Positions 1-64,000 of a stretch of 64,000 nucleotides of DNA are shown here, piece by piece (within the stretch, counting starts at the first letter, position 1; every line of letters starts with the position of its first letter). Source of the stretch: Neoechinorhynchus agilis (taxonomy: Eukaryota; Animalia; Acanthocephala). Where the stretch lies: the NCBI GenBank assembly GCA_051530055.1, contig CM121341.1, forward strand, positions 17,152,784-17,216,783, in the 5' to 3' direction. Under the pieces are notes generated by a model that worked only from the letters and a program-made list of their open reading frames with translations, searched no databases and was not told the DNA's origin. The position numbers and the translations under genes are program-made.

Positions 1-500
1 TTTAAAGAGTGAAGCGAGGGAGAAGAGGAGGTTTGGGGTGAGGAAACTGGAGATTGAAGGGGTTGGGGATTATGGGTTTGGGAGTGGTAAGCGTTTGAGT
101 ACTTATTGGGAAGCGGGGGGCGGACCGGAGTACAGGGTTTGAGCAAGGCGGCAGTACAGAAATCGCAAATAAATTTCCTGCCTGCTGCCCAAGTATTTGT
201 GACGAATATTTGAGTTTTAACCGGACAATCGTCCATGTCACAGGGGACGAGCTTGGTGGTTGGGCGCTTTGGCCTCGGCATTGTTACGTTGATCGTGTGA
301 TGACGTTGATGCTCACAGATTTGATTGCAATTGTTTACGACGTTAGATCTTGTGACGGCGTTGATCGTCTGACAAGGAGTATTCGATAACGTGTGACGAC
401 AACGAGAGAGAACGTTGAACTTTGACGATTGACGAGAGAGAGAACGTTGTCGAGAGAGAACGCTGAACGAGAGAACCTTGAACGGGAGAGAGGATTCAAT
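1..500 (-). mobile_element. 5' end of a probable non-LTR retrotransposon: 5'UTR with CGTTCTCTCTCG-like repeats plus an ORF1 start at 281 that runs off the window edge
   Basis: The minus frame from ATG 281 reads MPRPKRPTTKLVPCDMDDCPVKTQIFVTNTWAAGRKFICDFC... (C-x4-C ... C-x2-C) with no stop to position 1. Its C-rich sense strand resembles the L2-like element at 54.2-55.0 kb. Short repeats lie at ~400-490. Confidence 0.45.
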
Positions 501-647
501 TTTTATGTGAAAAACAAATTTTCGTTCGATTGGCTGCTTTCCCACATTTTTACATCAAATTTAAATTTTTTAAGATTTTTGAAGCACGATATAAAATTGA
601 GGCCGAATTGCGTTATTTCAAATGTGGGCAAAATTCGGTTGCAAGTA

Positions 648-945
648 TGCCGCCTAGACAGCAAGCGACCTGACGGTTTCACGGTTTTTCCATGGCTGGA
701 GGGAAAACCGCTTTTATGGGATGCGACAGCGGTCGTAGCTAAGGAACGAAAGCGTTCAAAATACAGAGAGCTATTAAGGAATTACTATTTCGTCCCTTTC
801 GCCGTGGAAACGTATGGAGCCTTGGGACCGTCAGCGCTCACTCTCCTCGACGATTTGGGACGAAGGACGAAAAGGATGACGGGGAACCGCGCTCGAGAAA
901 TTTCCTCCCTCAACGAATTGCAATTGCGATACATCGGGATGTTTA
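648..945 (+). mobile_element. CRE-clade non-LTR retrotransposon fragment (restriction-like endonuclease domain)
   Basis: RPDGFTVFPWLEGKPLLWDAT...KRSKY...YFVPFAVETYGALGP is the PD..D/E RLE motif of CRE-like elements. It is homologous to the copies at 37.6, 40.2 and 52.6 kb. Confidence 0.8.
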
Positions 946-1043
946 CAGGAATCAAAAGCGAAATAGTTTCACCAAAAAAAAAGAATAAATCGATTGCTCA
1001 TGAAGGGAAAAAGACCGTTCTTGCGAATGTTCAACGCCTTGTT

Positions 1044-1117
1044 TGCCCCAGGTGAGGCTCGAACTCACGACCTCCAGATTATGAGACTGGCGCTCTAACC
1101 AACTGAGCCACTGAGGC
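1044..1117 (-). tRNA. trnM-CAT: tRNA-Met (CAT), elongator type
   Basis: The reverse complement GCCTCAGTGGCTCAGTTGGTTAGAGCGCCAGTCTCATAATCTGGAGGTCGTGAGTTCGAGCCTCACCTGGGGCA forms a full cloverleaf with anticodon CAT. A T5 run follows ~30 nt downstream. Confidence 0.95.
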
Positions 1118-1251
1118 GTTGGGAAAACGCTCTCATGTGGTTATATGCCCTTTTCTTATAGAAAATAATTTATTTATCAAATGATCAAACGAGCAATTAA
1201 ATAGCACACCACAATTGAATCGTTCACAGACAAGAATTTATGGAAATTTCG

Positions 1252-4200
1252 TTAGAAATATACAGAACGATCTTCATTTTCTGTCCGTAAGCATAAGGGT
1301 TTTCGACACTTGAGCGCTGGTATCACAAAGTACTCCGGCCTTTTTATCCTTCCAACTCCACTCCACTCGAAAAAAGTCCGTTCTTCGACTATGGCTGACT
1401 TTTTTGTCCAATTGAACTCTACCCAATTATTGATAAATTTCTGGCCTAATTCTTTTGAAGTGTTCATAGACTCTTTCACAAGTGATTCGCTATCGATATC
1501 TTCGCCTCCTAATCGGGCAATAATTGCTTGATAGAATAACAGAATGGATCTATTTCCTGATCCATGTGATTTTATTGCTTCGTGGCATGCATCGAGAATC
1601 CAACAGTTCTCTGGTATAATTTCGCCGCCTACTAGTATTTGACATTCACTTAACTTAAGAAGAGCTCGTTCAAATAAAGGATCGCAGAAATTCAGTTTAG
1701 AACCACTTCTAACCGATAAACTCCCGTCTTCAGTCTTGGCACTTAGTATTGCGTATATTGATCTTATTGCCTGTGAGAACTCTAAAACTGCTTTTCGATA
1801 TTCCTTACTTCGGGCATAAGATTGGCTCACAAGACAATGACCGTATAGCTTTGATAAGTGATCACGGCTACCCATGTGATGAGTATGTCGGCTTAATCTC
1901 AGCCTTATCTTCTTATGAATTTCTTCACATTTCTCTCGACTATTCCTTGGTTGCATTAAACCTTCGGTTGGAAGAATAGTGTTACGGGAAATGGATGTTT
2001 CAAGTAGAAACCCAGTTTCTTCAGCTAACTCCAGTTTTAAAATATACAGCCAATTAAAAGCCGTCTTGTCGTCAGCGAGCTCATCAATGAAGTGTTCATA
2101 TATGTCCACCAGGCGAGAGTATTTATCGATGTCTTCAACAACTAGGCAGCCAAGAATTGCTAAATATGGGATTAATCGAAGCACTTCGGCATTGGCATTC
2201 ACTTTTTCATAAAGTTCAATCGCATCAAGTCCAAACGATGCTCCTTCAGCTGCTCTTCCAATACAGAGAAGATTATATGACAAGGAGGCACAACAGTGAC
2301 CAATATAAAGAATTCCTCGTTGTCGCTTTGTTATAACATCGATACGATCAAATTTTATTCGTAGCATCTTGATAAGATCATTTACTTCGTCAATAATTAT
2401 TGATCGATCTTCTAAACGGAACATAGCATCGATGTATATTGGTGATGATCGTAGGAGTTCATGTATTGACCTGTAATCCTTTTTAATTTTTGTAAAAATT
2501 GTATAAGACTCGTTAAAATTTTGGTATTCAAGTTTAATAAACTAGCGAGTAATGGATTTAATTGACTTCATTTCTAATATATTAAATAATCTTTTTTATT
2601 CCTATGTTAACGAAATTTGCAATAAAATCTAAAATCGCTGAAAACAATTACCGATAAAATCCCGGAAAAGAATTACAAATCTAAATCAGTTGCCAATTCG
2701 TTAAGTTCTTTTACCAATTTCCGAGTGGACCCATCACTTTTCCCCCTATCATCCTCGGTTTCTTGGTGTATTATTGAAAGGAGGAAAAGCCTTATTTCTA
2801 AGCCAAGCCACTTGTCCAACCCGTTATCCACCTTACTAGGTAACGATTCTAGAGCACTCTTAGCGATTCGGAAAGCTTCAACTAGTCGACCAGAAGTGTA
2901 CGCCGATATCGCCATTGATAATCTCGTCTGAACAGTCAATGATCGAGCTTTATTAGTGTGTATAATGCGCTTGAGCAGATCATGGCACGATTTTGAACAA
3001 AATCGAACGGCCAATTGATGCATATTGGCAGATTGAGCAATCATATTGTTTAGATAATACAGCGCTCGTTCATAGTCTTGACAGTTTTTTGATTGAAAGT
3101 ATATGGTGGCGTATGTCATGAGAACTATCTCGTCGCATCGGCAACTTCGAAGATCTGCGATTCTGGAGCTCTCATCCGGTTGAAAATCCATGTTGTTTAT
3201 GGAATTCGTTAATCGTTTTATGACTGATTCGGTGTGAGGTGTTTGGTTACTGGCAGAAAATGCCAGTAAATATGAATCCGAGTGGTTAACTTTTCCAATC
3301 GATTTGCTGTAGAGAAATGAGAAAAGCAAAGGATTGTAGTGGTGATTAGGGTTACCGATATTAGGATTGTGATTTACTAGCTTTTAGTGTTCTCTAACTA
3401 TGAATATAAAATTAAATCTATTCCCGGAGACATTAAAATTCACTTTTGTAAAGCTAGAAAGTTGCAAGACTTTTTCAACAACCCATTTTATTATCCAAGG
3501 AAACACATAAGGCAGTTTTTCGATGGTTAAAAAGGCCCCATAGTTATTCTTCAAATCAATAAAGTTTTCCGCTGATTTAAAACAATATTTGTAAAAAACA
3601 TGATGTCTAAAATCAGAGGGCTAACCTAATACAGAAATAATAAAAATCATATTCATCCCAGATTGCCTAAAATCGGAAGCGTCTACAATTCCTGTGATCA
3701 GTAATTGCGGATTTTACGTTTTTCGCCACAAAATGCTTTCCTTGCATAATGACATTAGCAACGGCTTCAAGTCCGATTTGCCTCCACGACACACTCCTTC
3801 TCGCTAAATTCATCTTGGCCGACTCAATCTCCACGGATTCACTTTCAATATGAGATAGCCTAATTTCTTGCACTAGATCTTCAAGTTTCATAGAAGACTT
3901 AAGGTTTATGAAATTGGCATCAACGAGATCCTGCAAAGATCGGTCATAATCGTTTGTATCAAACAGCAAAACATGAGATTGACCTGCACAATATACACAT
4001 GAGTGAAGAAGACATGATGTTCCTGATTCAAATGAGAGTTTTTTCTCAAGCCATTTGATTATTGCCCTTTGCCAAACACTCCTGGCTTTTTTCGTTTGAC
4101 TGTTAAATAGAGACCACCGAAGGCTTGGTCTTGTGAAAGATAACATTTGGCACAAAAAAGCGAGATTGGTATGGTTCTCTGGACACTCACATACAATCAC

Positions 4201-7200
4201 ATGCCGATCTTTAATTTGAATCCTTCTTCGTCTAATTGAAGCCAACTTATGCCCGATCGCTTGGTTTCGCAAATCTCTAGCACACTTTAAAAGTGTAGAT
4301 GACATTAGATTTTGAACGGCTATATTGAATCGATGTTTCGTCATAATGTCTCCGCAGATTCCATACAGAAATGATCGTGAGAACGTCTCACCTATTATCG
4401 AAGCACGTGATAAAATTGTTTGTTCCGTAATATCTAGATTATCGTATTGATTTAATACCAATGTCTCAATCGACGCTGGGATTTGAAGCGGATTCAATTT
4501 TTCTTTACTAAAGAGACATTTGTCACTTGTTGTAGAGTACCTTTCGGTCACTGATCCTGCCCGAGTTGCAAAAATGTCTTGCAATAAATTTCGTGATTTT
4601 AATCGATGGTCGTCAACTGCCATACATTTAAGCGCATTTTCACTTTGATCAATACAGACAAGTGATCTTCGTTTTAGTTCCTGAAGAGTCTCTGAGCACA
4701 AAGCTGCTGTCATTCCAACGTTTCCGTATAAGCTATACTGAATTCCTTTCTTGATAATTAGAAAGACGTAAGATAAAATGCAGATTTCGGGATCTTAAGA
4801 AGTGCTGCTTATTGAAATGCTCATTAAAATTTATTAGAAAACTTCAAATATAAGGTTTCTTGGATGTTTGTTAGAGCTAGCAGCCATTTAGCATTCCAGT
4901 ATCCTTAAAACAAGGGGGAAAGCGACGAGGTTATCGGATTTTTCTATGATAAAGTAAATTACTATTTGACAGTCTCATGTGGAGGACCAATACAGTTTTC
5001 GTCTCGTTTATAAATGGAAAATATTTCTCTTACCGTAGTTCAGTATTAATTTTTTACTTTGAGGCGTAAATTGGATGTTATCTGGCTCTCATTGTTTTCA
5101 TGTTGAAAGGGCGTGTTTTGGTACCCAGGCTTTTCAATTCTAAGTCAAAAACCCTTTTTTTAATATTAGACGGGAGTGCATCAAAATGTTGGCATAAAAT
5201 CAAAATATGCTCTTTCGGAATAGAAATAAAATGGTTTAAATTTGTAATTGTTAGCGTATGTGTCCATTATTGGTGACAGTCCACCAACATATTCGTAGTC
5301 GAAGAAAGGAACTCATCGCCTAAACTATAGAAGCTTCAACGCAGTTGACCTTGAATTGGGAGCATATAACACGGACAATATCCACCATTGATAAAACTCG
5401 GAGGCGTGCAATAGAACATCCTTGATTGGACAAAATTGAAATACCTTTTTGACGATCCGAATCTAAAGTACTAATCGCCTTTATGGTACCAATTATCAAA
5501 AGGTTTAAGCAATTCAAATGAAGTCTTCCAAGCGACAGTATTGACTGAATATCCATACTATGAACCTGATCAATACACAACACGACTGAGAGGTCGTTAA
5601 CCGCAATCATGGCCATTAATTCTTCAATGCACTCATCTGGATCTTGACTACTCGAATCTTCATGGCTGTTTTCGTCCGTGAGTCCGTGCAGAATCTTCTC
5701 AGCTTTTGATAATGTCAATTTATCCGTCTCGCGGGTAGACACAAGACTCTGGTCGATAATAGGCACAGTTTCGTTCAACATCTTCTTTAAAATTTGCCTT
5801 AATCCACTGAAAGGCTTATTATCGTCAGCAAGCTCAATTGTAATAGTGATCAGCTTTTGATTGGGTGATTTTCTCAAGATTGAACCAATATAGTTTATAA
5901 AAGCAGTACTACCGTACCCGGGAGGTGATTGGAAGAAAAAGAATTTTCGGTTGGATTTCCGATGAGGATCGCACAACAGAATAACTTGCGTAGCAATCAA
6001 AGCAAGTTCTAATCGATGTCCTACAAAGAAAAACTCATCATCACGTTCCCGGAGTGCAAGATTCTCTTCCCACACAATGGCACGGATAACCTGACCGGCT
6101 CTAATGCCTTTTAGAGCCTTTGTGGGTAGTTGATAAAACAGCGAAGGGTCTAAATTCGAAACCCAATACGTTTCATCGTCACAGGATATAGTATTCGGAT
6201 AGTTCACACTTAATCTTGCACTTAAATTAATTCTATCGCCAATGCAAGTATACTCGTGCCGCTCATGATGACCAATAACTCCGCAGTAACTAAGGCCAGT
6301 AGCTATCCCAATACTGAAATTGTCGAATGCAGGAAATTGATGTTGATCCAGATCAGATAATAGGAATTTATTTGCAATTCTATTCATCAAGTCGACCGCA
6401 AATCCCAGGGCAGCACTTGCCTTGTTTTTCACAATGATTCCAGGAAGACCAAATATGCACAGAAATGACCATCCTTTATCAAAGGCAATCGACTTTAAAA
6501 GAACGCCTTGGAATTTCATACAGAAAGCCTCGATAGCAATCAAAAGTCTCCTCATCAAATTAGAATTCTCTGCTAGTGATCGATCCATGCGTGGATTCAA
6601 ATTAATAAAGCACGATGTAATGTGACGGAATTCACCCAAGAATCGAATCGATTCGCCAAGCCAAATTTTTTCGAACACCCGTGTCAGCATAAATGGCTTT
6701 AATCCGTCTATCTATGTTATCTCGATGACTTAAGATTGCTTCCTATTTAAAATAATCCTTGCTGAAAAATTCATTAGAAACGTTAAATAAAGATAAATAT
6801 CAGCATTTAAGCCCCAATTTTAGATGCAATTTTTAACATTTTTGCAAATGTCGACTCGAAAAATCGTAGGATAGAACCTATTATTATCGCCTAATTTGAA
6901 CGCATCGAGAACACATCATTGACCTGAAGACGAACCTTGGCGAACGAAGATTGAATTCTAGAAAAAGAAGTTTCAACCGGCGACTTGGTCCACTGATACG
7001 ATTTATTCCATCTGGGATGATAGCTGCCACTTCGAGTCTTCTTTTTGTCTGGGAAATGATCATCATTGAACAACTTAAGATTGACTGCGACTACTTTCAT
7101 ATCTTCTTCCTCCGAATAAAGCTCAACGCGTTGAAGTTTAATGAGCTTTTCAGCGACGAGACCCCAAAACTCTTCTGTCATGTAGATCTTACTTTGTTCG

Positions 7201-7832
7201 CTTTTATTTCCACAGGTCTTTAAGGTATCCACGGCCTTTCCCAAAAGAAAATAGTACCTCGATGTGCTTGTCCAGAAGATCATCTTACTTACTGGACCGT
7301 AACTCAACGCTGTTTTAAGACTAAGAAGTTTTCCATCTCCAGTTTTGTAGAAATCACAAGTTTTATGAATTTCGTTGGCACAATCGATTACCATCAAAGC
7401 TATACTCTGAAGCTCACGTTTATCATATCCTCCATTAGAGTCCATATCGAAAAAATCAGAAAGTTCCCACCAACAAAGAACGGCATCTCCCGCAAATTTA
7501 ACAACATCTCCACCATATTTTTTGATTTGTTTAACGACCTTTGTCATATATTTATTCAATTCGGATGTTAAGTCGTCAACTCCACCTTGATGTCGCATTC
7601 CGTATTCCTCGGACAAGCTAGTAAAACCATTAATGTCGATGAACATAAGAACTCCTGTAGTTTGTTCCACGTAGTTGTTCTGATTTGTGGATTGCTGCAC
7701 AACAAAATTAGGTACATGTTTTGTAAGTTGTTTGAGCGCATTTTGAGCAATGGCTAACGTTCGATCGGTATCGTCCAATGAAGCCGCTCGTTGCTTCATA
7801 ATCCTATATTCGTGAAAAAATGATGTGAGCAA
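1252..7832 (-). CDS. ADCY10: Soluble adenylyl cyclase type 10-like, multi-exon. Main coding blocks 6891-7832, 5320-6690, 3667-4713, 2673-3329 and 1252-2424; exact splice sites and 5' end are uncertain.
   Basis: C1 motifs GVLMFIDINGF and VVKFAGDA; C2 motifs FDKGWSFLCIFGLPG and GVIGHHERHEYTCIGDRINLSARL; then a P-loop-like segment and a helical/TPR-like C-terminus, all colinear with ADCY10. Confidence 0.85.
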
Positions 7833-10161
7833 ATTTCGTTTAGGGATACATTTGTGTTTATGTTAGCGTGGATCGCACTCAATTAAAAATCTAAATGAAT
7901 AAATGAACTAGTAACTAAAGCGACTTAAACATCCAGTCTGGATCGACAAATCAACTTTTACCCGTGAGAAAACAATCTCACCGCCTTTTGTCCTAAAATG
8001 ATGCAACTAAAGAAATGAGTTTAAATCTATAGCTTGCTTTAAACAAAACGAGTTGAAAAACTAAACCATGGACTTGTTTTTGGATCAAAACGCAACGTTT
8101 AATAATAACACACACTAGGCGTATGATATCCAAAATACAATGACGGTCTTCGAGCTTTCGGAGGCTTTTTAATGGATTTTCATAATTGGAGAAAATCGCT
8201 AATGTTAGTAACGCAATGACACTAGAAAAGATCTTAGACTCATAAACTAAGTGCGGAAAAGGGAAATATTGAAATTGGTTTTGTCGATTTACATAAGTGA
8301 AGTCTAAGTGCACGGTCTAAACCTTTTAGAGTTGCTCTAGGCATCGTAATTCAGCCAAGTAAATCCATGAGAAGGCACAGCTGTCGTCGTTTTAGTTCTC
8401 AGGATTTCCGTCATATTTCGGGCATTCCTGGAACACAGAATAACAAGTAATTCCTTTCGGAACCTTCATCATTGCTTGTTCAAACGTCTCTAGTATCTAT
8501 ACTATCGAAAAATAGGAACTTCGTCATTAAAAGATTGGAGTAATTTTAGGCAAGGTTAATTATTTCAAATCACATTATGCAAAATACCATTATCGAGCCG
8601 TTGAAACTGGCTTAATTTAGCTATATGAACTGCTTCCAAGAAAGATTCCACTACGTGAAACTCCATTGTCTCTTTTTCGACGAAGGTTAAAATAATGATT
8701 CACCGCAAAAAATTTAAAAATAGTGCCAGAATTTATCTAAGCAAAATTAAATTTCACTATTAAGCATGCTCTTGAAATTACTCTTAAATCTAAGGTGTAC
8801 GCTTGAATTCGAACTTAAATATTTCACCATCAAAAAATGGGTTGCTGTTAATTCAGTGGATTATAAAAAGGTGTTAATGTGAGTTTGGAAAATGCTTTAT
8901 ATTATATTTTTAATTATGACTTCACTCTCTCTGTCTATACAAAGTTTCATGCTCTTCTGAATCCCAGGAAAAGCTAGCATTTTTTTTCGCAGTATGAATG
9001 GCGAGAATTCATTTAGTCTAATTGCAATGAAGAATTTCAACGAAGGTTAAACGATGCCAGCGAAATCTAGTTAAATTGAAACAAAATTTGCGCCATAATT
9101 TCAAACTCACTTCTTTTCTCATTATCTACAAAACTTCCCGGCAAAACTATTGGCTACGAGTGATCTAAATGTTTGTCAAAATGCTTAATTTCACGAGTGT
9201 AGTAAAATAAAAGGTTTAAAAGTGCGTATTGCGGGATTTAAGAATTGAAAGTGAAGGAAAGTCTAAGCCTGACAAATCAGAGGGCTGCTAAGTCCTCTGA
9301 GTTCCATCAAGCGACGAATCCCGATTCCTTAGTGATATAGCTTATCAGATACATGAACCAACATGTAAAAAGTACATTAATTCTTCGAATTCACAATCTT
9401 TTTTATATGCTGCCAGGCGAGAATAGCTGTAATGTAAAGTGCTCACAATGTAAATGAATCTTCTGTCTCGTAAAGCATCCAACAGAACACATCATTTGTC
9501 TTCAGCGCAGAATTTGACTAATATAGAGTCAATGTGTTGTATTAATGGTCAGTTTTAGGTCTCGTTTTAATTCGACAAATGAACTTTTGAACATAGGAAT
9601 CTTTTTCTCGAAATTATAAACTAATGTTTCGTCTAAAGTTGCAATGAGTTGCCTGTGTCTGTGACTCATACCTGAGGCACAGATTCTAGAACGTTCATTG
9701 TTTTTTTTTATTTGTGACAATAATAATTAATATCTTACTCCATATCGCTTTTAATATTCCTTTTTTATCTAAGCAAAGTAGTCTCTACCAAATCTTACCA
9801 ACATCCACACCAACGCTGATCCATTGTGAGATTTTAGCCAATGTTGGAATGCGTTTCGTGCTTCTGAAAATTTATCGCATTCTTCAATTCAAAACTTAAA
9901 GTACATTTCTAAGGTTAGTTATAAAAATGCCAACTTAATGTTGGTTGTAAACTTTATATGACTCATAGCTTGGAAACATGTAGGTTCGTTGACTTGACTT
10001 TTATTGCAAAATATTAAATTAGCTGAGATTTGTTTTTAACAACAGTGCCGTTGAAACTAGTTTTTCCAAAACTTAATGCATTATTAGCGTACGATGGCCG
10101 GTCTAGAAGCTCAGTTAAGGTCACCCATTTCAACATATAACAGGATTCAAATTGGCACATT

Positions 10162-10584
10162 TTATTGCTCAATTAATTTTTTTATTGTTTGAATTAAAAC
10201 AAAATTTCCAATATAATAAGAAAGACCGGAGATGTGGTTGCAAAAATCCCAATAACACTCACATTGCAAACTTCCGTTAAAATGTTGAATGCATGGTGGA
10301 CTAATAAATACATTCTTTGTTGGCATGCAGCCTCTGCTCAATCTAAACGTTCCATTGAACGCTTCAATTGTTTTTCGACATCCTTGGTTGCAATTTACAA
10401 CTTTCGCTGTTTTAGATGAGACATAGCTGCTAGCGCACTCCGGCACAGTTAAATTGTCGCATTTGTAGCAGCTTAGCGGTATGGTTCGAATATTTGTAAT
10501 CGAAGGATAGATCGAAATGATGGTAGGAAGTAAAATGAGCAAATATATTCGGGATGAAAATTTAAAACGGTGCATCCAACGCAA
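10162..10584 (-). CDS. Ly6/uPAR three-finger (quiver/sleepless-like) secreted or GPI-anchored protein
   Basis: Signal peptide, CYKC start, spaced cysteines, C-terminal CECYWDFCN motif and a hydrophobic tail. Confidence 0.8.
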   Translation of the reverse strand: MRWMHRFKFSSRIYLLILLPTIISIYPSITNIRTIPLSCYKCDNLTVPECASSYVSSKTAKVVNCNQGCRKTIEAFNGTFRLSRGCMPTKNVFISPPCIQHFNGSLQCECYWDFCNHISGLSYYIGNFVLIQTIKKLIEQ

Positions 10585-11068
10585 CTGCTCTAGTGACTGA
10601 CTATTTTAGTCATGCTTTTTAGTAACAGCAATGCAAAGAGAAAAATGGCTTTTTTGTTGACATTAGTGACACCATAAGTAACGGTTGAATGAGCGAGTAA
10701 ATATCGCCATTGGGGAATAGTGGATGCAATGAGTGTAAAAGAAGTCATTGTGATTTAGTTGCTTAGCAAGGCTTTAGCTCTTCAGAGATTCGTCAGGGAA
10801 TCCAGTGTTGTACAGGTTTTGTCAAATTATTTAGCCGTTAATTAAGCAAAAATATTTCCCTGAGGTTTATGTGGCCATCTTTTGATTTCTAGAGCAATGC
10901 TTGATCTGCAATAGAAACCAAAAACATATTCGGTTTAAAAATTTTCATTCCAGACCTTATTAAAGCAAACTTTAATATTCTATGTACTTACGAGTTCACT
11001 GTGACAAGAAGACGCGGCACAATACAGATATTTGTTAAGGGATGATTAAGATTGAGAATTTCAATCGG

Positions 11069-11290
11069 TCATTTGAAAGACCAGGGTATAGCACCGAATC
11101 TTTTCGACGGTCTCGCTATTTCATAGTACCACGACGGTTTGTATCTATTGGCTAATGCAAGGTATTCATTGATTCCTGCATGGCCGTAAGCATTGTAAGG
11201 AAAATCCTCTTCATCTGACCAAAGTGGCTTTGGCAAGTACATTGCTCGAGCAATCAAGATAAGATAGATAATTGAAATCGTTGTTCGCAT
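11069..11290 (-). CDS. Small secreted peptide, candidate neuropeptide precursor
   Basis: 73-aa ORF with a signal-peptide-like N-terminus, an acidic spacer and a dibasic KR site (…EIARPS-KR-FGAIPWSFK). Confidence 0.5.
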   Translation of the reverse strand: MRTTISIIYLILIARAMYLPKPLWSDEEDFPYNAYGHAGINEYLALANRYKPSWYYEIARPSKRFGAIPWSFK

Positions 11291-12105
11291 TGTTCCAGGA
11301 GCTCAAGTGTTTCCCACTGTGACTTTTTTTGAAACGAAAACTGCAAGTATTTTTCAGCAATGCTTAAGACTTTATGCCACCAATGGCAACATGGATTAAT
11401 GCTACCGGAAGCGCTAGACATAGTCTAAATTTATGGGAACAACGCGTAAGGTCTTAAGTGTTCCTTTGATTTAAAACTCTCTTGGCATAGTCACTTTCCA
11501 TGTTAAAAGTTTAACGCCTTACTTGCGATGAATTCAAGGAAATACAGTAAGCTATTAATGCATTTATCTGAATAATCGCTTGTGGCGGGTCTATTTAGCT
11601 TATGTCGATATGTAAGGTACCAGGGTATATGATTAGAATTATTGTCTTATTTAGCGTATATTTATTGGATTAGTCGACAAAACCGAGAAGTAATTGGGTG
11701 GAAATAAATTGCGAAAGTAAAACTATGCGATCGTAATTAAGTTAAGAATCCAATAGCCACAATTTTCTTAGGAACGGTGTTTTAAGCACTTTTAAAAATT
11801 ACGTGAGAATGCTTTTATTAAAGGCTATGAGTCGCTCACTTTTTTATTGTGATTTTCTGTGTCCAAAATTGGTTTACATAATGATGTTTCAAAACATTTA
11901 GTCTCTTCGTGAAGATTTATCTGAGAATATCGACATTAGCGCTTTTTTATAAACCGCATAACCAACAATCTTGACTGTCGTTTTATCTCGCTCGTTATAT
12001 CACCGATTAAAGTAGTGTTTAGCCACAATGCTTCTTTTACGTGTTAAGAAAATGAACATAAAACATGAGCGAAAATCAAACATGATTCATTGTTGCAATA
12101 AAGTG

Positions 12106-13793
12106 CTACAAATTGGAAAATTTACTCAGGTCACCTGATTGAAGACAAACTTCACCTGAAGTAGGTCTAACAACCTGTTTTCGGTCCATTATTGATCGCC
12201 AAAACTGTTCTTTTCCTCCACTTCGGTTTTCCCCATCATACAAATACCTTGCGACTTTACAGTATTTGTTTTCACTTGTTTCCTTAGCAAGTAATTCATG
12301 AACGAATTTTTCTCTGGGCATCAGTGATCTTGTAAGTTTAACAAGATCCGGTACTGTTTCTGCTTTATGCGGTCATCATGACTCATAAGTATGAACCCGT
12401 ACTATGAGTCTCGACAAAGTTATTAACAACATTTTCCGGTTGTTTAAAGGCCATAAATGTTTGTTCGTACATTGATTTAGTGGAACCCATCTTTGTCAAG
12501 TATTTTGCCAAATCCGATGCCGATTTAAAGTCATAAACATTTACATAAGCGTTTTTAGGAGCAAAACGTTCATAATCTGGTTTTCCGTCTTTGCCTGCAA
12601 CAATTGGAACTGAGCCAGCTTGAATAACCTGGGTGAACTTTTCACTTACGTAGTCTTCACAATTTGAATTTTCGATTGCAATTACAAATTTATAACGCTT
12701 ATAAAGATCGAGTTGATTTCCGTTTTTACCACCGGAATAACGATTTGGTTTGACATTTTGTAAACATTCACCGTAGCTATCCACTTTGATGTACTGGGAT
12801 AAATCACGAAAATCAAGTTGTGAAGAGCGAAGATGGCTTATTAATTTAGGTTTAAAATTTTATCATTAAAACCGAGTAAAAAATGGAGTATATCTGAACA
12901 GATCGAAGATGTTTCTAAGCCGTTGTCAATCGTTAAGTATGCTATAAGTTTTGATTGCGTTTGGCGTCAGTTATTCTTCAACGAGTAAATCATTGTCCTA
13001 TTCGATTAAAATTGAAAAAAGCATTCAGAAGTGCGTTACTATTTTTTAAAATTTAAATAAACAATTGGATTTTGTATATTTCAGAGCAGTAGAAAATAAT
13101 CGAAGTATTGATGATTTTTGTCATTAAATCAATAACAATATTTAGACTAACTTGATTACGTTTTAAACTTCGGACAAGATCAGTTCTACCATTTGGAGCG
13201 TGACAATTTGAAATCATCCAACAGACAGTAGCATTATTGATACCGTTTTCATCGCGATATCCAACTTTTTCTTCAAACGGTACCACTGACGGTGAAAGTA
13301 GAGCTCTCAAATATAATTTTAGATCGAAATAAGTTGCAGGAGCAGGAAAAGCCTTGTCTAAATTATACCACATATGAAAATCGCACAATTCCCATAAATG
13401 TGAATGAGGACTATTTGCTTCAGATTCAAGTACGTAAATCATAGTGAACTGTGGCCCACGCCCATTAACCGATAAGCCCCGTCTTAGACGAGGAAAATCG
13501 CCCGCTTGATGTAAGTGAAAAGAAACGATATCAGCATTCTCCAAGTCTCTTCTGTCCTTGGACCATGTTACACTCAAATTCACACCGGAATAGTAGCATT
13601 GAATATAAGAGCTTGCTTCTTGAAAAATGTGGTAATTTCCCGTCCAATCCAAAGCAAAATAATTCGTTTTGTGTTCTCCTCCAAGAACAGCGTCCATTTT
13701 TGAAGGAACTGAGAAGTGGTAGGTGTAGAAGACGAGTGTAGCAATTGAAAGTACTGCGAGCAACAGAACAGTCCGTCTCAATTTCCATCTCAT
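12106..13793 (-). CDS. Alpha-1,3-fucosyltransferase (GT10), multi-exon type II membrane protein
   Basis: N-terminal TM helix, ADIVSFH and VCWMISNC motifs, and the alpha-1,3-FucT motif YKFVIAIENSNCEDYVSEKF. Confidence 0.9.
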
Positions 13794-14439
13794 TGTCTAG
13801 AAAAAGAATTTGCCGTAGAGCAATTCTCCAGATCAATCCGCAAAAATTTGAATTCAACTATACAGGATACAAAGCATCGACAGATACGGTTAAATATTTT
13901 TTGTGAAACGGAAACGCGAGGAAATTTCGGATGAAATCACAGCCCTCCGATGATTTTAAGGAATAAAACAAAGTCAAAATGTACGATTTGCAAACTTATT
14001 AATGTGATAAATGATACACTTTGATCTTGAAATTTAAATGCGATGAAAGATGTACAGGAGTTGAGAAATGAGTATTAAACGAATATTCAAAATTTCATGA
14101 AAAATATAAGATCTTTTACCATAAATGTGAAACAAATTTTTGAATTCGTGAAGATATATTTAAAAATTTAATAATAAGGTAGAACACACCTTTATTTTAA
14201 TAACAATATAAATTGCGATGAGAATAAATAACAAGTTTCGTTCAACACCTTAATTTTTTTATAAAAGTTCCGATGTGAATAGAGGAACATGTTTATCCTT
14301 TATCGCTCAGAGGATGCATCCAGCGTGCAACCAACCATTTTCAAACCTATTTAAAAAATTATTTAGCTAGAAAAAGTGGCCTTTCTTGCATCTTTAAACA
14401 ATTTATTGAGAAAAATTTATAAAAGTTCCGATGTGAACG

Positions 14440-14870
14440 GAGGCATTCCATTGCTGAATGGTACAGTTGATTCAATGATAAAAATAGTTGGCTGCAAGGG
14501 TCTCTGACGGATCGAGGCAATTAGGATTTCTCCTATTTCCGGTACCCTTTTCGTTACATCACCGGTTCCTTGAGCTGCAGGGAACAAGTTGCTCTTAGCA
14601 ATCGTATTCGGGAAGGTGAAGTCTCTTTCCCTTGGAACTTTTCATACGCCGTTAGGCTTTTCTCATTTTCTCGGCTAAAAACGATTTTATCGAGGAGAGA
14701 TGGAGTGCCGTTACCAAAGCCCTACGAATTGGAGCATTCACAATGCGGTAGCGATTATGCTTGGCTATCGTTTTCGAGCAATAAAGTCTGTGGTCCCTTT
14801 TGTTGTCCATCTTGGCACCGCAATTACATGTCGCAGCGATTGAGGAAGCCAAGCAAAGAAAATTTTGAAA
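14440..14870 (-). mobile_element. Degraded CRE-clade retrotransposon fragment (zinc knuckle plus RLE start)
   Basis: CNCGAKMD...HRLYC...HN...VN..IRRAL followed, after a frameshift, by KPNGV...DFTFPNTIAKSNL. Confidence 0.65.
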
Positions 14871-15800
14871 GGGATTTACTGCTAGACCTTATTTTGTGAT
14901 TTTATGCAAACTTATAAAGATCACGATATGATATTTTTAAACTCACGTAAAATACGAAGAATGGATTTAGGAAAGTAGCGAATGGAATTTTAAGAAGATT
15001 CGCCGCTGATCATCGTTTGGTGATTTTATAACTTTTCCCCGGAATTTCAAGCAGAAACATGTTAAAATGGGTAACGAATGCGGAAAGATATTCACTCCTA
15101 AAACAGGTATAAGTTTAGAACTTTAAGCCTGATTTCCCGAGTCACTATGATCGACCATTAATTTTTCTTTGTTATTATTTTGGTCGATCATGGGAGAGAT
15201 CATTCAAATCGAATGAGTTTTCGAAGTTGAATTGAAAAGGACGATTTTTTAATGTATGACTCGAAAAGATTAAAACGGGAAGAACGCATAGCGATGGCAT
15301 AGATGAAAATATTTTTGAGCCGTTTTCATCACGGGAAATTATTTTCGCTACTTAGACGTTAAAATTTTATTGAAGTTCTGATGGCTATTCTTCAAATAAT
15401 CCACTTAATTCATGTTAAAAAATTTCAGTTCAATCTACTGATTTTTTGTTGGCAAACATTTCCTTTTTATCCCATAACGCGGCCTATAAAGATGTAGATC
15501 AAGAATTTATTAATGATTTTATTACAATTAAAGCTTTAATGTGATCGGCGGGAGTAATTTAGCAAAAGATTAAAATATAGTTTTTACTCAGATTATTAGC
15601 CCCCTTCCTTGGCTTTTAAGTTTTCCAATTCTTAAATGTTACAGTAAACCGGGTTTTTTTGATTTAGGTTATTACATCCCGAATCCTCGACTACCGACCT
15701 CTTGAATCAGGGAAGCGCATAAAAATCACTTAAATCAATGAAACATACGGTTATGAGTTTGTACATCCCGTCCGGATTCGTACATACCTCCCGAGGAGGC

Positions 15801-15935
15801 GGGACTCATCAGTGAGTTTCCTCCTGCCTTCTGCAGTATTTCGTCCCCTTTGGTTATGATTCATTGGCGGTTACGGATTCGAACCAGTTTGACCATTAAC
15901 TGGGATCACAGCCAGTTTTTCGACTCAGGGTGAGC
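15801..15935 (-). ncRNA. tRNA-like Pol III B-box followed by a permuted (type II-like) hammerhead core lacking a cleavage triplet; possible SINE/retrozyme relic
   Basis: Minus strand: GGTTCGAATCC (15875-15885), then GGGAC-GAAA ... CTGATGA-GTCCC (15801-15847) with 5-bp stem II complementarity. Confidence 0.35.
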
Positions 15936-16084
15936 GCTGGCCAAAAGCTGAGGAAGGGATGCTATAACTTGAATATAGTTTTTACTCTGAAATTTTTACA
16001 AAAAGCGAAATCTCGAAGCCTTGTTTAATTTTTTCAATGGAATTAGTTAAAAATAGCCTACGTGCTCCTATTAAAAATACTTTG

Positions 16085-16625
16085 TATTATTATAACACGT
16101 TTATTGTTTAACAAATACAAAGAATAGGACCCATGTACCTTTGGGTCCTCATAAACACTCGAGTTCAGAGTTGTTCAAAAAAGTGTATTCATTTGGGTGG
16201 CAATATTCGGTCGCAGGACGTCCGTTTGGGTGGGAAAGTTGGTGGTTATTGTTTTGCAGGAAAGTTTGTGAGGTTGGGTGTTTCCTCGCGTTCATTTCAA
16301 GTTATGATATCCGAGAGGATTGAGCAGTATGGAAAAGGGAGCGTAGGTATAGTTAGGTGCGAGGTCGAAGGAGGATGAAACGGTTTTGCGCTCGTGTGAA
16401 AATGGGAATAAAATGTGGTTTATTATTAGTAAATCAATTTTTGAAAACACTCCATTGGGCCGTTGTTATCACGCTTGCCGTTTGGCCCCGTTGAATAGCC
16501 ACACTCAAGGGTTGGATGAGGTAGTTCCTTTGTCTGTGATCTCCGCTGGCTTTTATGAGTAGTCGGCCTATCTCCGCGCAAAATTTCTTTGCCGAAACTC
16601 CAAACGCCCCATTTGTCTCCACACC
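16085..16625 (-). mobile_element. 5'-truncated CRE retrotransposon 3' end (RLE tail, ~350-nt 3'UTR with hairpin, TAA-rich tail)
   Basis: ETNGAFG...GDHRQRNYLIQPLSVAIQRGQTASV is the CRE C-terminus. The 3'UTR is shared with 35105-35252 and in part with 44.4-44.76 kb. Confidence 0.8.
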
Positions 16626-16629
16626 GAAA

Positions 16630-16790
16630 TTGCGGTGGTAGGATTGATAGGCGTTTTGATTGTTTGACGAAAATCTTATAAGGGCATTTGGCGAGCGAGG
16701 GAAATCAACTGCGCAAATTTTAGAGACTCTTTTATGAATCGTTTCAAGACGACGAATTATTAACTTGGACAGGTTTCAAACGAGCAAATT
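16630..16790 (-). mobile_element. L2-like LINE RT C-terminal fragment
   Basis: Clear nucleotide similarity to 54415-54545 (…ggcgttttgattgtttga…catttggcgagcgagggaaatca.ctgcgcaaattttagag…). Confidence 0.7.
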
Positions 16791-16872
16791 TTTTGATTCT
16801 AATTCAGTCCCGTTTATTTTAAACGAAACCTCTTTCCCGCATTAACTAATTATATTTTACCCATTTCAGCAT

Positions 16873-18690
16873 TCACTCCCCTGAGCGAGTCTTTTTAAGC
16901 TTTCGTCTCTTCGCTGACACCGACTTGAATGAAACTTGTACGTTTTCGCTTTTCTGCACACTGCATCGCGCTTCCTTTTTGGTATTCATTAACTTATTGA
17001 TTGCTAGAATGTCTTCTTTATCAGGGTCGTAATATTCTTCGGATTCTGGCAATAAAGAACTCTCCGGCAATTCCAAATTATTTCCATCGACAACGGTATT
17101 TCCATTTCTAACATCCTCAACCTCGTTCTTAATGGGTCGTTTCTTCCAAATGATCTCTTCAGGTTTTACAAGTTATTGGGTATGAGAGCTAAATTTTAAT
17201 TTTACCTCTAGTTGCTGGATTATGGTAGTAAATTTTTCCATCAACAGTTTTCGATTCTATCCATTGGAGAACACTTGAATGGTTCGACGTTTTGTCTTCA
17301 CTCGATTGAACAATGTTTTGACGTTCTAGATGGACGAGCAATCTACCATACAATTGAGAAACGATAAGCCAAAACCAACATTATTCGAAAAAATCTTAAT
17401 GAACCCACTGATACCCGTGACGTTTGGACTGACTTGCGCTGCTTTAACCAAAAATGTTCTTTCAAAAATATTGGTCGTTTCGATTTCATTACGAGTACTT
17501 CCTTTCTTGCTCAACACAAATTACCCAAATAATCTATTAGATGCCTTCATGGGAACGTCTTAGATGTCTTATCACTATTTTTTAGGAAAAATAATTTGAA
17601 ATTACTTTCTATTTCAGAAATTAAATATCTTGGCTTACTGAAAAACTCAAAGGAACGAGTGGTCTACATTTTCTTTGAAAAATTAAAGAAGTCGTACATG
17701 GAATGCTTGCTTTCAATTTCTTTAAAAAAATATATTTCAAGATGCAGTAAATTGTTGACCTTTTAAAGAAATTGAATCATTAACGTTAGTCTTTGAGTGA
17801 GAACATTTTTGGGAATTCCTTAATTTAAAGCGATTTGGTTTCACGTTTTTCAAAATCGTTTCTTCAAAAAAATTTCGCCAAAAAAGAGCAGATTTCTTCG
17901 TTTTGAATTTAAATTGGGGAGGTAGACAAGCGTCTTTCAAAATGGACTGAACTTTTCGACGTTTGATGGAAAATTTTAAGTAATTTTAAGTGTGCAAATA
18001 AAAAACAATCGGATTCGATAAATTATTTCAATTAACACATTATATATATCTATCTAAAAAAAGCGTGAATAATTCAAATTTGTCTTAAAACATTTCTTTG
18101 ATTAAAGAATATTTTTAAGATAGGAAAAGGACTTGGCGCATTCTATCGAGGGGACAGTGTTGCACAAAACGCTCAGATGCGAGCAAGGATTCGTTGGCAA
18201 GCAATAACTATTGCACTTACAGTGGCTACGATGTACTATTACAAAAACTATGGGAAACAATTACAGCCGGAAGTAGAGGACGATTTAAGATTCGAAAAAG
18301 ATTTTGAATGAACGAACGTTTGACTTCTCGTCCATAGGCTGATGCAACGAATATATCATCCTTTTTGTCTGTTTTGTATTTGTTCAATGCAGCCTTTACA
18401 CTATTTCTAATACAAATTTAAGTCAATAATCGAACCTTTTCGATATGTGACAGAACACCTTGAACCATATTGTTCACATAAACTCCGCGTTCAGCTTCTT
18501 GCTTGAGCTTTTCCAACTTACGGTTTACATTGCACTTATGTCTATTTCCTCGCTCGTGATGCCTGATGCTCTAAGAAGTCTACTTTTTTAAAGAACAAAT
18601 CCAAATTAAACTCACGATCGGATTGCTAGCAAACCAACAGTCGCAATACTCGCAGTATTTACGGGGATTTGATTTCCAATAGTCCGCCAT
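16873..18690 (-). CDS. WBP4: WW domain-binding protein 4 (FBP21)-like: matrin zinc finger plus WW domain, multi-exon
   Basis: Hand-spliced MADYWKSNPRKYCEYCDCWFASNPI/SIRHHERGNRHK…IEK/AALNKY…; WW domain WIESKTVDGKIYYHNPATR/EIIWKKRP; basic C-terminus. The in-frame splice 18317->17326 joins the two halves. Confidence 0.85.
17330..18311 (+). CDS. HIG1-domain mitochondrial membrane protein, two exons (exact junction unresolved)
   Basis: Exon 1 FEKILMNPLIPVTFGLTCAALT and exon 2 KGLGAFYRGDSVAQNAQMRARIRWQAITIAL match the HIG1 signature (NPxxP…GL..F.RG….Q..MR.RI..Q). Confidence 0.8.
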
Positions 18691-18797
18691 GGACACACAC
18701 AAAACGGTATCTAGAAAACACAAAAATATCTATTTTTAAGGCGAAGTAAAGAAAAATAATTTTATGGAGAAAAATCGTTGTGATGAACGTAAGAATG

Positions 18798-19065
18798 TGT
18801 GAAAGTGGTAAAAAAATTATATATCAAAGCATGACTTTAATTGAAATATTTCGTCCATTCACGCTGGACTTCTTCAGTCGAGAGATAATAAAGTTATGTA
18901 GCATTTTCGCAATGAAAGTTCGTTAGCGAAAACGCGAAAAAGCTACATAACTTTAACAATAATTGACTGAAGAAGTCAAGTGTGAATGGACGAAATATTT
19001 CAATTAAAGTCATGCTTTGATGTATAATTTTTTTCCACTTTCACATACTCATGGATTTTATTTCT
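18798..19065. mobile_element. Fold-back Penelope-like pseudo-LTR insertion with two hammerhead motifs and a 12-bp TSD
   Basis: Arms 18798-18879 and 18965-19045 plus inner arms. Direct repeat AACGTAAGAATG at 18786-18797 and 19066-19077. CTGAAGA…GAAATATT cores on both strands. Confidence 0.8.
18960..19006 (+). ncRNA. Minimal type I hammerhead ribozyme motif
   Basis: UAAUUGA-CUGAAGA-A-GUCAA(GUGUGAA)UGGAC-GAAA-UAU-U-UCAAUUA: 7-bp stem I, intact core, palindromic AUAU stem III. Confidence 0.8.
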
Positions 19066-19370
19066 AACGTAAGAATGGCTATTTTTAGGGATTAATTTCG
19101 GACCTGCGTTTATAACTCGAAAGAAAACTAAAAGTTGTGGTTGATTAAAGTTGTCAATATTGATAATTGGAGATGTTGTGATAGTCCAAAGGTCCATTCT
19201 CGAGAAATATTTCTATCTAATATGTTTTTCCGAGATATTATGATCATCACATCACCAAATCGGTGTATTTTTCGGTGATGAGAAGAATAGAGATCAATTT
19301 TATAGATTCCCAATATTTCGTTCGTCTTGTTGTACTTAGTCAAGTTATAACTTCAAACAATCTGATCAAT

Positions 19371-19407
19371 AGACTGAAGAAGGCCTGCGCGAAGGCCGAA
19401 ATTTATC
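19371..19407 (+). ncRNA. Solo minimal hammerhead motif (PLE-type) followed by AATAAA
   Basis: CUGAAGA-A-GGCC(UGCGCGAA)GGCC-GAAA-UUU-A-UC. The core and 4-bp stem II are intact; stems I and III are weak. Confidence 0.6.
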
Positions 19408-19782
19408 AAATAAATCAATTATTAAAATTCGCTACAAAAAAAAGTAAAAAAATACATATATTAATTTCTTTACAATCTCTAAATCTCTTATTCAGAAGAA
19501 TTTTCCCTTGATTTTATCGCTAAATGTTTAGTACTCAATCTGCTTTAAAGCGTTATTCGTTATGAATTCGTATCTTTCATTGGCGTAATATTTACTTTTA
19601 CCATTCGAATCTTTCAAGGTGTCGATGAGGCGTTGTCGAATTTAATCCGTGTCATGAATAAATTTTAAAATGCCAAAAAGTAAAGGTCATCTTAAGTAAG
19701 GTACTGATTTCTCCTGATTTTGTTAAAATCAGATTGAATTTAAAAATTTAAGTTTCGATTTTCAGACCACTTTTTGTTAGTA

Positions 19783-19950
19783 CAGTCGAACGTCAATTAT
19801 CCGGATCGGAATGCTGTCTTACTTAACTTCTGTTGCTAAGTGATTAATTTCAACAATAGCGCTAAAGCTATGCAATTCTACCCAATATTTGGCTTTTCCG
19901 TTAAAAACTGGATCCGGTCTTAATTAATTCGGATAAACGATGTTCTACTG
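19783..19950. mobile_element. pogo/Tigger-like MITE (168 bp)
   Basis: Imperfect TIRs CAGTCGAACGTCAATTATCCG / CGGATAAACGATGTTCTACTG flanked by a TA duplication (19781-82 and 19951-52). Confidence 0.75.
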
Positions 19951-20536
19951 TACCCTAGAGACAAATAGCAAATGACTATGTTTGTCTTCAGTTTACTAAA
20001 ACCAAATGAGGCGTCTATTAAACGTCATTGATATATGTGAAATTGAAGGGAATTTAAGGCGTTAATTCTATGTTATAAATGTGCCCAGAGTTAAATTCGA
20101 ATGATAAACATGACTTTTAAACACGTTGAGTTCAAAAGCTCATACAAAAACGTTGAATTTTTTAAACGAGCTTTTATCATAAGAAAAACGGGTGGTGCGG
20201 AATCCGGCGAAAAAGTTCTCTTAAAAGCCAATTACCGGAACTCAATACAGCACCAAACTCGCTTTTTCCTTCTGATGATGCCATGAAACAAAAAATCCTG
20301 AAATTAAAGATTCGACTTAGTCCATTTTGCTCTTAATTGCCCTTGATCTCTATTAATGGAAAAAGTGCACAAATTTCATCAATAATTTTTCGATATTTTT
20401 CCGTTTTTCTTTACCATAAATTCAGTGTTGAGAACGCATTTGCCAATAGCTTAAATGTTTGCAGCCGAAAATATGTGATCTTTATACTTCCAATAGGTTC
20501 TTTGTTCATATTCGAGTGCATTACTCTATTATTCAG

Positions 20537-21354
20537 ATGGTTCCAGAAAATATCAGCAAAAATATATTCCTGATTACAGGCGTACCAGGTTTATGTAACA
20601 AGTTGCCGTTACTTTATACATTTTTCGATTAAAGGTTGTGGAAAAACGACAGTTGTTAGAAAAGTTGTAGAGCACTTAGAGAAGATCGGATGCTCGACAT
20701 TAGGAATGGTGAGCGATGAGGTTCGGCTTAACGGTCGTCGTATCGGATTTGACCTAAATTGTTTTAATGGAACAACAAATCAACGATACATTTTGTCACG
20801 AGTGAAGTTTGTTTTTTCTTTTAGTTTTACAATAATTCTAAACAGAGAACATTGCGATTTGAACGGAAACGAAACACATTCAAGAGTCAGCAGTTATATT
20901 GTCTACAAGAACCAAGTGGCGTTAGCCGTTAGATTTATGAGAAATGTGAGATTTAATGCAGGTCTGTCCTTATTAGCAGTTTATAGAACATGCATGAATC
21001 CAAGTTATTGATTATTGACGAAATCGGAAAGATGGAGTTGTTGTGCGACGAATTCTTTAGTTTTACCCAAGAGGTTCTTGGTAAGCAGAACCAAATGTTA
21101 CTTGCAACTGTACCCATCAAATTCTCGCAAAAATCAATTATCAAGGAATTGATTGAAAGTCGACGAACTCATTCTTTAACAGAGGTAAAATGAAATCAAT
21201 GCTGGACCGTGCCTTTCACTGCATACTCACTATGTAGGTCAATCGAAGCAACCGCAATGAACTCGTGAAAATAGTTACTCACAATATTATAAAAGTAATA
21301 GACTTTAATCGTGTAGATAGTTTTGTATTTAATGATCGACCGAATTCTGGATGA
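20537..21354 (+). CDS. NTPCR: Cancer-related nucleoside triphosphatase (NTPase_1 family), multi-exon
   Basis: Spliced IFLITGVPG/CGKTT (Walker A), EVRLNGRRIGFD, LLIIDEIGKMEL (Walker B) and EVNRSNRNELV. Confidence 0.9.
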
Positions 21355-21429
21355 ATGCCCTCTAAAGATTTCCAAATATCAAAAGAGAGTTTACTGACTC
21401 TACAAGTTGTTACTGCTTAGTCTTAAAAA

Positions 21430-22470
21430 ATATTCGCGTTTTCGACTAACGGTCCGACCATTCAGCATGACCGGTATTTGACATTGAAAAACATCGTTTT
21501 TACTTAAATGCAGACCGGTTATCTCACTTCCTGGCGATGGCGATTAGCCCACAGCTTCAGATAAAGAGTTCATATTTGCAGAATGTTAAGGGTTTACTTA
21601 ATTCTCTGATTGCGAGATGCAATGACTTAAATAGTGGTCGGATCATGTCTTTTTATTTTGTCTCGCACTATACTAACGTTGACAATGAGGTAGCGGCATG
21701 AGCACTCGAGAAACGGTTGAATGAGAACGAAGAGGACTTAAATATATTCGGAATGCTACCGACGGACGTGATTGGACCCACTTTCGATATAACGACCGAC
21801 GCTATAGACAAATCCGTCGACTGTAATAGGAAACAGCTTTGCTACCGTCTTGGCATTGATTTTCCTCGATGATTTGGAAATGCAGTGCAAATTCCCGCAT
21901 GTAACGCCGAGCCAAATTTATCTCCATTATGTGGATGATGTGTTGTTCACTTGCAGCGAGGATTGTGAGGTCGACGACAATGAAAGGAGGTTGAATTCGA
22001 TGGATCCTACTGAAGGGAATAAGGTGACGCGAGACAAACCGTCGGATTATCTACCATTTCTCAATTTGTACTTTAAAGTTAATGACATCACTGATCTCGG
22101 GTGGTGTCGCAAACCGTAAAAGGATAGTTATGCATCGAAATTCGCATTATCTTATTGGTAATGAAATTAGCAATTTATGCTAAGATGCACAAGAAAACAC
22201 TGATTTGCTCATCGTCATGAACAGCGAAATGGTTGGCGATCGACAGAGTGAGCGAGATTTTCGCTGATAATGGATTCAAACGTAACGAGATCATGCGGTT
22301 CCAGAAGCGGTGTTATTCAATGGAGAACTTCCGCTTTGATGTCGCTATTGCAACACGCTTCACATCTCCACGGTGTTTTGTAGATTTCAGAGGAATCGTA
22401 AAACGGCGAAAGTTCGGAGAATGTGTCTATTTACAACCAAAACTTGAAATTCTAATTTGTTTATTGCTGC
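21430..22470 (+). mobile_element. Degraded Penelope-like element reverse transcriptase (RT, thumb and linker)
   Basis: SFYFVSHYTNVD (SFDV.SLYTNV motif), LALIFLDDLE…YLHYVDDV, LPFLNL…WCRKP and IFADNGF, with stops and frameshifts. Confidence 0.75.
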
Positions 22471-22797
22471 TGCTTCTTCTCCTTCTCGGATCCCTGTTTC
22501 TACTCTTATCTTATTCTTTAATTCGCAATTTTTCCAATTCCCTAATCGTCGCTTCGTTCTGCTTGTTGTTAAAACCATCCATTTCCACTCTGGAAATTTT
22601 TCGCCATTTCGTTAAGTAGTTGATTCTATCCAAAGAATTAATCAGTTTCTAAGTTTCTGATGACATCCGTGAAAAAGATGTTTTACGTTCTTGGAGTGAA
22701 GAGCCCGCGTCGAATAGAAATAAGCTTGACCTTCAAATCATAGAGAGATTTGTAATCACAAAAAACCGATATAAAAATCTTATTTGCTTTTTAGATT

Positions 22798-23518
22798 ATG
22801 CTTAAAGAATCTGAGGAAGTACTGCTCACTTTTTTTCGCGTTACTGTTCTCGACTTGAAATCAGTTAAACCAGCTTTTGTCTGAAGACACAAGAAATGAA
22901 TTTCTGAAGCGGAACTGCATTATCCATGGAATCTGTCCAGGAAATAAGATCTCGACCGAAGACCGAGTGAAAATCTTCGCCCTATTTAAGGCGAATATGG
23001 AGGCGATGTATCGCAGCTCCTCGTTTGGTTGGAAGGTGGATCATAAGAAAAAGGAGCTATTTCATAAAGAATCCAAATATTTTCTTGTGTTTCAACAACA
23101 GGTACTTATTGGTTTCGTTCATTTCAGACTTGATCTTGACGACGGAAGGGATGTTTTGTATTTGTGAGTCTTTTTTTCAGCTCAATTTATTTTTTTGCGA
23201 ATAAGGTACGAAATTCAGATCAGTTCAGATTGTAGAAGATTTGGACTTGGCAGGCTTTTGATTGACTTAATTGGCAGTATTGCTCTCAGGTATATTAGTT
23301 TTAAGAGTGTAATCTCCTTACGAGCGTAATTTTAGCACTGGAAAAGAACTGATAATGTTGACAGTTTTCAAAATGAATCATCAAGCTCGACGTTTTTTTG
23401 AGTCAATGGGGTATGTTTATAGAAAACGTTCCGTTATTCATCCCATTTTAGATTCCGAAAAGATAGAACATGTCCCGACGACTGTGACTACATGATATTG
23501 TCAAAACGTGTTACATAG
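22798..23518 (+). CDS. NAA40: N-alpha-acetyltransferase 40 (NatD), multi-exon; an extra upstream exon is possible
   Basis: NMEAMYRSSSFGW, GFVHFRLD…DVLYL/YEIQ…RRFGLGR, IMLTVFKMN and YMILSK match NAA40. Confidence 0.88.
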
Positions 23519-23710
23519 CCAATTAAAATTCCTTCAATTAGGTTTTTTGAGGCTACAATTAGCCAAACATGCATGGATAAAAATATGAATATTTATGTTG
23601 ATAAATCGATGATTAGCATTTGGTCTTCCGCTTGAAAAACGATACAATTTTTTATAAACGACGTGCGAAATTATCAATCACTGTTTAGACCAATTGCATC
23701 TAGGCAATGC

Positions 23711-23986
23711 TTAGCACATGCGCATTCCTCCTCCCATCATCCCAGGCATTCCTCCTCCCATCATTATAGGCATTCCTCCTCCCATCATCCCAGGCATTCC
23801 TCCTCCCATCATCCCAGGCATTCCGCCTCCCATCATGATCATTATTGGCGGCCTCATCATAGGTTGCATTGGTGGTCTCATCGGGGGCATTGGAGGTGGT
23901 ATTGGAGGCGGCATTTGTGGATAGTAATCATAGTAATAAGGTGGAGGGTAATCAGAGTAGTTTGGTCGTCTGTTAGAGGATCCCAT
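23711..23986 (-). CDS. Small Pro/Tyr- and Met/Gly-rich low-complexity protein with a (GGGMPGMM)x4 repeat; 5' exons uncertain
   Basis: ORF built on a 24-nt tandem repeat (cctcctcccatcatcccaggcatt). The strand was chosen from ATG and stop context. Confidence 0.55.
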   Translation of the reverse strand: MGSSNRRPNYSDYPPPYYYDYYPQMPPPIPPPMPPMRPPMQPMMRPPIMIMMGGGMPGMMGGGMPGMMGGGMPIMMGGGMPGMMGGGMRMC

Positions 23987-24552
23987 TTAGAAATAAGAAC
24001 TATTTTAGTAGAGAAAGGATGGTGTTTAAGTTTTCTTTTATAAGAACCGCTGTTACAAAGAGGTTTCTAGGTTAGTCACTAAAAGGAGTAAAGTAGCATA
24101 CAATGAGTAATCTCTTTCTCGTGGTGTAGGTTTGGAACAGTTGGAAGGGGCGGCGGTACGTTAGACTAATAGTACGAAAGCGACATATTTAGTGCTTAGT
24201 TCAGAGGTAATTAAAACGTTCTAATGTCTTCAATGTGGTTATCCTGACCTGGACTATGAAAGCGAGGGCAATGTCATCGGTGAAATGTCGACTATTTGAT
24301 GTAGTGTACGAGGTCAAAGATAAAACAATGAAGTTTTATAAGTATAATGATTAACAATAATCAGACTCCGCTTAAGACTCTAGATCGCGATTTTTATGTA
24401 GAATTTTTGATTGCGAGATCTTTGTGAACGAAGGTTGCTTAAAAATCCTACGTAAAAACGCTATCCGATTACATCTAAGAAAACAATTTTCGACCTTGGT
24501 CTATTCGTACAAAAATTAAGTGAAAACATTTTTAAATTGCCGTGTGACAAAA

Positions 24553-25026
24553 ATGAAGTGCTCGGGGAAATGCTCGTCGGACTTTGAAAATAATACCTTG
24601 ATCGTATACCGATCTATCGACAAAGACAACATTGGAACTATTGATAGAAACAAACTTGATTTTGGTTTAAGAGAGCTAGGATTGGATTTAAGTGAACTTG
24701 ATACATCTCAAATTTTCTGTTGTATAATAGATAGAATCGAGGATGGAAAAGTCAGTTTTGATGAGTTTAAGAAGGTTGCTCGCGTGGCAAAAGCGGAATC
24801 CGGTTATCATGAACATTATTCGATCAAAGATGTTTTTAGAAAGTTGGACACTGACAATAGTAAACAACTTGATTTTCAGGATGTCATAAAAGGTCTTAAA
24901 ATGATGAATCGCTTCTTTGACGAGGAGAAATCTCGTCATTGGTTCGAAATTATGGATGTGGATAATGATAGATTAATTGGCTTCTTTGAATTTTCCAGAA
25001 TTGTCCATATTGCTAAAGTTATTTGA
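24553..25026 (+). CDS. Calmodulin-like EF-hand calcium-binding protein
   Basis: Four EF-hand-like loops: DKDNIGTIDRNK, DRIEDGKVSFDE, DTDNSKQLDFQD and DVDNDRLIGFFE. Confidence 0.85.
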   Translation: MKCSGKCSSDFENNTLIVYRSIDKDNIGTIDRNKLDFGLRELGLDLSELDTSQIFCCIIDRIEDGKVSFDEFKKVARVAKAESGYHEHYSIKDVFRKLDTDNSKQLDFQDVIKGLKMMNRFFDEEKSRHWFEIMDVDNDRLIGFFEFSRIVHIAKVI

Positions 25027-25242
25027 TTTGTTGAAAAGAATAAGAGAGAAAAACGTGACTGTGAAAACTATTGATTTTATTTTTAATCTTTTCTTTTGAT
25101 TGGAACCCACTTTCGGGCGTGTGGCCTTTATAAGTTTTTATTATCGATTTATTCAGACTGCTCAACACCAACACATCTCTTAGCTGATATTTATTTTGTT
25201 TATTGAAACGTTAATTAAACGTCATCATAAAGAATTCCGGCC

Positions 25243-25680
25243 CTAAGTCTCGTTCTTTGCTTTATGGATTTTGTGATCCAGGAACTCTATTAAGAGTCTG
25301 TTTACAGCAATCGGAATCGCCATGACTACAAGCATTATGCTGAGTTCGGTCCCATGCATGAAATAGATCACAATGGCACCCACGATTGTTGTTAAAAACT
25401 GAACTGCGCAGATCCCGACCATTTCAATGAGATTGAATTTCCAGTTTTTTTTTAATAAGCCAGTCTTAAGACTCGATAGAACAATGATGATGGTCAAAGG
25501 CAAACAGAACCATTGAAAAACGTACTCATCGGCAGTGTTAACTTCAACACTTAAATGTTCTTGTGAATATTCTTTTCGATTAGCCAATAAGAATGCGATA
25601 ATCAACGAAGATAGCATATAAGGATGAAGGAAAGTGAGTCCCACCCATCGAGCTCTTTTTAAAATTGCTTCGTTAGTCAT
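25243..25680 (-). CDS. Hypothetical multi-pass membrane protein (~4 TM)
   Basis: 145-aa ATG ORF with four hydrophobic stretches; family not recognised. Confidence 0.6.
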   Translation of the reverse strand: MTNEAILKRARWVGLTFLHPYMLSSLIIAFLLANRKEYSQEHLSVEVNTADEYVFQWFCLPLTIIIVLSSLKTGLLKKNWKFNLIEMVGICAVQFLTTIVGAIVIYFMHGTELSIMLVVMAIPIAVNRLLIEFLDHKIHKAKNET

Positions 25681-26139
25681 TTGAAACAGTGAGTATTATA
25701 GTATTCAAAGGATGTCGGGGACTAATTGTAGACTTGAAAGAGCGACGTCTTGACTATTTCGACAGTGAATAGTTCTAAAAGACGCTTTATACGTTTTTTT
25801 GTAGAAAATCGTTTTCACGCCTTACTTCTTAAAAAGGCACGCAAAACTTGTTTCGATCCTTTTTAAATTCCAATTGTACAAGTTTAAATAGTAGCATAAT
25901 TTTGAACTTTGAAATGATTTATTTTCGTGAAATGAACACCTAGAAGATTATGATGTAACGTTGATAGATTGCTTATTTGAGAATCTTTTTTAACTTTGGA
26001 ACTTAGAAAAAATTAACATTAGTGTGCATAAATATAATTCTAGCAAGATAAATGCTCAATTTTTTATTGGTGCCATAAAGTGGTACCTACGGCATTTTCT
26101 TTTTTCCTTTCTTAAAGTCCATTATTGGCCTTAAGATGT

Positions 26140-27268
26140 TTATTTCTTACTGTAATTTCGAGTGTTGGTATAGAATCCGACTTTAGTAGATTGGAATATT
26201 CTATGATAAAGCACGATATTTTTAGAGGTTTTAAAAGAAGTAATATCAGCAATAAAAGTTTCCGATTTAAAAACATGAACTTGACTGATTGTGAGATGGA
26301 AACTGGATACCATGTCCTTTAGAAAACGAAACAAATCGTGATCCAGATACCCACAATTTACTTATTGTCACATTCCATCTTTCTTGAAAATAACATCCTA
26401 TCAAGCAGTCATGATTCAAAGAAAGCAAAGTTCTAAGAAACAAACCCTTAAATTTTTGTTTTTCGTTTACCTAGTTCAACATTCACGATCAACATTTCTT
26501 CGATATTCTACTTGTTCTCTAAATAAAATAATAAAAATTTGTTTTTGTAATCACGCTTTTCGACCACACAAACACTTTTCGCAACAAAAGTCCTTTGAAT
26601 TCCAAAATGACCGTTGAAAATACGTGTTTTATATTCATACTTTTGAACGCTAACAACAATATTGAAAAACTCTGAACCTATTACGAACGGATGTATCTAT
26701 AAAACGAAATATACCTACATCGATGAATGGTGTTCGCTTTGTATATTCGCTCCATGAATCTACTTAAGGCCGATTTGGTGCTCATAGCGCTTAGCATTGA
26801 AAGCATCTCCTTATTCCCCATTTTGGCCTCACCGTTTCTACTGATTTTAGTTAATCTGGTTTTTAGCCAATATATTTGCGTTGTTCGCACTTGCACACTC
26901 GCTTTAGGTTCCTCGAATGTGTTGACTATAATTGAACTGCCTTAAACAAGCGGTGTTAAGTATTTATCCATACGATATTGTTCCATTTTTTCCAGGTTTG
27001 TGACTTTAGTCTTCCCTTCGATTGCCGAATGGACGACGACATATTCACTTAACGAGAAAATTAATCTTTGCTCCGTAACGGAATAATATTGAACGGGCAT
27101 GAATTTACATCGTATATCCACCGGTTCAAATATAGTCATCACACTCGAAAACTCGCTTCTATTAAACCTACTGTATCGAGTGTGACTTGCAGACGTTTTT
27201 AATGTTAGAGGTGAAGGCAAATAAGCTGGAAAAATAAAATAGTGAGATTCCCTTAATCTTTCATTCAT
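26140..27268 (-). CDS. Hypothetical multi-exon protein (exon boundaries approximate)
   Basis: Three successive same-strand ORF blocks (26942-27268, 26681-26896, 26140-26334) separated by intron-sized gaps. Confidence 0.35.
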
Positions 27269-27629
27269 TCTACGGTTCGAAAAAGTTGAAATATGCAGAT
27301 TTTAAGTTGTATAATTTGTTATAGAGAAATGGAAAATTCTAGATAATTAATTGCCATCATTCGTTGGGAAATTAGTCGATAATCCACTAACTTTTCCAGG
27401 TTAACCAAGAATTCTTAATAAGCGAACCGTCGCATTGTTGATGTTTTTATCGCGATAATTAAAGGGAAATGCTTTTGCAAAGTTCATTTTCAGGGCCTTC
27501 AGCATCTTCTGAAATTAGATGCTATTAAGATATTATTTTATTTTTCGTTAATTTGCAATTCTTAAAACAGGAACTCCGTTCCCATGGAAACTAATTTAGT
27601 CTCCAAAATCATCATATAAAAGTGCTACA

Positions 27630-28637
27630 TTGCATTTGATGGACCGACAGACGTCAGTGAATGCTTTTTCGAATTGCTTAAAATTGATAGCAAACGAGGA
27701 TGTCGCTTCGAAGGCTCAATCAAATTATCTTTTTCCTTGTTATAATACCCGTGACACAAAGGAAATGGTTGGAAATTTTTTAGGTAGCTTTATTAAGGAG
27801 ATTGGTGAGGGGAATGAGATTAGCATATTACTGAGAGCGATTCAATTAGAAATAAAGGAAATATTGAATAATCGAGCCAAGGAGCAGCGTTCTTATATTG
27901 CAAGAGCGGAACGAATGTCATCAAGAGTTAGAGATGTGGCGTTCTTTAAGAAAAAGTTTGATGATATAAGAAGGATTTTTACGATTTTGGAAATCGATAA
28001 GGTGCAAAGAAAATTGGCGGATGATTTGCACACAGAAAATAACGACGGAGATCAAACTCAATACAGTCTTAAAGAAGAAGTCATGCGTCTTGAAGATGAG
28101 TACAATGGACAGCTTTGTCGTCTTGATGAACTTAGTTCTCGACTCCAAGAAGGTACATTGAAGTTTTTAAATGAAAAACCTCCCGACTTTAAAGTCGTTA
28201 ATGTAGAACCTGTTCTCGGATTAGATGTAGTTTTTCGAGATATTGACGGACTTTTTGACGATGAGGAGATTGTTACACCGATTATTGAACCACAGTCTCA
28301 CGAAGACGCTTCAGTGGAGATTGTGAATCAAAGGGGCGTGTGATTCGCAACGGAAAAATCCGACGAGGGACTAAGACCAGGTCGTCGAGTTCGAAATGAT
28401 TCAATGTTCAATATGATGATCGATCTTATTAATGAGTACGACCTCGATTCATCCTTTCTTACATTTCAAGATGCTAAGATTTTTGACGATGCAGAGGATA
28501 GAAAAATCTTTCAGCACGTTAAATGTTCATATGACAGTACTTTAACGACAAAAGAGGCAGATCCTTTCAAAATGTGTACAACCGGAGGATGCAAATTATG
28601 TGAACTTTATGGAAAAATATATTCCTTGATATTTTAA
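27630..28637 (+). CDS. Hypothetical coiled-coil protein; two in-frame ORFs separated by one TGA (28341-28343)
   Basis: The 237-aa ORF continues in frame past the TGA into the 28404-28637 ORF. Confidence 0.5.
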
Positions 28638-30550
28638 ACGAGAGCCTTTAAGGGTGTTCAAATATAAATCCGATTTCCGAACTAAATCCAAACAATACAT
28701 TATCTATAAACAAAAAATGACAATAATTCACAAGCTTGTTAGAAGGACCTCCAACATAAAAAAACAAACTTCTTTGCTTTACATAGATTTCATAAGTTTT
28801 GTATACAAGGATTTTACTTTATTTAATTATTTATCGCACAGCCTCACACATCCAGTTTTACTTAACAAACTATTTCAGATGCATTAGGTGCATTTAAAAT
28901 ATTAAATAGTTATTATTTAAAACACATGCGCCAACGGCTCTCTTTTTACATTTATTTTGACTTTTGATTCTCTCATAATATTCAGTAGCCGACGATTACT
29001 TGTGCAATTTATCTCCGGATTTTTTCCTAAACGTCTCAAATCTTTTTGCAATTGAATAAAAATCATAAATTTTGAGTTTAACAGGAATGCAGGAAACAGG
29101 AACGAACGTCACAAGTTAACGCTTTTGGTATTATGGGAAAAAGTATTCTGAATATGATTGCACGGAACTATCTATTTAAATTATACAATTTCTATCACAA
29201 TTTGTCAATTATAAAACGATTACAAGGAAAAATCGAAGAGCAGTTTAAGTATATTTATATCCTACTTTAAGCGTTCAGTTGTTTGATATTTTTCGCACAA
29301 AATCAAGGCATTGTCTTTAATAGGGCACTTTTAAACGCACTTAAAAATGGTGCCAAAAATTCGAATAAAAACTCGTAAATAGTCAACTTTAATCAGTATA
29401 CGATTCGTGATTGAAAATCAATGTGTTCTCGGTTGACTGTCAAAATTTGTTTTAAATCCTGATGTATTGAACACTAAGCGATATTTCAACAACCAAGGTA
29501 TGGATTTTAATTGGTTCGAACGCAACTGTCACATCGTCTAAAGACAAAGCGGGCAGAAATGTAGGGAAAAACATCGCGGCGAGGCGAGACTGATCTAACA
29601 AACGCCAATCGAATAAAATTGTAAGATACCCACCCCTCTGAGGCGCCGCGAGCCAGATAAAACTTTGGTTAAAATATAAACGCTTACATCGTTCCGTCGC
29701 GTATTCGCTGAGCATTTAAATAGATGTTCGTAGAAAATATTTAGAAAAAAATCCGCGTGCTTTTGTAAGCTATTAAAAGGAATTGATTTATAGACAATCT
29801 CACGTGCGATTGTATAGTCCCTAAGAATGAAGGCAAAAACTACAATCATGAATGGTATACATTAATGTTTAAAAATATTTGGATAATCTATTAGTGCTAT
29901 ACATCTCCACCGATGTTATTCGACACAACATTAGGTGCTCAATGTAAGAGCTCAGCGAACAGGAAACGTATTAGCGATTTTTAAACTAAAAAATCAAAGC
30001 ACCATTGTTAAGTTGGCTATTATTATCTGTTGAATGACAAATAATTTCGATGCAAAACCATCTAAGTTTTGTCGATGTGTGAATGAATCCGGCGAGGTTC
30101 GAAACGTCTTTAATAAAAAATTATTTACAAAGTGAAGACTTTAAACAATAATTTCATCTCAGTTTTATGCTGCAAATTTTCGCCCTCCCTCTAATTTTGA
30201 TCGTTATGCAAATTTGTAGAAGTCAGCATGTCTTTTACACCAATAAAAACATTATCGAGAGCTATAACTTCGAGTTATATTTATCCAATTATTGGCATTA
30301 TTCTCAAAAAATTAATTACTCCAAGTGTCGTTGCACAGTAAAAATGATCGCGCCCAGAAATAAATTATAAAATGTTTCGACGCGACTTATTTAACTTCCT
30401 TGATGAGCATTAAGTACTACGCTTTTTCTAGCAGTATTGAAATATAGTCTAATTATTTAATGTTGCTTCTTATACCTCGTTTATTTATGATATCAGCATA
30501 ATTTTTCTAGCATTATGAATTAAATGAATAAAATTTTAAATTATTTATTT

Positions 30551-31316
30551 TCAGTTATAGTAATAATTGTAATATTCTGGATTATAATAAAAGTGTTGGT
30601 CTTGGTAATTTCCTTGGTCGTTATTATAATACTCGTTATAGTTAGAATGTGAAAATTGTTGTACATTTCCAATTTCAACATGCTCTTGATTTTGAGTCAG
30701 TTGAGCACAATCATCTCTAGGAGGATGTCGATTTTTGCGGCGTTCCTTCGCTCTACGATTACTGAACCAATTCTAAAATTCGCTATGTAAATCGTAAGAT
30801 TGAATGCATTTTATTATTAACCTGAATAATATTTTCCGGGACATTGAGTTGACAAGACAATTGCTCCCGTGTCAACTTAGAAGGATTAGGAATTTGATCA
30901 AACGTGTACTCCAACACTTGAAGCTGATGATGGTCGAAAACTGCTCTTGGCCTTCTGTTAGAGCTCCTTCTACTTTCCGAACTGGGCAAAATATTGGTAA
31001 GTGGACCAGGATGTACCTGACCCGTTTTTTTATACCTAAACTAGAAGTTTAACATATTTTTAAAATAATTTTAGTGAATACCTTGTGAGGATTTTGGAGA
31101 CACATCCATGACTAATTTGGAGCAGACGACTGATATCCGAGGCCCTTTTTCCTTCGCAAAAAAGACGAATAATTTCAAGACGCTTATGGGTAGGTATAGC
31201 TTTTCCTGCGCAATAGCTGCCACCTAATTGATTTCGCTTTGGGTTTTCTAGACAAATTTGGACAAAGTCGTTGTTTTTATGTGAATCAAGCAGAACTTAC
31301 CAATTTCAATATCCAT
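30551..31316 (-). CDS. Divergent Pax-type transcription factor: paired-domain PAI subdomain plus S50 homeodomain, no RED subdomain; 4 exons (31316-31301, 31247-31082, 31035-30822, 30772-30551)
   Basis: NQLGGSYCAGKAIPTHKRLEII…ASDISRLLQISHGCVSKILTR/YKKTGQVHPG, then RRPRAVF…IIQ/NWFSNRRAKERR. Introns fall at positions typical of Pax/PRD genes. Confidence 0.85.
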
Positions 31317-32184
31317 AATGTTTCAATAGAAAAATTAACGCTCTTTGAGACGAGCGATTGCTTGAATTTCACACCAGTTCATGCTATATTGCTCCAGCCA
31401 ATCATATTACAGCATTTATATGCAATTAATTATCAGTAAAAAAGTGCAACGATCTCTAATTTAGATATTAAGCATCATTGAACGTCAATGGCGGCCCCTA
31501 ATTTCCCGCCATAGTCTGAGGCCAATGTGATTTTTTCAAAAGTTAGAGTCACCAGCCGTTATATGGATGGTTGCGCAATGGTGAAAAAGGCTACTTAGTT
31601 TTTATCTTTAATTCTTAATATCTCATAAGTCATTTTGTGATAAAATCTTACAATTTATAAATGATTCAGTTTGATTCGTGTTTTTTAATTTTGAAATAAT
31701 AAACAATTTCCTGTGAAGCAAAATCCAATTTAGTTAAAAAATATCATTTTAATCCCAGCTATTGAATCATATTTTATCATCTATAGAATTCAAATTATTT
31801 AGGTAATACTTTTGCTTTCAAATTATTCAAATCGCTCCTCTTGTCACATTTCGAAATTCGCAGAAAGCAAAAGGGGCAAGAATAGATAGATTTTAAATTA
31901 TCTTCAATAGGCCAATCGATCAAGTGACATTAGCTATAATATATTAAGCATCTAGTTAATGTTCGATCATACTTAGAAAAATCCAGAAACTTCTTCGGCA
32001 AGGAAAATTTTTACCAAATAATTGTTGTAACTTATGGTATTATTTCCGATAATTTTTGTATAAAAATGTTCGACTTTTGAATACGCAAAACAAACTTTTC
32101 ATTTTTTATCGCAACTGACTAAGAGAGCAGTGCTAACGGATTTTTTTAATCTTTCCCGAGAGTAAATGAATGAAAGCAGATACT

Positions 32185-33698
32185 TTAATCAAATAGTGGA
32201 AAAGAGGCACAAGCAGCATTCCGTAAGTCAGACAAGAGGACGCTAATAGCAGCCATTCCTTCGAACAACGAGTAAGGATTGTCAGGCTCCATGAGCGCGG
32301 TTTCGTTGAACGTTTTATTATTGACGGCAAAATCAGCGAAACATTTGGCTCGTTGCAGATTTTCAAGCTTTTCGTGGTCGTCCGTGGTGATTTGACTTAA
32401 TTTGAGGAAAGCATAACCGTTGCCACAAACTCCATGGCACAGACCGGGGCCCTTTTTCAACAATCCACGCTGCCATACCGCATTGGCGATTCGTCTACAG
32501 ACCTGAAGATAATCTTGAGCACGAGGACTTCCTGTAGCACCGTAAATCATGTATGCCTTAGCAAATAAATGTATAATACCTCAATGGAGTTAGTTTAAAA
32601 AGAAGAAATAAATAGGCTATACTAACCGGGTCCGCCATGGCACCAATGGTAGAGTTTATCAGGAGAATGGAGATCGCTGGAAACACGAGTAAAGAAATTT
32701 CCTAAATCATGTTTGGTATCATATAAACTCGAAAATACAAATATACCATTTTTATTTTCTAAACTTAGACAGAAATCGATTGATGACTGAACCAAAGGCT
32801 TTTGTTGCTCATCCAGGAGATGATGAAATTGAAGAAGCGCCAATAAGATACCAGATAATCCATGTGCTATTCCCAAATAATCGCTTCCATGCCAGTAGTA
32901 CGAAAGAGGGGTGCCGTGTCCGCCAGAGGTTCTAACACCTTCGCTTATTAGAATGTCACAAATCGCTTTCACGTATTGATCAGGTACCAAGGTCTAAAAA
33001 AATTTCTTACAAAATAACTTTTTATAATACTCGAAAACCTCACGAAGTTCTCGTCTCCAGGTCGAAATAAGACACAATAGACCGGCTAATCCATATAAGA
33101 CTTCATATTCCATTCGAACTGCATTACCCTCGATGACTTGTCTCAGCAAAGACTCGAATTGATGAGTTATAGACCGATCGATCGATTCCGGTCCTCCTAT
33201 CAGGTGTAAGCTGATTGCATTCGCAAATAATTCAGCGGGTTTTCCAAAAAACATTGATATAATATTTCGATTATCTGTATCTCTATTTTTTCGAATGTGA
33301 TCACAAAGAGATGAAATCACATCTTTTGGAACTAATATCCCGTTTTGCTGTATTCTAAAACAAGCGTAGAGAAGGCCACTGGCATTCGTGTAGATGCCAC
33401 CTCCGTGATGATGAGAGCTTCGAGATGAAGTTACTTTTCTTATGCATTTTTGAAGTGCACTGATTATTTCAGGAATTCAGGGAAGAGATTGAGAAAGTCG
33501 AATGTTTAGGACAGAATTTTTGTCGTCAACTAAAAGTGGAAGTAGCGGCAATCCCATTGAAACCTTTAATAGTAAGAAAAGAGAACAAAATCACCCCTTA
33601 AATTCCTGATTTATTTCCTTGTCCGATAAATGATCAATCCGCGCACATGCGGCATCTATAATCGCTTGATCGTTGTATGGATTTTCAAAATACCTCAT
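32185..33698 (-). CDS. LANCL3: LanC-like protein (closest in motifs to LANCL3), multi-exon
   Basis: MRYFENPYND, GGIYTNASG, EVLYGLAG, YLGIAHG, HWCHGGPG, KKGPGLCHG and PYSLFEG. Confidence 0.85.
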
Positions 33699-33841
33699 CT
33701 AAAAAAAGAAGAATAGCTCATGATTCTCAAATTTTAACAATTTGTTATAATGGCTCAAACCATATACTTTTAATACACAACAAAGGATTAAAAAGTTTCT
33801 AGAGACTTAAGTGTCTCGGAGTTAACTTTTTAAAGAAAGAT

Positions 33842-34435
33842 TTACACTTCGTCTCCATATTCTCCGCCATCATCTTCATCATAATTCTCCCCTGGATCAA
33901 AATAGTTAGTCGTGTAGTCAAGATCTGCTTCATCAGCAGAATCCGATGCATCCACGACTTCGTCTTCCTCAACTTCTTTTTCATCATCGGTTGCCTCTTC
34001 GACTTCGAACTTTGCCGTTTCTGTAAAATCCTTAATCTTAGCAATGTTTATTCTTGGCCCATTACGCGCACCGCCGTTTCTGGCACCTCGGGGTTCCGTC
34101 TTCTTAGGTCGCTTCAACAATTCTTTAGGTAGAATGCGCTCATAAACTCCCATAATAGTCGGATCTTTAAAATTCGCCACCAAATTTTCCACTTTGTTCC
34201 AGCAGTCACAGTATGCGTCCTTCTTACTCCTACTTTTCCTAATAAAATCTTTTTCGATATCAAAGAAATCAGAGAATGTTTGCTCCGATAATCTCTTGTC
34301 AAGATCGTGAAGGTGACTCGTATCGCCTCGAAGTGGAGAGAAATTGTCGCTCTGTTGCTCCGCCTCAACTTGCGGCATCATCTGTCTTATTTGAGAAGCT
34401 AATCCTCCACGTCCTCCACGGCGTTTCGGTGGCAT
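33842..34435 (-). CDS. POLR3G: RNA polymerase III subunit RPC7 (C31), intronless
   Basis: RGGRGG N-terminus, RILPKEL motif and acidic tail ending DYTTNYFDPGENYDEDD. Confidence 0.85.
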   Translation of the reverse strand: MPPKRRGGRGGLASQIRQMMPQVEAEQQSDNFSPLRGDTSHLHDLDKRLSEQTFSDFFDIEKDFIRKSRSKKDAYCDCWNKVENLVANFKDPTIMGVYERILPKELLKRPKKTEPRGARNGGARNGPRINIAKIKDFTETAKFEVEEATDDEKEVEEDEVVDASDSADEADLDYTTNYFDPGENYDEDDGGEYGDEV

Positions 34436-35104
34436 TATCTTGAATTTTAAAACAAACTTAAGCACCAAATTTGAATTTCTATTGACTAAGGCGCCTAATA
34501 GTCTAGTTTTTAAAGCATACTGAAAAATCCTGGAATATTATCAAAAAAAATAAAATTTATTTTTTCAAATTTCTTTTAAGTGATCCCAAAATAAGCATTT
34601 GAACGCTCAATACTATTTCCGTACTTAAAATTAATGACGACCGTTTAAGCTATGATTTAGAAGTGTTTTAAGTCCTTCGTAAAGCACAAAGTTGCAGTGC
34701 AAGGTAAAAATTTTAAGATGGAACATTAATTGAACTGAACGAAAAATTCGATTGCTAAAAACTTCTTTTTTTGTAAAAGTACATTTATGTGCTAATAATT
34801 TTGAGCTAGAATCGAAATTACAGATCGAAACTCTACCGCTCAATCAATAATTTTCTTCCGACTCATTTTTCAATAATCAAAAAAGAATTGCACAAAAATT
34901 CAAACCCACAAAATTGAACTTTCGAATAATTTCCCAAAGTTAATTAGAAAATACTTTCTAAGGGTGTGAAGATGATTCGCTACTACGGAAGAAATACTCG
35001 CAAATCAGTGGTTTATTTCTCCATCGATGTGGCATTCCAAGTGGTCTTTTGCCCATGGTATGGCATTCCGCCAAATGTTGACGCAAAGGCCGTTCAGCTT
35101 TGAT

Positions 35105-35252
35105 TATTTATAATAATGACGTTTATTGTTTAACAAATACAAAGAATAGGACCCATGTACCTTAGGTTCCTCATAAACACTCGAGTTCAGAGTTGTTCAA
35201 AAACGTGTATCCGTTCCGGTGGGAATATTCGGTCGCAGGATGCCCGTTTGGG
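35105..35252 (-). mobile_element. Short 3'-terminal fragment of the CRE element seen at 16.1 kb
   Basis: Near-identity to 16090-16235 (gtttattgtttaacaaatacaaagaataggacccatgtacctt…). Confidence 0.8.
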
Positions 35253-35761
35253 TGATTTAGATAACCTTTCGATTGTCATGGGGCTAACATCGTTCGCTGG
35301 ACATCTCGTAGACCACGAAGTTTCGCGTGCAAATCGAATCTTGTCGGCCATTTGTGTCCAAGGAATTCCCTGGTCCATGAGTACACATCGATGACCGGTG
35401 CTAAACATCTTTCCGGCGTTTCGTGATGCCCAGCTCTCGTCAGGATTCGCCGAATTGCAGGCGCACTTCTGTGGACAATCCGAAAATCCATTCCCGATAG
35501 TCGCAGCAGCTTTCGAACGTCACTAGTGAACTTTTTATTGATATATTTTTACCTTGAGAATCGGTATTCGTATATGTCGATTCTCTTGATTGACACCGCT
35601 GCTAAAATCACATAATCTCTTTACGTGAATATCCATCATCCGCAAAAATTCCGTTCACTCTGTATATCGCCAATTGTTTATCCGTTAATGACGATGAACG
35701 AACCAGAGATTTAATGCGCATCTCAACGTAAATTGCATGTTTTAAAGAAGTTGTTCATGAA

Positions 35762-35972
35762 TATATTTTGTTTGGTGATAGAGATTAATTTATTGATCTC
35801 CTTTTACAATATTTCATCAGTCTCGTCGGACGTCTTCAGGTCTAAAAGGTAGGTCAGGATAGAATAAAACCACCCTGACTTACCTTTTAGACCTGAATAA
35901 GTCCGAAGAGACGGACAAATTATTGAAAAAGGAAATCAATAAATTAATCTCTATATCACCAAACAAAATATA
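35762..35972. mobile_element. Fold-back PLE-type insertion with hammerhead motifs in both arms (minus-strand core intact, plus-strand core decayed)
   Basis: ~97-bp arms 35762-35858 and 35874-35972. Minus strand: CUGAAGA-C-GUCCG(ACGAGA)CUGAU-GAAA-UAU-U. No clear TSD. Confidence 0.7.
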
Positions 35973-36369
35973 ACTTGCCTATTACATTACCAATAAGATA
36001 ATGCCAATTTCGATGCATGACTATCCTTTTACGGTTTGCGATACTAACTGATATCAGCGATGTTATTAACTTTAAAGTACAAATTGAGGAATGGAAGATA
36101 ATCCGATGGTTTGTCTCGCTTCACCTTATTCCCTTCAGTAGACACTTCATAGATACCATTATGATTTTATTGTTTTAAAAGCAACCGGTTTCAATTTATT
36201 TCATCGCTATTGTTTTACCAGCTTAATCGATTTTCAGACTAGGTTGAAATCGCTACTGTGTCCGTATATAAGATTCTTCACTTGATATAAAAATATTTGG
36301 CTACCATTTTCATCGGTTTATTCAGAAGATTTTAGACGCTTTGTGATGTAGTTTCGATCGAGATCAATC

Positions 36370-36418
36370 GGCCTCGTGGCGCAATGGATAACGCGCCTGA
36401 CTACGGATCAGGAGATTC
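36370..36418 (+). pseudogene. 3'-truncated tRNA-Arg(ACG) ending at the first base of the T-stem
   Basis: GGCCTCGTGGCGCAATGGATAACGCGCCTGACTACGGATCAGGAGATTC has an intact D arm and anticodon arm (CCTGA/TCAGG) but no T arm or 3' acceptor strand. Confidence 0.85.
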
Positions 36419-37049
36419 ACAAATGTTCTCGAAAAAGTGCCATAAAAAATTGGCTAAGGAATTAGAAGGCGAGAATTGAGCAATTCCTACTGAGAATTGC
36501 TCATTAGTAGTTTCGATGGTTCAATCCATCGCTAGTTAATAAATAGTTGGGCTTTTCGTGTTTTATAGAAAAAATGGAAACTGCCAAGCAATTAAACGCG
36601 TTGACAAAAACGCTCACTTATTTACAAAATTTTGATTTGCTCTCATTTAAAACGCTCGCTGTCACAATTCGTCTTGTCGCAAAAGAAAACCAATATCGAA
36701 CACTCGAGCAAATCGCTTCCATGGTTCATTGAATTTATGAACGAAACAAGTCGAACCTTCTTGATCAAAATTGTGGTGAAAAGTGTTGAAAGGCGTTTTG
36801 ATTGTTTGATGAAGATCTTATAAAGACATTTGGCGAGCGAGGGGAAATCAGCTGCGCAAATTTTAGAGGCGCTTCTAAAAATCGCTTCAAGGCGACGAAT
36901 TATTGATTTGAACAGTTTGCAAAATATAGGATTACCGTAGGCGAGGGAGGGTCACAAACAATGATAAATGGTGATAGAGAATAACAGTTCATTAATCTTC
37001 TGGGTAATTCTACTTCGACCGAAAAACAATTTTATCCATACCTCAGACA

Positions 37050-37620
37050 GGAGGATTTTTGAACTATAAAGCAAATGACGATCGACTTTATCATAGTTTA
37101 GAATGTTATAAGACAAATTATGTTTGCCGATGATTTAAAAAAGAATATGAATGTAAAGAGAATTTTAGTTCCAGACAGTATTTCTTCGTCGATTCTAAAT
37201 CTCCGCAGGATTGACTAAATGAATGTCGATTAATTGTCACCTTGGTACGAAAAAGAAAATCGTATCCTTTAGGTATAGGGGCCGGAGCTCGTCAAGTCCA
37301 TGAGATGATCCGTTAGCAAACGAGGAGACTGCAATCTTCCTTCTGATTTGGATGATAAAAATCAGGAATCGTATTGAAGGATGAGGATCTTTTGAAATAC
37401 TATCGACCGCCGTCACTGGGACCTTTAGAGCGAAGATCTAGAAAAGTTTCTTCGTCTATAAAAGGCGAAAAGTTCCTCTGGCACCTTTCCGTCTGCGAGC
37501 TTTAAAGAAACGTGCTCAGTAAGCGAGCGATTTGAATTTCTGGGTTGAGGTTATGCCAAAGAAACCAGCAACCGTTAAAAGTTTGCCATTGAATCAATGA
37601 GTATCGATTAACTGTATCTT
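37050..37620 (-). mobile_element. CRE fragment from the region just upstream of the RT core, inverted (second copy ~39.7-40.2 kb)
   Basis: Minus-strand HVSLKLADGKV, DEETFLDLRSKGP and AVSSFANGSSHGLDELRPLYLKD match CRE pre-RT motifs (SF..GSAGG.DGLRP.HLKD). Confidence 0.65.
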
Positions 37621-38430
37621 TGGTAGCGGGAATCAATAACTCTTTAGTTTCAGATTCTCGTGACCTGGTGAACCAAACTCGATTGGCGGCAGTCTCTTCA
37701 AGAGAATCGGGTGCTTGACTCAACGCTCTCCCAATCGCTTATGTGAGTAGCCTTCTCTCCGACGAGACAGTAAAGATCGCAGTGTCCCCGAGACTTGAGG
37801 GAACCGTTGTACACATCCCATTGCTGCCGTTGCAGAGCGACCATGGAACCATCGGGACGCCATGGTCCCGTCTGTCGGCAATCAGGTTGAAGGTACACTC
37901 AAGACACGTCGAAGTGAACGAAATGCTCTTAGTCATGCCCTGAATACTGTGAATGCGCCGAACAACCTACAGCCGAGCAATCTTTGCAGACTGCATGGCC
38001 GCCGTAGACCGGACGGTGTCACAGTATTCCCGTGGCGAGGGGAGGCGAATGCCTTCTCTGGAACCTAACAGTCAGCAAAATAAAATTGGTCGCCGTCAAA
38101 CCGGGGGCGGGAGTAGTATCCGTCGCTCAGGATTGCAAAAAAAGAAAATACAGGGGCCTGAGTCGAAATCACTATTTCTTTCCTTATGGCGTCAGGACAC
38201 TCGGCTCGCTTGCGCGCAGGACCTGGTCAAACAATTGCCGAGAGACCCAGACGAATCACTGGCGATCCGAGATCAGGAACATTCCTCCTACAAAACAAAA
38301 GTCTGGATGTGCAACAGGGGAACGCTGCATCCGTCATTTCGACCGTTACACCAAAGACTGCAGCTGAGTGATCAAGGGCAGTGGTGTAAATATTCGTAAA
38401 TGCCTGTAAAAGCTGCAACTAAAATAAATT
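37620..38430 (+). mobile_element. CRE fragment, post-RT through zinc knuckle and RLE to the 3' end (second copy ~40220-41030)
   Basis: RLAAVSSRESGA*LNALP…VKIAV, RRPDGVTVFPW, KY…YFFPYGV.TLG and GDPRSGTFLLQ…QQGNAASV. Confidence 0.85.
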
Positions 38431-38526
38431 TTGACTTGAATCGAAGAATATTTTGAAAGTGTGATTGTTTTCAAAAACAAGTACGATGATCAATTATTTT
38501 CGAATGTGTTGACAAAACATCTTAGG

Positions 38527-38533
38527 TATAAAA
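38527..38533 (+). promoter_or_regulatory. TATA box of the 167-aa secreted gene (also present upstream of the other copies)
   Basis: TATAAAAG 61 nt upstream of ATG 38588. Confidence 0.5.
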
Positions 38534-38587
38534 GGAGCCGATTCATCGTTCAAAAGTTAACCGTCAATCTCTCATTCGAACGACAAA

Positions 38588-39091
38588 ATGATTGCTTTTC
38601 TTTGCTTGATCGCCTTATTATCAGTCAGCTGCCGTAATCGCCGAGAAATCGCAATAAACAATGAATATTGGAACATCCGTGGAAATGATAGTTTCTCCAG
38701 TTTCGTCCGAGAAATGCTAAAACATGTGGAACAAAAAGAACTACAGCCCAAGTCCATCTTTGTGGTCTTCTACGATTCCGAAGAAACTTCTGAAGCTCTT
38801 AATGAGACGTTTAACAAAATTAAGGATGTCTGCCTGCAAGACAAGTTCGTCAACGAAACACAGCTAATCAGGGCTTTTGTCGAACCATTTGCGGAAGATG
38901 ACTCCGAACCAATACGAAAAAAGGGATCGCTTGTTGTATCGGCATCAAGTGGTGAATACGATGGAAATGAAGAGCATTTCAGTCTTAAATCAGAAGTTCA
39001 TTATTGGTCAAACTTTAATGAGACGTTGTTCACAAATGTTCTCGAAGAGTGCCATAAAAAATTGGCTAAGGAATTAGAAGGCGAGAATTGA
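38588..39091 (+). CDS. Intronless 167-aa secreted protein of unknown family, copy A
   Basis: Hydrophobic signal peptide, RNRR furin-like site, several N-x-S/T sequons, and AATAAA at ~39150. Confidence 0.8.
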   Translation: MIAFLCLIALLSVSCRNRREIAINNEYWNIRGNDSFSSFVREMLKHVEQKELQPKSIFVVFYDSEETSEALNETFNKIKDVCLQDKFVNETQLIRAFVEPFAEDDSEPIRKKGSLVVSASSGEYDGNEEHFSLKSEVHYWSNFNETLFTNVLEECHKKLAKELEGEN

Positions 39092-41193
39092 GCAATTCCT
39101 ACTGAGAATTGCTCATTAGTAGTTTCGATGGTTCAATCCATCGCTAGTTAATAAATAGTTGGGCTTTTCGTGTTTCGTAGAAAAATGGAAACTGCCAAGC
39201 AATTAAACGCGTTGAAAAAAACGCTCACTTATTTACAAAATTTTGATTTGCTCTCATTTAAAACGTTCGCTGCCACAATTCGTCTTGTCGCAAAAGAAAA
39301 CCAATATCGAACACTCGAGCAAATCGCTTCCATGGTTCATTGAGTTTATGAACGAAACAAGTCGAACCTTCTTGGTAAAAATTGTGGTGAAAAGGGTTGA
39401 ATGGCGTTTTGATTGTTTGATGAAAATCTTATAAAGACATTTGGCGAGCGAGGGGAAATCAGCTGTGCAAATTTTAGAGGCGCTTCTAAAAATCGCTTCA
39501 AGGCGACGAATTATTGATTTGAACAGTTTGCAAAATATAGGATTACCATAGGCGAGGGAGGGTCACAAACAATGATAAATGGTGATGGAGAATAACAGTT
39601 CATTAATCTTCTGGGTAATTCTACTTCGACCGAAAAACAATTTTATCCATACCTCAGACGGGAGGATTTTTGAACTATAAAGCAAATGACGATCGACTTT
39701 TAGAATATGTTATAAGACAAATTATGTTTGCCGATGATTTGAAAAAGAATATGAATGTAAAGAGAATTTTAGTTCCAGACAGTATTTCTTCGTCGATTCT
39801 AAATCTCCGCAGGATTGACTAAATGAATGTCGATTAATTGTCACCTTGGTACGAAAAAGAAAATCGTATCCTTTAGGTATAGGGGCCGGAGCTCGTCAAG
39901 TCCATGAGATGATCCGTTAGCAAACGAGGAGACTGCAATCTTCCTTCTGATTTGGATGATAAAAATCAGGAATCGTATCGAAGGATGAGGATCTTTTGAA
40001 ATACTGTCGACCGCTGTCACTGGGACCTTTAGAGCGAAGATCTAGAAAAGTTTCTTCGTCTATAAAAGGCGAAAAGTTCCTCTGGCACCTTTCCGTCTGC
40101 GAGCTTTAAAGAAATTTGCTCAGTAAGCGAGCGATTTGAATTTCTGGGTTGAGTTTATGCCAAAGAAACCAGCAACCGTTAAAAGTTTGCCATTGAATAT
40201 ATGAGTATCGATTAACTGTATCTTTGGTAGCGGGAATCAATAACTCTTTAGTTTCAGATTCTCGTGACCTGGTGAACCAAACTCGATTGGCGGCAGTCTC
40301 TTCAAGAGAATCGGGTGCTTGACTCAACGCTCTCCCAATCGCTTGTGTGAGTAGCCTTCTCTCCGACGACAGTAAAGATCGCAGTGTCCCCGAGAATTGA
40401 GGGAACCGTTGACCACATCCCATTGCTGCCGTTGCAGAGCGCATGGAACCATCGGGACGCCATGGTCCCGTCTGTCGGCAATCAGGTTGAAGGTACACTC
40501 AAGACACGTCGAAGTAAACGAAATGCTCTTAGTCATGCCCTGAATACTGTGAATGCGCCGAACAACCTACAGCCGAGCAATCTTTGCAGACTGCATGGCC
40601 GCCGTAGACCGGACGGTGTCACAGTATTCCCGTGGCGAGGGGAGGCGCAGGTCGCCTCTCTGAACCTAACAGCCGGCAAAATAAAATTGGTCGCCGTCAA
40701 ACCTGGGGCGGGAGTAGTATCCGCCGCTCAGGATTGCAAAAAGACAAAATACCGGGACCTGAGTCGAAATCATTATTTAGTTCCCCTTGGCGTCATGACA
40801 CTCGGCTCGCAGCGTTTGCGCGCAGGACCTGGTCAAACAATTGCCGAGAGGCCCAGGCGAATCACAGGCGATCCGAGATCAGGGTCATTCCTCCTACAAA
40901 ACAAAAGTCTGGCTGTGCAACAGGGGAATCGCTGCATCCGTCATTTCGACCGTTACACCAAAGACCGCAGCCGAGATCAAGGGCAGTGGTGTAAATATTC
41001 GTAAATGCCTGTAAAAGCTGCAACTAAAATAAATTTTGATTTGAATCGAAGAATATTTTGAAAGTGTGATTGTTTTCAAAAACAAGTACGATGATCAATT
41101 ATTTTCGAATGTGTTTGACAAAACATCTTAGGTATAAAAGGAGCCGATTCATCGTCTAAAAGTTAACCGTCAATCTCTCATTCGAACGACAAA

Positions 41194-41695
41194 ATGATTG
41201 CTTTTCTTTGCTTGATCGCCCTTATTATCAGTCAGCTGCCGTAATCGCCGAGAAAACGCAATAAACAATGAATATTGGAACATCCGTGGAAATGATAGTT
41301 TCTCCAGTTTCGTCCGAGAAATGCTAAAACATGTGGAACAAAAAGAACTACAGCCCAAGTCCATCTTTGTATTTCTACGATTCCGAAGAAACTTCTGAAG
41401 CTCTAACGAGACGTTTAACAAAATTAAGGATGTCAGCCTGCAAGACAAGTTCGTCAACGAAACACAGCTAATCAGGGCTTTTGTCGAACCATTTGCGGAA
41501 GATGACTCCGAACGAATACGAAAAAAGGGATCGCTTGTTGTATCGGCATCAAGTGGTGAATACGATGGAAATGAAGAGCATTTCAGTCTTAAATCAGAAG
41601 TTCATTATTGGTCAAACTTTAATGAGACGTTGTTCACAAATGTTCTCGAAGAGTGCCATAAAAAATTGGCTAAGGAATTAGAAGGCGAGAATTGA
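41194..41695 (+). pseudogene. Frameshifted copy B of the 167-aa secreted gene
   Basis: Indels of +1, -2 and -1 relative to copy A; these could partly be assembly error. Confidence 0.75.
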
Positions 41696-42654
41696 GCAAT
41701 TCCTACTGAGAATTGCTCATTAGTAGTTTCGATGGTTCAATCCATCGCTAGTTAATAAATAGTTGGGCTTTTCGTGTTTCGTAGAAAAATGGAAACTGCC
41801 AAGCAATTAAACGCGTTGAAAAAAACGCTCACTTATTTACAAAATTTTGATTTGCTCTCATTTAAAACGTTCGCTGCTACAATTCGTCTTGTCGCAAAAG
41901 AAAACCAATATCGAACACTCGAGCAAATCGCTTCCATGGTTCATTGAGTTTATGAACGAAACAAGTCGAACCTTCTCCGACGAGACAGTAAAGATCGCAG
42001 TGTCCCCGAGACTTGAGGGAACCGTTGTACACATCCCATTGCTGCCGTTGCGAAGCAACCGTTAAAAGTTTGTCGATGACAAATCTGGTGGCAAATTTGA
42101 AAAAGGTCTTATTAAAAACATTTCAAAAAATTATAACGGTGCTTATCAATTTTACTTAAATTCGCGCCGAAAACTGCTATTCTTAGAAGTTAAAAAAATT
42201 TATCGCCTATTTTTATTTTTCAATGTCAAACGGCAGCATTCTCATCGAAATTTTAAAAGACGTCGACCTCGCAAAAAGTTGACGACGATGTTGGTATCTA
42301 AATGTGCCCAAAATTAAATTTTTGTGATTCGGAAATGAAGCAAATAATCATATGTAATTCTTGGTACGTTTGTGTTAAAAAATCATTTCGTTGATTTAAG
42401 ATTCTTCACTGCCACAAAGTTTTTAGATTGGCAATGTTAAATTTTAATCAAAGAATGTTTCAAAATCTTGTAACCTTTCATTGATCGGACATTTGCTTTA
42501 TTGTTGAGAAAATGTGTTTTTGTAAAAGCTCGCATTTATCAATATGAAATATTTTATAAAATGTGATTTCGTCAGATTCCCTGAGCAGCGATTCAGAATG
42601 GAAATACCGGTATAATTCGAGTTGAACATACAAATTGATAAAAGATTTGCGTCA

Positions 42655-43233
42655 CTAACTGACAACAAAAACGCTTTGATGGCAGCCACTGTCAAGCTTG
42701 TCTCTGTTAACATCACAGTCTCCATTTTCCTTTGAAAAACTAAGACAAGTTCCCACACTGATTGCGGACTCGAAAATAACAAAATCTCGATCTCGAAAAC
42801 AACTAAGAATGATCCACTCACATGACTCAGGTGGCGGGCATTGCTCGGGTGGAACATGAAGAATTTCAATCCGTTTGGTTCGTGAATTGTAACAAACGAA
42901 ATTGAAGCTGTTGTGGATTCGTACATGTTCGTTTTGAGCGACATCGATCGCCCACACATTATTGAACATTTCCTGAATTCCATTAGCATCTACAATCATC
43001 GCTCCGTCACTGCTCCTTCTGACAATCTGAACGTACTTATCGGTTGATCTTGACTTGAGACGAACAGTCTTTGAGTTCAAAAGTAGTTTTCGCGGACTCG
43101 GTACCGTTTTGTTGCGATCTCGAACTGTACTTATGATTTTATTTGTAGCATTCACGTAAACACTTCTTACTCCAAGAACATTGGAAAGTTTGTTGGCTTG
43201 CTGTTCAACTTGACTCATCAACCAACGATCCAT
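42655..43233 (-). CDS. Divergent fibroblast growth factor, FGF8/17/18-like core; upstream exon(s) and signal peptide not resolved
   Basis: VRLKSRSTDKYVQI ~ YQLYSRTSGKHVQV; FVCYNSRTKRI ~ YICMNKKGKL; SCEW ~ DCVF; FESA…LSFSKENG ~ LQNA…MAFTRKG. Confidence 0.7.
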   Translation of the reverse strand: MDRWLMSQVEQQANKLSNVLGVRSVYVNATNKIISTVRDRNKTVPSPRKLLLNSKTVRLKSRSTDKYVQIVRRSSDGAMIVDANGIQEMFNNVWAIDVAQNEHVRIHNSFNFVCYNSRTKRIEILHVPPEQCPPPESCEWIILSCFRDRDFVIFESAISVGTCLSFSKENGDCDVNRDKLDSGCHQSVFVVS

Positions 43234-44379
43234 ATTGTTTCTTAGCTCACTTTTCTATGGAGAAGGAATGCGTGCGTCGTAGAGGAGGAATTCTAAGTGC
43301 AAGAGAGAGAAAAAGACGTGTTATATCGACACTTCCACGAGTGCGGGTGGCTTTGCAGCGGAAATTTTCTTGTGCGCTGCAAAAGAGTTTATGTATAACG
43401 AGTTTTTTTCTAGGGAGGTACGCATTATAAGTTCTAGCGAGAAATACCTTTGTTTTATTAAGATTTTGCATACTTCACCTAAAATCTTTAGAAAAACAAA
43501 CAATACATAGAGAGAGACTTTATCAGGCAAATCCTCGGCATCAGATGGGAATAAAATACTTGAGATTTCGAAATCTCTTGGTCGATGGCTGACAAAAACC
43601 AACATCCACTCCCAAAACCGGGATAAATCTCGTTCAAGACAATGAAAGACCATCCATCGCAGTGCCCAATGTCTGAGAACGTAACGAGCTCAAATTGGAT
43701 TGTTCTCCCAGTCAAGAACACATAGACGAATGATAGATATATTTTTTCCATACACGGCCGAATGGACCCTGTATGGGAAAAAGTATCTATCAAAAGACTA
43801 CCGGCTGAGCCACATATAAAAATTGTAAAAAAACATAGACGAATCCCCTAACAATGACGACCATCTGGCTAAAACTAAAATACGAAATAAAAACGTTTTA
43901 AGTTTTAACATAGTTTAAATTCAAGCCCAGAAAATCTTTCCTTAATTATCGAATTGAAAAAGATTATCGTTAAGCGTCTACGTCGTTTAATACTCGGTCC
44001 TACGTAAACAATTTTGATGAAAAATGATATAACAAGAATAAAAGAATGGAAAAGCCTTACAAATAATATTTAAGTCGCTTTTTATTGTTTAGTTCGTTTC
44101 TACAAACCGCGAACGGGACAAACTTTTTAATTTCGCTATCAAGCGTCGTCCGATACTAAAACTGTTTTTAATGAAGAAAACGTTCTTACCATACATCGCT
44201 CTATGTATCTTTCACAAGATCTCAATTCAATGCCGCAGGCAGAGCTTGTCCATCAATCAGCACTAGGAAAACATCGGAGTTTGTGTTTACTCGCGAAATT
44301 CAACAATTAACACGAATAATTCACCACTTTTTCATCGGCGGAGGAACCATCAGTGCCTTTAAGCAGAGCAAAACAATCG

Positions 44380-44760
44380 TAATCCCAATTCATTTCATCC
44401 TCTCTCCCCCCCTCATTTTTTCCATACTGCCCGATCTTCTCGGATAATATGAACCGAAATGAAAAGGAGGAAAGACCCAACCTGGCAAAATATCCTCGAC
44501 CAGCCACCCGACCGAATCCGTAATCCACTCCAAAATCAACATTCATTGAACAAATCAGAAATAGAGTCCCATTGCTTGTTGAGAGGCAACACGGTGAGCA
44601 TTCGGGCGACAATTGATGGCGAGGACGGCTAGGCATTTTTTGCCGGATAAAGATGGAAGTTTACAAAATACACCTAAATTAAATCCATGGTGCTAAGAAG
44701 TGGTTATGAACTGATAAAACATTTTGAGTTAACAAATAAACGTGTTATTATTTATAAGAG
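44380..44760 (+). mobile_element. Diverged CRE 3'UTR-like fragment
   Basis: 44400-44490 resembles the reverse complement of 16250-16380, and the block ends in AATAAACGTGTTATTATT like the 16.1 and 35.1 kb copies. Confidence 0.5.
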
Positions 44761-44845
44761 TTATTAATATATTCATAATTTTTTCTTTCAGTTCACCATC
44801 ATTATTAATAAGAGTATAACGTCATATACACGGAAGAATCCATCA

Positions 44846-45190
44846 ATGAGTGATACTGTCAAGCTGTCATTTTTTGTGATACGCACCAGCGTGCTCGATG
44901 AACAGATTTTCAACCGCACTCCTTGTAATATTCGTCATTTTCGTATTTATGTCATCGGGATATTTTCTCTGTCGCTTGTATCAGTGGATCTGAGTTCTTT
45001 TGTGTATAAATCTATTTTCTGCCCAGATTCATTTGATCTATACGTCAAATGCGCTAGAAGAGGTGGAAGAACGTGGAAGAACATTTATACAGCCTCCGAA
45101 TACGTCCGGATGGATAATCAAGACACGGTGGGGTATGTTGCGGACGGTGGACGAATTACCATTGAGATGCCTTCAGCCTTAGCGGCGTGA
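44846..45190 (+). CDS. Small hypothetical protein (possible intron ~44925-44982; weakly ubiquitin-like)
   Basis: ATG ORF with a frame-compatible GT..CAG intron candidate; C-terminus RMDNQDTVGYVADGGRITIEM. Confidence 0.35.
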   Translation: MSDTVKLSFFVIRTSVLDEQIFNRTPCNIRHFRIYVIGIFSLSLVSVDLSSFVYKSIFCPDSFDLYVKCARRGGRTWKNIYTASEYVRMDNQDTVGYVADGGRITIEMPSALAA

Positions 45191-45333
45191 TTGAACATGT
45201 AAATCTGTCTCTAGAAGTCTGTTATACTTTTATCCGATTAATAAATATTTTAGCCAAGAAAAACACTTGTTGTTCTATCTATTTCAAATTTTTAGGCTTT
45301 GAACTGTTTGGTTCAAAAAATCTTCATGTCTTT

Positions 45334-45505
45334 GATTTTCTTAGTTTTACCGTCTCGGTTTTAAATCTTTGCTAATTTATTTCCCCGGTATTTCACCTCA
45401 TGGATAATTCCGACAATAACAAACCTCAGGAAAATATCGGAATTATCCAAGAGGTAATAAATTATTAAAGATTTAAATCCGAGATGGTAAAACTAAGAAA
45501 AAATC
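45334..45505. repeat. Imperfect fold-back (inverted repeat) element with no recognisable hammerhead core
   Basis: GATTTTCTTAGTTTTACCGTCTCGG…ACCTCATGGATAATTCCGA is mirrored by TCGGAATTATCCAAGAGGT…CCGAGATGGTAAAACTAAGAAAAAATC. Confidence 0.75.
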
Positions 45506-46190
45506 TTAAAAGTGCTTATTTAGGTGTTCGTAGAACGTCTTTAATAAAAAAAACACTATCTCACATATCGACATAAAAAGAAATCTTGAAGCTCTGACCA
45601 ATCATCGTTCGGTAATTGGATTTAAAACCACTTGGATTGGTGCACACGCAATTCTAGGTGATGATTTCGAGATAATTTGACCATTTCTTTTTAGATTATT
45701 AGTTTGAGCCTTTGTTAAATAATGATGAACATTTATTATTCGTTTTTTTTGCGAATTAATTTGTGTTTGTCACAAAATGTCACTAGGTGATGTTTCGATC
45801 TCGAATCTTGAATTACTTTGACCTTTTCAAAAAAGGCTTTGGTCATTTTCCCTTTACCGGCGATTGCCTTGTTAAGTATAGATTAATCGTAGTCTCATGA
45901 TTTTTTATAAATGTTAAGAGATTTTTTAAATTTGAAGGGGCTTTAAAACGTAACCTTTTCAACGCATGGCTTTTAAATGAAATCGAGAAAGGTCTTACAA
46001 TTATTTTTTATAAAAATTAAATTTTTAACTACGGACGTTGTGCAAATTTAGTTAATATCATCACGTTCCGATTCCTTTAGAACCAAAATCACCGTCGTTG
46101 TGGAAGCTAATAAATTTTGTTTTTTTAATACCACTCAAATATAATGGGGAACAAATCTTTAAAAATGCCATTTCCCAACTGTTTCTAGAT

Positions 46191-46547
46191 ATGCTTTTCT
46201 TTTCCTTCTTTAAGACACTTACCGGAAAAGACGTGGTGGTTGAATTAAAAAACGGGCTATCGATTTGTGGTACTTTACACTCAGTTGACCAATACATGAA
46301 CATCCGGCTTCATGACGTATCAGCGATTGATGCCGATCGGTATCCACATTTGCAAATCCTAAAGACTTGCTTTATTCGTGGATCAGTTGTTAGATTTGTC
46401 CAACTACCAGCTGATGATGTTGAATGCGATGTTCTGCAAGATGCTTGCCGCAAAGAAATCGGAAACGTCTCAGATACTGTCTCAAAGACTTCAGAGGCTA
46501 TTATTCATCGAAGAAAACCACAATCGGCGTCACTTTCAAATCAATAA
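46191..46547 (+). CDS. LSM2: U6 snRNA-associated Sm-like protein LSm2 with a short C-terminal extension
   Basis: MLFFSFFKTLTGKDVVVELKNGLSICGTLHSVDQYMNI…CFIRGSVVRFVQLP. Confidence 0.95.
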   Translation: MLFFSFFKTLTGKDVVVELKNGLSICGTLHSVDQYMNIRLHDVSAIDADRYPHLQILKTCFIRGSVVRFVQLPADDVECDVLQDACRKEIGNVSDTVSKTSEAIIHRRKPQSASLSNQ

Positions 46548-47284
46548 TTGTTCAGATATGCTTAAATAACGCAATAAATTAAAGTGTTTAACACGAGAAC
46601 GCCTTACGATGCGGCGATACGACTTCAGCGATTTTAAATCATTAACACCGAACCAAACACTCAATTGAGTTCGATAAGACCGACGTTATCTGCAAAGAAC
46701 AGAGAAAATTCCATCGACTGATAAAAAAGAGTCGATATTTCTATTGAAATGGCCAACACGATGGAACCGGGAACAAAGCAAAAGGTTGCATCCAATTACT
46801 TGTGGTTGATTTAAATGCACCCAGGGATGCAGCCTACAAAAGTGACGATTCCGGGTTCCCGAGTCAAAACGAAAAAAACATTTGGTGGGCGTTGCGACAA
46901 ATTCCTCTGTAGATTTTTTAGATTGAATTGATAAAATGACTGATTCAATCAGTCGAAATATATGCATTCGTCTTCAACGCGATCTCTCTCAGGTGTCGAA
47001 CCTAAATAACAACGTATCCAACCACCCGAATGCAATCCTTAATGTGATTTAAAAGTCCTTAAAATGTTGATTCAAAGTGAATTCAATCGAGAATTAGCCA
47101 TCAATCTTTCTTTTTTCCGTAATCTTTCCTTCGTGAAATATGCACTCCAACGTCCATTCGCCATAAAATATTATAAAGGAAGCGTTCCTCAAAAATAAGT
47201 TTATCAGTTCATTTAAGAACCTCCGAAAGTTTCACGTTTAATGAATTTGTAAAGAAGTTGTTCATAGATATTAATTTTATTAAT

Positions 47285-47345
47285 TCCCAATATTTTGTCC
47301 GTTTCGTTGGACTTCTTCAGATCTAAAAAGTAGGTCAGTGTGGCT
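47285..47345 (-). mobile_element. Solo decayed pLTR/hammerhead of the 35.8-kb family
   Basis: CUGAAGA-A-GUCC(AACGAAAC)GGAC-AAAA-UAUU (G12 mutated), flanked by ACCTACTTTTTAGATC, similar to 35841-35858. Confidence 0.65.
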
Positions 47346-47580
47346 TTATTTTGAGTTTTAGGCTATAATCTGCCTTAGCTTAAAATCAAACTCTAAAATA
47401 ACCAAAAAGTATTCTTAGGATTTTCTTGGATTACAGCACTCAAAGATACTGAATTACGGGTTCTTAATCTTTTATCAATTTATGATTGTCAGTTAGTATT
47501 CCTATACATTTTGCCCTCCAGAATACTCATTCATTATCGATCACTTTTTTCCAAAAAACCTATATAAACATGAACCTATA

Positions 47581-49401
47581 TCAATTCTTTTTTGAGCTCT
47601 TTCGTTCATCCCGACTTTTATTTCGAGTTCTTCTATTGTTGACAAGAGCCAAATCGCTACTGGCCGTTAAATTGGACTGATCAGCTCTTCGCGCACTCTT
47701 CTTAGAAGATTTGAGAGTGCTTATTTGCTTTTTGACCACTTTCACTTCATCCAAAATTTCTCTTAGAACGTCATTTGAGGTTGCCTGTGAAACTGCAGCC
47801 GCCCCATCGCTCATCGGGTATTTTGTTACCTTCCGTCCCACTTTCTCTTTTGTAGTATGACTTGAATCCCAGTTCGTCACAATTGGCATGTTCTCGAAAG
47901 CACTATCGCTGCTCTTAGAGCTTCGTCTTTCTCTTCCAATGGCAGTCTGTGGAATAATTCTTTGATTAACGGCACTCACTGGACTGATTGTCTCTAGGGT
48001 GAATCGTATTTCATTATGATGTGGATTGGGTACAGGGAAATTGTTCATGAGCATCGGACGTGGTCCTGGCGGTCCATTCACCGATGGTTTAGGAATGTAT
48101 CGATTGTAAATACCTCCAAATGGAGGTCGCAGCATTGGAAGTAGTGGAGCACTCGGATTGGCTACTTCTTCATGTAAAGTCGGTAGAGTATTTTGAGACG
48201 GTTGAGCTTCATGGAAACATCTTGCGACCATGGTTCGTGGGGATACAGAAACACTTCGGTTTCTAGGAAGAGAATCGTTGTCACGCTCACCCTTCTCGGT
48301 GATCATGAGACTTCGTCGATGTTTGTTATAGTTCGATTTGTGCCTTCTGCTCGTAGATTTCGTACTTTCGTTCCGTCTTCTCGATCCAGTAGTTTGTTCT
48401 ATGCATCTACTCACTCTATCTTCAGCGGGCAACTTCCGGTGAGTTCGGATAGTCAGTGGTGCCAATGAGAGATTTTTGAAATGATTTCGCCCTTTCAATG
48501 TTGATGAAGGCTCATTATTCGACGATCTATATTCGATCGAAGGCGGCTGAGGAACAAATAACGCCTGAGATTGCTGGTCCAGAGTTTGATAGCAGCCATT
48601 ATAATACCCACTGAAGTTTATCATTCGTGACAGTAGAGATCTAAGACGATCTGCCTCACCTTTTGACAACCCATAACTTAACATGGTTCGATACGTGCTC
48701 ATGGAATCTTTCGAAATGTTCGACGTATCAGCATTTAGCGACTTATAGAGCACATTAACAATCTCCGGATAGAAATGATCCACAAAAATTCCTTCTATAA
48801 CATTATATGGGATGGATATATTCGCACTGATATTGTAAAGATTGACTGGTTCCAACGGTGTTACCAGCATGGTTGTTTCGGTGAGTGAGATCGAAACTCG
48901 TGTTCCATATTGACTGGAATACTTGGCAACCTGTCGAATCACAGTTTCCATGTTTTGTCGGTTGCGATAATAGACTTCGTTGCAACCCAGGGCGGATGCG
49001 CTGAATTGATTGTATGGCGAATACTGATTGCTTGAATGGGCTTTATTTAAAAAGAAGGTGTTGGCCGATGTAATTGCTGATGGAACCGCTGTATTTTGTT
49101 GATGGACGTGGTAGTATTGATGTTGGTGATGGTAATGTGGACTATTCCATGAGGTGGTAGATAATGGTAGTTGGTACTGCTGCTGCTGCTGCGGAGTATG
49201 AAGGTACATTGCCTGCGTTTCACCTGAACTGCAAACGTGCGGTTGAACAAGTGCTGCCGAAACCAAGTAAAAGCTAGCAGCGCTTCCGTAGTCTGCTAGT
49301 GATTGAGGCTGAACGAATTCCATGTTATGGGCGCTGCAGAACATTAGTGAGACGAGTGCTGACGTTTTTAGAAAATGTGCGACGAGTGTTTGGGTCGTCA
49401 A
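47581..49401 (-). CDS. Hypothetical ~600-aa protein: Q/H-rich N-terminus, possible globular (PH/PTB-like) domain, basic disordered C-terminus
   Basis: Long uninterrupted ORF. The beta-rich segment ending in a helix (residues ~150-260) suggests a fold, which is inference only. Confidence 0.65.
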   Translation of the reverse strand: MTTQTLVAHFLKTSALVSLMFCSAHNMEFVQPQSLADYGSAASFYLVSAALVQPHVCSSGETQAMYLHTPQQQQQYQLPLSTTSWNSPHYHHQHQYYHVHQQNTAVPSAITSANTFFLNKAHSSNQYSPYNQFSASALGCNEVYYRNRQNMETVIRQVAKYSSQYGTRVSISLTETTMLVTPLEPVNLYNISANISIPYNVIEGIFVDHFYPEIVNVLYKSLNADTSNISKDSMSTYRTMLSYGLSKGEADRLRSLLSRMINFSGYYNGCYQTLDQQSQALFVPQPPSIEYRSSNNEPSSTLKGRNHFKNLSLAPLTIRTHRKLPAEDRVSRCIEQTTGSRRRNESTKSTSRRHKSNYNKHRRSLMITEKGERDNDSLPRNRSVSVSPRTMVARCFHEAQPSQNTLPTLHEEVANPSAPLLPMLRPPFGGIYNRYIPKPSVNGPPGPRPMLMNNFPVPNPHHNEIRFTLETISPVSAVNQRIIPQTAIGRERRSSKSSDSAFENMPIVTNWDSSHTTKEKVGRKVTKYPMSDGAAAVSQATSNDVLREILDEVKVVKKQISTLKSSKKSARRADQSNLTASSDLALVNNRRTRNKSRDERKSSKKN

Positions 49402-51886
49402 AGTAAGTGTATATGCGGCTATGAGTCAGATTTTAACCGGGACGGTTGTATGTCTGTCTGAAATGTGATAGGTTGGCAAATGGACGACTAGGTTATGGAC
49501 ACACTAATCGTTTATGGGAGGACCTCGAAAGGTGAAAAAAGAACTTTGATCTTTAATACAAAGTCGAGACTGGTGATCAAGAATTTGAAATTTATGAATG
49601 TTTGCGTGTTCTCGGAAAATTTGTTCCGGGATTGTGTTCATTTTGGATATCGAAGGCCGTGAAGTCGTTTAGAGTGGAGTTCGAAGCTGCGTCCGTGGCA
49701 TCTTCGTCAAGGTTTATCGATGAGTGCGTTATAGTGAATGGATTTTTACTGGCCGATTCCAGCATATAACCAGAATGATGCTCATCTTAGGAATCCGGAC
49801 TTTCCAAGCATTTGGTGCTGAAACAGGATTTTCATACCGTCAATGAGCGATTCCCTTGGCTTCTATTGGTTTCACCTTTGGGATACCATGGGGGGTTCAT
49901 CAGAGACATTGGAGAAAGGGTGGAAAAGGTAATAAGATGGAAGGCGAAAAATTCGAATGGAAATTTATGAAGCGAGCTGCATTCATTTTACACTTGTTCG
50001 AATTTAAAAAAAAGAAATGGAAAAATAGATCCATGCGCAATATTTCTTTGTGAACCAAAAACTAAATCCTCTCGTTACTAAAGATGAACGAGATAAAAAC
50101 CGGAATTTTACTTGGGGTTTTCTGTAAAAAACCACGCAAATACTCAGTCTTAGAGCGACGACTATAATTTTATCCAAACGTGTTGAGCTCGTCCCTTATT
50201 AGGAAAAAAAGTAAAAATTGTTAAGAATGTTAAAGATCCTTCAGTAATTTTTGATTTCTCAGATGAGTTCATTCCAATCTGACGGAGTCAACTAAACTGC
50301 CATGCATACACGATTTCGTTTTGCCTTTAAGTGTGGAACATAATAAAACGACTTTAAAACGTTGGTCTTAAAACGGACAGCAAAGTTTCTTTATGAAAGC
50401 ACTTTAAGGATTTTCCCCTTATTTTTTCCTCGACCAATACGACATGTGATCGATTTGCATATGAAGAACTCTACACATAACGACTTAATATACGTGAGTA
50501 TTGCTTTTCGAGTTCGATTCAATCTGTAAAAAACCATTACTAATGTCAGTTGGACGATGAACTGAAGCAGTCATTTTATGAGCATGGAGTATTCTGCGTA
50601 ATCATAATAATACGTTGGAGTTTCCATCTTAATCGGTGCCTTTTACTATTGCCTAAGCGCAACATTTTATTCTTTTTTTCAGAAATGTTTCTAAAAGGGA
50701 GAAACGTTCGTTGAATAGGACAACAGGCTTCGTCTACTGTTTTATCGATGATTTTCCATCCATTTCAACTGTTAGTTTCTCTCATTCCACCCAATAATAT
50801 TTCTAAAAATATAAAATTTTATTCTAAAATCATTCAATCCGCTGGTACTGATGGGCAAGCAATGCAGCAAAACTGGCTAAATAAACAACTGCTAAAATAG
50901 TCCAAATACTTTAAAAAGAAGCTAAGATGAGCAAGATGAGAAAAGGATAAATAATTTAACCATTGCATTGTGACACTTTTAGCGTTCGAAGAGTGATCTT
51001 TTAGTTCGTTTTGTGTCACAGATACATCGTCGTCTATATCTTGAACATTGTCACGCAATTTTCTTTGTCTCGCTAAGACTCCCTCAGTTTTATCTTGGGT
51101 CAGAACCTCACGTTTTCTTTTGAATAAACGGAAATAAAAACAGTGAACATTTCGGAGCTTCTAACCTTGTTTTTTGCCTTTGGATGGTGATGCCTTCTAA
51201 ATTACCTTCGATCACCAATTGAGAGAGAGCTTCAAGACGATCGCATAGGGGTCTTTGACCTTCCGTGTTTTGTACAATGGACGAATCAGGAGCAACGATT
51301 CTCGTCAATACGCGATAAGTAAAGACATTCTTCATGATTTTTTATATTTGACTTTGATTTAATCACACATAGTTTGCCATAGTAACGACGCGTTTCGCAT
51401 TAACTAACTCTGTTTCTGAACAAGGGCGAAAAAAAGGAATTTGAAATCTTTTAAAAAATCTAACAAATATTTCAGAAACTTTTGACGAGCATTAATAATC
51501 GGAAAAGAGCAAACACATTTTTTAAACACTAAATCCGATTATTCTTTTTTATTTGTCAAATATTTCGTAGACAATTGAGGAAAATTGATATTTAAAAAAG
51601 AACGGTTTGAAAATTACGTCCGACTCGCCTAGGTTTGCCCATGTCAGTTTTAGGACAAAGATTTACTTTAAAAGTATGTACGAGGATACAAAGTTTATGC
51701 TGGTTATCAGAATTACTATTGAAGGTATTATTACCCGGGTTCATAATACTATCGAAGAAAACTTTAAGATCTTTGCGAAGCCCCCACGAAAATACATTGA
51801 GTTTTTTCTAAATTAAGAAAAATGTTCATTTTTTGTAAATTAGGAGTCGACGAATCGCTGTGTACCTCGTGAAAAAGGAAGGTGGG

Positions 51887-52275
51887 ACGGACGCTTATAT
51901 GCAAATGGAAGTACACCCTGAAAGTCAAAAATTGTTGATCATCGCAACTCCTTGGGGATTATTTAAGTACACGAGACTTCCCTTCGGATTGTCGGTAGCG
52001 CCTCAGATATTTCAAAGATGGATAGATTCGATATTGAGTAGAATCGAAAATGTTGGGGCATACCTCGACGACATCATAGTGACAGGAAATACAGACACAG
52101 AGCATCGACGAAATTTAGAGATGATGTTAAAACGATTGCGCGATTTGAATGTCAACGTGGAACTGACGAAATGCCAACTTTTTAAGGATAAAGTCGAGTT
52201 TCTGGGATATAGGTTGAGGAATGGATGTATTGAAGCGAACGATGCGAAAATTAAGGATATCATGGATAGTCCGTC
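51887..52275 (+). mobile_element. Ty3/Gypsy LTR-retrotransposon RT fragment
   Basis: DAYMQM…TPWGLFKYTRLPFGLSVAPQIFQR…YLDDIIV…KCQLFKDKVEFLG. Confidence 0.9.
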
Positions 52276-53440
52276 GAGCAGATTTGCTCGAAGTACTTAG
52301 AGATCACGCACCAGAAGTATTTCGCTATTTCGTTAATGCCTATGGGACCTCAACTCCGTTGTTATTCAATAACCACGTTTTGTGGTCAGAAAGAGCAGTT
52401 CAACAAGGGGATCCTTTGGGGCCAATAGCTTTCTCACTCGCAGTCAATCTAGTCGCACACTCTCTCCAGTCCAGCTTTAACGGCAGGTACCTGGACGATG
52501 CAACGCTCGGAGGTACCCCCCGTTGTATTGCGCGATTTAAAGATACTCGTGAAGGAGACGGCGAAAATTGACATTGAATTGAATGCTCAAGCAGGTCCCC
52601 GTCAATGGTTGCAAACAATCAGTTTGGGAATCATCCTTGGTAGCGGGAATCAATAACTCTTTAGTTTCAGATTCTCGTGACCTGGTGAACCAAACTCGAT
52701 TGGCGGCAGTCTCTTCAAGAGAATCGGGTGCTTGACTCAACGCTCTCCCAATCGCTTATGTGAGTAGCCTTCTCTCCGACGAGACAGTAAAGATCGCAGT
52801 GTCCCCGAGACTTGAGGGAACCGTTGTACACATCCCATTGCTGCCGTTGCAGAGCGACCATGGAACCATCGGGACGCCATGGTCCCGTCTGTCGGCAATC
52901 AGGTTGAAGGTACACTCAAGACACGTCGAAGTGAACGAAATGCTCTTAGTCATGCCCTGAATACTGTGAATGAGCCGAACAACCTACAGCCGAGCAATCT
53001 TTGCAGACTGCATGGCCGCCGTAGACCGGACGGTGTCACAGTATTCCCGTGGCGAGGGGAGGCGAATGCCTTCTCTGGAACCTAACAGTCAGCAAAATAA
53101 AATTGGTCGCCGTCAAACCGGGGGCGGGAGTAGTATCCGTCGCTCAGGATTGCAAAAAGACAAAATACAGGGGCCTGAGTCGAAATCACTATTTCTTTCC
53201 TTATGGCGTCAGGACACTCGGCTCGCTTGCGCGCAGGACCTGGTCAAACAATTGCCGAGAGACCCAGACGAATCACTGGCGATCCGAGATCAGGAACATT
53301 CCTCCTACAAAACAAAAGTCTGGATGTGCAACAGGGGAACGCTGCATCCGTCATTTCGACCGTCACACCAAAGACTGCAGCTGAGTGATCAAGGGCAGTG
53401 GTGTAAATATTCGTAAATGCCTGTAAAAGCTGCAACTAAA
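52276..53440 (+). mobile_element. CRE element fragment: RT core (internally deleted) through RLE and 3' end
   Basis: VQQGDPLGPIAFSLA…FNGRYLDDATLGG, then KQSVW…RLAAVSS…RPDGVTVFPW. 52637-53440 is near-identical to 37620-38430. Confidence 0.9.
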
Positions 53441-53604
53441 ATAAATTTTGACTTGAATCGAAGAATATTTTGAAAGTGTGATTGTTTTCAAAAACAAGTA
53501 CGATGATCAATTATTTTCGAATGTGTTGACAAAACATCTTAGGTATAAAAGGAGCCGATTCATCGTTCAAAAGTTAACCGTCAATCTCTCATTCGAACGA
53601 CAAA

Positions 53605-54108
53605 ATGATTGCTTTTCTTTGCTTGATCGCCTTATCATCAGTCAGCTGCCGTAATCGCCGAGAAATCGCAATAAACAATGAATATTGGAACATCCGTGGA
53701 AATGATAGTTTCTCCAGTTTCGTCCGAGAAATGCTAAAACATGTGGAACAAAAAGAACTACAGCCCAAGTCCATCTTTGTGGTCTTCTACGATTCCGAAG
53801 AAACTTCTGAAGCTCTTAATGAGACGTTTAACAAAATTAAGGATGTCTGCCTGCAAGACAAGTTCATCAACGAAACACAGCTAATCAGGGCTTTTGTCGA
53901 ACCATTTGCGGAAGATGACTCCGAACCAATACGAAAAAAGGGATCGCTTGTTGTATCGGCATCAAGTGGTGAATACGATGGAAATGAAGAGCATTTCAGT
54001 CTTAAATCAGAAGTTCATTATTGGTCAAACTTTAATGAGACGTTGTTCACAAATGTTCTCGAAAAGTGCCATAAAAAATTGGCTAAGGAATTAGAAGGCG
54101 AGAATTGA
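53605..54108 (+). CDS. Intact copy C of the 167-aa secreted protein
   Basis: Differs from copy A at three residues (L11S, V88I, E155K by visual comparison). Confidence 0.8.
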   Translation: MIAFLCLIALSSVSCRNRREIAINNEYWNIRGNDSFSSFVREMLKHVEQKELQPKSIFVVFYDSEETSEALNETFNKIKDVCLQDKFINETQLIRAFVEPFAEDDSEPIRKKGSLVVSASSGEYDGNEEHFSLKSEVHYWSNFNETLFTNVLEKCHKKLAKELEGEN

Positions 54109-54179
54109 GCAATTCCTACTGAGAATTGCTCATTAGTAGTTTCGATGGTTCAATCCATCGCTAGTTAATAAATAGTTGG

Positions 54180-55045
54180 GCTTTTCGTGTTTTATAGAAA
54201 AAATGGAAACTGCCAAGCAATTAAACGCGTTGACAAAAACGCTCACTTATTTACAAAATTTTGATTTTCTCTCATTTAAAACGTTCGCTGCCACAATTCG
54301 TCTTGTCGCAAAAGAAAACCAATATCGAACACTCGAGCAAATCGCTTCCATGGTTCATTGAGTTTATGAACGAAACAAGTCGAACCTTCTTGGTAAAAAT
54401 TGTGGTGAAAACGGTTGAAAGGCGTTTTGATTGTTTGATGAAAATCTTATAAAGACATTTGGCGAGCGAGGGGAAATCAGCTGCGCAAATTTTAGAGGCG
54501 CTTCTAAAAATCGCTTCAAGGCGACGAATTATTAATTTGGAAAGGTTACAAAATACGGGGTAACCGTAGAGGAGGGATGGTAAGATAAAACAGAAGCAAA
54601 ATTTGTAGAGACCGGGTGAAGGGATTCCTAAATGACGGAGGCGTTTGAGGAGATAAATTTTAAAGGTGTTTAGCTTGAGGGAGAGAGTGATGTGCGAGTA
54701 ACAGTTCAAATTTGATTGAAATTGGATACACAGAATTCGCTGGGAAGTGACTCGTATGATGTCGTTTAGAAGCTCGGGGGAGAATGTGGGGTTGCGGGAG
54801 AGAGGTGAACATTTCGAAGCATTTAAGGAAATTGAGATGGAGTTGATGATTAATGCAGAAATCTTTTATGTGTGTGATTTCTTTAGAGATTAAGGAAAGG
54901 GAGAGGTGGGTCAGTGAATGGGTGATGAGGATGATATCGTCGGCGTATAAGAAGAGTTTAGAGTGAGATGAGGGAGGTTTGAGGTTGTTTAGAAAAATAT
55001 TAAAGAGAAGTGGTGACAGTACCGAACCTTGAGGTACGCCTTTGG
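54180..55045 (-). mobile_element. L2/CR1-group LINE RT fragment, frameshifted
   Basis: GVPQGSVLSPLLFNIF…LYADDII, then SHI…KIYLLKRLRHLG…ILPSLLYGYPVF. Confidence 0.85.
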
Positions 55046-55388
55046 CGGGGGATAGGCTGATAGAAGAGGCAGTGAATGAATTGTTGGCGAGGAAACGTTA
55101 CATCGGTTCTTTCGACCACTGTAAAAACGACAAGGGTGGCGTGAATATTTATAAACTATTAACTATAATAGAATATCTTCTTCGTTCTAATCAGAAGCAA
55201 AATGAGGAAATCGACCAACAATCACAGAGGAAAACTAACCTAATAGGCTATCCAGCCATGGAGCACCACGATTTTTACCCAGGAATAAATAAATCGAAAG
55301 AGACCCGCATATGAGCGCCATTCATGACGATGTAAGCGAAAGAAATTAAACCGGGATCCATTGCCGGCATTAAACTCGAATTCCTTTA

Positions 55389-57637
55389 GTGTACGAAATT
55401 ATTAGATTATTCACAGTGCCGAATGGTCGGTTTAACGAACTAACACGTTTTTTCTTGTTTTTTATTTGATTTTTTTATCGTGCTAAAATCGTGTATGAAA
55501 TTATTAAAATATTCGCAAAGTGCGATGCCGAATGGTCGTTGGAACGGACTAACAGGTTTTTTTATTTACTTTTTATTTTTTTATCGCGCTAAAATCGTGT
55601 ATGAAATTATTAAAATATTCGCAGTGCCGAATGGTCGTTTGAATGGGCTAACAGGTTTATTATTTAATTTTTTTACTTTATCGCCCTAAAATCGTGTACG
55701 AAATTATTAAATTATTCGCAGTGCCGAATTGTCGTTCGAACGGACTAACACTTTTTTTATTTAATTTTTATTTTTTTGCTTTATCGCGCTAAAATCGTGT
55801 ATGAAATTATTAACATATTCGCAAAGTGCCGAATGGTCGATTGAACGGACTAACACCTTTTTGATTGAATTTTTATCTTTTACTTTATCGCGCTAAAATC
55901 GTGTATGAAATTATTAAAATATTCGCAACGTGCCGAATGGTCGTTTTAATGGACTTGCGCGTTTTTTATTTAATTTTTATTTTTTTTACTTTATCGCGCT
56001 GAAATCGTGTATGAAATTATTAAAATATTCGCAAAGTGCCGAATAGTCGTTTGAATGGGCCAACAGGTTTTTTATTTAATTTCTTACTTTATAGCCCTAA
56101 AATCGTGTATGAAATTATTAAAATATTCGCAAAGTGCCGAATGATCGTTTGAACGGACTAACACCTTTTTGATTGAATTTTTATCTTTTACTTTATCGCG
56201 CTTAAATCGTGTATGAAATTATTAAAATATTCGCAACGTGCCGAATGGTCGTTTTAATGGACTTGCACGTTTTTTATTTAATTTTTATTTTTTTACTTTA
56301 TCGCGCTAAAATCGTGCATGAAATTATTAAAATATTCGCAAAGTGCCGAATTGTCGTTTTAACGAACAATCAGGTTTTTATTGATTTTTTTTACTTTATG
56401 GCGCTAAAATCGTGTAGGAAATTGTTAAAATATTCGCAAAGTGCCGAATGGTCGTTTTAATGGACTAACACGTTTTTTTTGAATTTTTATCTTATTTTTT
56501 TACTTTATCGCGCTAAAATCGTGTATGAAATTATTAAAATATTCGCAAAGTGCCGAATGGTCGTTTGAACGGACTAACACGTTTTTTCATTTAATTTTTT
56601 TACTTTATCGCGCTTAAATTGTGTATGAAATTATTAAAATATTCGCAAAGTGCCGAATGGTCGTTTAAATGGACTAACACCTTTTTTTATTGAAAGTTTA
56701 TTTTATTTTTTACTTTATCGCGCTAAAATCGTGTATGAAATTATTAAAATATTCGCAGTGCCGAATTGTCGTTTTAATGGACTTGCACGTTTTTTATTTT
56801 TTTTACTTTATGGCGCTAAAATCGTGTAGGAAATTGTTAAAATATTCGCAAAGTGCCGAATGGTCGTTTTAATGGACTAACACCTTTTTTTTTGAATTTT
56901 TATCTTATTTTTTTACTTTATCGCGCTAAAATCGTGTATGAAATTATTAAAATATTCGCAAAGTGCCGAATGGTCGTTTGAACGGACTAACACGTTTTTT
57001 CATTTAATTTTTTTACTTTATCGCGCTTAAATTGTGTATGAAATTATTAAAATATTCGCAAAGTGCCGAATGGTCGTTTGAACGGACTAACACGTTTTTT
57101 TTAATTTTTATTTTTTACTGTATCGCGCTTAAATCGTGTATGAAATTATTAAAATATTCGCAAAGTGCCGAGTGGTCGTTTGAACGGACTACCACGTTTT
57201 TTTAATTTGTTTTGATTTTTTATTTTATACCGCTAAAACCGTGCATGAAATTATTAAATTATGCGAAAAGTACCGAATGGTCGTTTTTACGTTTTTTATT
57301 GAATTTTTATTTTATTTTTTTCTTTATCGCGCTAAAATCATGTATGAAATTATTAAATTATTCGCCAAGTATCGAATGGTGGGTTGAACGGACTAACAGG
57401 TTTTTTATTTAATTTTTGTTTGATTTTTTACTGTATCGCGCTTAAATCAAGTGTGAAATTATTGAAATATTCGCAAAGTGCCGAATAGGCGTTTGAATGG
57501 ACTAACACGTTTTTTATTGAATTTTTATTTAATTATTTTTCTTGATCGTACTAAAATCGTATATGAAATTATTAGATTATTCGCAAAGTGCCGAATGGTC
57601 GTTTTAACGAACTAACACGTTTTTTATTGAATTTTTT
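55389..57637. repeat. Satellite/minisatellite array of ~22 units, mean period ~103 bp
   Basis: The anchor GTGCCGAATGG-like motif was counted 22 times between 55416 and 57588. Each unit has a conserved core (TACTTTATCGCGCTAAAATCGTGTATGAAATTATTAAAATATTCGCAAAGTGCCGAATGGTCG…) and a variable T-rich linker. Confidence 0.95.
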
Positions 57638-57850
57638 TAGATCTTTTTACACCGAAAAACCGATATGATGTATTTAGTAAACTAGTTTGAAAATAATAAC
57701 TCATTTGATCTCTGTACCCTGTTGCACGTCTTCGTTTTAGCGGACTAATACTTTTTATTGAATTTGAATTTTATAATATATTTTATGATCCTATTCTCAA
57801 AAAAACAAAATAATCATATTTTTTTATAATCTTAAACTATTTTTAAACTA

Positions 57851-58051
57851 TGTCGATATGTGATGTACCGTATAATTTGATTGAATTTATTGTTTAGGTC
57901 TACACCCTGTAAATGATTATTTATTAAAGACGTTTCGAACCTCGTCGGGTGATGGGTCCACTTGTATTTTAGAACTGATGATGAACCCGACGAGGTTCGA
58001 AACGTCTTTAATAAATAATCATTTACCGGGTGTAGACCTAAACAATAATTC
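57851..58051. mobile_element. Fold-back PLE-type insertion with a hammerhead, 64-bp arms and a 14-bp TSD
   Basis: Arms 57887-57950 and 57985-58048 (1 mismatch). TSD CTATTTTTAAACTA at 57837-57850 and 58052-58065. Plus-strand CUGAUGA-U-GAACC(CGACGA)GGUUC-GAAA-CGU-C. Confidence 0.85.
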
Positions 58052-58208
58052 CTATTTTTAAACTACCACAATGAGTCACATAAAAGTTCTCAAATAACTA
58101 GTAAATTAATCGAAAAATAAAAGATTGCGTGATGTTTCATACCGGTTCAACAAAAAGGCTTTGTTTCGTAACAGTCTCGTCCCCGGAAAATAATGTTATT
58201 TTAGACTA

Positions 58209-58838
58209 ATGTCAAACGCTGATTCCGAACAAAATTCGAAAATCGATCCATTTGCGCCTACTTCCGCTCATCGATGCAACCGGTGCCATGTTGGGTTTGA
58301 CGAGTCTTATTGTCTAAAGCACTTTACTCACAAACTCTGTGATTCCTGCTTCTACAGTCGAGACAGATTCAACGAGACGGAATCGAAAGGAGAACTAATA
58401 AGTCAGACTCAAGCATACGAGGAATATTTACTTACAAAACGTCATCTCGAAGGATTAGTTCAATCAGTCGATGGAACGGATTCACGTTTTGAACCATTAG
58501 GAAATGTCATTCGCCGCAATCCACATAACCGGTTTTTTCCAAGCATGAAGCTGTATCTCAGGGAGCAGGTTCTTAAGCGTGCTTTAGAGGTTCATGGAAG
58601 TCTTGACGCGATCGAAGAGTTGAAGAAGAGAAAGATGGCTGTAGCACGAAAACGTGTTCAAAATAAGCATGAGAAAGCTCTGAAAAAGCTTCGGGTTAGT
58701 GTCCGATGGAATGAACGCCCAAAACCGGCTACACAAAGAGTCAGTGAACATGTTCATCGGTGGGATAAGGAAGTCCGTAATGCAGGTCATCGAACCTGTT
58801 TAGATTGCGGCGTCGAAGTCGTTTTAGAAGAGTTGTAA
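58209..58838 (+). CDS. XPA: DNA repair protein XPA
   Basis: C4 zinc finger CNRC…CDSC, EEYLL, NPH…MKLYL…V…ALEVHGS, H.H.W…TCLDCG…EEL. Confidence 0.92.
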   Translation: MSNADSEQNSKIDPFAPTSAHRCNRCHVGFDESYCLKHFTHKLCDSCFYSRDRFNETESKGELISQTQAYEEYLLTKRHLEGLVQSVDGTDSRFEPLGNVIRRNPHNRFFPSMKLYLREQVLKRALEVHGSLDAIEELKKRKMAVARKRVQNKHEKALKKLRVSVRWNERPKPATQRVSEHVHRWDKEVRNAGHRTCLDCGVEVVLEEL

Positions 58839-59148
58839 GGATCCGTTTCGGTGTTGCGGACTGGTGTTATAGTTTTAGTGTCAGATACGAAGACGCAAAG
58901 CGTGGTTATTCGGTCGAGAACATTAGGCCATGGGAGTTTACAAGTTTAATAAATGAGCAAATCTTTTGGAAGGTAAACCTTTTCATTTTTCACATGTTCC
59001 AAATTTTAAGAAGAAATGGAACTGAAAAGAAGTGTAAAATTACATTTTAAAAATTTCAGCCACTTTTCTTTGTCGTTTTATAGCCTATATACAAATAGTC
59101 TATAAAACATTCTCGATTGATTCTAGATAAAACATCAGAATTTTCAAA

Positions 59149-60107
59149 ATGGCGTCGGATACAAATGACAAATATCCTTTATTTCCTTCCAGAATGTAAT
59201 TGTATTTTTATACAGAGCTTAAACAAATTTAATTGTATATGAAGGAATCAAATGCTGATGAGCTGTAAACTGAAAAGTGCTCAGACTGGTCAGCGTTTGC
59301 TGAAAAAGAAATCCGATGCGTTAAACTTTAAATTTCGAACTATTCTTCGTAAATTGGTTGAAGCCAAAATACAAATGGGTATCCAGATGAAAGAAATGGC
59401 TATAACTTACGCTGAAACCCGATTCGCGTGCGGTGAATTCAGTCAACAGGTAGTTCAAATAGCCAGTGGAAGAGCGCAGACCAGGTTGCGGATGAGAAGG
59501 GAGAATATCGCTGGAGTTATTTTACCGACATTCAAAGTATACGCTGAAGGATCTGATGGTTTGTTTTATGAAAACCAATTACAATAATAACACTGATTAA
59601 CGCATTCAGAATTCGAATTGGCTGGTTTGGCACGCGGAGGGCAACAAATGCAGAAGTTGCGTAAAAAATCTTCTGAGCTCATTGGGAATCTTGTTGAGCT
59701 CGCTTCGCTCCAAACGAACTTCTTAATGCTAGATGAGATTATTAAAGTGGTCAATAGACGAGTTAATGCACTCGAACATGGTCGGCGAATTGCATTTGAT
59801 TGAAAATGTTTTGCTGATTGTACACATTTAGTGATTATTCCAAAGACGAACTTGACTTTGACTTATATAGTTGCTGAATTAGAGGAACAAGATAGGGAAG
59901 AGTTCTACAGGTTTGATCGGGCTTTTTTGTATGTAAGAATTTTTACGTTTTTTGAAAAGACTAAAAAAGGTTCAACAGAAAAAGAAGGCGAGAGAACAGA
60001 AGCAATCTGAAGAACGAATAACAAATCAAGATTCATCGATCGATAAACAAATCGTCGACAAGAACATTCTTGTTGATAGCGAGGATGAGGATATTTTGTT
60101 TCGATAA
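59149..60107 (+). CDS. ATP6V1D: V-type proton ATPase subunit D, multi-exon
   Basis: FPSRM/NQ…[17 protein letters not shown]…ENIAGV…GLARGGQQ…ELASLQT…RRVNALEH…[17 protein letters not shown]. Confidence 0.95.
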
Positions 60108-60695
60108 AGTTATAAAAATCTCTTGTTTGAGATTTAAAACTTTAAAATCGCGTCATTAATCTCGTTTTGTATCAAAAAATCCGCTTATTTGCAAAACTTT
60201 TTCGAGCATAAACTCATCGCTGAGCCACGTTTTCTTATTGTTAACATTTGAACTATGTTGATTTATGAAGACTTGAAATTATTCGCTTTATATGGGAAGA
60301 AGAGCAATTATAAAGCCTTGTATTACCTAAAGAACCAACTACTAAGTGTTCAAAAATAAATACAAAAAGACCGCTAGCTATGCATATAACGGTAGCTGAC
60401 TGTTAAAACCTAAAAGCTTTCCAATATCGATGATTTTCCAAGATGATTAAGTGAATATTAAATGTTTTTTATACACGGCATCACTAACTTCAGACTGCAT
60501 TTTGTTTCTCAAACGATTTGTATCAAAATGGCAAGATATTCTCGGCAGCAATGTTCTGACATAAACTGAAAGCAGTCGGATGCTGCACTAGCAGTGAAGT
60601 CGAACAGTGTTTAAAAACAATTTGTCCCTTTGATATTACGTAGCAATTGATTATATTGAATTTAATGATATATGAACTCGCTCAGGAATATAAGA

Positions 60696-62202
60696 CTAAT
60701 AATCCGCAAACATCTCTTCTAGATCTGTTTCACCCTTGGCTCTTTGGATCGCATCTTGATAATCCGCAATATCTGCTTGACCCTCCGATCGTGATTTAAT
60801 GAGATTATAGCATACCTCAGATCCCACGTTGGCTGCATATATAAGAGCTGTGTTTCCTGCACTGTCGACAGCCGATGTATTAGCTCCTTTGGATAGCAGC
60901 ACATCAACTAGGATTTCATTACCGTTCATCACTGCATTCATTAAGGGAGTTCGCTCATGTGAATTAGTCGCGTCGATTTCAGCGCCTTTGCTCAACAAAG
61001 TGTCTACAATCTTCTCAGTGTTCTCCTTGCTGGAGCAGTTTGTATGATTGGGAAATATCAAAAATTGGCACTTTTTAATGAATTTTGATTACAAGTATAT
61101 CTAGAAATTATTTAAATTGTAGAGGTTGGGAAACCTTTGGCTAATTGTGGATATTACACATGGAATTAGTCAGGACGAAATATGGGAAATAAGTGTTTAA
61201 AAAAGCGCATAAGAAGGTCACTACGTTCCTTCTTTTTTTAATTCAGAGTTAAGTATTGAAGTAGTCAAAAGCAAATACACAACATCGATGAAACTGGCGT
61301 AGGTGAAGTATAAACATCGCATCAATAAAAGCTGGGCAACCTCATGGTAGCAAGAACGTCTGCTAGTGTTTTTGGAACTATTTTCATGGGCAAATCGAGT
61401 TGATGAATAATTGTGGATATAACAAACCTCCATTTTGGTTTGTTAGTTGCAAGCTCTGACTGCAAAAATGCTATTATATCCTATACACTAAACTGATGAT
61501 AATTCAAAAAGTCTTGGCATTGACGTTGATATTTCTCAATATCGCTGTAAGCCAATGTAACACATTACTCCCGTCTCCGCTGTAGGCATCTACATCAGCT
61601 CCATATTTGATCAAAAGCATAATTATATCTGGATTCCCAACTGCTGCTGCCCACAACAACGGAGTATGCAAGGATTCCGGGCATCTATGGTTCACGTCCG
61701 CATTTCCTTTTTCGATGAGCATTCTTACAATATTTAAATTATTGTTTTTGATTGCCTCAACTAAAGCTGTAACAGCCTCACCATACGAATCACCTGAAGC
61801 AGTCTTCTCGAGTTTAATATAACTCACATTGGCATTAGCATCATTGTCAATCAAATACTCTACGATTTCCTCCATTTTCGGATCCTCTTCGGACATGCTA
61901 GCAGCAAACGCCAGTGCGCCGATCTGTGAGCAATAGTTCACGCAATTCAAATTCGAATTCAGTTTGACCAGCTCGTGAACGCAAGGAATAGAACCGATCT
62001 TGATTGCATATCCTAACGGATAATCACCTTTCCCATTGATCTCTGTCTCTAATATTTTCGGGTTTTTTTGTACAAGTCTACTGATTTCCGAAACATTTCC
62101 CACATCAATCGCATTTCTCATCTTAGGTGCCATCTTTGCAAATGCCATTGATATCTGATCCTTTATGTTAATAAAGAACTCCTTAATTGGATTAGAGTTC
62201 AT
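60696..62202 (-). CDS. Ankyrin-repeat protein, multi-exon
   Basis: Repeated TPL..A / G…V..LL..GA.V motifs in 61504-62202 and 60696-61061. Confidence 0.85.
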
Positions 62203-62810
62203 TGTAATCGCCGGCTAGAGAAACACAGCTTCGTTTATTACTTCGTTCCTTAAGAGATATAGTTCTCACATTCGGTGGGTGATTCAGATGACGGTTAAAC
62301 TACGTTTAAGTGAACCAGGAGTTGCGAAATGGTGAGTCACTTTGACAACACGTCTTCATTTGGTCCAAGGATGCGAGTTAATCTCTTATCGTCATCGATT
62401 GATTAAAAAACACAGGCAATCTATTTTGAATAAAGGGAGACTAACTGTTTATTCAAATAGCATGATCCTGTATCGAATTGGTGCCATCAACAAAAAAATG
62501 TTGTGCGTTATGTAGCAGTCATGCAAACATGAGAATCCTAAGAGCTATTTGGCGAGTGCAACTCGATAATGATCAGAGAGTTTTAGAAGCTCAGTTGTTG
62601 AATCGAAGATATCTTTGCCCAGATGAACATACTACTTTTGATTTATTTCGGAGGAAAATGCTAGGATTAAAAGGGAACATAAATACCGTCTACTAAAATG
62701 TGATCGCTAGGACATCGAACACTTTCAGAAACCATCGGGAGAAAATCCTTCGCTATGATATGGCTGCAGTCGTCACCACAACTACAACTTTCAGGAACAT
62801 TATCCGATAT

Positions 62811-63007
62811 TGTACGTTGGCGAATCCTGTCCCCGGTGTTGTCGTTACTCATTTATTTATTTGAGAAATATTTCGCAAGGTTTTCCTTGCCTCTTCAGTC
62901 GCTATTGTTTGCAAGTGTTTACGACGTTAAATAATTGAGTAACGACAACACCGGGGACAGGATTCGCCAACGTACAATCAAATTCACTCAGAGGACAATG
63001 ATATATG
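62811..63007 (-). mobile_element. Fold-back PLE-type insertion with a central hammerhead, 41-bp arms and a 14-bp TSD
   Basis: Arms 62811-62851 and 62936-62976. TSD ACATTATCCGATAT at 62797-62810 and 63008-63021. Minus-strand CUGAAGA-G-GCAAGG(AAAA)CCUUGC-GAAA-UAU-U. Confidence 0.85.
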
Positions 63008-63099
63008 ACATTATCCGATATATTTGGATCCAATTTCGTTACTCAGAATTAACGGGGAACTGAACCTCTTTTGTTTGTTTCACGAATAACTTTTAGTTT

Positions 63100-64000
63100 T
63101 GTGCAATGAGTCTAGTTTAGAAGTAGATGATGATTCCGGTTCTACGTGAATGCAAACAAACCGTGCTCCAGGGTAGATGTCTAGAACATTTAAAACCAAT
63201 ATTTGTAGCTTTTCAAGGTAACCGCGAAAGCCTCGGGTATTCCTATTTCATGAGTAGCTATGAATGGATCTGACGATATTATCGACCTTCCCGAATAGTC
63301 CACTCGCTTCCCCATTATGTTTTTCCCGATAAGACCTTCTTTTCTCTCCAAAAGACCACGAAGTCCCTTGTATGTATTAGCATTTCTTGTGATGGCGTAT
63401 CGAATATCGTAAAGTTGATCAAATCTACAGACGATATCTTAATGATGAAGAGTATTTTCTGAATGATGTATTGGTCTCAAATGCTAGCCTATTCAAAAAA
63501 GACTGAAATGTTAGATGGTGGTAATTTGAAGGCATTTTCTATAAATAAACGACGGGTACTTGAGAGACCCCGTCAAGATTTGTCTATTTATTGCTTAGAA
63601 TCCAGATCGGTCTATATAGATTATATATTTAAGTAAGGTATTTAATCCAAAAGATGGAAATGCCAACAAGAACGTCTTGATTATATACATCTTGACGTTA
63701 CAATATACGGGAATTTTCACTGATTGATGGATCGGTTGATCTAGGACAAACCAACAGCGTCTTATTCTTAATCGTAATTTTGATCCGCGAGCTTTGCATT
63801 TTATAAGAAGCATTTTAGAATATTTTAAGCGTTTTTTTCTGAAATCTTGAAAGACAAATAGTGTCTGTTTGGATATTCAGAATAATTTTTGACTCACGTT
63901 CTTGTGTTTATCTTCAAGAATAGTTCTTTAATTTCGTAATTGTGCAAACAAAGCTTTAACATGGTTCCGTTTTTCGAACAAGCTTCTACTTTTACGACGG
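63100..64000 (-). pseudogene. Decayed copy of the RNA polymerase I largest subunit (RPA1/POLR1A-like), running off the window
   Basis: LLERKEGLIGKNIMGKRVDYSGRSIISSDPFIATHEIGIPEAFAVTL, upstream SIFWIKYL/NLYRPI and downstream DIYPGA, with several stops and frameshifts. Confidence 0.75.

What the first reader, a model, noticed from the sequence alone, without database searches (positions are those of the whole stretch)
30551..31316. Pax gene with only the PAI half of the paired domain joined to an S50 homeodomain
Seen: a complete PAI subdomain and the TGxxxPG linker, then ~20 residues and directly the homeodomain in the same exon, leaving no room for a RED subdomain. The specificity positions read L/Q/H, a mix of Pax6 (I/Q/N) and other Pax (Q/R/H). 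Helix 3 reads NWFSNRRAKER. Established: eyegone lacks an intact PAI, and nematode npax genes have PAI without a homeodomain. Inference: PAI plus homeodomain is an architecture I do not recognise from described Pax classes and would have novel DNA-binding geometry.
Basis: partly seen in the sequence, partly recalled or inferred. Interest (0 to 1): 0.7.

Follow-up and report, generated by a model that had tools for sequence, protein, structure and literature searches.

The report
Pax gene without RED subdomain
A thorny-headed worm (Neoechinorhynchus agilis) has an intact gene for a Pax-type regulator that keeps only the first half of the paired domain, joined directly to a homeodomain; bdelloid rotifers and unidentified marine animals share this layout, which Pax reviews do not list.

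Summary
On the minus strand, 31316-30551, lies a 4-exon, 205-aa gene with GT-AG introns of 53, 46 and 49 nt. It is identical to NCBI hypothetical protein ACOME3_004112 of the acanthocephalan Neoechinorhynchus agilis. Pfam matches the PAX profile only at positions 4-70 of 125 (the PAI half) and matches a complete S50 homeodomain. Fifteen residues separate the two. No RED-like coding sequence exists anywhere in the 64 kb window.

It is not a one-off. Bdelloid rotifers (Adineta, Rotaria, Didymodactylos) and a diverse, unnamed clade from marine metagenomes encode the same PAI-tether-homeodomain layout. The marine genes are single uninterrupted ORFs in the contigs, and dN/dS in relatives is 0.07-0.24. 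The homeodomain groups N. agilis with the bdelloid proteins (79-89% NJ bootstrap). The PAI half is too diverged to classify.

Independent RED-less or RED-crippled Pax3/7 forms also occur in aphids and as predicted arthropod isoforms. Fly Paired lacking RED rescues segmentation.

The Pax reviews I read (PMC4901127, PMC5333810) do not list PAI plus homeodomain as a natural class.

Verdict: a real, conserved, apparently undescribed variant of a known family. Its DNA-binding geometry is inferred, not tested. Interest 0.55.

The parts
31301..31316 (-). Exon 1: ATG plus 5 codons (MDIEI) and the first base of codon 6. The donor is G|gtaagt, phase 1.
   Evidence: identical to the deposited gene model
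31248..31300 (-). Intron 1, 53 nt, GT-AG, phase 1, five residues before NQLGG. Bdelloid genes have a phase-1 intron one residue away.
31082..31247 (-). Exon 2: N-terminal beta-hairpin and helices 1-3 of the PAI subdomain, up to paired-domain R56.
   Evidence: tblastn 31239-31078, E about 1e-14
31036..31081 (-). Intron 2, 46 nt, GT-AG, phase 2, inside the codon of paired-domain R56. It is too short to hold a RED exon, and bdelloids do not share this position.
30822..31035 (-). Exon 3: end of PAI helix 3, the TGQVHPG linker remnant, the 15-residue tether and homeodomain positions 1-46, all in one exon.
30773..30821 (-). Intron 3, 49 nt, GT-AG, phase 0, between homeodomain positions 46 and 47. 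The A. vaga relative has an intron at the same position.
30551..30772 (-). Exon 4: homeodomain positions 47-60 (NWFSNRRAKERRKN), a 59-residue Tyr/Asn/Gln-rich tail and the TGA stop (30553-30551).
31005..31239 (-). PAI-coding region (aa 9-71, paired-domain positions 4-66), interrupted by intron 2. Specificity positions 42/44/47 are L/Q/H. The beta-turn is diverged (N14A, R16K, P17A).
   Evidence: Pfam PAX profile 4-70/125; 1PDN alignment; AF2 helices 25-36, 41-48 and 52-65, block-mean pLDDT 84-97 over aa 21-70
30960..31004 (-). Tether, aa 72-86 (PLTNILPSSESRRSS). It replaces the rest of the paired-domain linker and the whole RED subdomain, is predicted disordered, and contains an octapeptide/EH1-like LTNIL string (weak lead).
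   Evidence: AF2 pLDDT <50 for aa 72-90; sequence
30731..30959 (-). Paired-class homeodomain, aa 87-146, with S50. R5, W48, F49, N51 and R53 are kept. Unusual residues are P24, N25, I44 and N47. Interrupted by intron 3.
   Evidence: Pfam Homeodomain 1-57/57; AF2 helices 96-108, 114-124 and 128-146; Foldseek homeodomain hits
30544..30549 (-). AATAAA hexamer starting 2 nt after the stop codon. It is a possible poly(A) signal, but such hexamers are common by chance in this AT-rich DNA.
   Evidence: read directly from the sequence

Best explanation
This is an intact, probably functional gene of the acanthocephalan Neoechinorhynchus agilis. It encodes a 205-aa Pax-type transcription factor built from the PAI half of the paired domain, a 15-residue disordered tether and a complete S50 paired-class homeodomain. 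The RED half is absent from the genome, not merely spliced out (shown).

It is most likely the fast-evolving acanthocephalan member of a RED-less Pax family shared with bdelloid rotifers, and possibly with an unnamed marine clade (supported but not proven). That family probably arose from a Pax3/7-like ancestor by loss of the RED-coding exon or exons just after the conserved TGxxxPG motif (inferred).

Inferred mechanism: the PAI helix-turn-helix and the homeodomain act as two tethered DNA-reading heads on one composite site. The PAI would read a paired-type 5' half-site in the major groove. The homeodomain, through its N-terminal arm and helix 3, would read a nearby TAAT-type core. In effect the homeodomain sits where RED sits in a full paired domain, in a layout like POU or DUX4 double domains.

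By the account in PMC4345280, fly Paired needs both the PAI subdomain and the homeodomain within the same molecule for its early pair-rule function, and does not need RED.
For: Gene integrity and architecture:
- 4 exons, GT-AG introns, 618-nt ORF, identical to the deposited model on chromosome-scale scaffold CM121341.1.
- PAX profile matched only at 4-70 of 125, plus a full homeodomain.
- No RED-like coding sequence in 64 kb.
- The AF2 model shows exactly two three-helix bundles, with disordered segments at aa 72-90 and 154-205.
- Foldseek aligns the two-bundle model to whole paired domains (1K78, 6PAX, 1PDN), the DUX4 double homeodomain and POU domains.

Family:
- The closest relatives are bdelloid proteins and unnamed marine proteins with PAI, a tether and a homeodomain.
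- Pfam PAX coverage is 1-68 to 1-79 of 125 in the six members tested.
- The marine genes examined are single uninterrupted ORFs in their contigs.
- dN/dS is 0.07, 0.24 and 0.20 in three family pairs.

Placement:
- On the homeodomain alone, N. agilis is sister to bdelloids in 158/200 and 89/100 NJ bootstraps.
- On the concatenated domains without Pax4 it is sister to bdelloids in 55% and to the marine clade in 24%, against 5% for Pax6.
- The bdelloid homeodomain HMM scores highest, 68.9 bits.
- Homeodomain residues P24, S35, N39 and N43 are shared with bdelloids.

Functional precedent: Prd lacking RED rescues segmentation, viability and fertility (PMC4345280).
Against: - The PAI half does not group with the bdelloid or marine proteins. 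HMM scores are Pax4/6 87.5, Pax3/7 82.6, marine 79.8 and bdelloid 72.3.
- With Pax4 included, the concatenated NJ tree attaches N. agilis to the long Pax4 branch.
- Only positions shared with the A. vaga relative are the intron just before the paired domain (one residue apart) and homeodomain 46/47. The intra-PAI introns differ: R56 in N. agilis, 42/43 in bdelloids.
- There is no synteny with bdelloid or marine loci.
- RED loss is demonstrably recurrent (aphids, arthropod isoforms), so the shared architecture is weak evidence of common descent.
- N. agilis deviates at 12 of 18 family-nearly-invariant positions. These include the beta-turn N14/R16/P17, positions where, from memory, PAX3 disease mutations lie.
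- No transcript, expression or DNA-binding data were available to me.
- Only NJ trees were possible; no ML or Bayesian software was on hand.
Confidence: 0.68

Rival explanations
1. Convergent, lineage-specific loss. The N. agilis gene is a Pax4/6 (or other Pax) derivative that lost RED on its own in acanthocephalans, and it only resembles the bdelloid RED-less genes by architecture.
For: - The PAI carries Pax4/6-like strings (RASDISR.LQ.S; Q44), and the Pax4/6 PAI HMM scores best.
- The concatenated NJ tree with Pax4 included groups it with Pax4.
- The homeodomain has NRRAK..RR as in Pax4/6.
- RED loss is recurrent in animals.
- The intra-PAI intron positions differ from bdelloids, and there is no synteny.
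Against: - On the homeodomain alone it is sister to bdelloids in 79-89% of bootstraps and to Pax6 in 0-5%.
- H47 and G66 (PG rather than PR/PK) are of the non-Pax6 type.
- The Pax4 grouping disappears when the long Pax4 branches are removed, as expected for long-branch attraction.
- In the Rotifera-Acanthocephala clade (PMC8351084), a shared RED loss needs fewer events than two separate ones.
Confidence: 0.2
2. Decaying relic. The ORF is still open, but the gene is under relaxed constraint or is no longer a working DNA-binding factor in this reduced parasite.
For: - It departs from the family consensus at 12 of 18 nearly invariant positions, including the beta-turn N14A/R16K/P17A and homeodomain Y25N, R44I and V47N.
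- It has the lowest Pfam PAX score of the family, 68.5 bits against 104-129.
- No expression evidence was found.
- The N. agilis genome paper argues for a reduced gene repertoire in this species (PMC12690905).
Against: - The 205-codon ORF runs across four exons with three canonical GT-AG introns.
- All 38 columns invariant across the 22-sequence family alignment are kept, including recognition helix SHGCVSK and homeodomain R5, W48, F49, S50, N51 and R53.
- AF2 folds both domains with high confidence; 87 residues have pLDDT of at least 90.
- Fast sequence evolution may be general in this lineage and need not mean loss of function.
Confidence: 0.1
3. Artefact. A mis-assembly or mis-annotation hides a RED exon, or the main transcript uses a RED exon located elsewhere.
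For: The gene model comes from an automatic BRAKER run. I could not inspect reads.
Against: - The linker remnant, the tether and homeodomain positions 1-46 are contiguous in one exon, and the preceding intron is 46 nt.
- There is no RED-like sequence in 64 kb on either strand.
- Independent assemblies of bdelloids and marine contigs show the same layout, the marine ones without any intron.
Confidence: 0.02

Closest known systems
Pax3/7 family (Paired, Gooseberry, Pax3, Pax7)
   Same: PAI half with H47 and the TGxxxPG motif; S50 paired-class homeodomain; an intron at homeodomain 46/47 and one just before the paired domain; PAI plus homeodomain is the functional core of fly Paired.
   Different: No RED subdomain; no clear octapeptide (only an LTNIL-like string); no OAR; a 15-residue tether instead of the RED half plus the stretch that separates the paired domain from the homeodomain in canonical proteins (HGCVSK-to-WFSNRR spacing 82 against at least 146); Q44 and L42 instead of R44 and Q42.
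Bdelloid rotifer RED-less Pax proteins (unnamed; e.g. A. vaga I4U23_008880, Rotaria and Didymodactylos 'unnamed protein product')
   Same: PAI, a tether and an S50 homeodomain with PAX profile coverage of about 1-75 of 125; homeodomain residues P24, S35, N39 and N43; short introns of about 50 nt; the homeodomain groups with N. agilis.
   Different: The bdelloid tether is 40-55 residues and carries a conserved EESDESKNNSLNDTLP motif. Their PAI is close to the Pax3/7 consensus, whereas the N. agilis PAI is strongly diverged. The intra-PAI intron is at 42/43, not at R56.
Engineered Paired lacking RED (prd-Prd-delta-PBC) and the PAI + homeodomain requirement of Paired
   Same: The same domain content (PAI plus homeodomain) suffices for segmentation, viability and fertility in flies (PMC4345280).
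   Different: That is a laboratory deletion of a full Pax3/7 protein with its long native spacer. Here the layout is natural, with a very short tether.
Arthropod RED-less or RED-crippled Pax3/7 forms (aphid gooseberry-neuro-like genes; predicted Lepidoptera gsb and decapod gsb-n-like isoforms)
   Same: A PAI intact through TGSIRPG followed by a homeodomain, with RED absent or missing 1-2 helices (Vanessa Gsb X2 in PMC12486386).
   Different: The aphid and decapod forms keep a canonical octapeptide; the Lepidoptera isoforms skip it along with RED helices 2-3. Most are alternative isoforms of genes that also make a full paired domain. The aphid forms did not group with the rotifer or N. agilis proteins in the NJ tree, and the other arthropod isoforms keep near-canonical Pax3/7 sequence, which fits independent origin.
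Nematode NPAX proteins and Eyegone
   Same: They are other examples of half paired domains in nature: NPAX has PAI only, and Eyg has RED plus a homeodomain (PMC4901127).
   Different: NPAX has no homeodomain. Eyg keeps RED and loses PAI, the mirror image of this gene.
Bipartite tethered HTH domains: complete paired domain (PAI+RED), POU domain, DUX4 double homeodomain
   Same: Two three-helix DNA-reading modules joined by a flexible linker. Foldseek aligns the whole model to 1K78, 6PAX, 1PDN, 6E8C and 9PFN.
   Different: The module pair is a different combination (PAI with a homeodomain). The relative placement on DNA is unknown.

Membership tests
Pax / PRD class (paired-box proteins) | PAI subdomain of the paired domain (beta-hairpin plus three helices; recognition helix SHGCVSK) | tested here: met
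   Pfam PAX E=6.6e-19, profile 4-70; 1PDN, 6PAX, 1K78 and 2K27 hits; AF2 strands and helices.
Pax / PRD class (paired-box proteins) | RED subdomain (paired-domain positions about 77-128) | tested here: not met
   PAX profile positions 71-125 are unmatched. Only 15 residues lie between paired-domain position 66 and homeodomain position 1. There is no third helical bundle in AF2 and no RED-like sequence in the window.
Pax / PRD class (paired-box proteins) | Paired-class homeodomain with Ser at position 50 | tested here: met
   Pfam Homeodomain 1-57/57, E=5.4e-18; W134-F135-S136-N137.
Pax3/7 | [quoted passage not shown] | tested here: inconclusive
   Only PLTNILP is present in the tether. It lacks the leading aromatic-Ser. 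Relatives carry NSLNDTLP, GFIQSLLVDG and HPIDHSISG. No statistical test was done.
Pax3/7 | Phylogenetic grouping of PAI and homeodomain with Pax3/7 | tested here: inconclusive
   The NJ trees and HMM scores are mosaic. For the PAI the order is Pax4/6, then Pax3/7. For the homeodomain it is bdelloid RED-less, then Pax4/6, then Pax3/7.
Pax4/6 | Paired-domain specificity residues I42, Q44, N47 and P(R/K) at positions 65-66 | tested here: not met
   L42, Q44, H47 and P-G at 65-66. Only Q44 matches.
Eyegone / Pax6(5a)-like | RED retained, PAI lost or crippled | tested here: not met
   The opposite arrangement is found.
Nematode NPAX | PAI only, no homeodomain | tested here: not met
   A complete homeodomain is present. 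Definition from PMC4901127.
Pax-beta (lophotrochozoan) | Complete paired domain followed by a very long variable region with three conserved motifs | tested here: not met
   Definition from PMC5333810. Here there is no RED, the tether is 15 residues, and the motif that displays (YDY[NS]LPDRGL) is absent from the sequence.
RED-less rotifer/marine Pax family (unnamed, defined here) | PAX profile coverage ending near position 70-79, a tether of at most about 60 residues without RED, and an S50 homeodomain | tested here: met
RED-less rotifer/marine Pax family (unnamed, defined here) | Common descent with the bdelloid members | tested here: inconclusive
   On the homeodomain, sister to bdelloids in 79-89% of bootstraps; on the concatenated domains, 55%; the PAI is unresolved. 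Neither intron positions nor synteny help.
RED-less rotifer/marine Pax family (unnamed, defined here) | Expression and sequence-specific DNA binding through both modules | not testable with these tools
   No transcript or binding data are held.

The most novel reading that the evidence does not exclude
The RED-less PAI + homeodomain genes of acanthocephalans, bdelloid rotifers and the unnamed marine clade form one ancient Pax subfamily. It could be a shared derived trait of Syndermata or of a wider gnathiferan group. In this reading the homeodomain has taken over the position of RED, creating a new fixed-geometry bipartite DNA-recognition module with its own composite target site. This would add a so-far uncatalogued class to the Pax/PRD domain repertoire.
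Probability: 0.25. Interest if true: 0.7.

Novelty: new variant of a known kind. Interest (0 to 1): 0.55.

Why it matters
Pax proteins are a textbook case of modular transcription-factor evolution. Natural genes are known for most domain combinations, but the Pax reviews I read do not list PAI plus homeodomain without RED.

Fly genetics showed that Paired needs both the PAI and the homeodomain for its early pair-rule function and that RED is dispensable for it. Here the minimal version exists as a conserved natural gene family, under purifying selection in the relatives tested, in rotifers and their parasitic relatives and in unidentified marine animals.

This offers three things:
- A natural experiment on what RED is for.
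- A compact two-head DNA-binding protein whose site geometry can be measured.
- A possible phylogenetic marker for Syndermata or Gnathifera.

It also warns that homeodomain-only surveys can hide such architectures. The 'up to eight duplicates of Pax4/6' counted in Adineta vaga (PMC5322547) may include these genes; I did not test that.

Tried and rejected
- **Taxon of the marine clade.** A homolog search with the neighbouring chitin synthase (L005:2393-5014) returned nothing at E<=1e-20, although the translation is clean, so one search was wasted. Cluster look-ups gave no names. JGI and Logan sample ids could not be resolved. The taxon stays unknown.
- **Synteny.** tblastx of all fetched loci against the window, and among themselves, matched only the Pax gene. 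The ZIP and 7tm_1 neighbours seen in A. ricciae and in marine or Logan contigs gave no cross-match.
- **Intron positions.** N. agilis and A. vaga share only the intron just before the paired domain and the one at homeodomain 46/47, so these give no support for or against orthology.
- **Pax-beta identity.** Rejected, because Pax-beta has a full paired domain and a long spacer.
- **Pax4 grouping.** The grouping in the first NJ tree is treated as long-branch attraction, because it vanishes once Pax4 is removed.
- **Tyr-rich C-terminal tail as a family signature.** Not distinctive; the median Tyr fraction is 0.077 against 0.064 in canonical Pax.
- **Expression evidence.** Nothing was found in the main text or in the one held supplement of the N. 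agilis genome/transcriptome paper.
- **Literature.** The phrase search for 'lacks the RED' and similar returned only unrelated papers. Flot et al. 2013 is not held. The two chaetognath papers mention only pax6 and pax2/5/8.
- **Phylogeny software.** No ML tree program was available.
Full report
**What is in the sequence**

The feature lies on the minus strand. Translating 31500-30400 in three frames and joining at GT-AG sites gives four exons: 31316-31301, 31247-31082, 31035-30822 and 30772-30551. The introns are 53, 46 and 49 nt, and the CDS is 618 nt, 205 aa. The finding's coordinates are exactly the stop codon and the ATG.

The product is identical over its full length to NCBI 'hypothetical protein ACOME3_004112 [Neoechinorhynchus agilis]'. 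It lies on the 19.4-Mb scaffold CM121341.1 of assembly GCA_051530055.1. The window is therefore from an acanthocephalan, a thorny-headed worm and fish parasite. The deposited model came from BRAKER with mRNA-seq hints (PMC12690905).

**Checking the observation**

- Pfam finds PAX (PF00292) at aa 9-75 with E=6.6e-19, covering only profile positions 4-70 of 125.
- Pfam finds a complete Homeodomain (PF00046) at aa 88-144, profile 1-57 of 57, E=5.4e-18.
- A canonical control, Tribolium Gooseberry-neuro, covers PAX 1-125 of 125 in the same library.
- The PDB sequence search aligns aa 10-84 to residues 5-79 of the Paired paired domain (1PDN). Similarity ends after TGxxxPG.
- With that register (aa = paired-domain position + 5), specificity positions 42/44/47 are L47/Q49/H52.
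- Homeodomain numbering follows from W134 = position 48. The homeodomain is aa 87-146, S136 is position 50, and helix 3 reads NWFSNRRAKERRK.
- Between G71 (paired-domain position 66) and N87 (homeodomain position 1) lie 15 residues, PLTNILPSSESRRSS.
- The linker remnant, the tether and homeodomain positions 1-46 are on one exon, and the intron before that exon is 46 nt. No RED-coding exon can be spliced in at this point.
- tblastn of eight canonical paired domains and their RED halves against all 64 kb, with permissive settings, found only the PAI (31239-31078, E about 1e-14) and the linker (31037-31005). The best RED hit had E=0.29.
- An AlphaFold2 model built with a 14-sequence family alignment shows two three-helix bundles (a beta-hairpin plus helices 25-36, 41-48 and 52-65; and helices 96-108, 114-124 and 128-146). 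Eighty-seven residues reach pLDDT 90 or more. Disordered stretches are aa 72-90 and 154-205, and there is no third bundle.

The only corrections are that most of the PAI lies on exon 2 and that the tether is 15 residues rather than about 20.

**It is a family, not a one-off**

The best database hits after the self-hit are bdelloid rotifer proteins (Rotaria, Adineta) and unnamed proteins from marine metagenomes. Their sequences show PAI, then a short spacer, then the homeodomain.

I measured the spacing between HGCVSK (PAI helix 3) and WFSNRR (homeodomain helix 3) in the 120 hits:
- 82-96 residues for N. agilis and the marine proteins;
- 108-120 for bdelloids;
- at least 146 for canonical Pax proteins.

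A profile search of 1.84 billion cluster representatives added further RED-less clusters. These include one from Didymodactylos carnosus, another bdelloid. A second profile search showed that the only named members of the tight family are bdelloids and N. agilis. Pfam PAX coverage in the six members tested ends at profile position 68-79.

The marine members come from Tara Oceans and related assemblies. In each contig I examined they are single uninterrupted ORFs (L001, L002, L003/L004, L005, L007), so no exon could add a RED there. The A. vaga and A. ricciae genes have introns of about 50-59 nt, and I mapped their exons exactly; again no RED is present.

Nei-Gojobori dN/dS for three family pairs is 0.07, 0.24 and 0.20. 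dS is near saturation, so these values are approximate. They indicate purifying selection on RED-less proteins in relatives.

I could not determine which animals the marine clade comes from.

**Where the N. agilis gene belongs**

It is the longest branch of the family and deviates at 12 of 18 family-nearly-invariant positions.

| Test | Result |
|---|---|
| NJ bootstrap, homeodomain alone | sister to bdelloid RED-less proteins in 158/200 |
| NJ bootstrap, homeodomain alone, Pax4 replaced by slow Pax6 | sister to bdelloids in 89/100 |
| NJ bootstrap, concatenated, Pax4 replaced by slow Pax6 | bdelloid 55%, marine 24%, Pax6 5% |
| NJ, concatenated, Pax4 included | attaches to Pax4; I read this as long-branch attraction |
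| HMM scores, homeodomain | bdelloid 68.9, Pax4/6 63.7, Pax3/7 57.7, marine 53.5 |
| HMM scores, PAI | Pax4/6 87.5, Pax3/7 82.6, marine 79.8, bdelloid 72.3 |

- Homeodomain residues P24, S35, N39 and N43 are shared with bdelloids.
- The PAI mixes Pax4/6-like strings (RASDISR.LQ.S) with non-Pax6 states (H47; PG at positions 65-66).
- Intron positions do not help. The intron just before the paired domain (one residue apart) and the one at homeodomain 46/47 are shared with the A. vaga relative, but the intra-PAI introns differ.
- There is no synteny.
- The marine clade is monophyletic in 175/200 bootstraps.

My reading is that the gene is probably orthologous to the bdelloid family (about two in three). 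Independent RED loss is a live alternative, because RED loss is demonstrably recurrent (next section).

**Other RED-less or RED-crippled Pax forms**

- Aphidomorpha 'gooseberry-neuro-like' RefSeq proteins (Acyrthosiphon, Cinara, Adelges, Daktulosphaira) have PAI, a non-RED spacer, a canonical octapeptide YSIDGIL and a homeodomain. Pfam PAX coverage is 1-74 of 125.
- Many predicted Lepidoptera gsb isoforms skip RED helices 2-3 and the octapeptide (PAX 1-98 of 125).
- Decapod gsb-n-like isoforms skip RED helices 1-2.
- The arthropod Pax survey notes the same for Vanessa Gsb X2 (PMC12486386).
- A chiton 'Pax-3-like' model and a Trichuris-like protein also lack RED.

In these forms and in the rotifer and marine families the break falls within a few residues after the TGxxxPG motif, or further into RED in the exon-skipping isoforms. 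This is the PAI/RED junction, where an exon boundary is reported for Drosophila Pox neuro. Loss or skipping of RED exons therefore looks like an easy and repeated route (inference).

**How it most likely works**

Shown: two independently folded helix-turn-helix modules joined by a short disordered tether.
- The PAI recognition helix SHGCVSK is intact.
- Homeodomain residues R5, W48, F49, S50, N51 and R53 are intact.

Inferred: the two modules read one composite DNA site.
- PMC4345280 reports that Paired without RED rescues segmentation, viability, accessory-gland development and fertility. It cites earlier work that both the homeodomain and the PAI subdomain are required within the same molecule for the early pair-rule function.
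- Cooperative binding of PAI and homeodomain to juxtaposed half-sites (Jun and Desplan 1996) is from my own knowledge of that paper; I did not read it here.
- Foldseek aligns the whole two-bundle model onto complete paired domains (1K78, 6PAX, 1PDN), with the homeodomain falling on RED. It also aligns to the DUX4 double homeodomain, tandem Engrailed homeodomains and POU domains.
- From T65 (paired-domain position 60) to the first homeodomain helix is about 30 residues. By my reckoning from memory of the paired-domain structures, the equivalent span to the first RED helix in a canonical paired domain is about 19.
- I therefore propose that the homeodomain docks next to the PAI, roughly where RED would sit, with its N-terminal arm in the minor groove. 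This is a hypothesis.
- The diverged beta-turn (N14A, R16K, P17A) and homeodomain residues N25, I44 and N47 may alter or weaken binding.
- The tether string PLTNILP resembles the octapeptide/EH1 core, as do NSLNDTLP in bdelloids and GFIQSLLVDG, DLIQSLI and HPIDHSISG in marine members. A Groucho-binding role is only a lead.

**Comparison with what is described**

- Burglin and Affolter's review lists the natural domain combinations of the PRD class. It does not include PAI plus homeodomain without RED (PMC4901127).
- Navet et al. define six lophotrochozoan Pax families, all with full paired domains, and do not sample rotifers (PMC5333810). Pax-beta is excluded as an identity.
- Paps et al. report, citing Flot et al. 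2013, 'up to eight duplicates of Pax 4/6' in A. vaga from homeodomain surveys (PMC5322547). Those counts may include the RED-less genes. I did not test this, and Flot et al. is not held.
- The two N. agilis/rotiferan genome papers do not mention Pax or homeobox genes.

Within the library I could search, the architecture is uncatalogued. I cannot exclude a description in a subscription journal.

**Verdict**

This is a real gene, a real absence of RED, and a conserved family, with a mechanism that fly genetics makes plausible. It is a new variant of a known kind rather than a new kind. I put interest at 0.55. It would surprise a Pax specialist moderately, and it makes the long-standing question of what RED is for approachable in a natural system. 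No experiment yet backs the proposed DNA-binding geometry, and orthology across the family is not settled.

Noticed in passing
window 37953-39091, 52970-54108, about 40384-41004; RT at 51860-52571: Two near-identical copies of about 1.1 kb, each with a 148-aa ORF and a 167-aa ORF with a hydrophobic N-terminus (no Pfam hit). A third partial copy is present, and a reverse-transcriptase fragment (RVT_1) lies beside one copy. This looks like a repeat or a transposon-associated duplication.
   Followed up: partly
window 32185-32990 (-): A LanC-like gene (Pfam LANC_like on two exons) lies directly upstream of the Pax gene on the same strand. It is also annotated in the deposited record.
   Followed up: partly
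window 1252-7832 (-): A long multi-exon gene with two adenylate/guanylate cyclase catalytic domains (5320-6690 and 6891-7832), resembling soluble adenylyl cyclase.
   Followed up: partly
window 47581-49401 (-): A 606-aa uninterrupted ORF, rich in Q, H, S and N, with no Pfam match. It is unusually long for this intron-rich genome.
   Followed up: no
P0063, P0065, P0067, P0074 (Acyrthosiphon, Cinara, Adelges, Daktulosphaira): Aphid and phylloxera 'gooseberry-neuro-like' proteins have PAI, a canonical octapeptide and a homeodomain but no RED (PAX profile 1-74 of 125). This appears to be an independent RED loss conserved across Aphidomorpha.
   Followed up: partly
P0295-P0328, P0336 (Lepidoptera and a caddisfly, gsb); P0296, P0302, P0305, P0309, P0313, P0315-P0318, P0337, P0344 (decapods): Dozens of RefSeq-predicted Pax3/7 isoforms skip part of RED. 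Lepidoptera lose RED helices 2-3 and the octapeptide; decapods lose helices 1-2. This suggests regulated production of RED-crippled PAI + homeodomain proteins in arthropods.
   Followed up: partly
L001-L005, L007, L008, L011, L012 (marine metagenome contigs): An unnamed marine clade of intronless RED-less Pax genes in gene-dense contigs of GC 38-45% forms at least seven subgroups. Neighbours include a chitin synthase and TMEM170. The source organism could not be identified.
   Followed up: partly
window 30960-31004 (tether); P0002, P0129, P0149, P0152: Octapeptide/EH1-like strings occur in the PAI-homeodomain tether across the family: PLTNILP, NSLNDTLP, DLIQSLI, HPIDHSISG and GFIQSLLVDG. They may be a retained Groucho-binding motif. 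This was not tested against chance.
   Followed up: no
P0275, P0278, P0287 (Adineta steineri); L010 1-3475: Bdelloid gene models that combine PAX, 7tm_1 and Homeodomain look like mis-merged neighbours, because 7tm_1 receptor genes lie just upstream of the RED-less Pax gene in A. ricciae.
   Followed up: no
L007 1932-3023: The metagenome gene caller read through a TGA as Trp. The real product ends 13 codons earlier.
   Followed up: yes
P0177 (Liolophura sinensis XP_064611778.1), P0214: A chiton 'Pax-3-like' model and a Trichuris-like protein also lack RED. They could be isoforms, mis-models or further independent losses.
   Followed up: no
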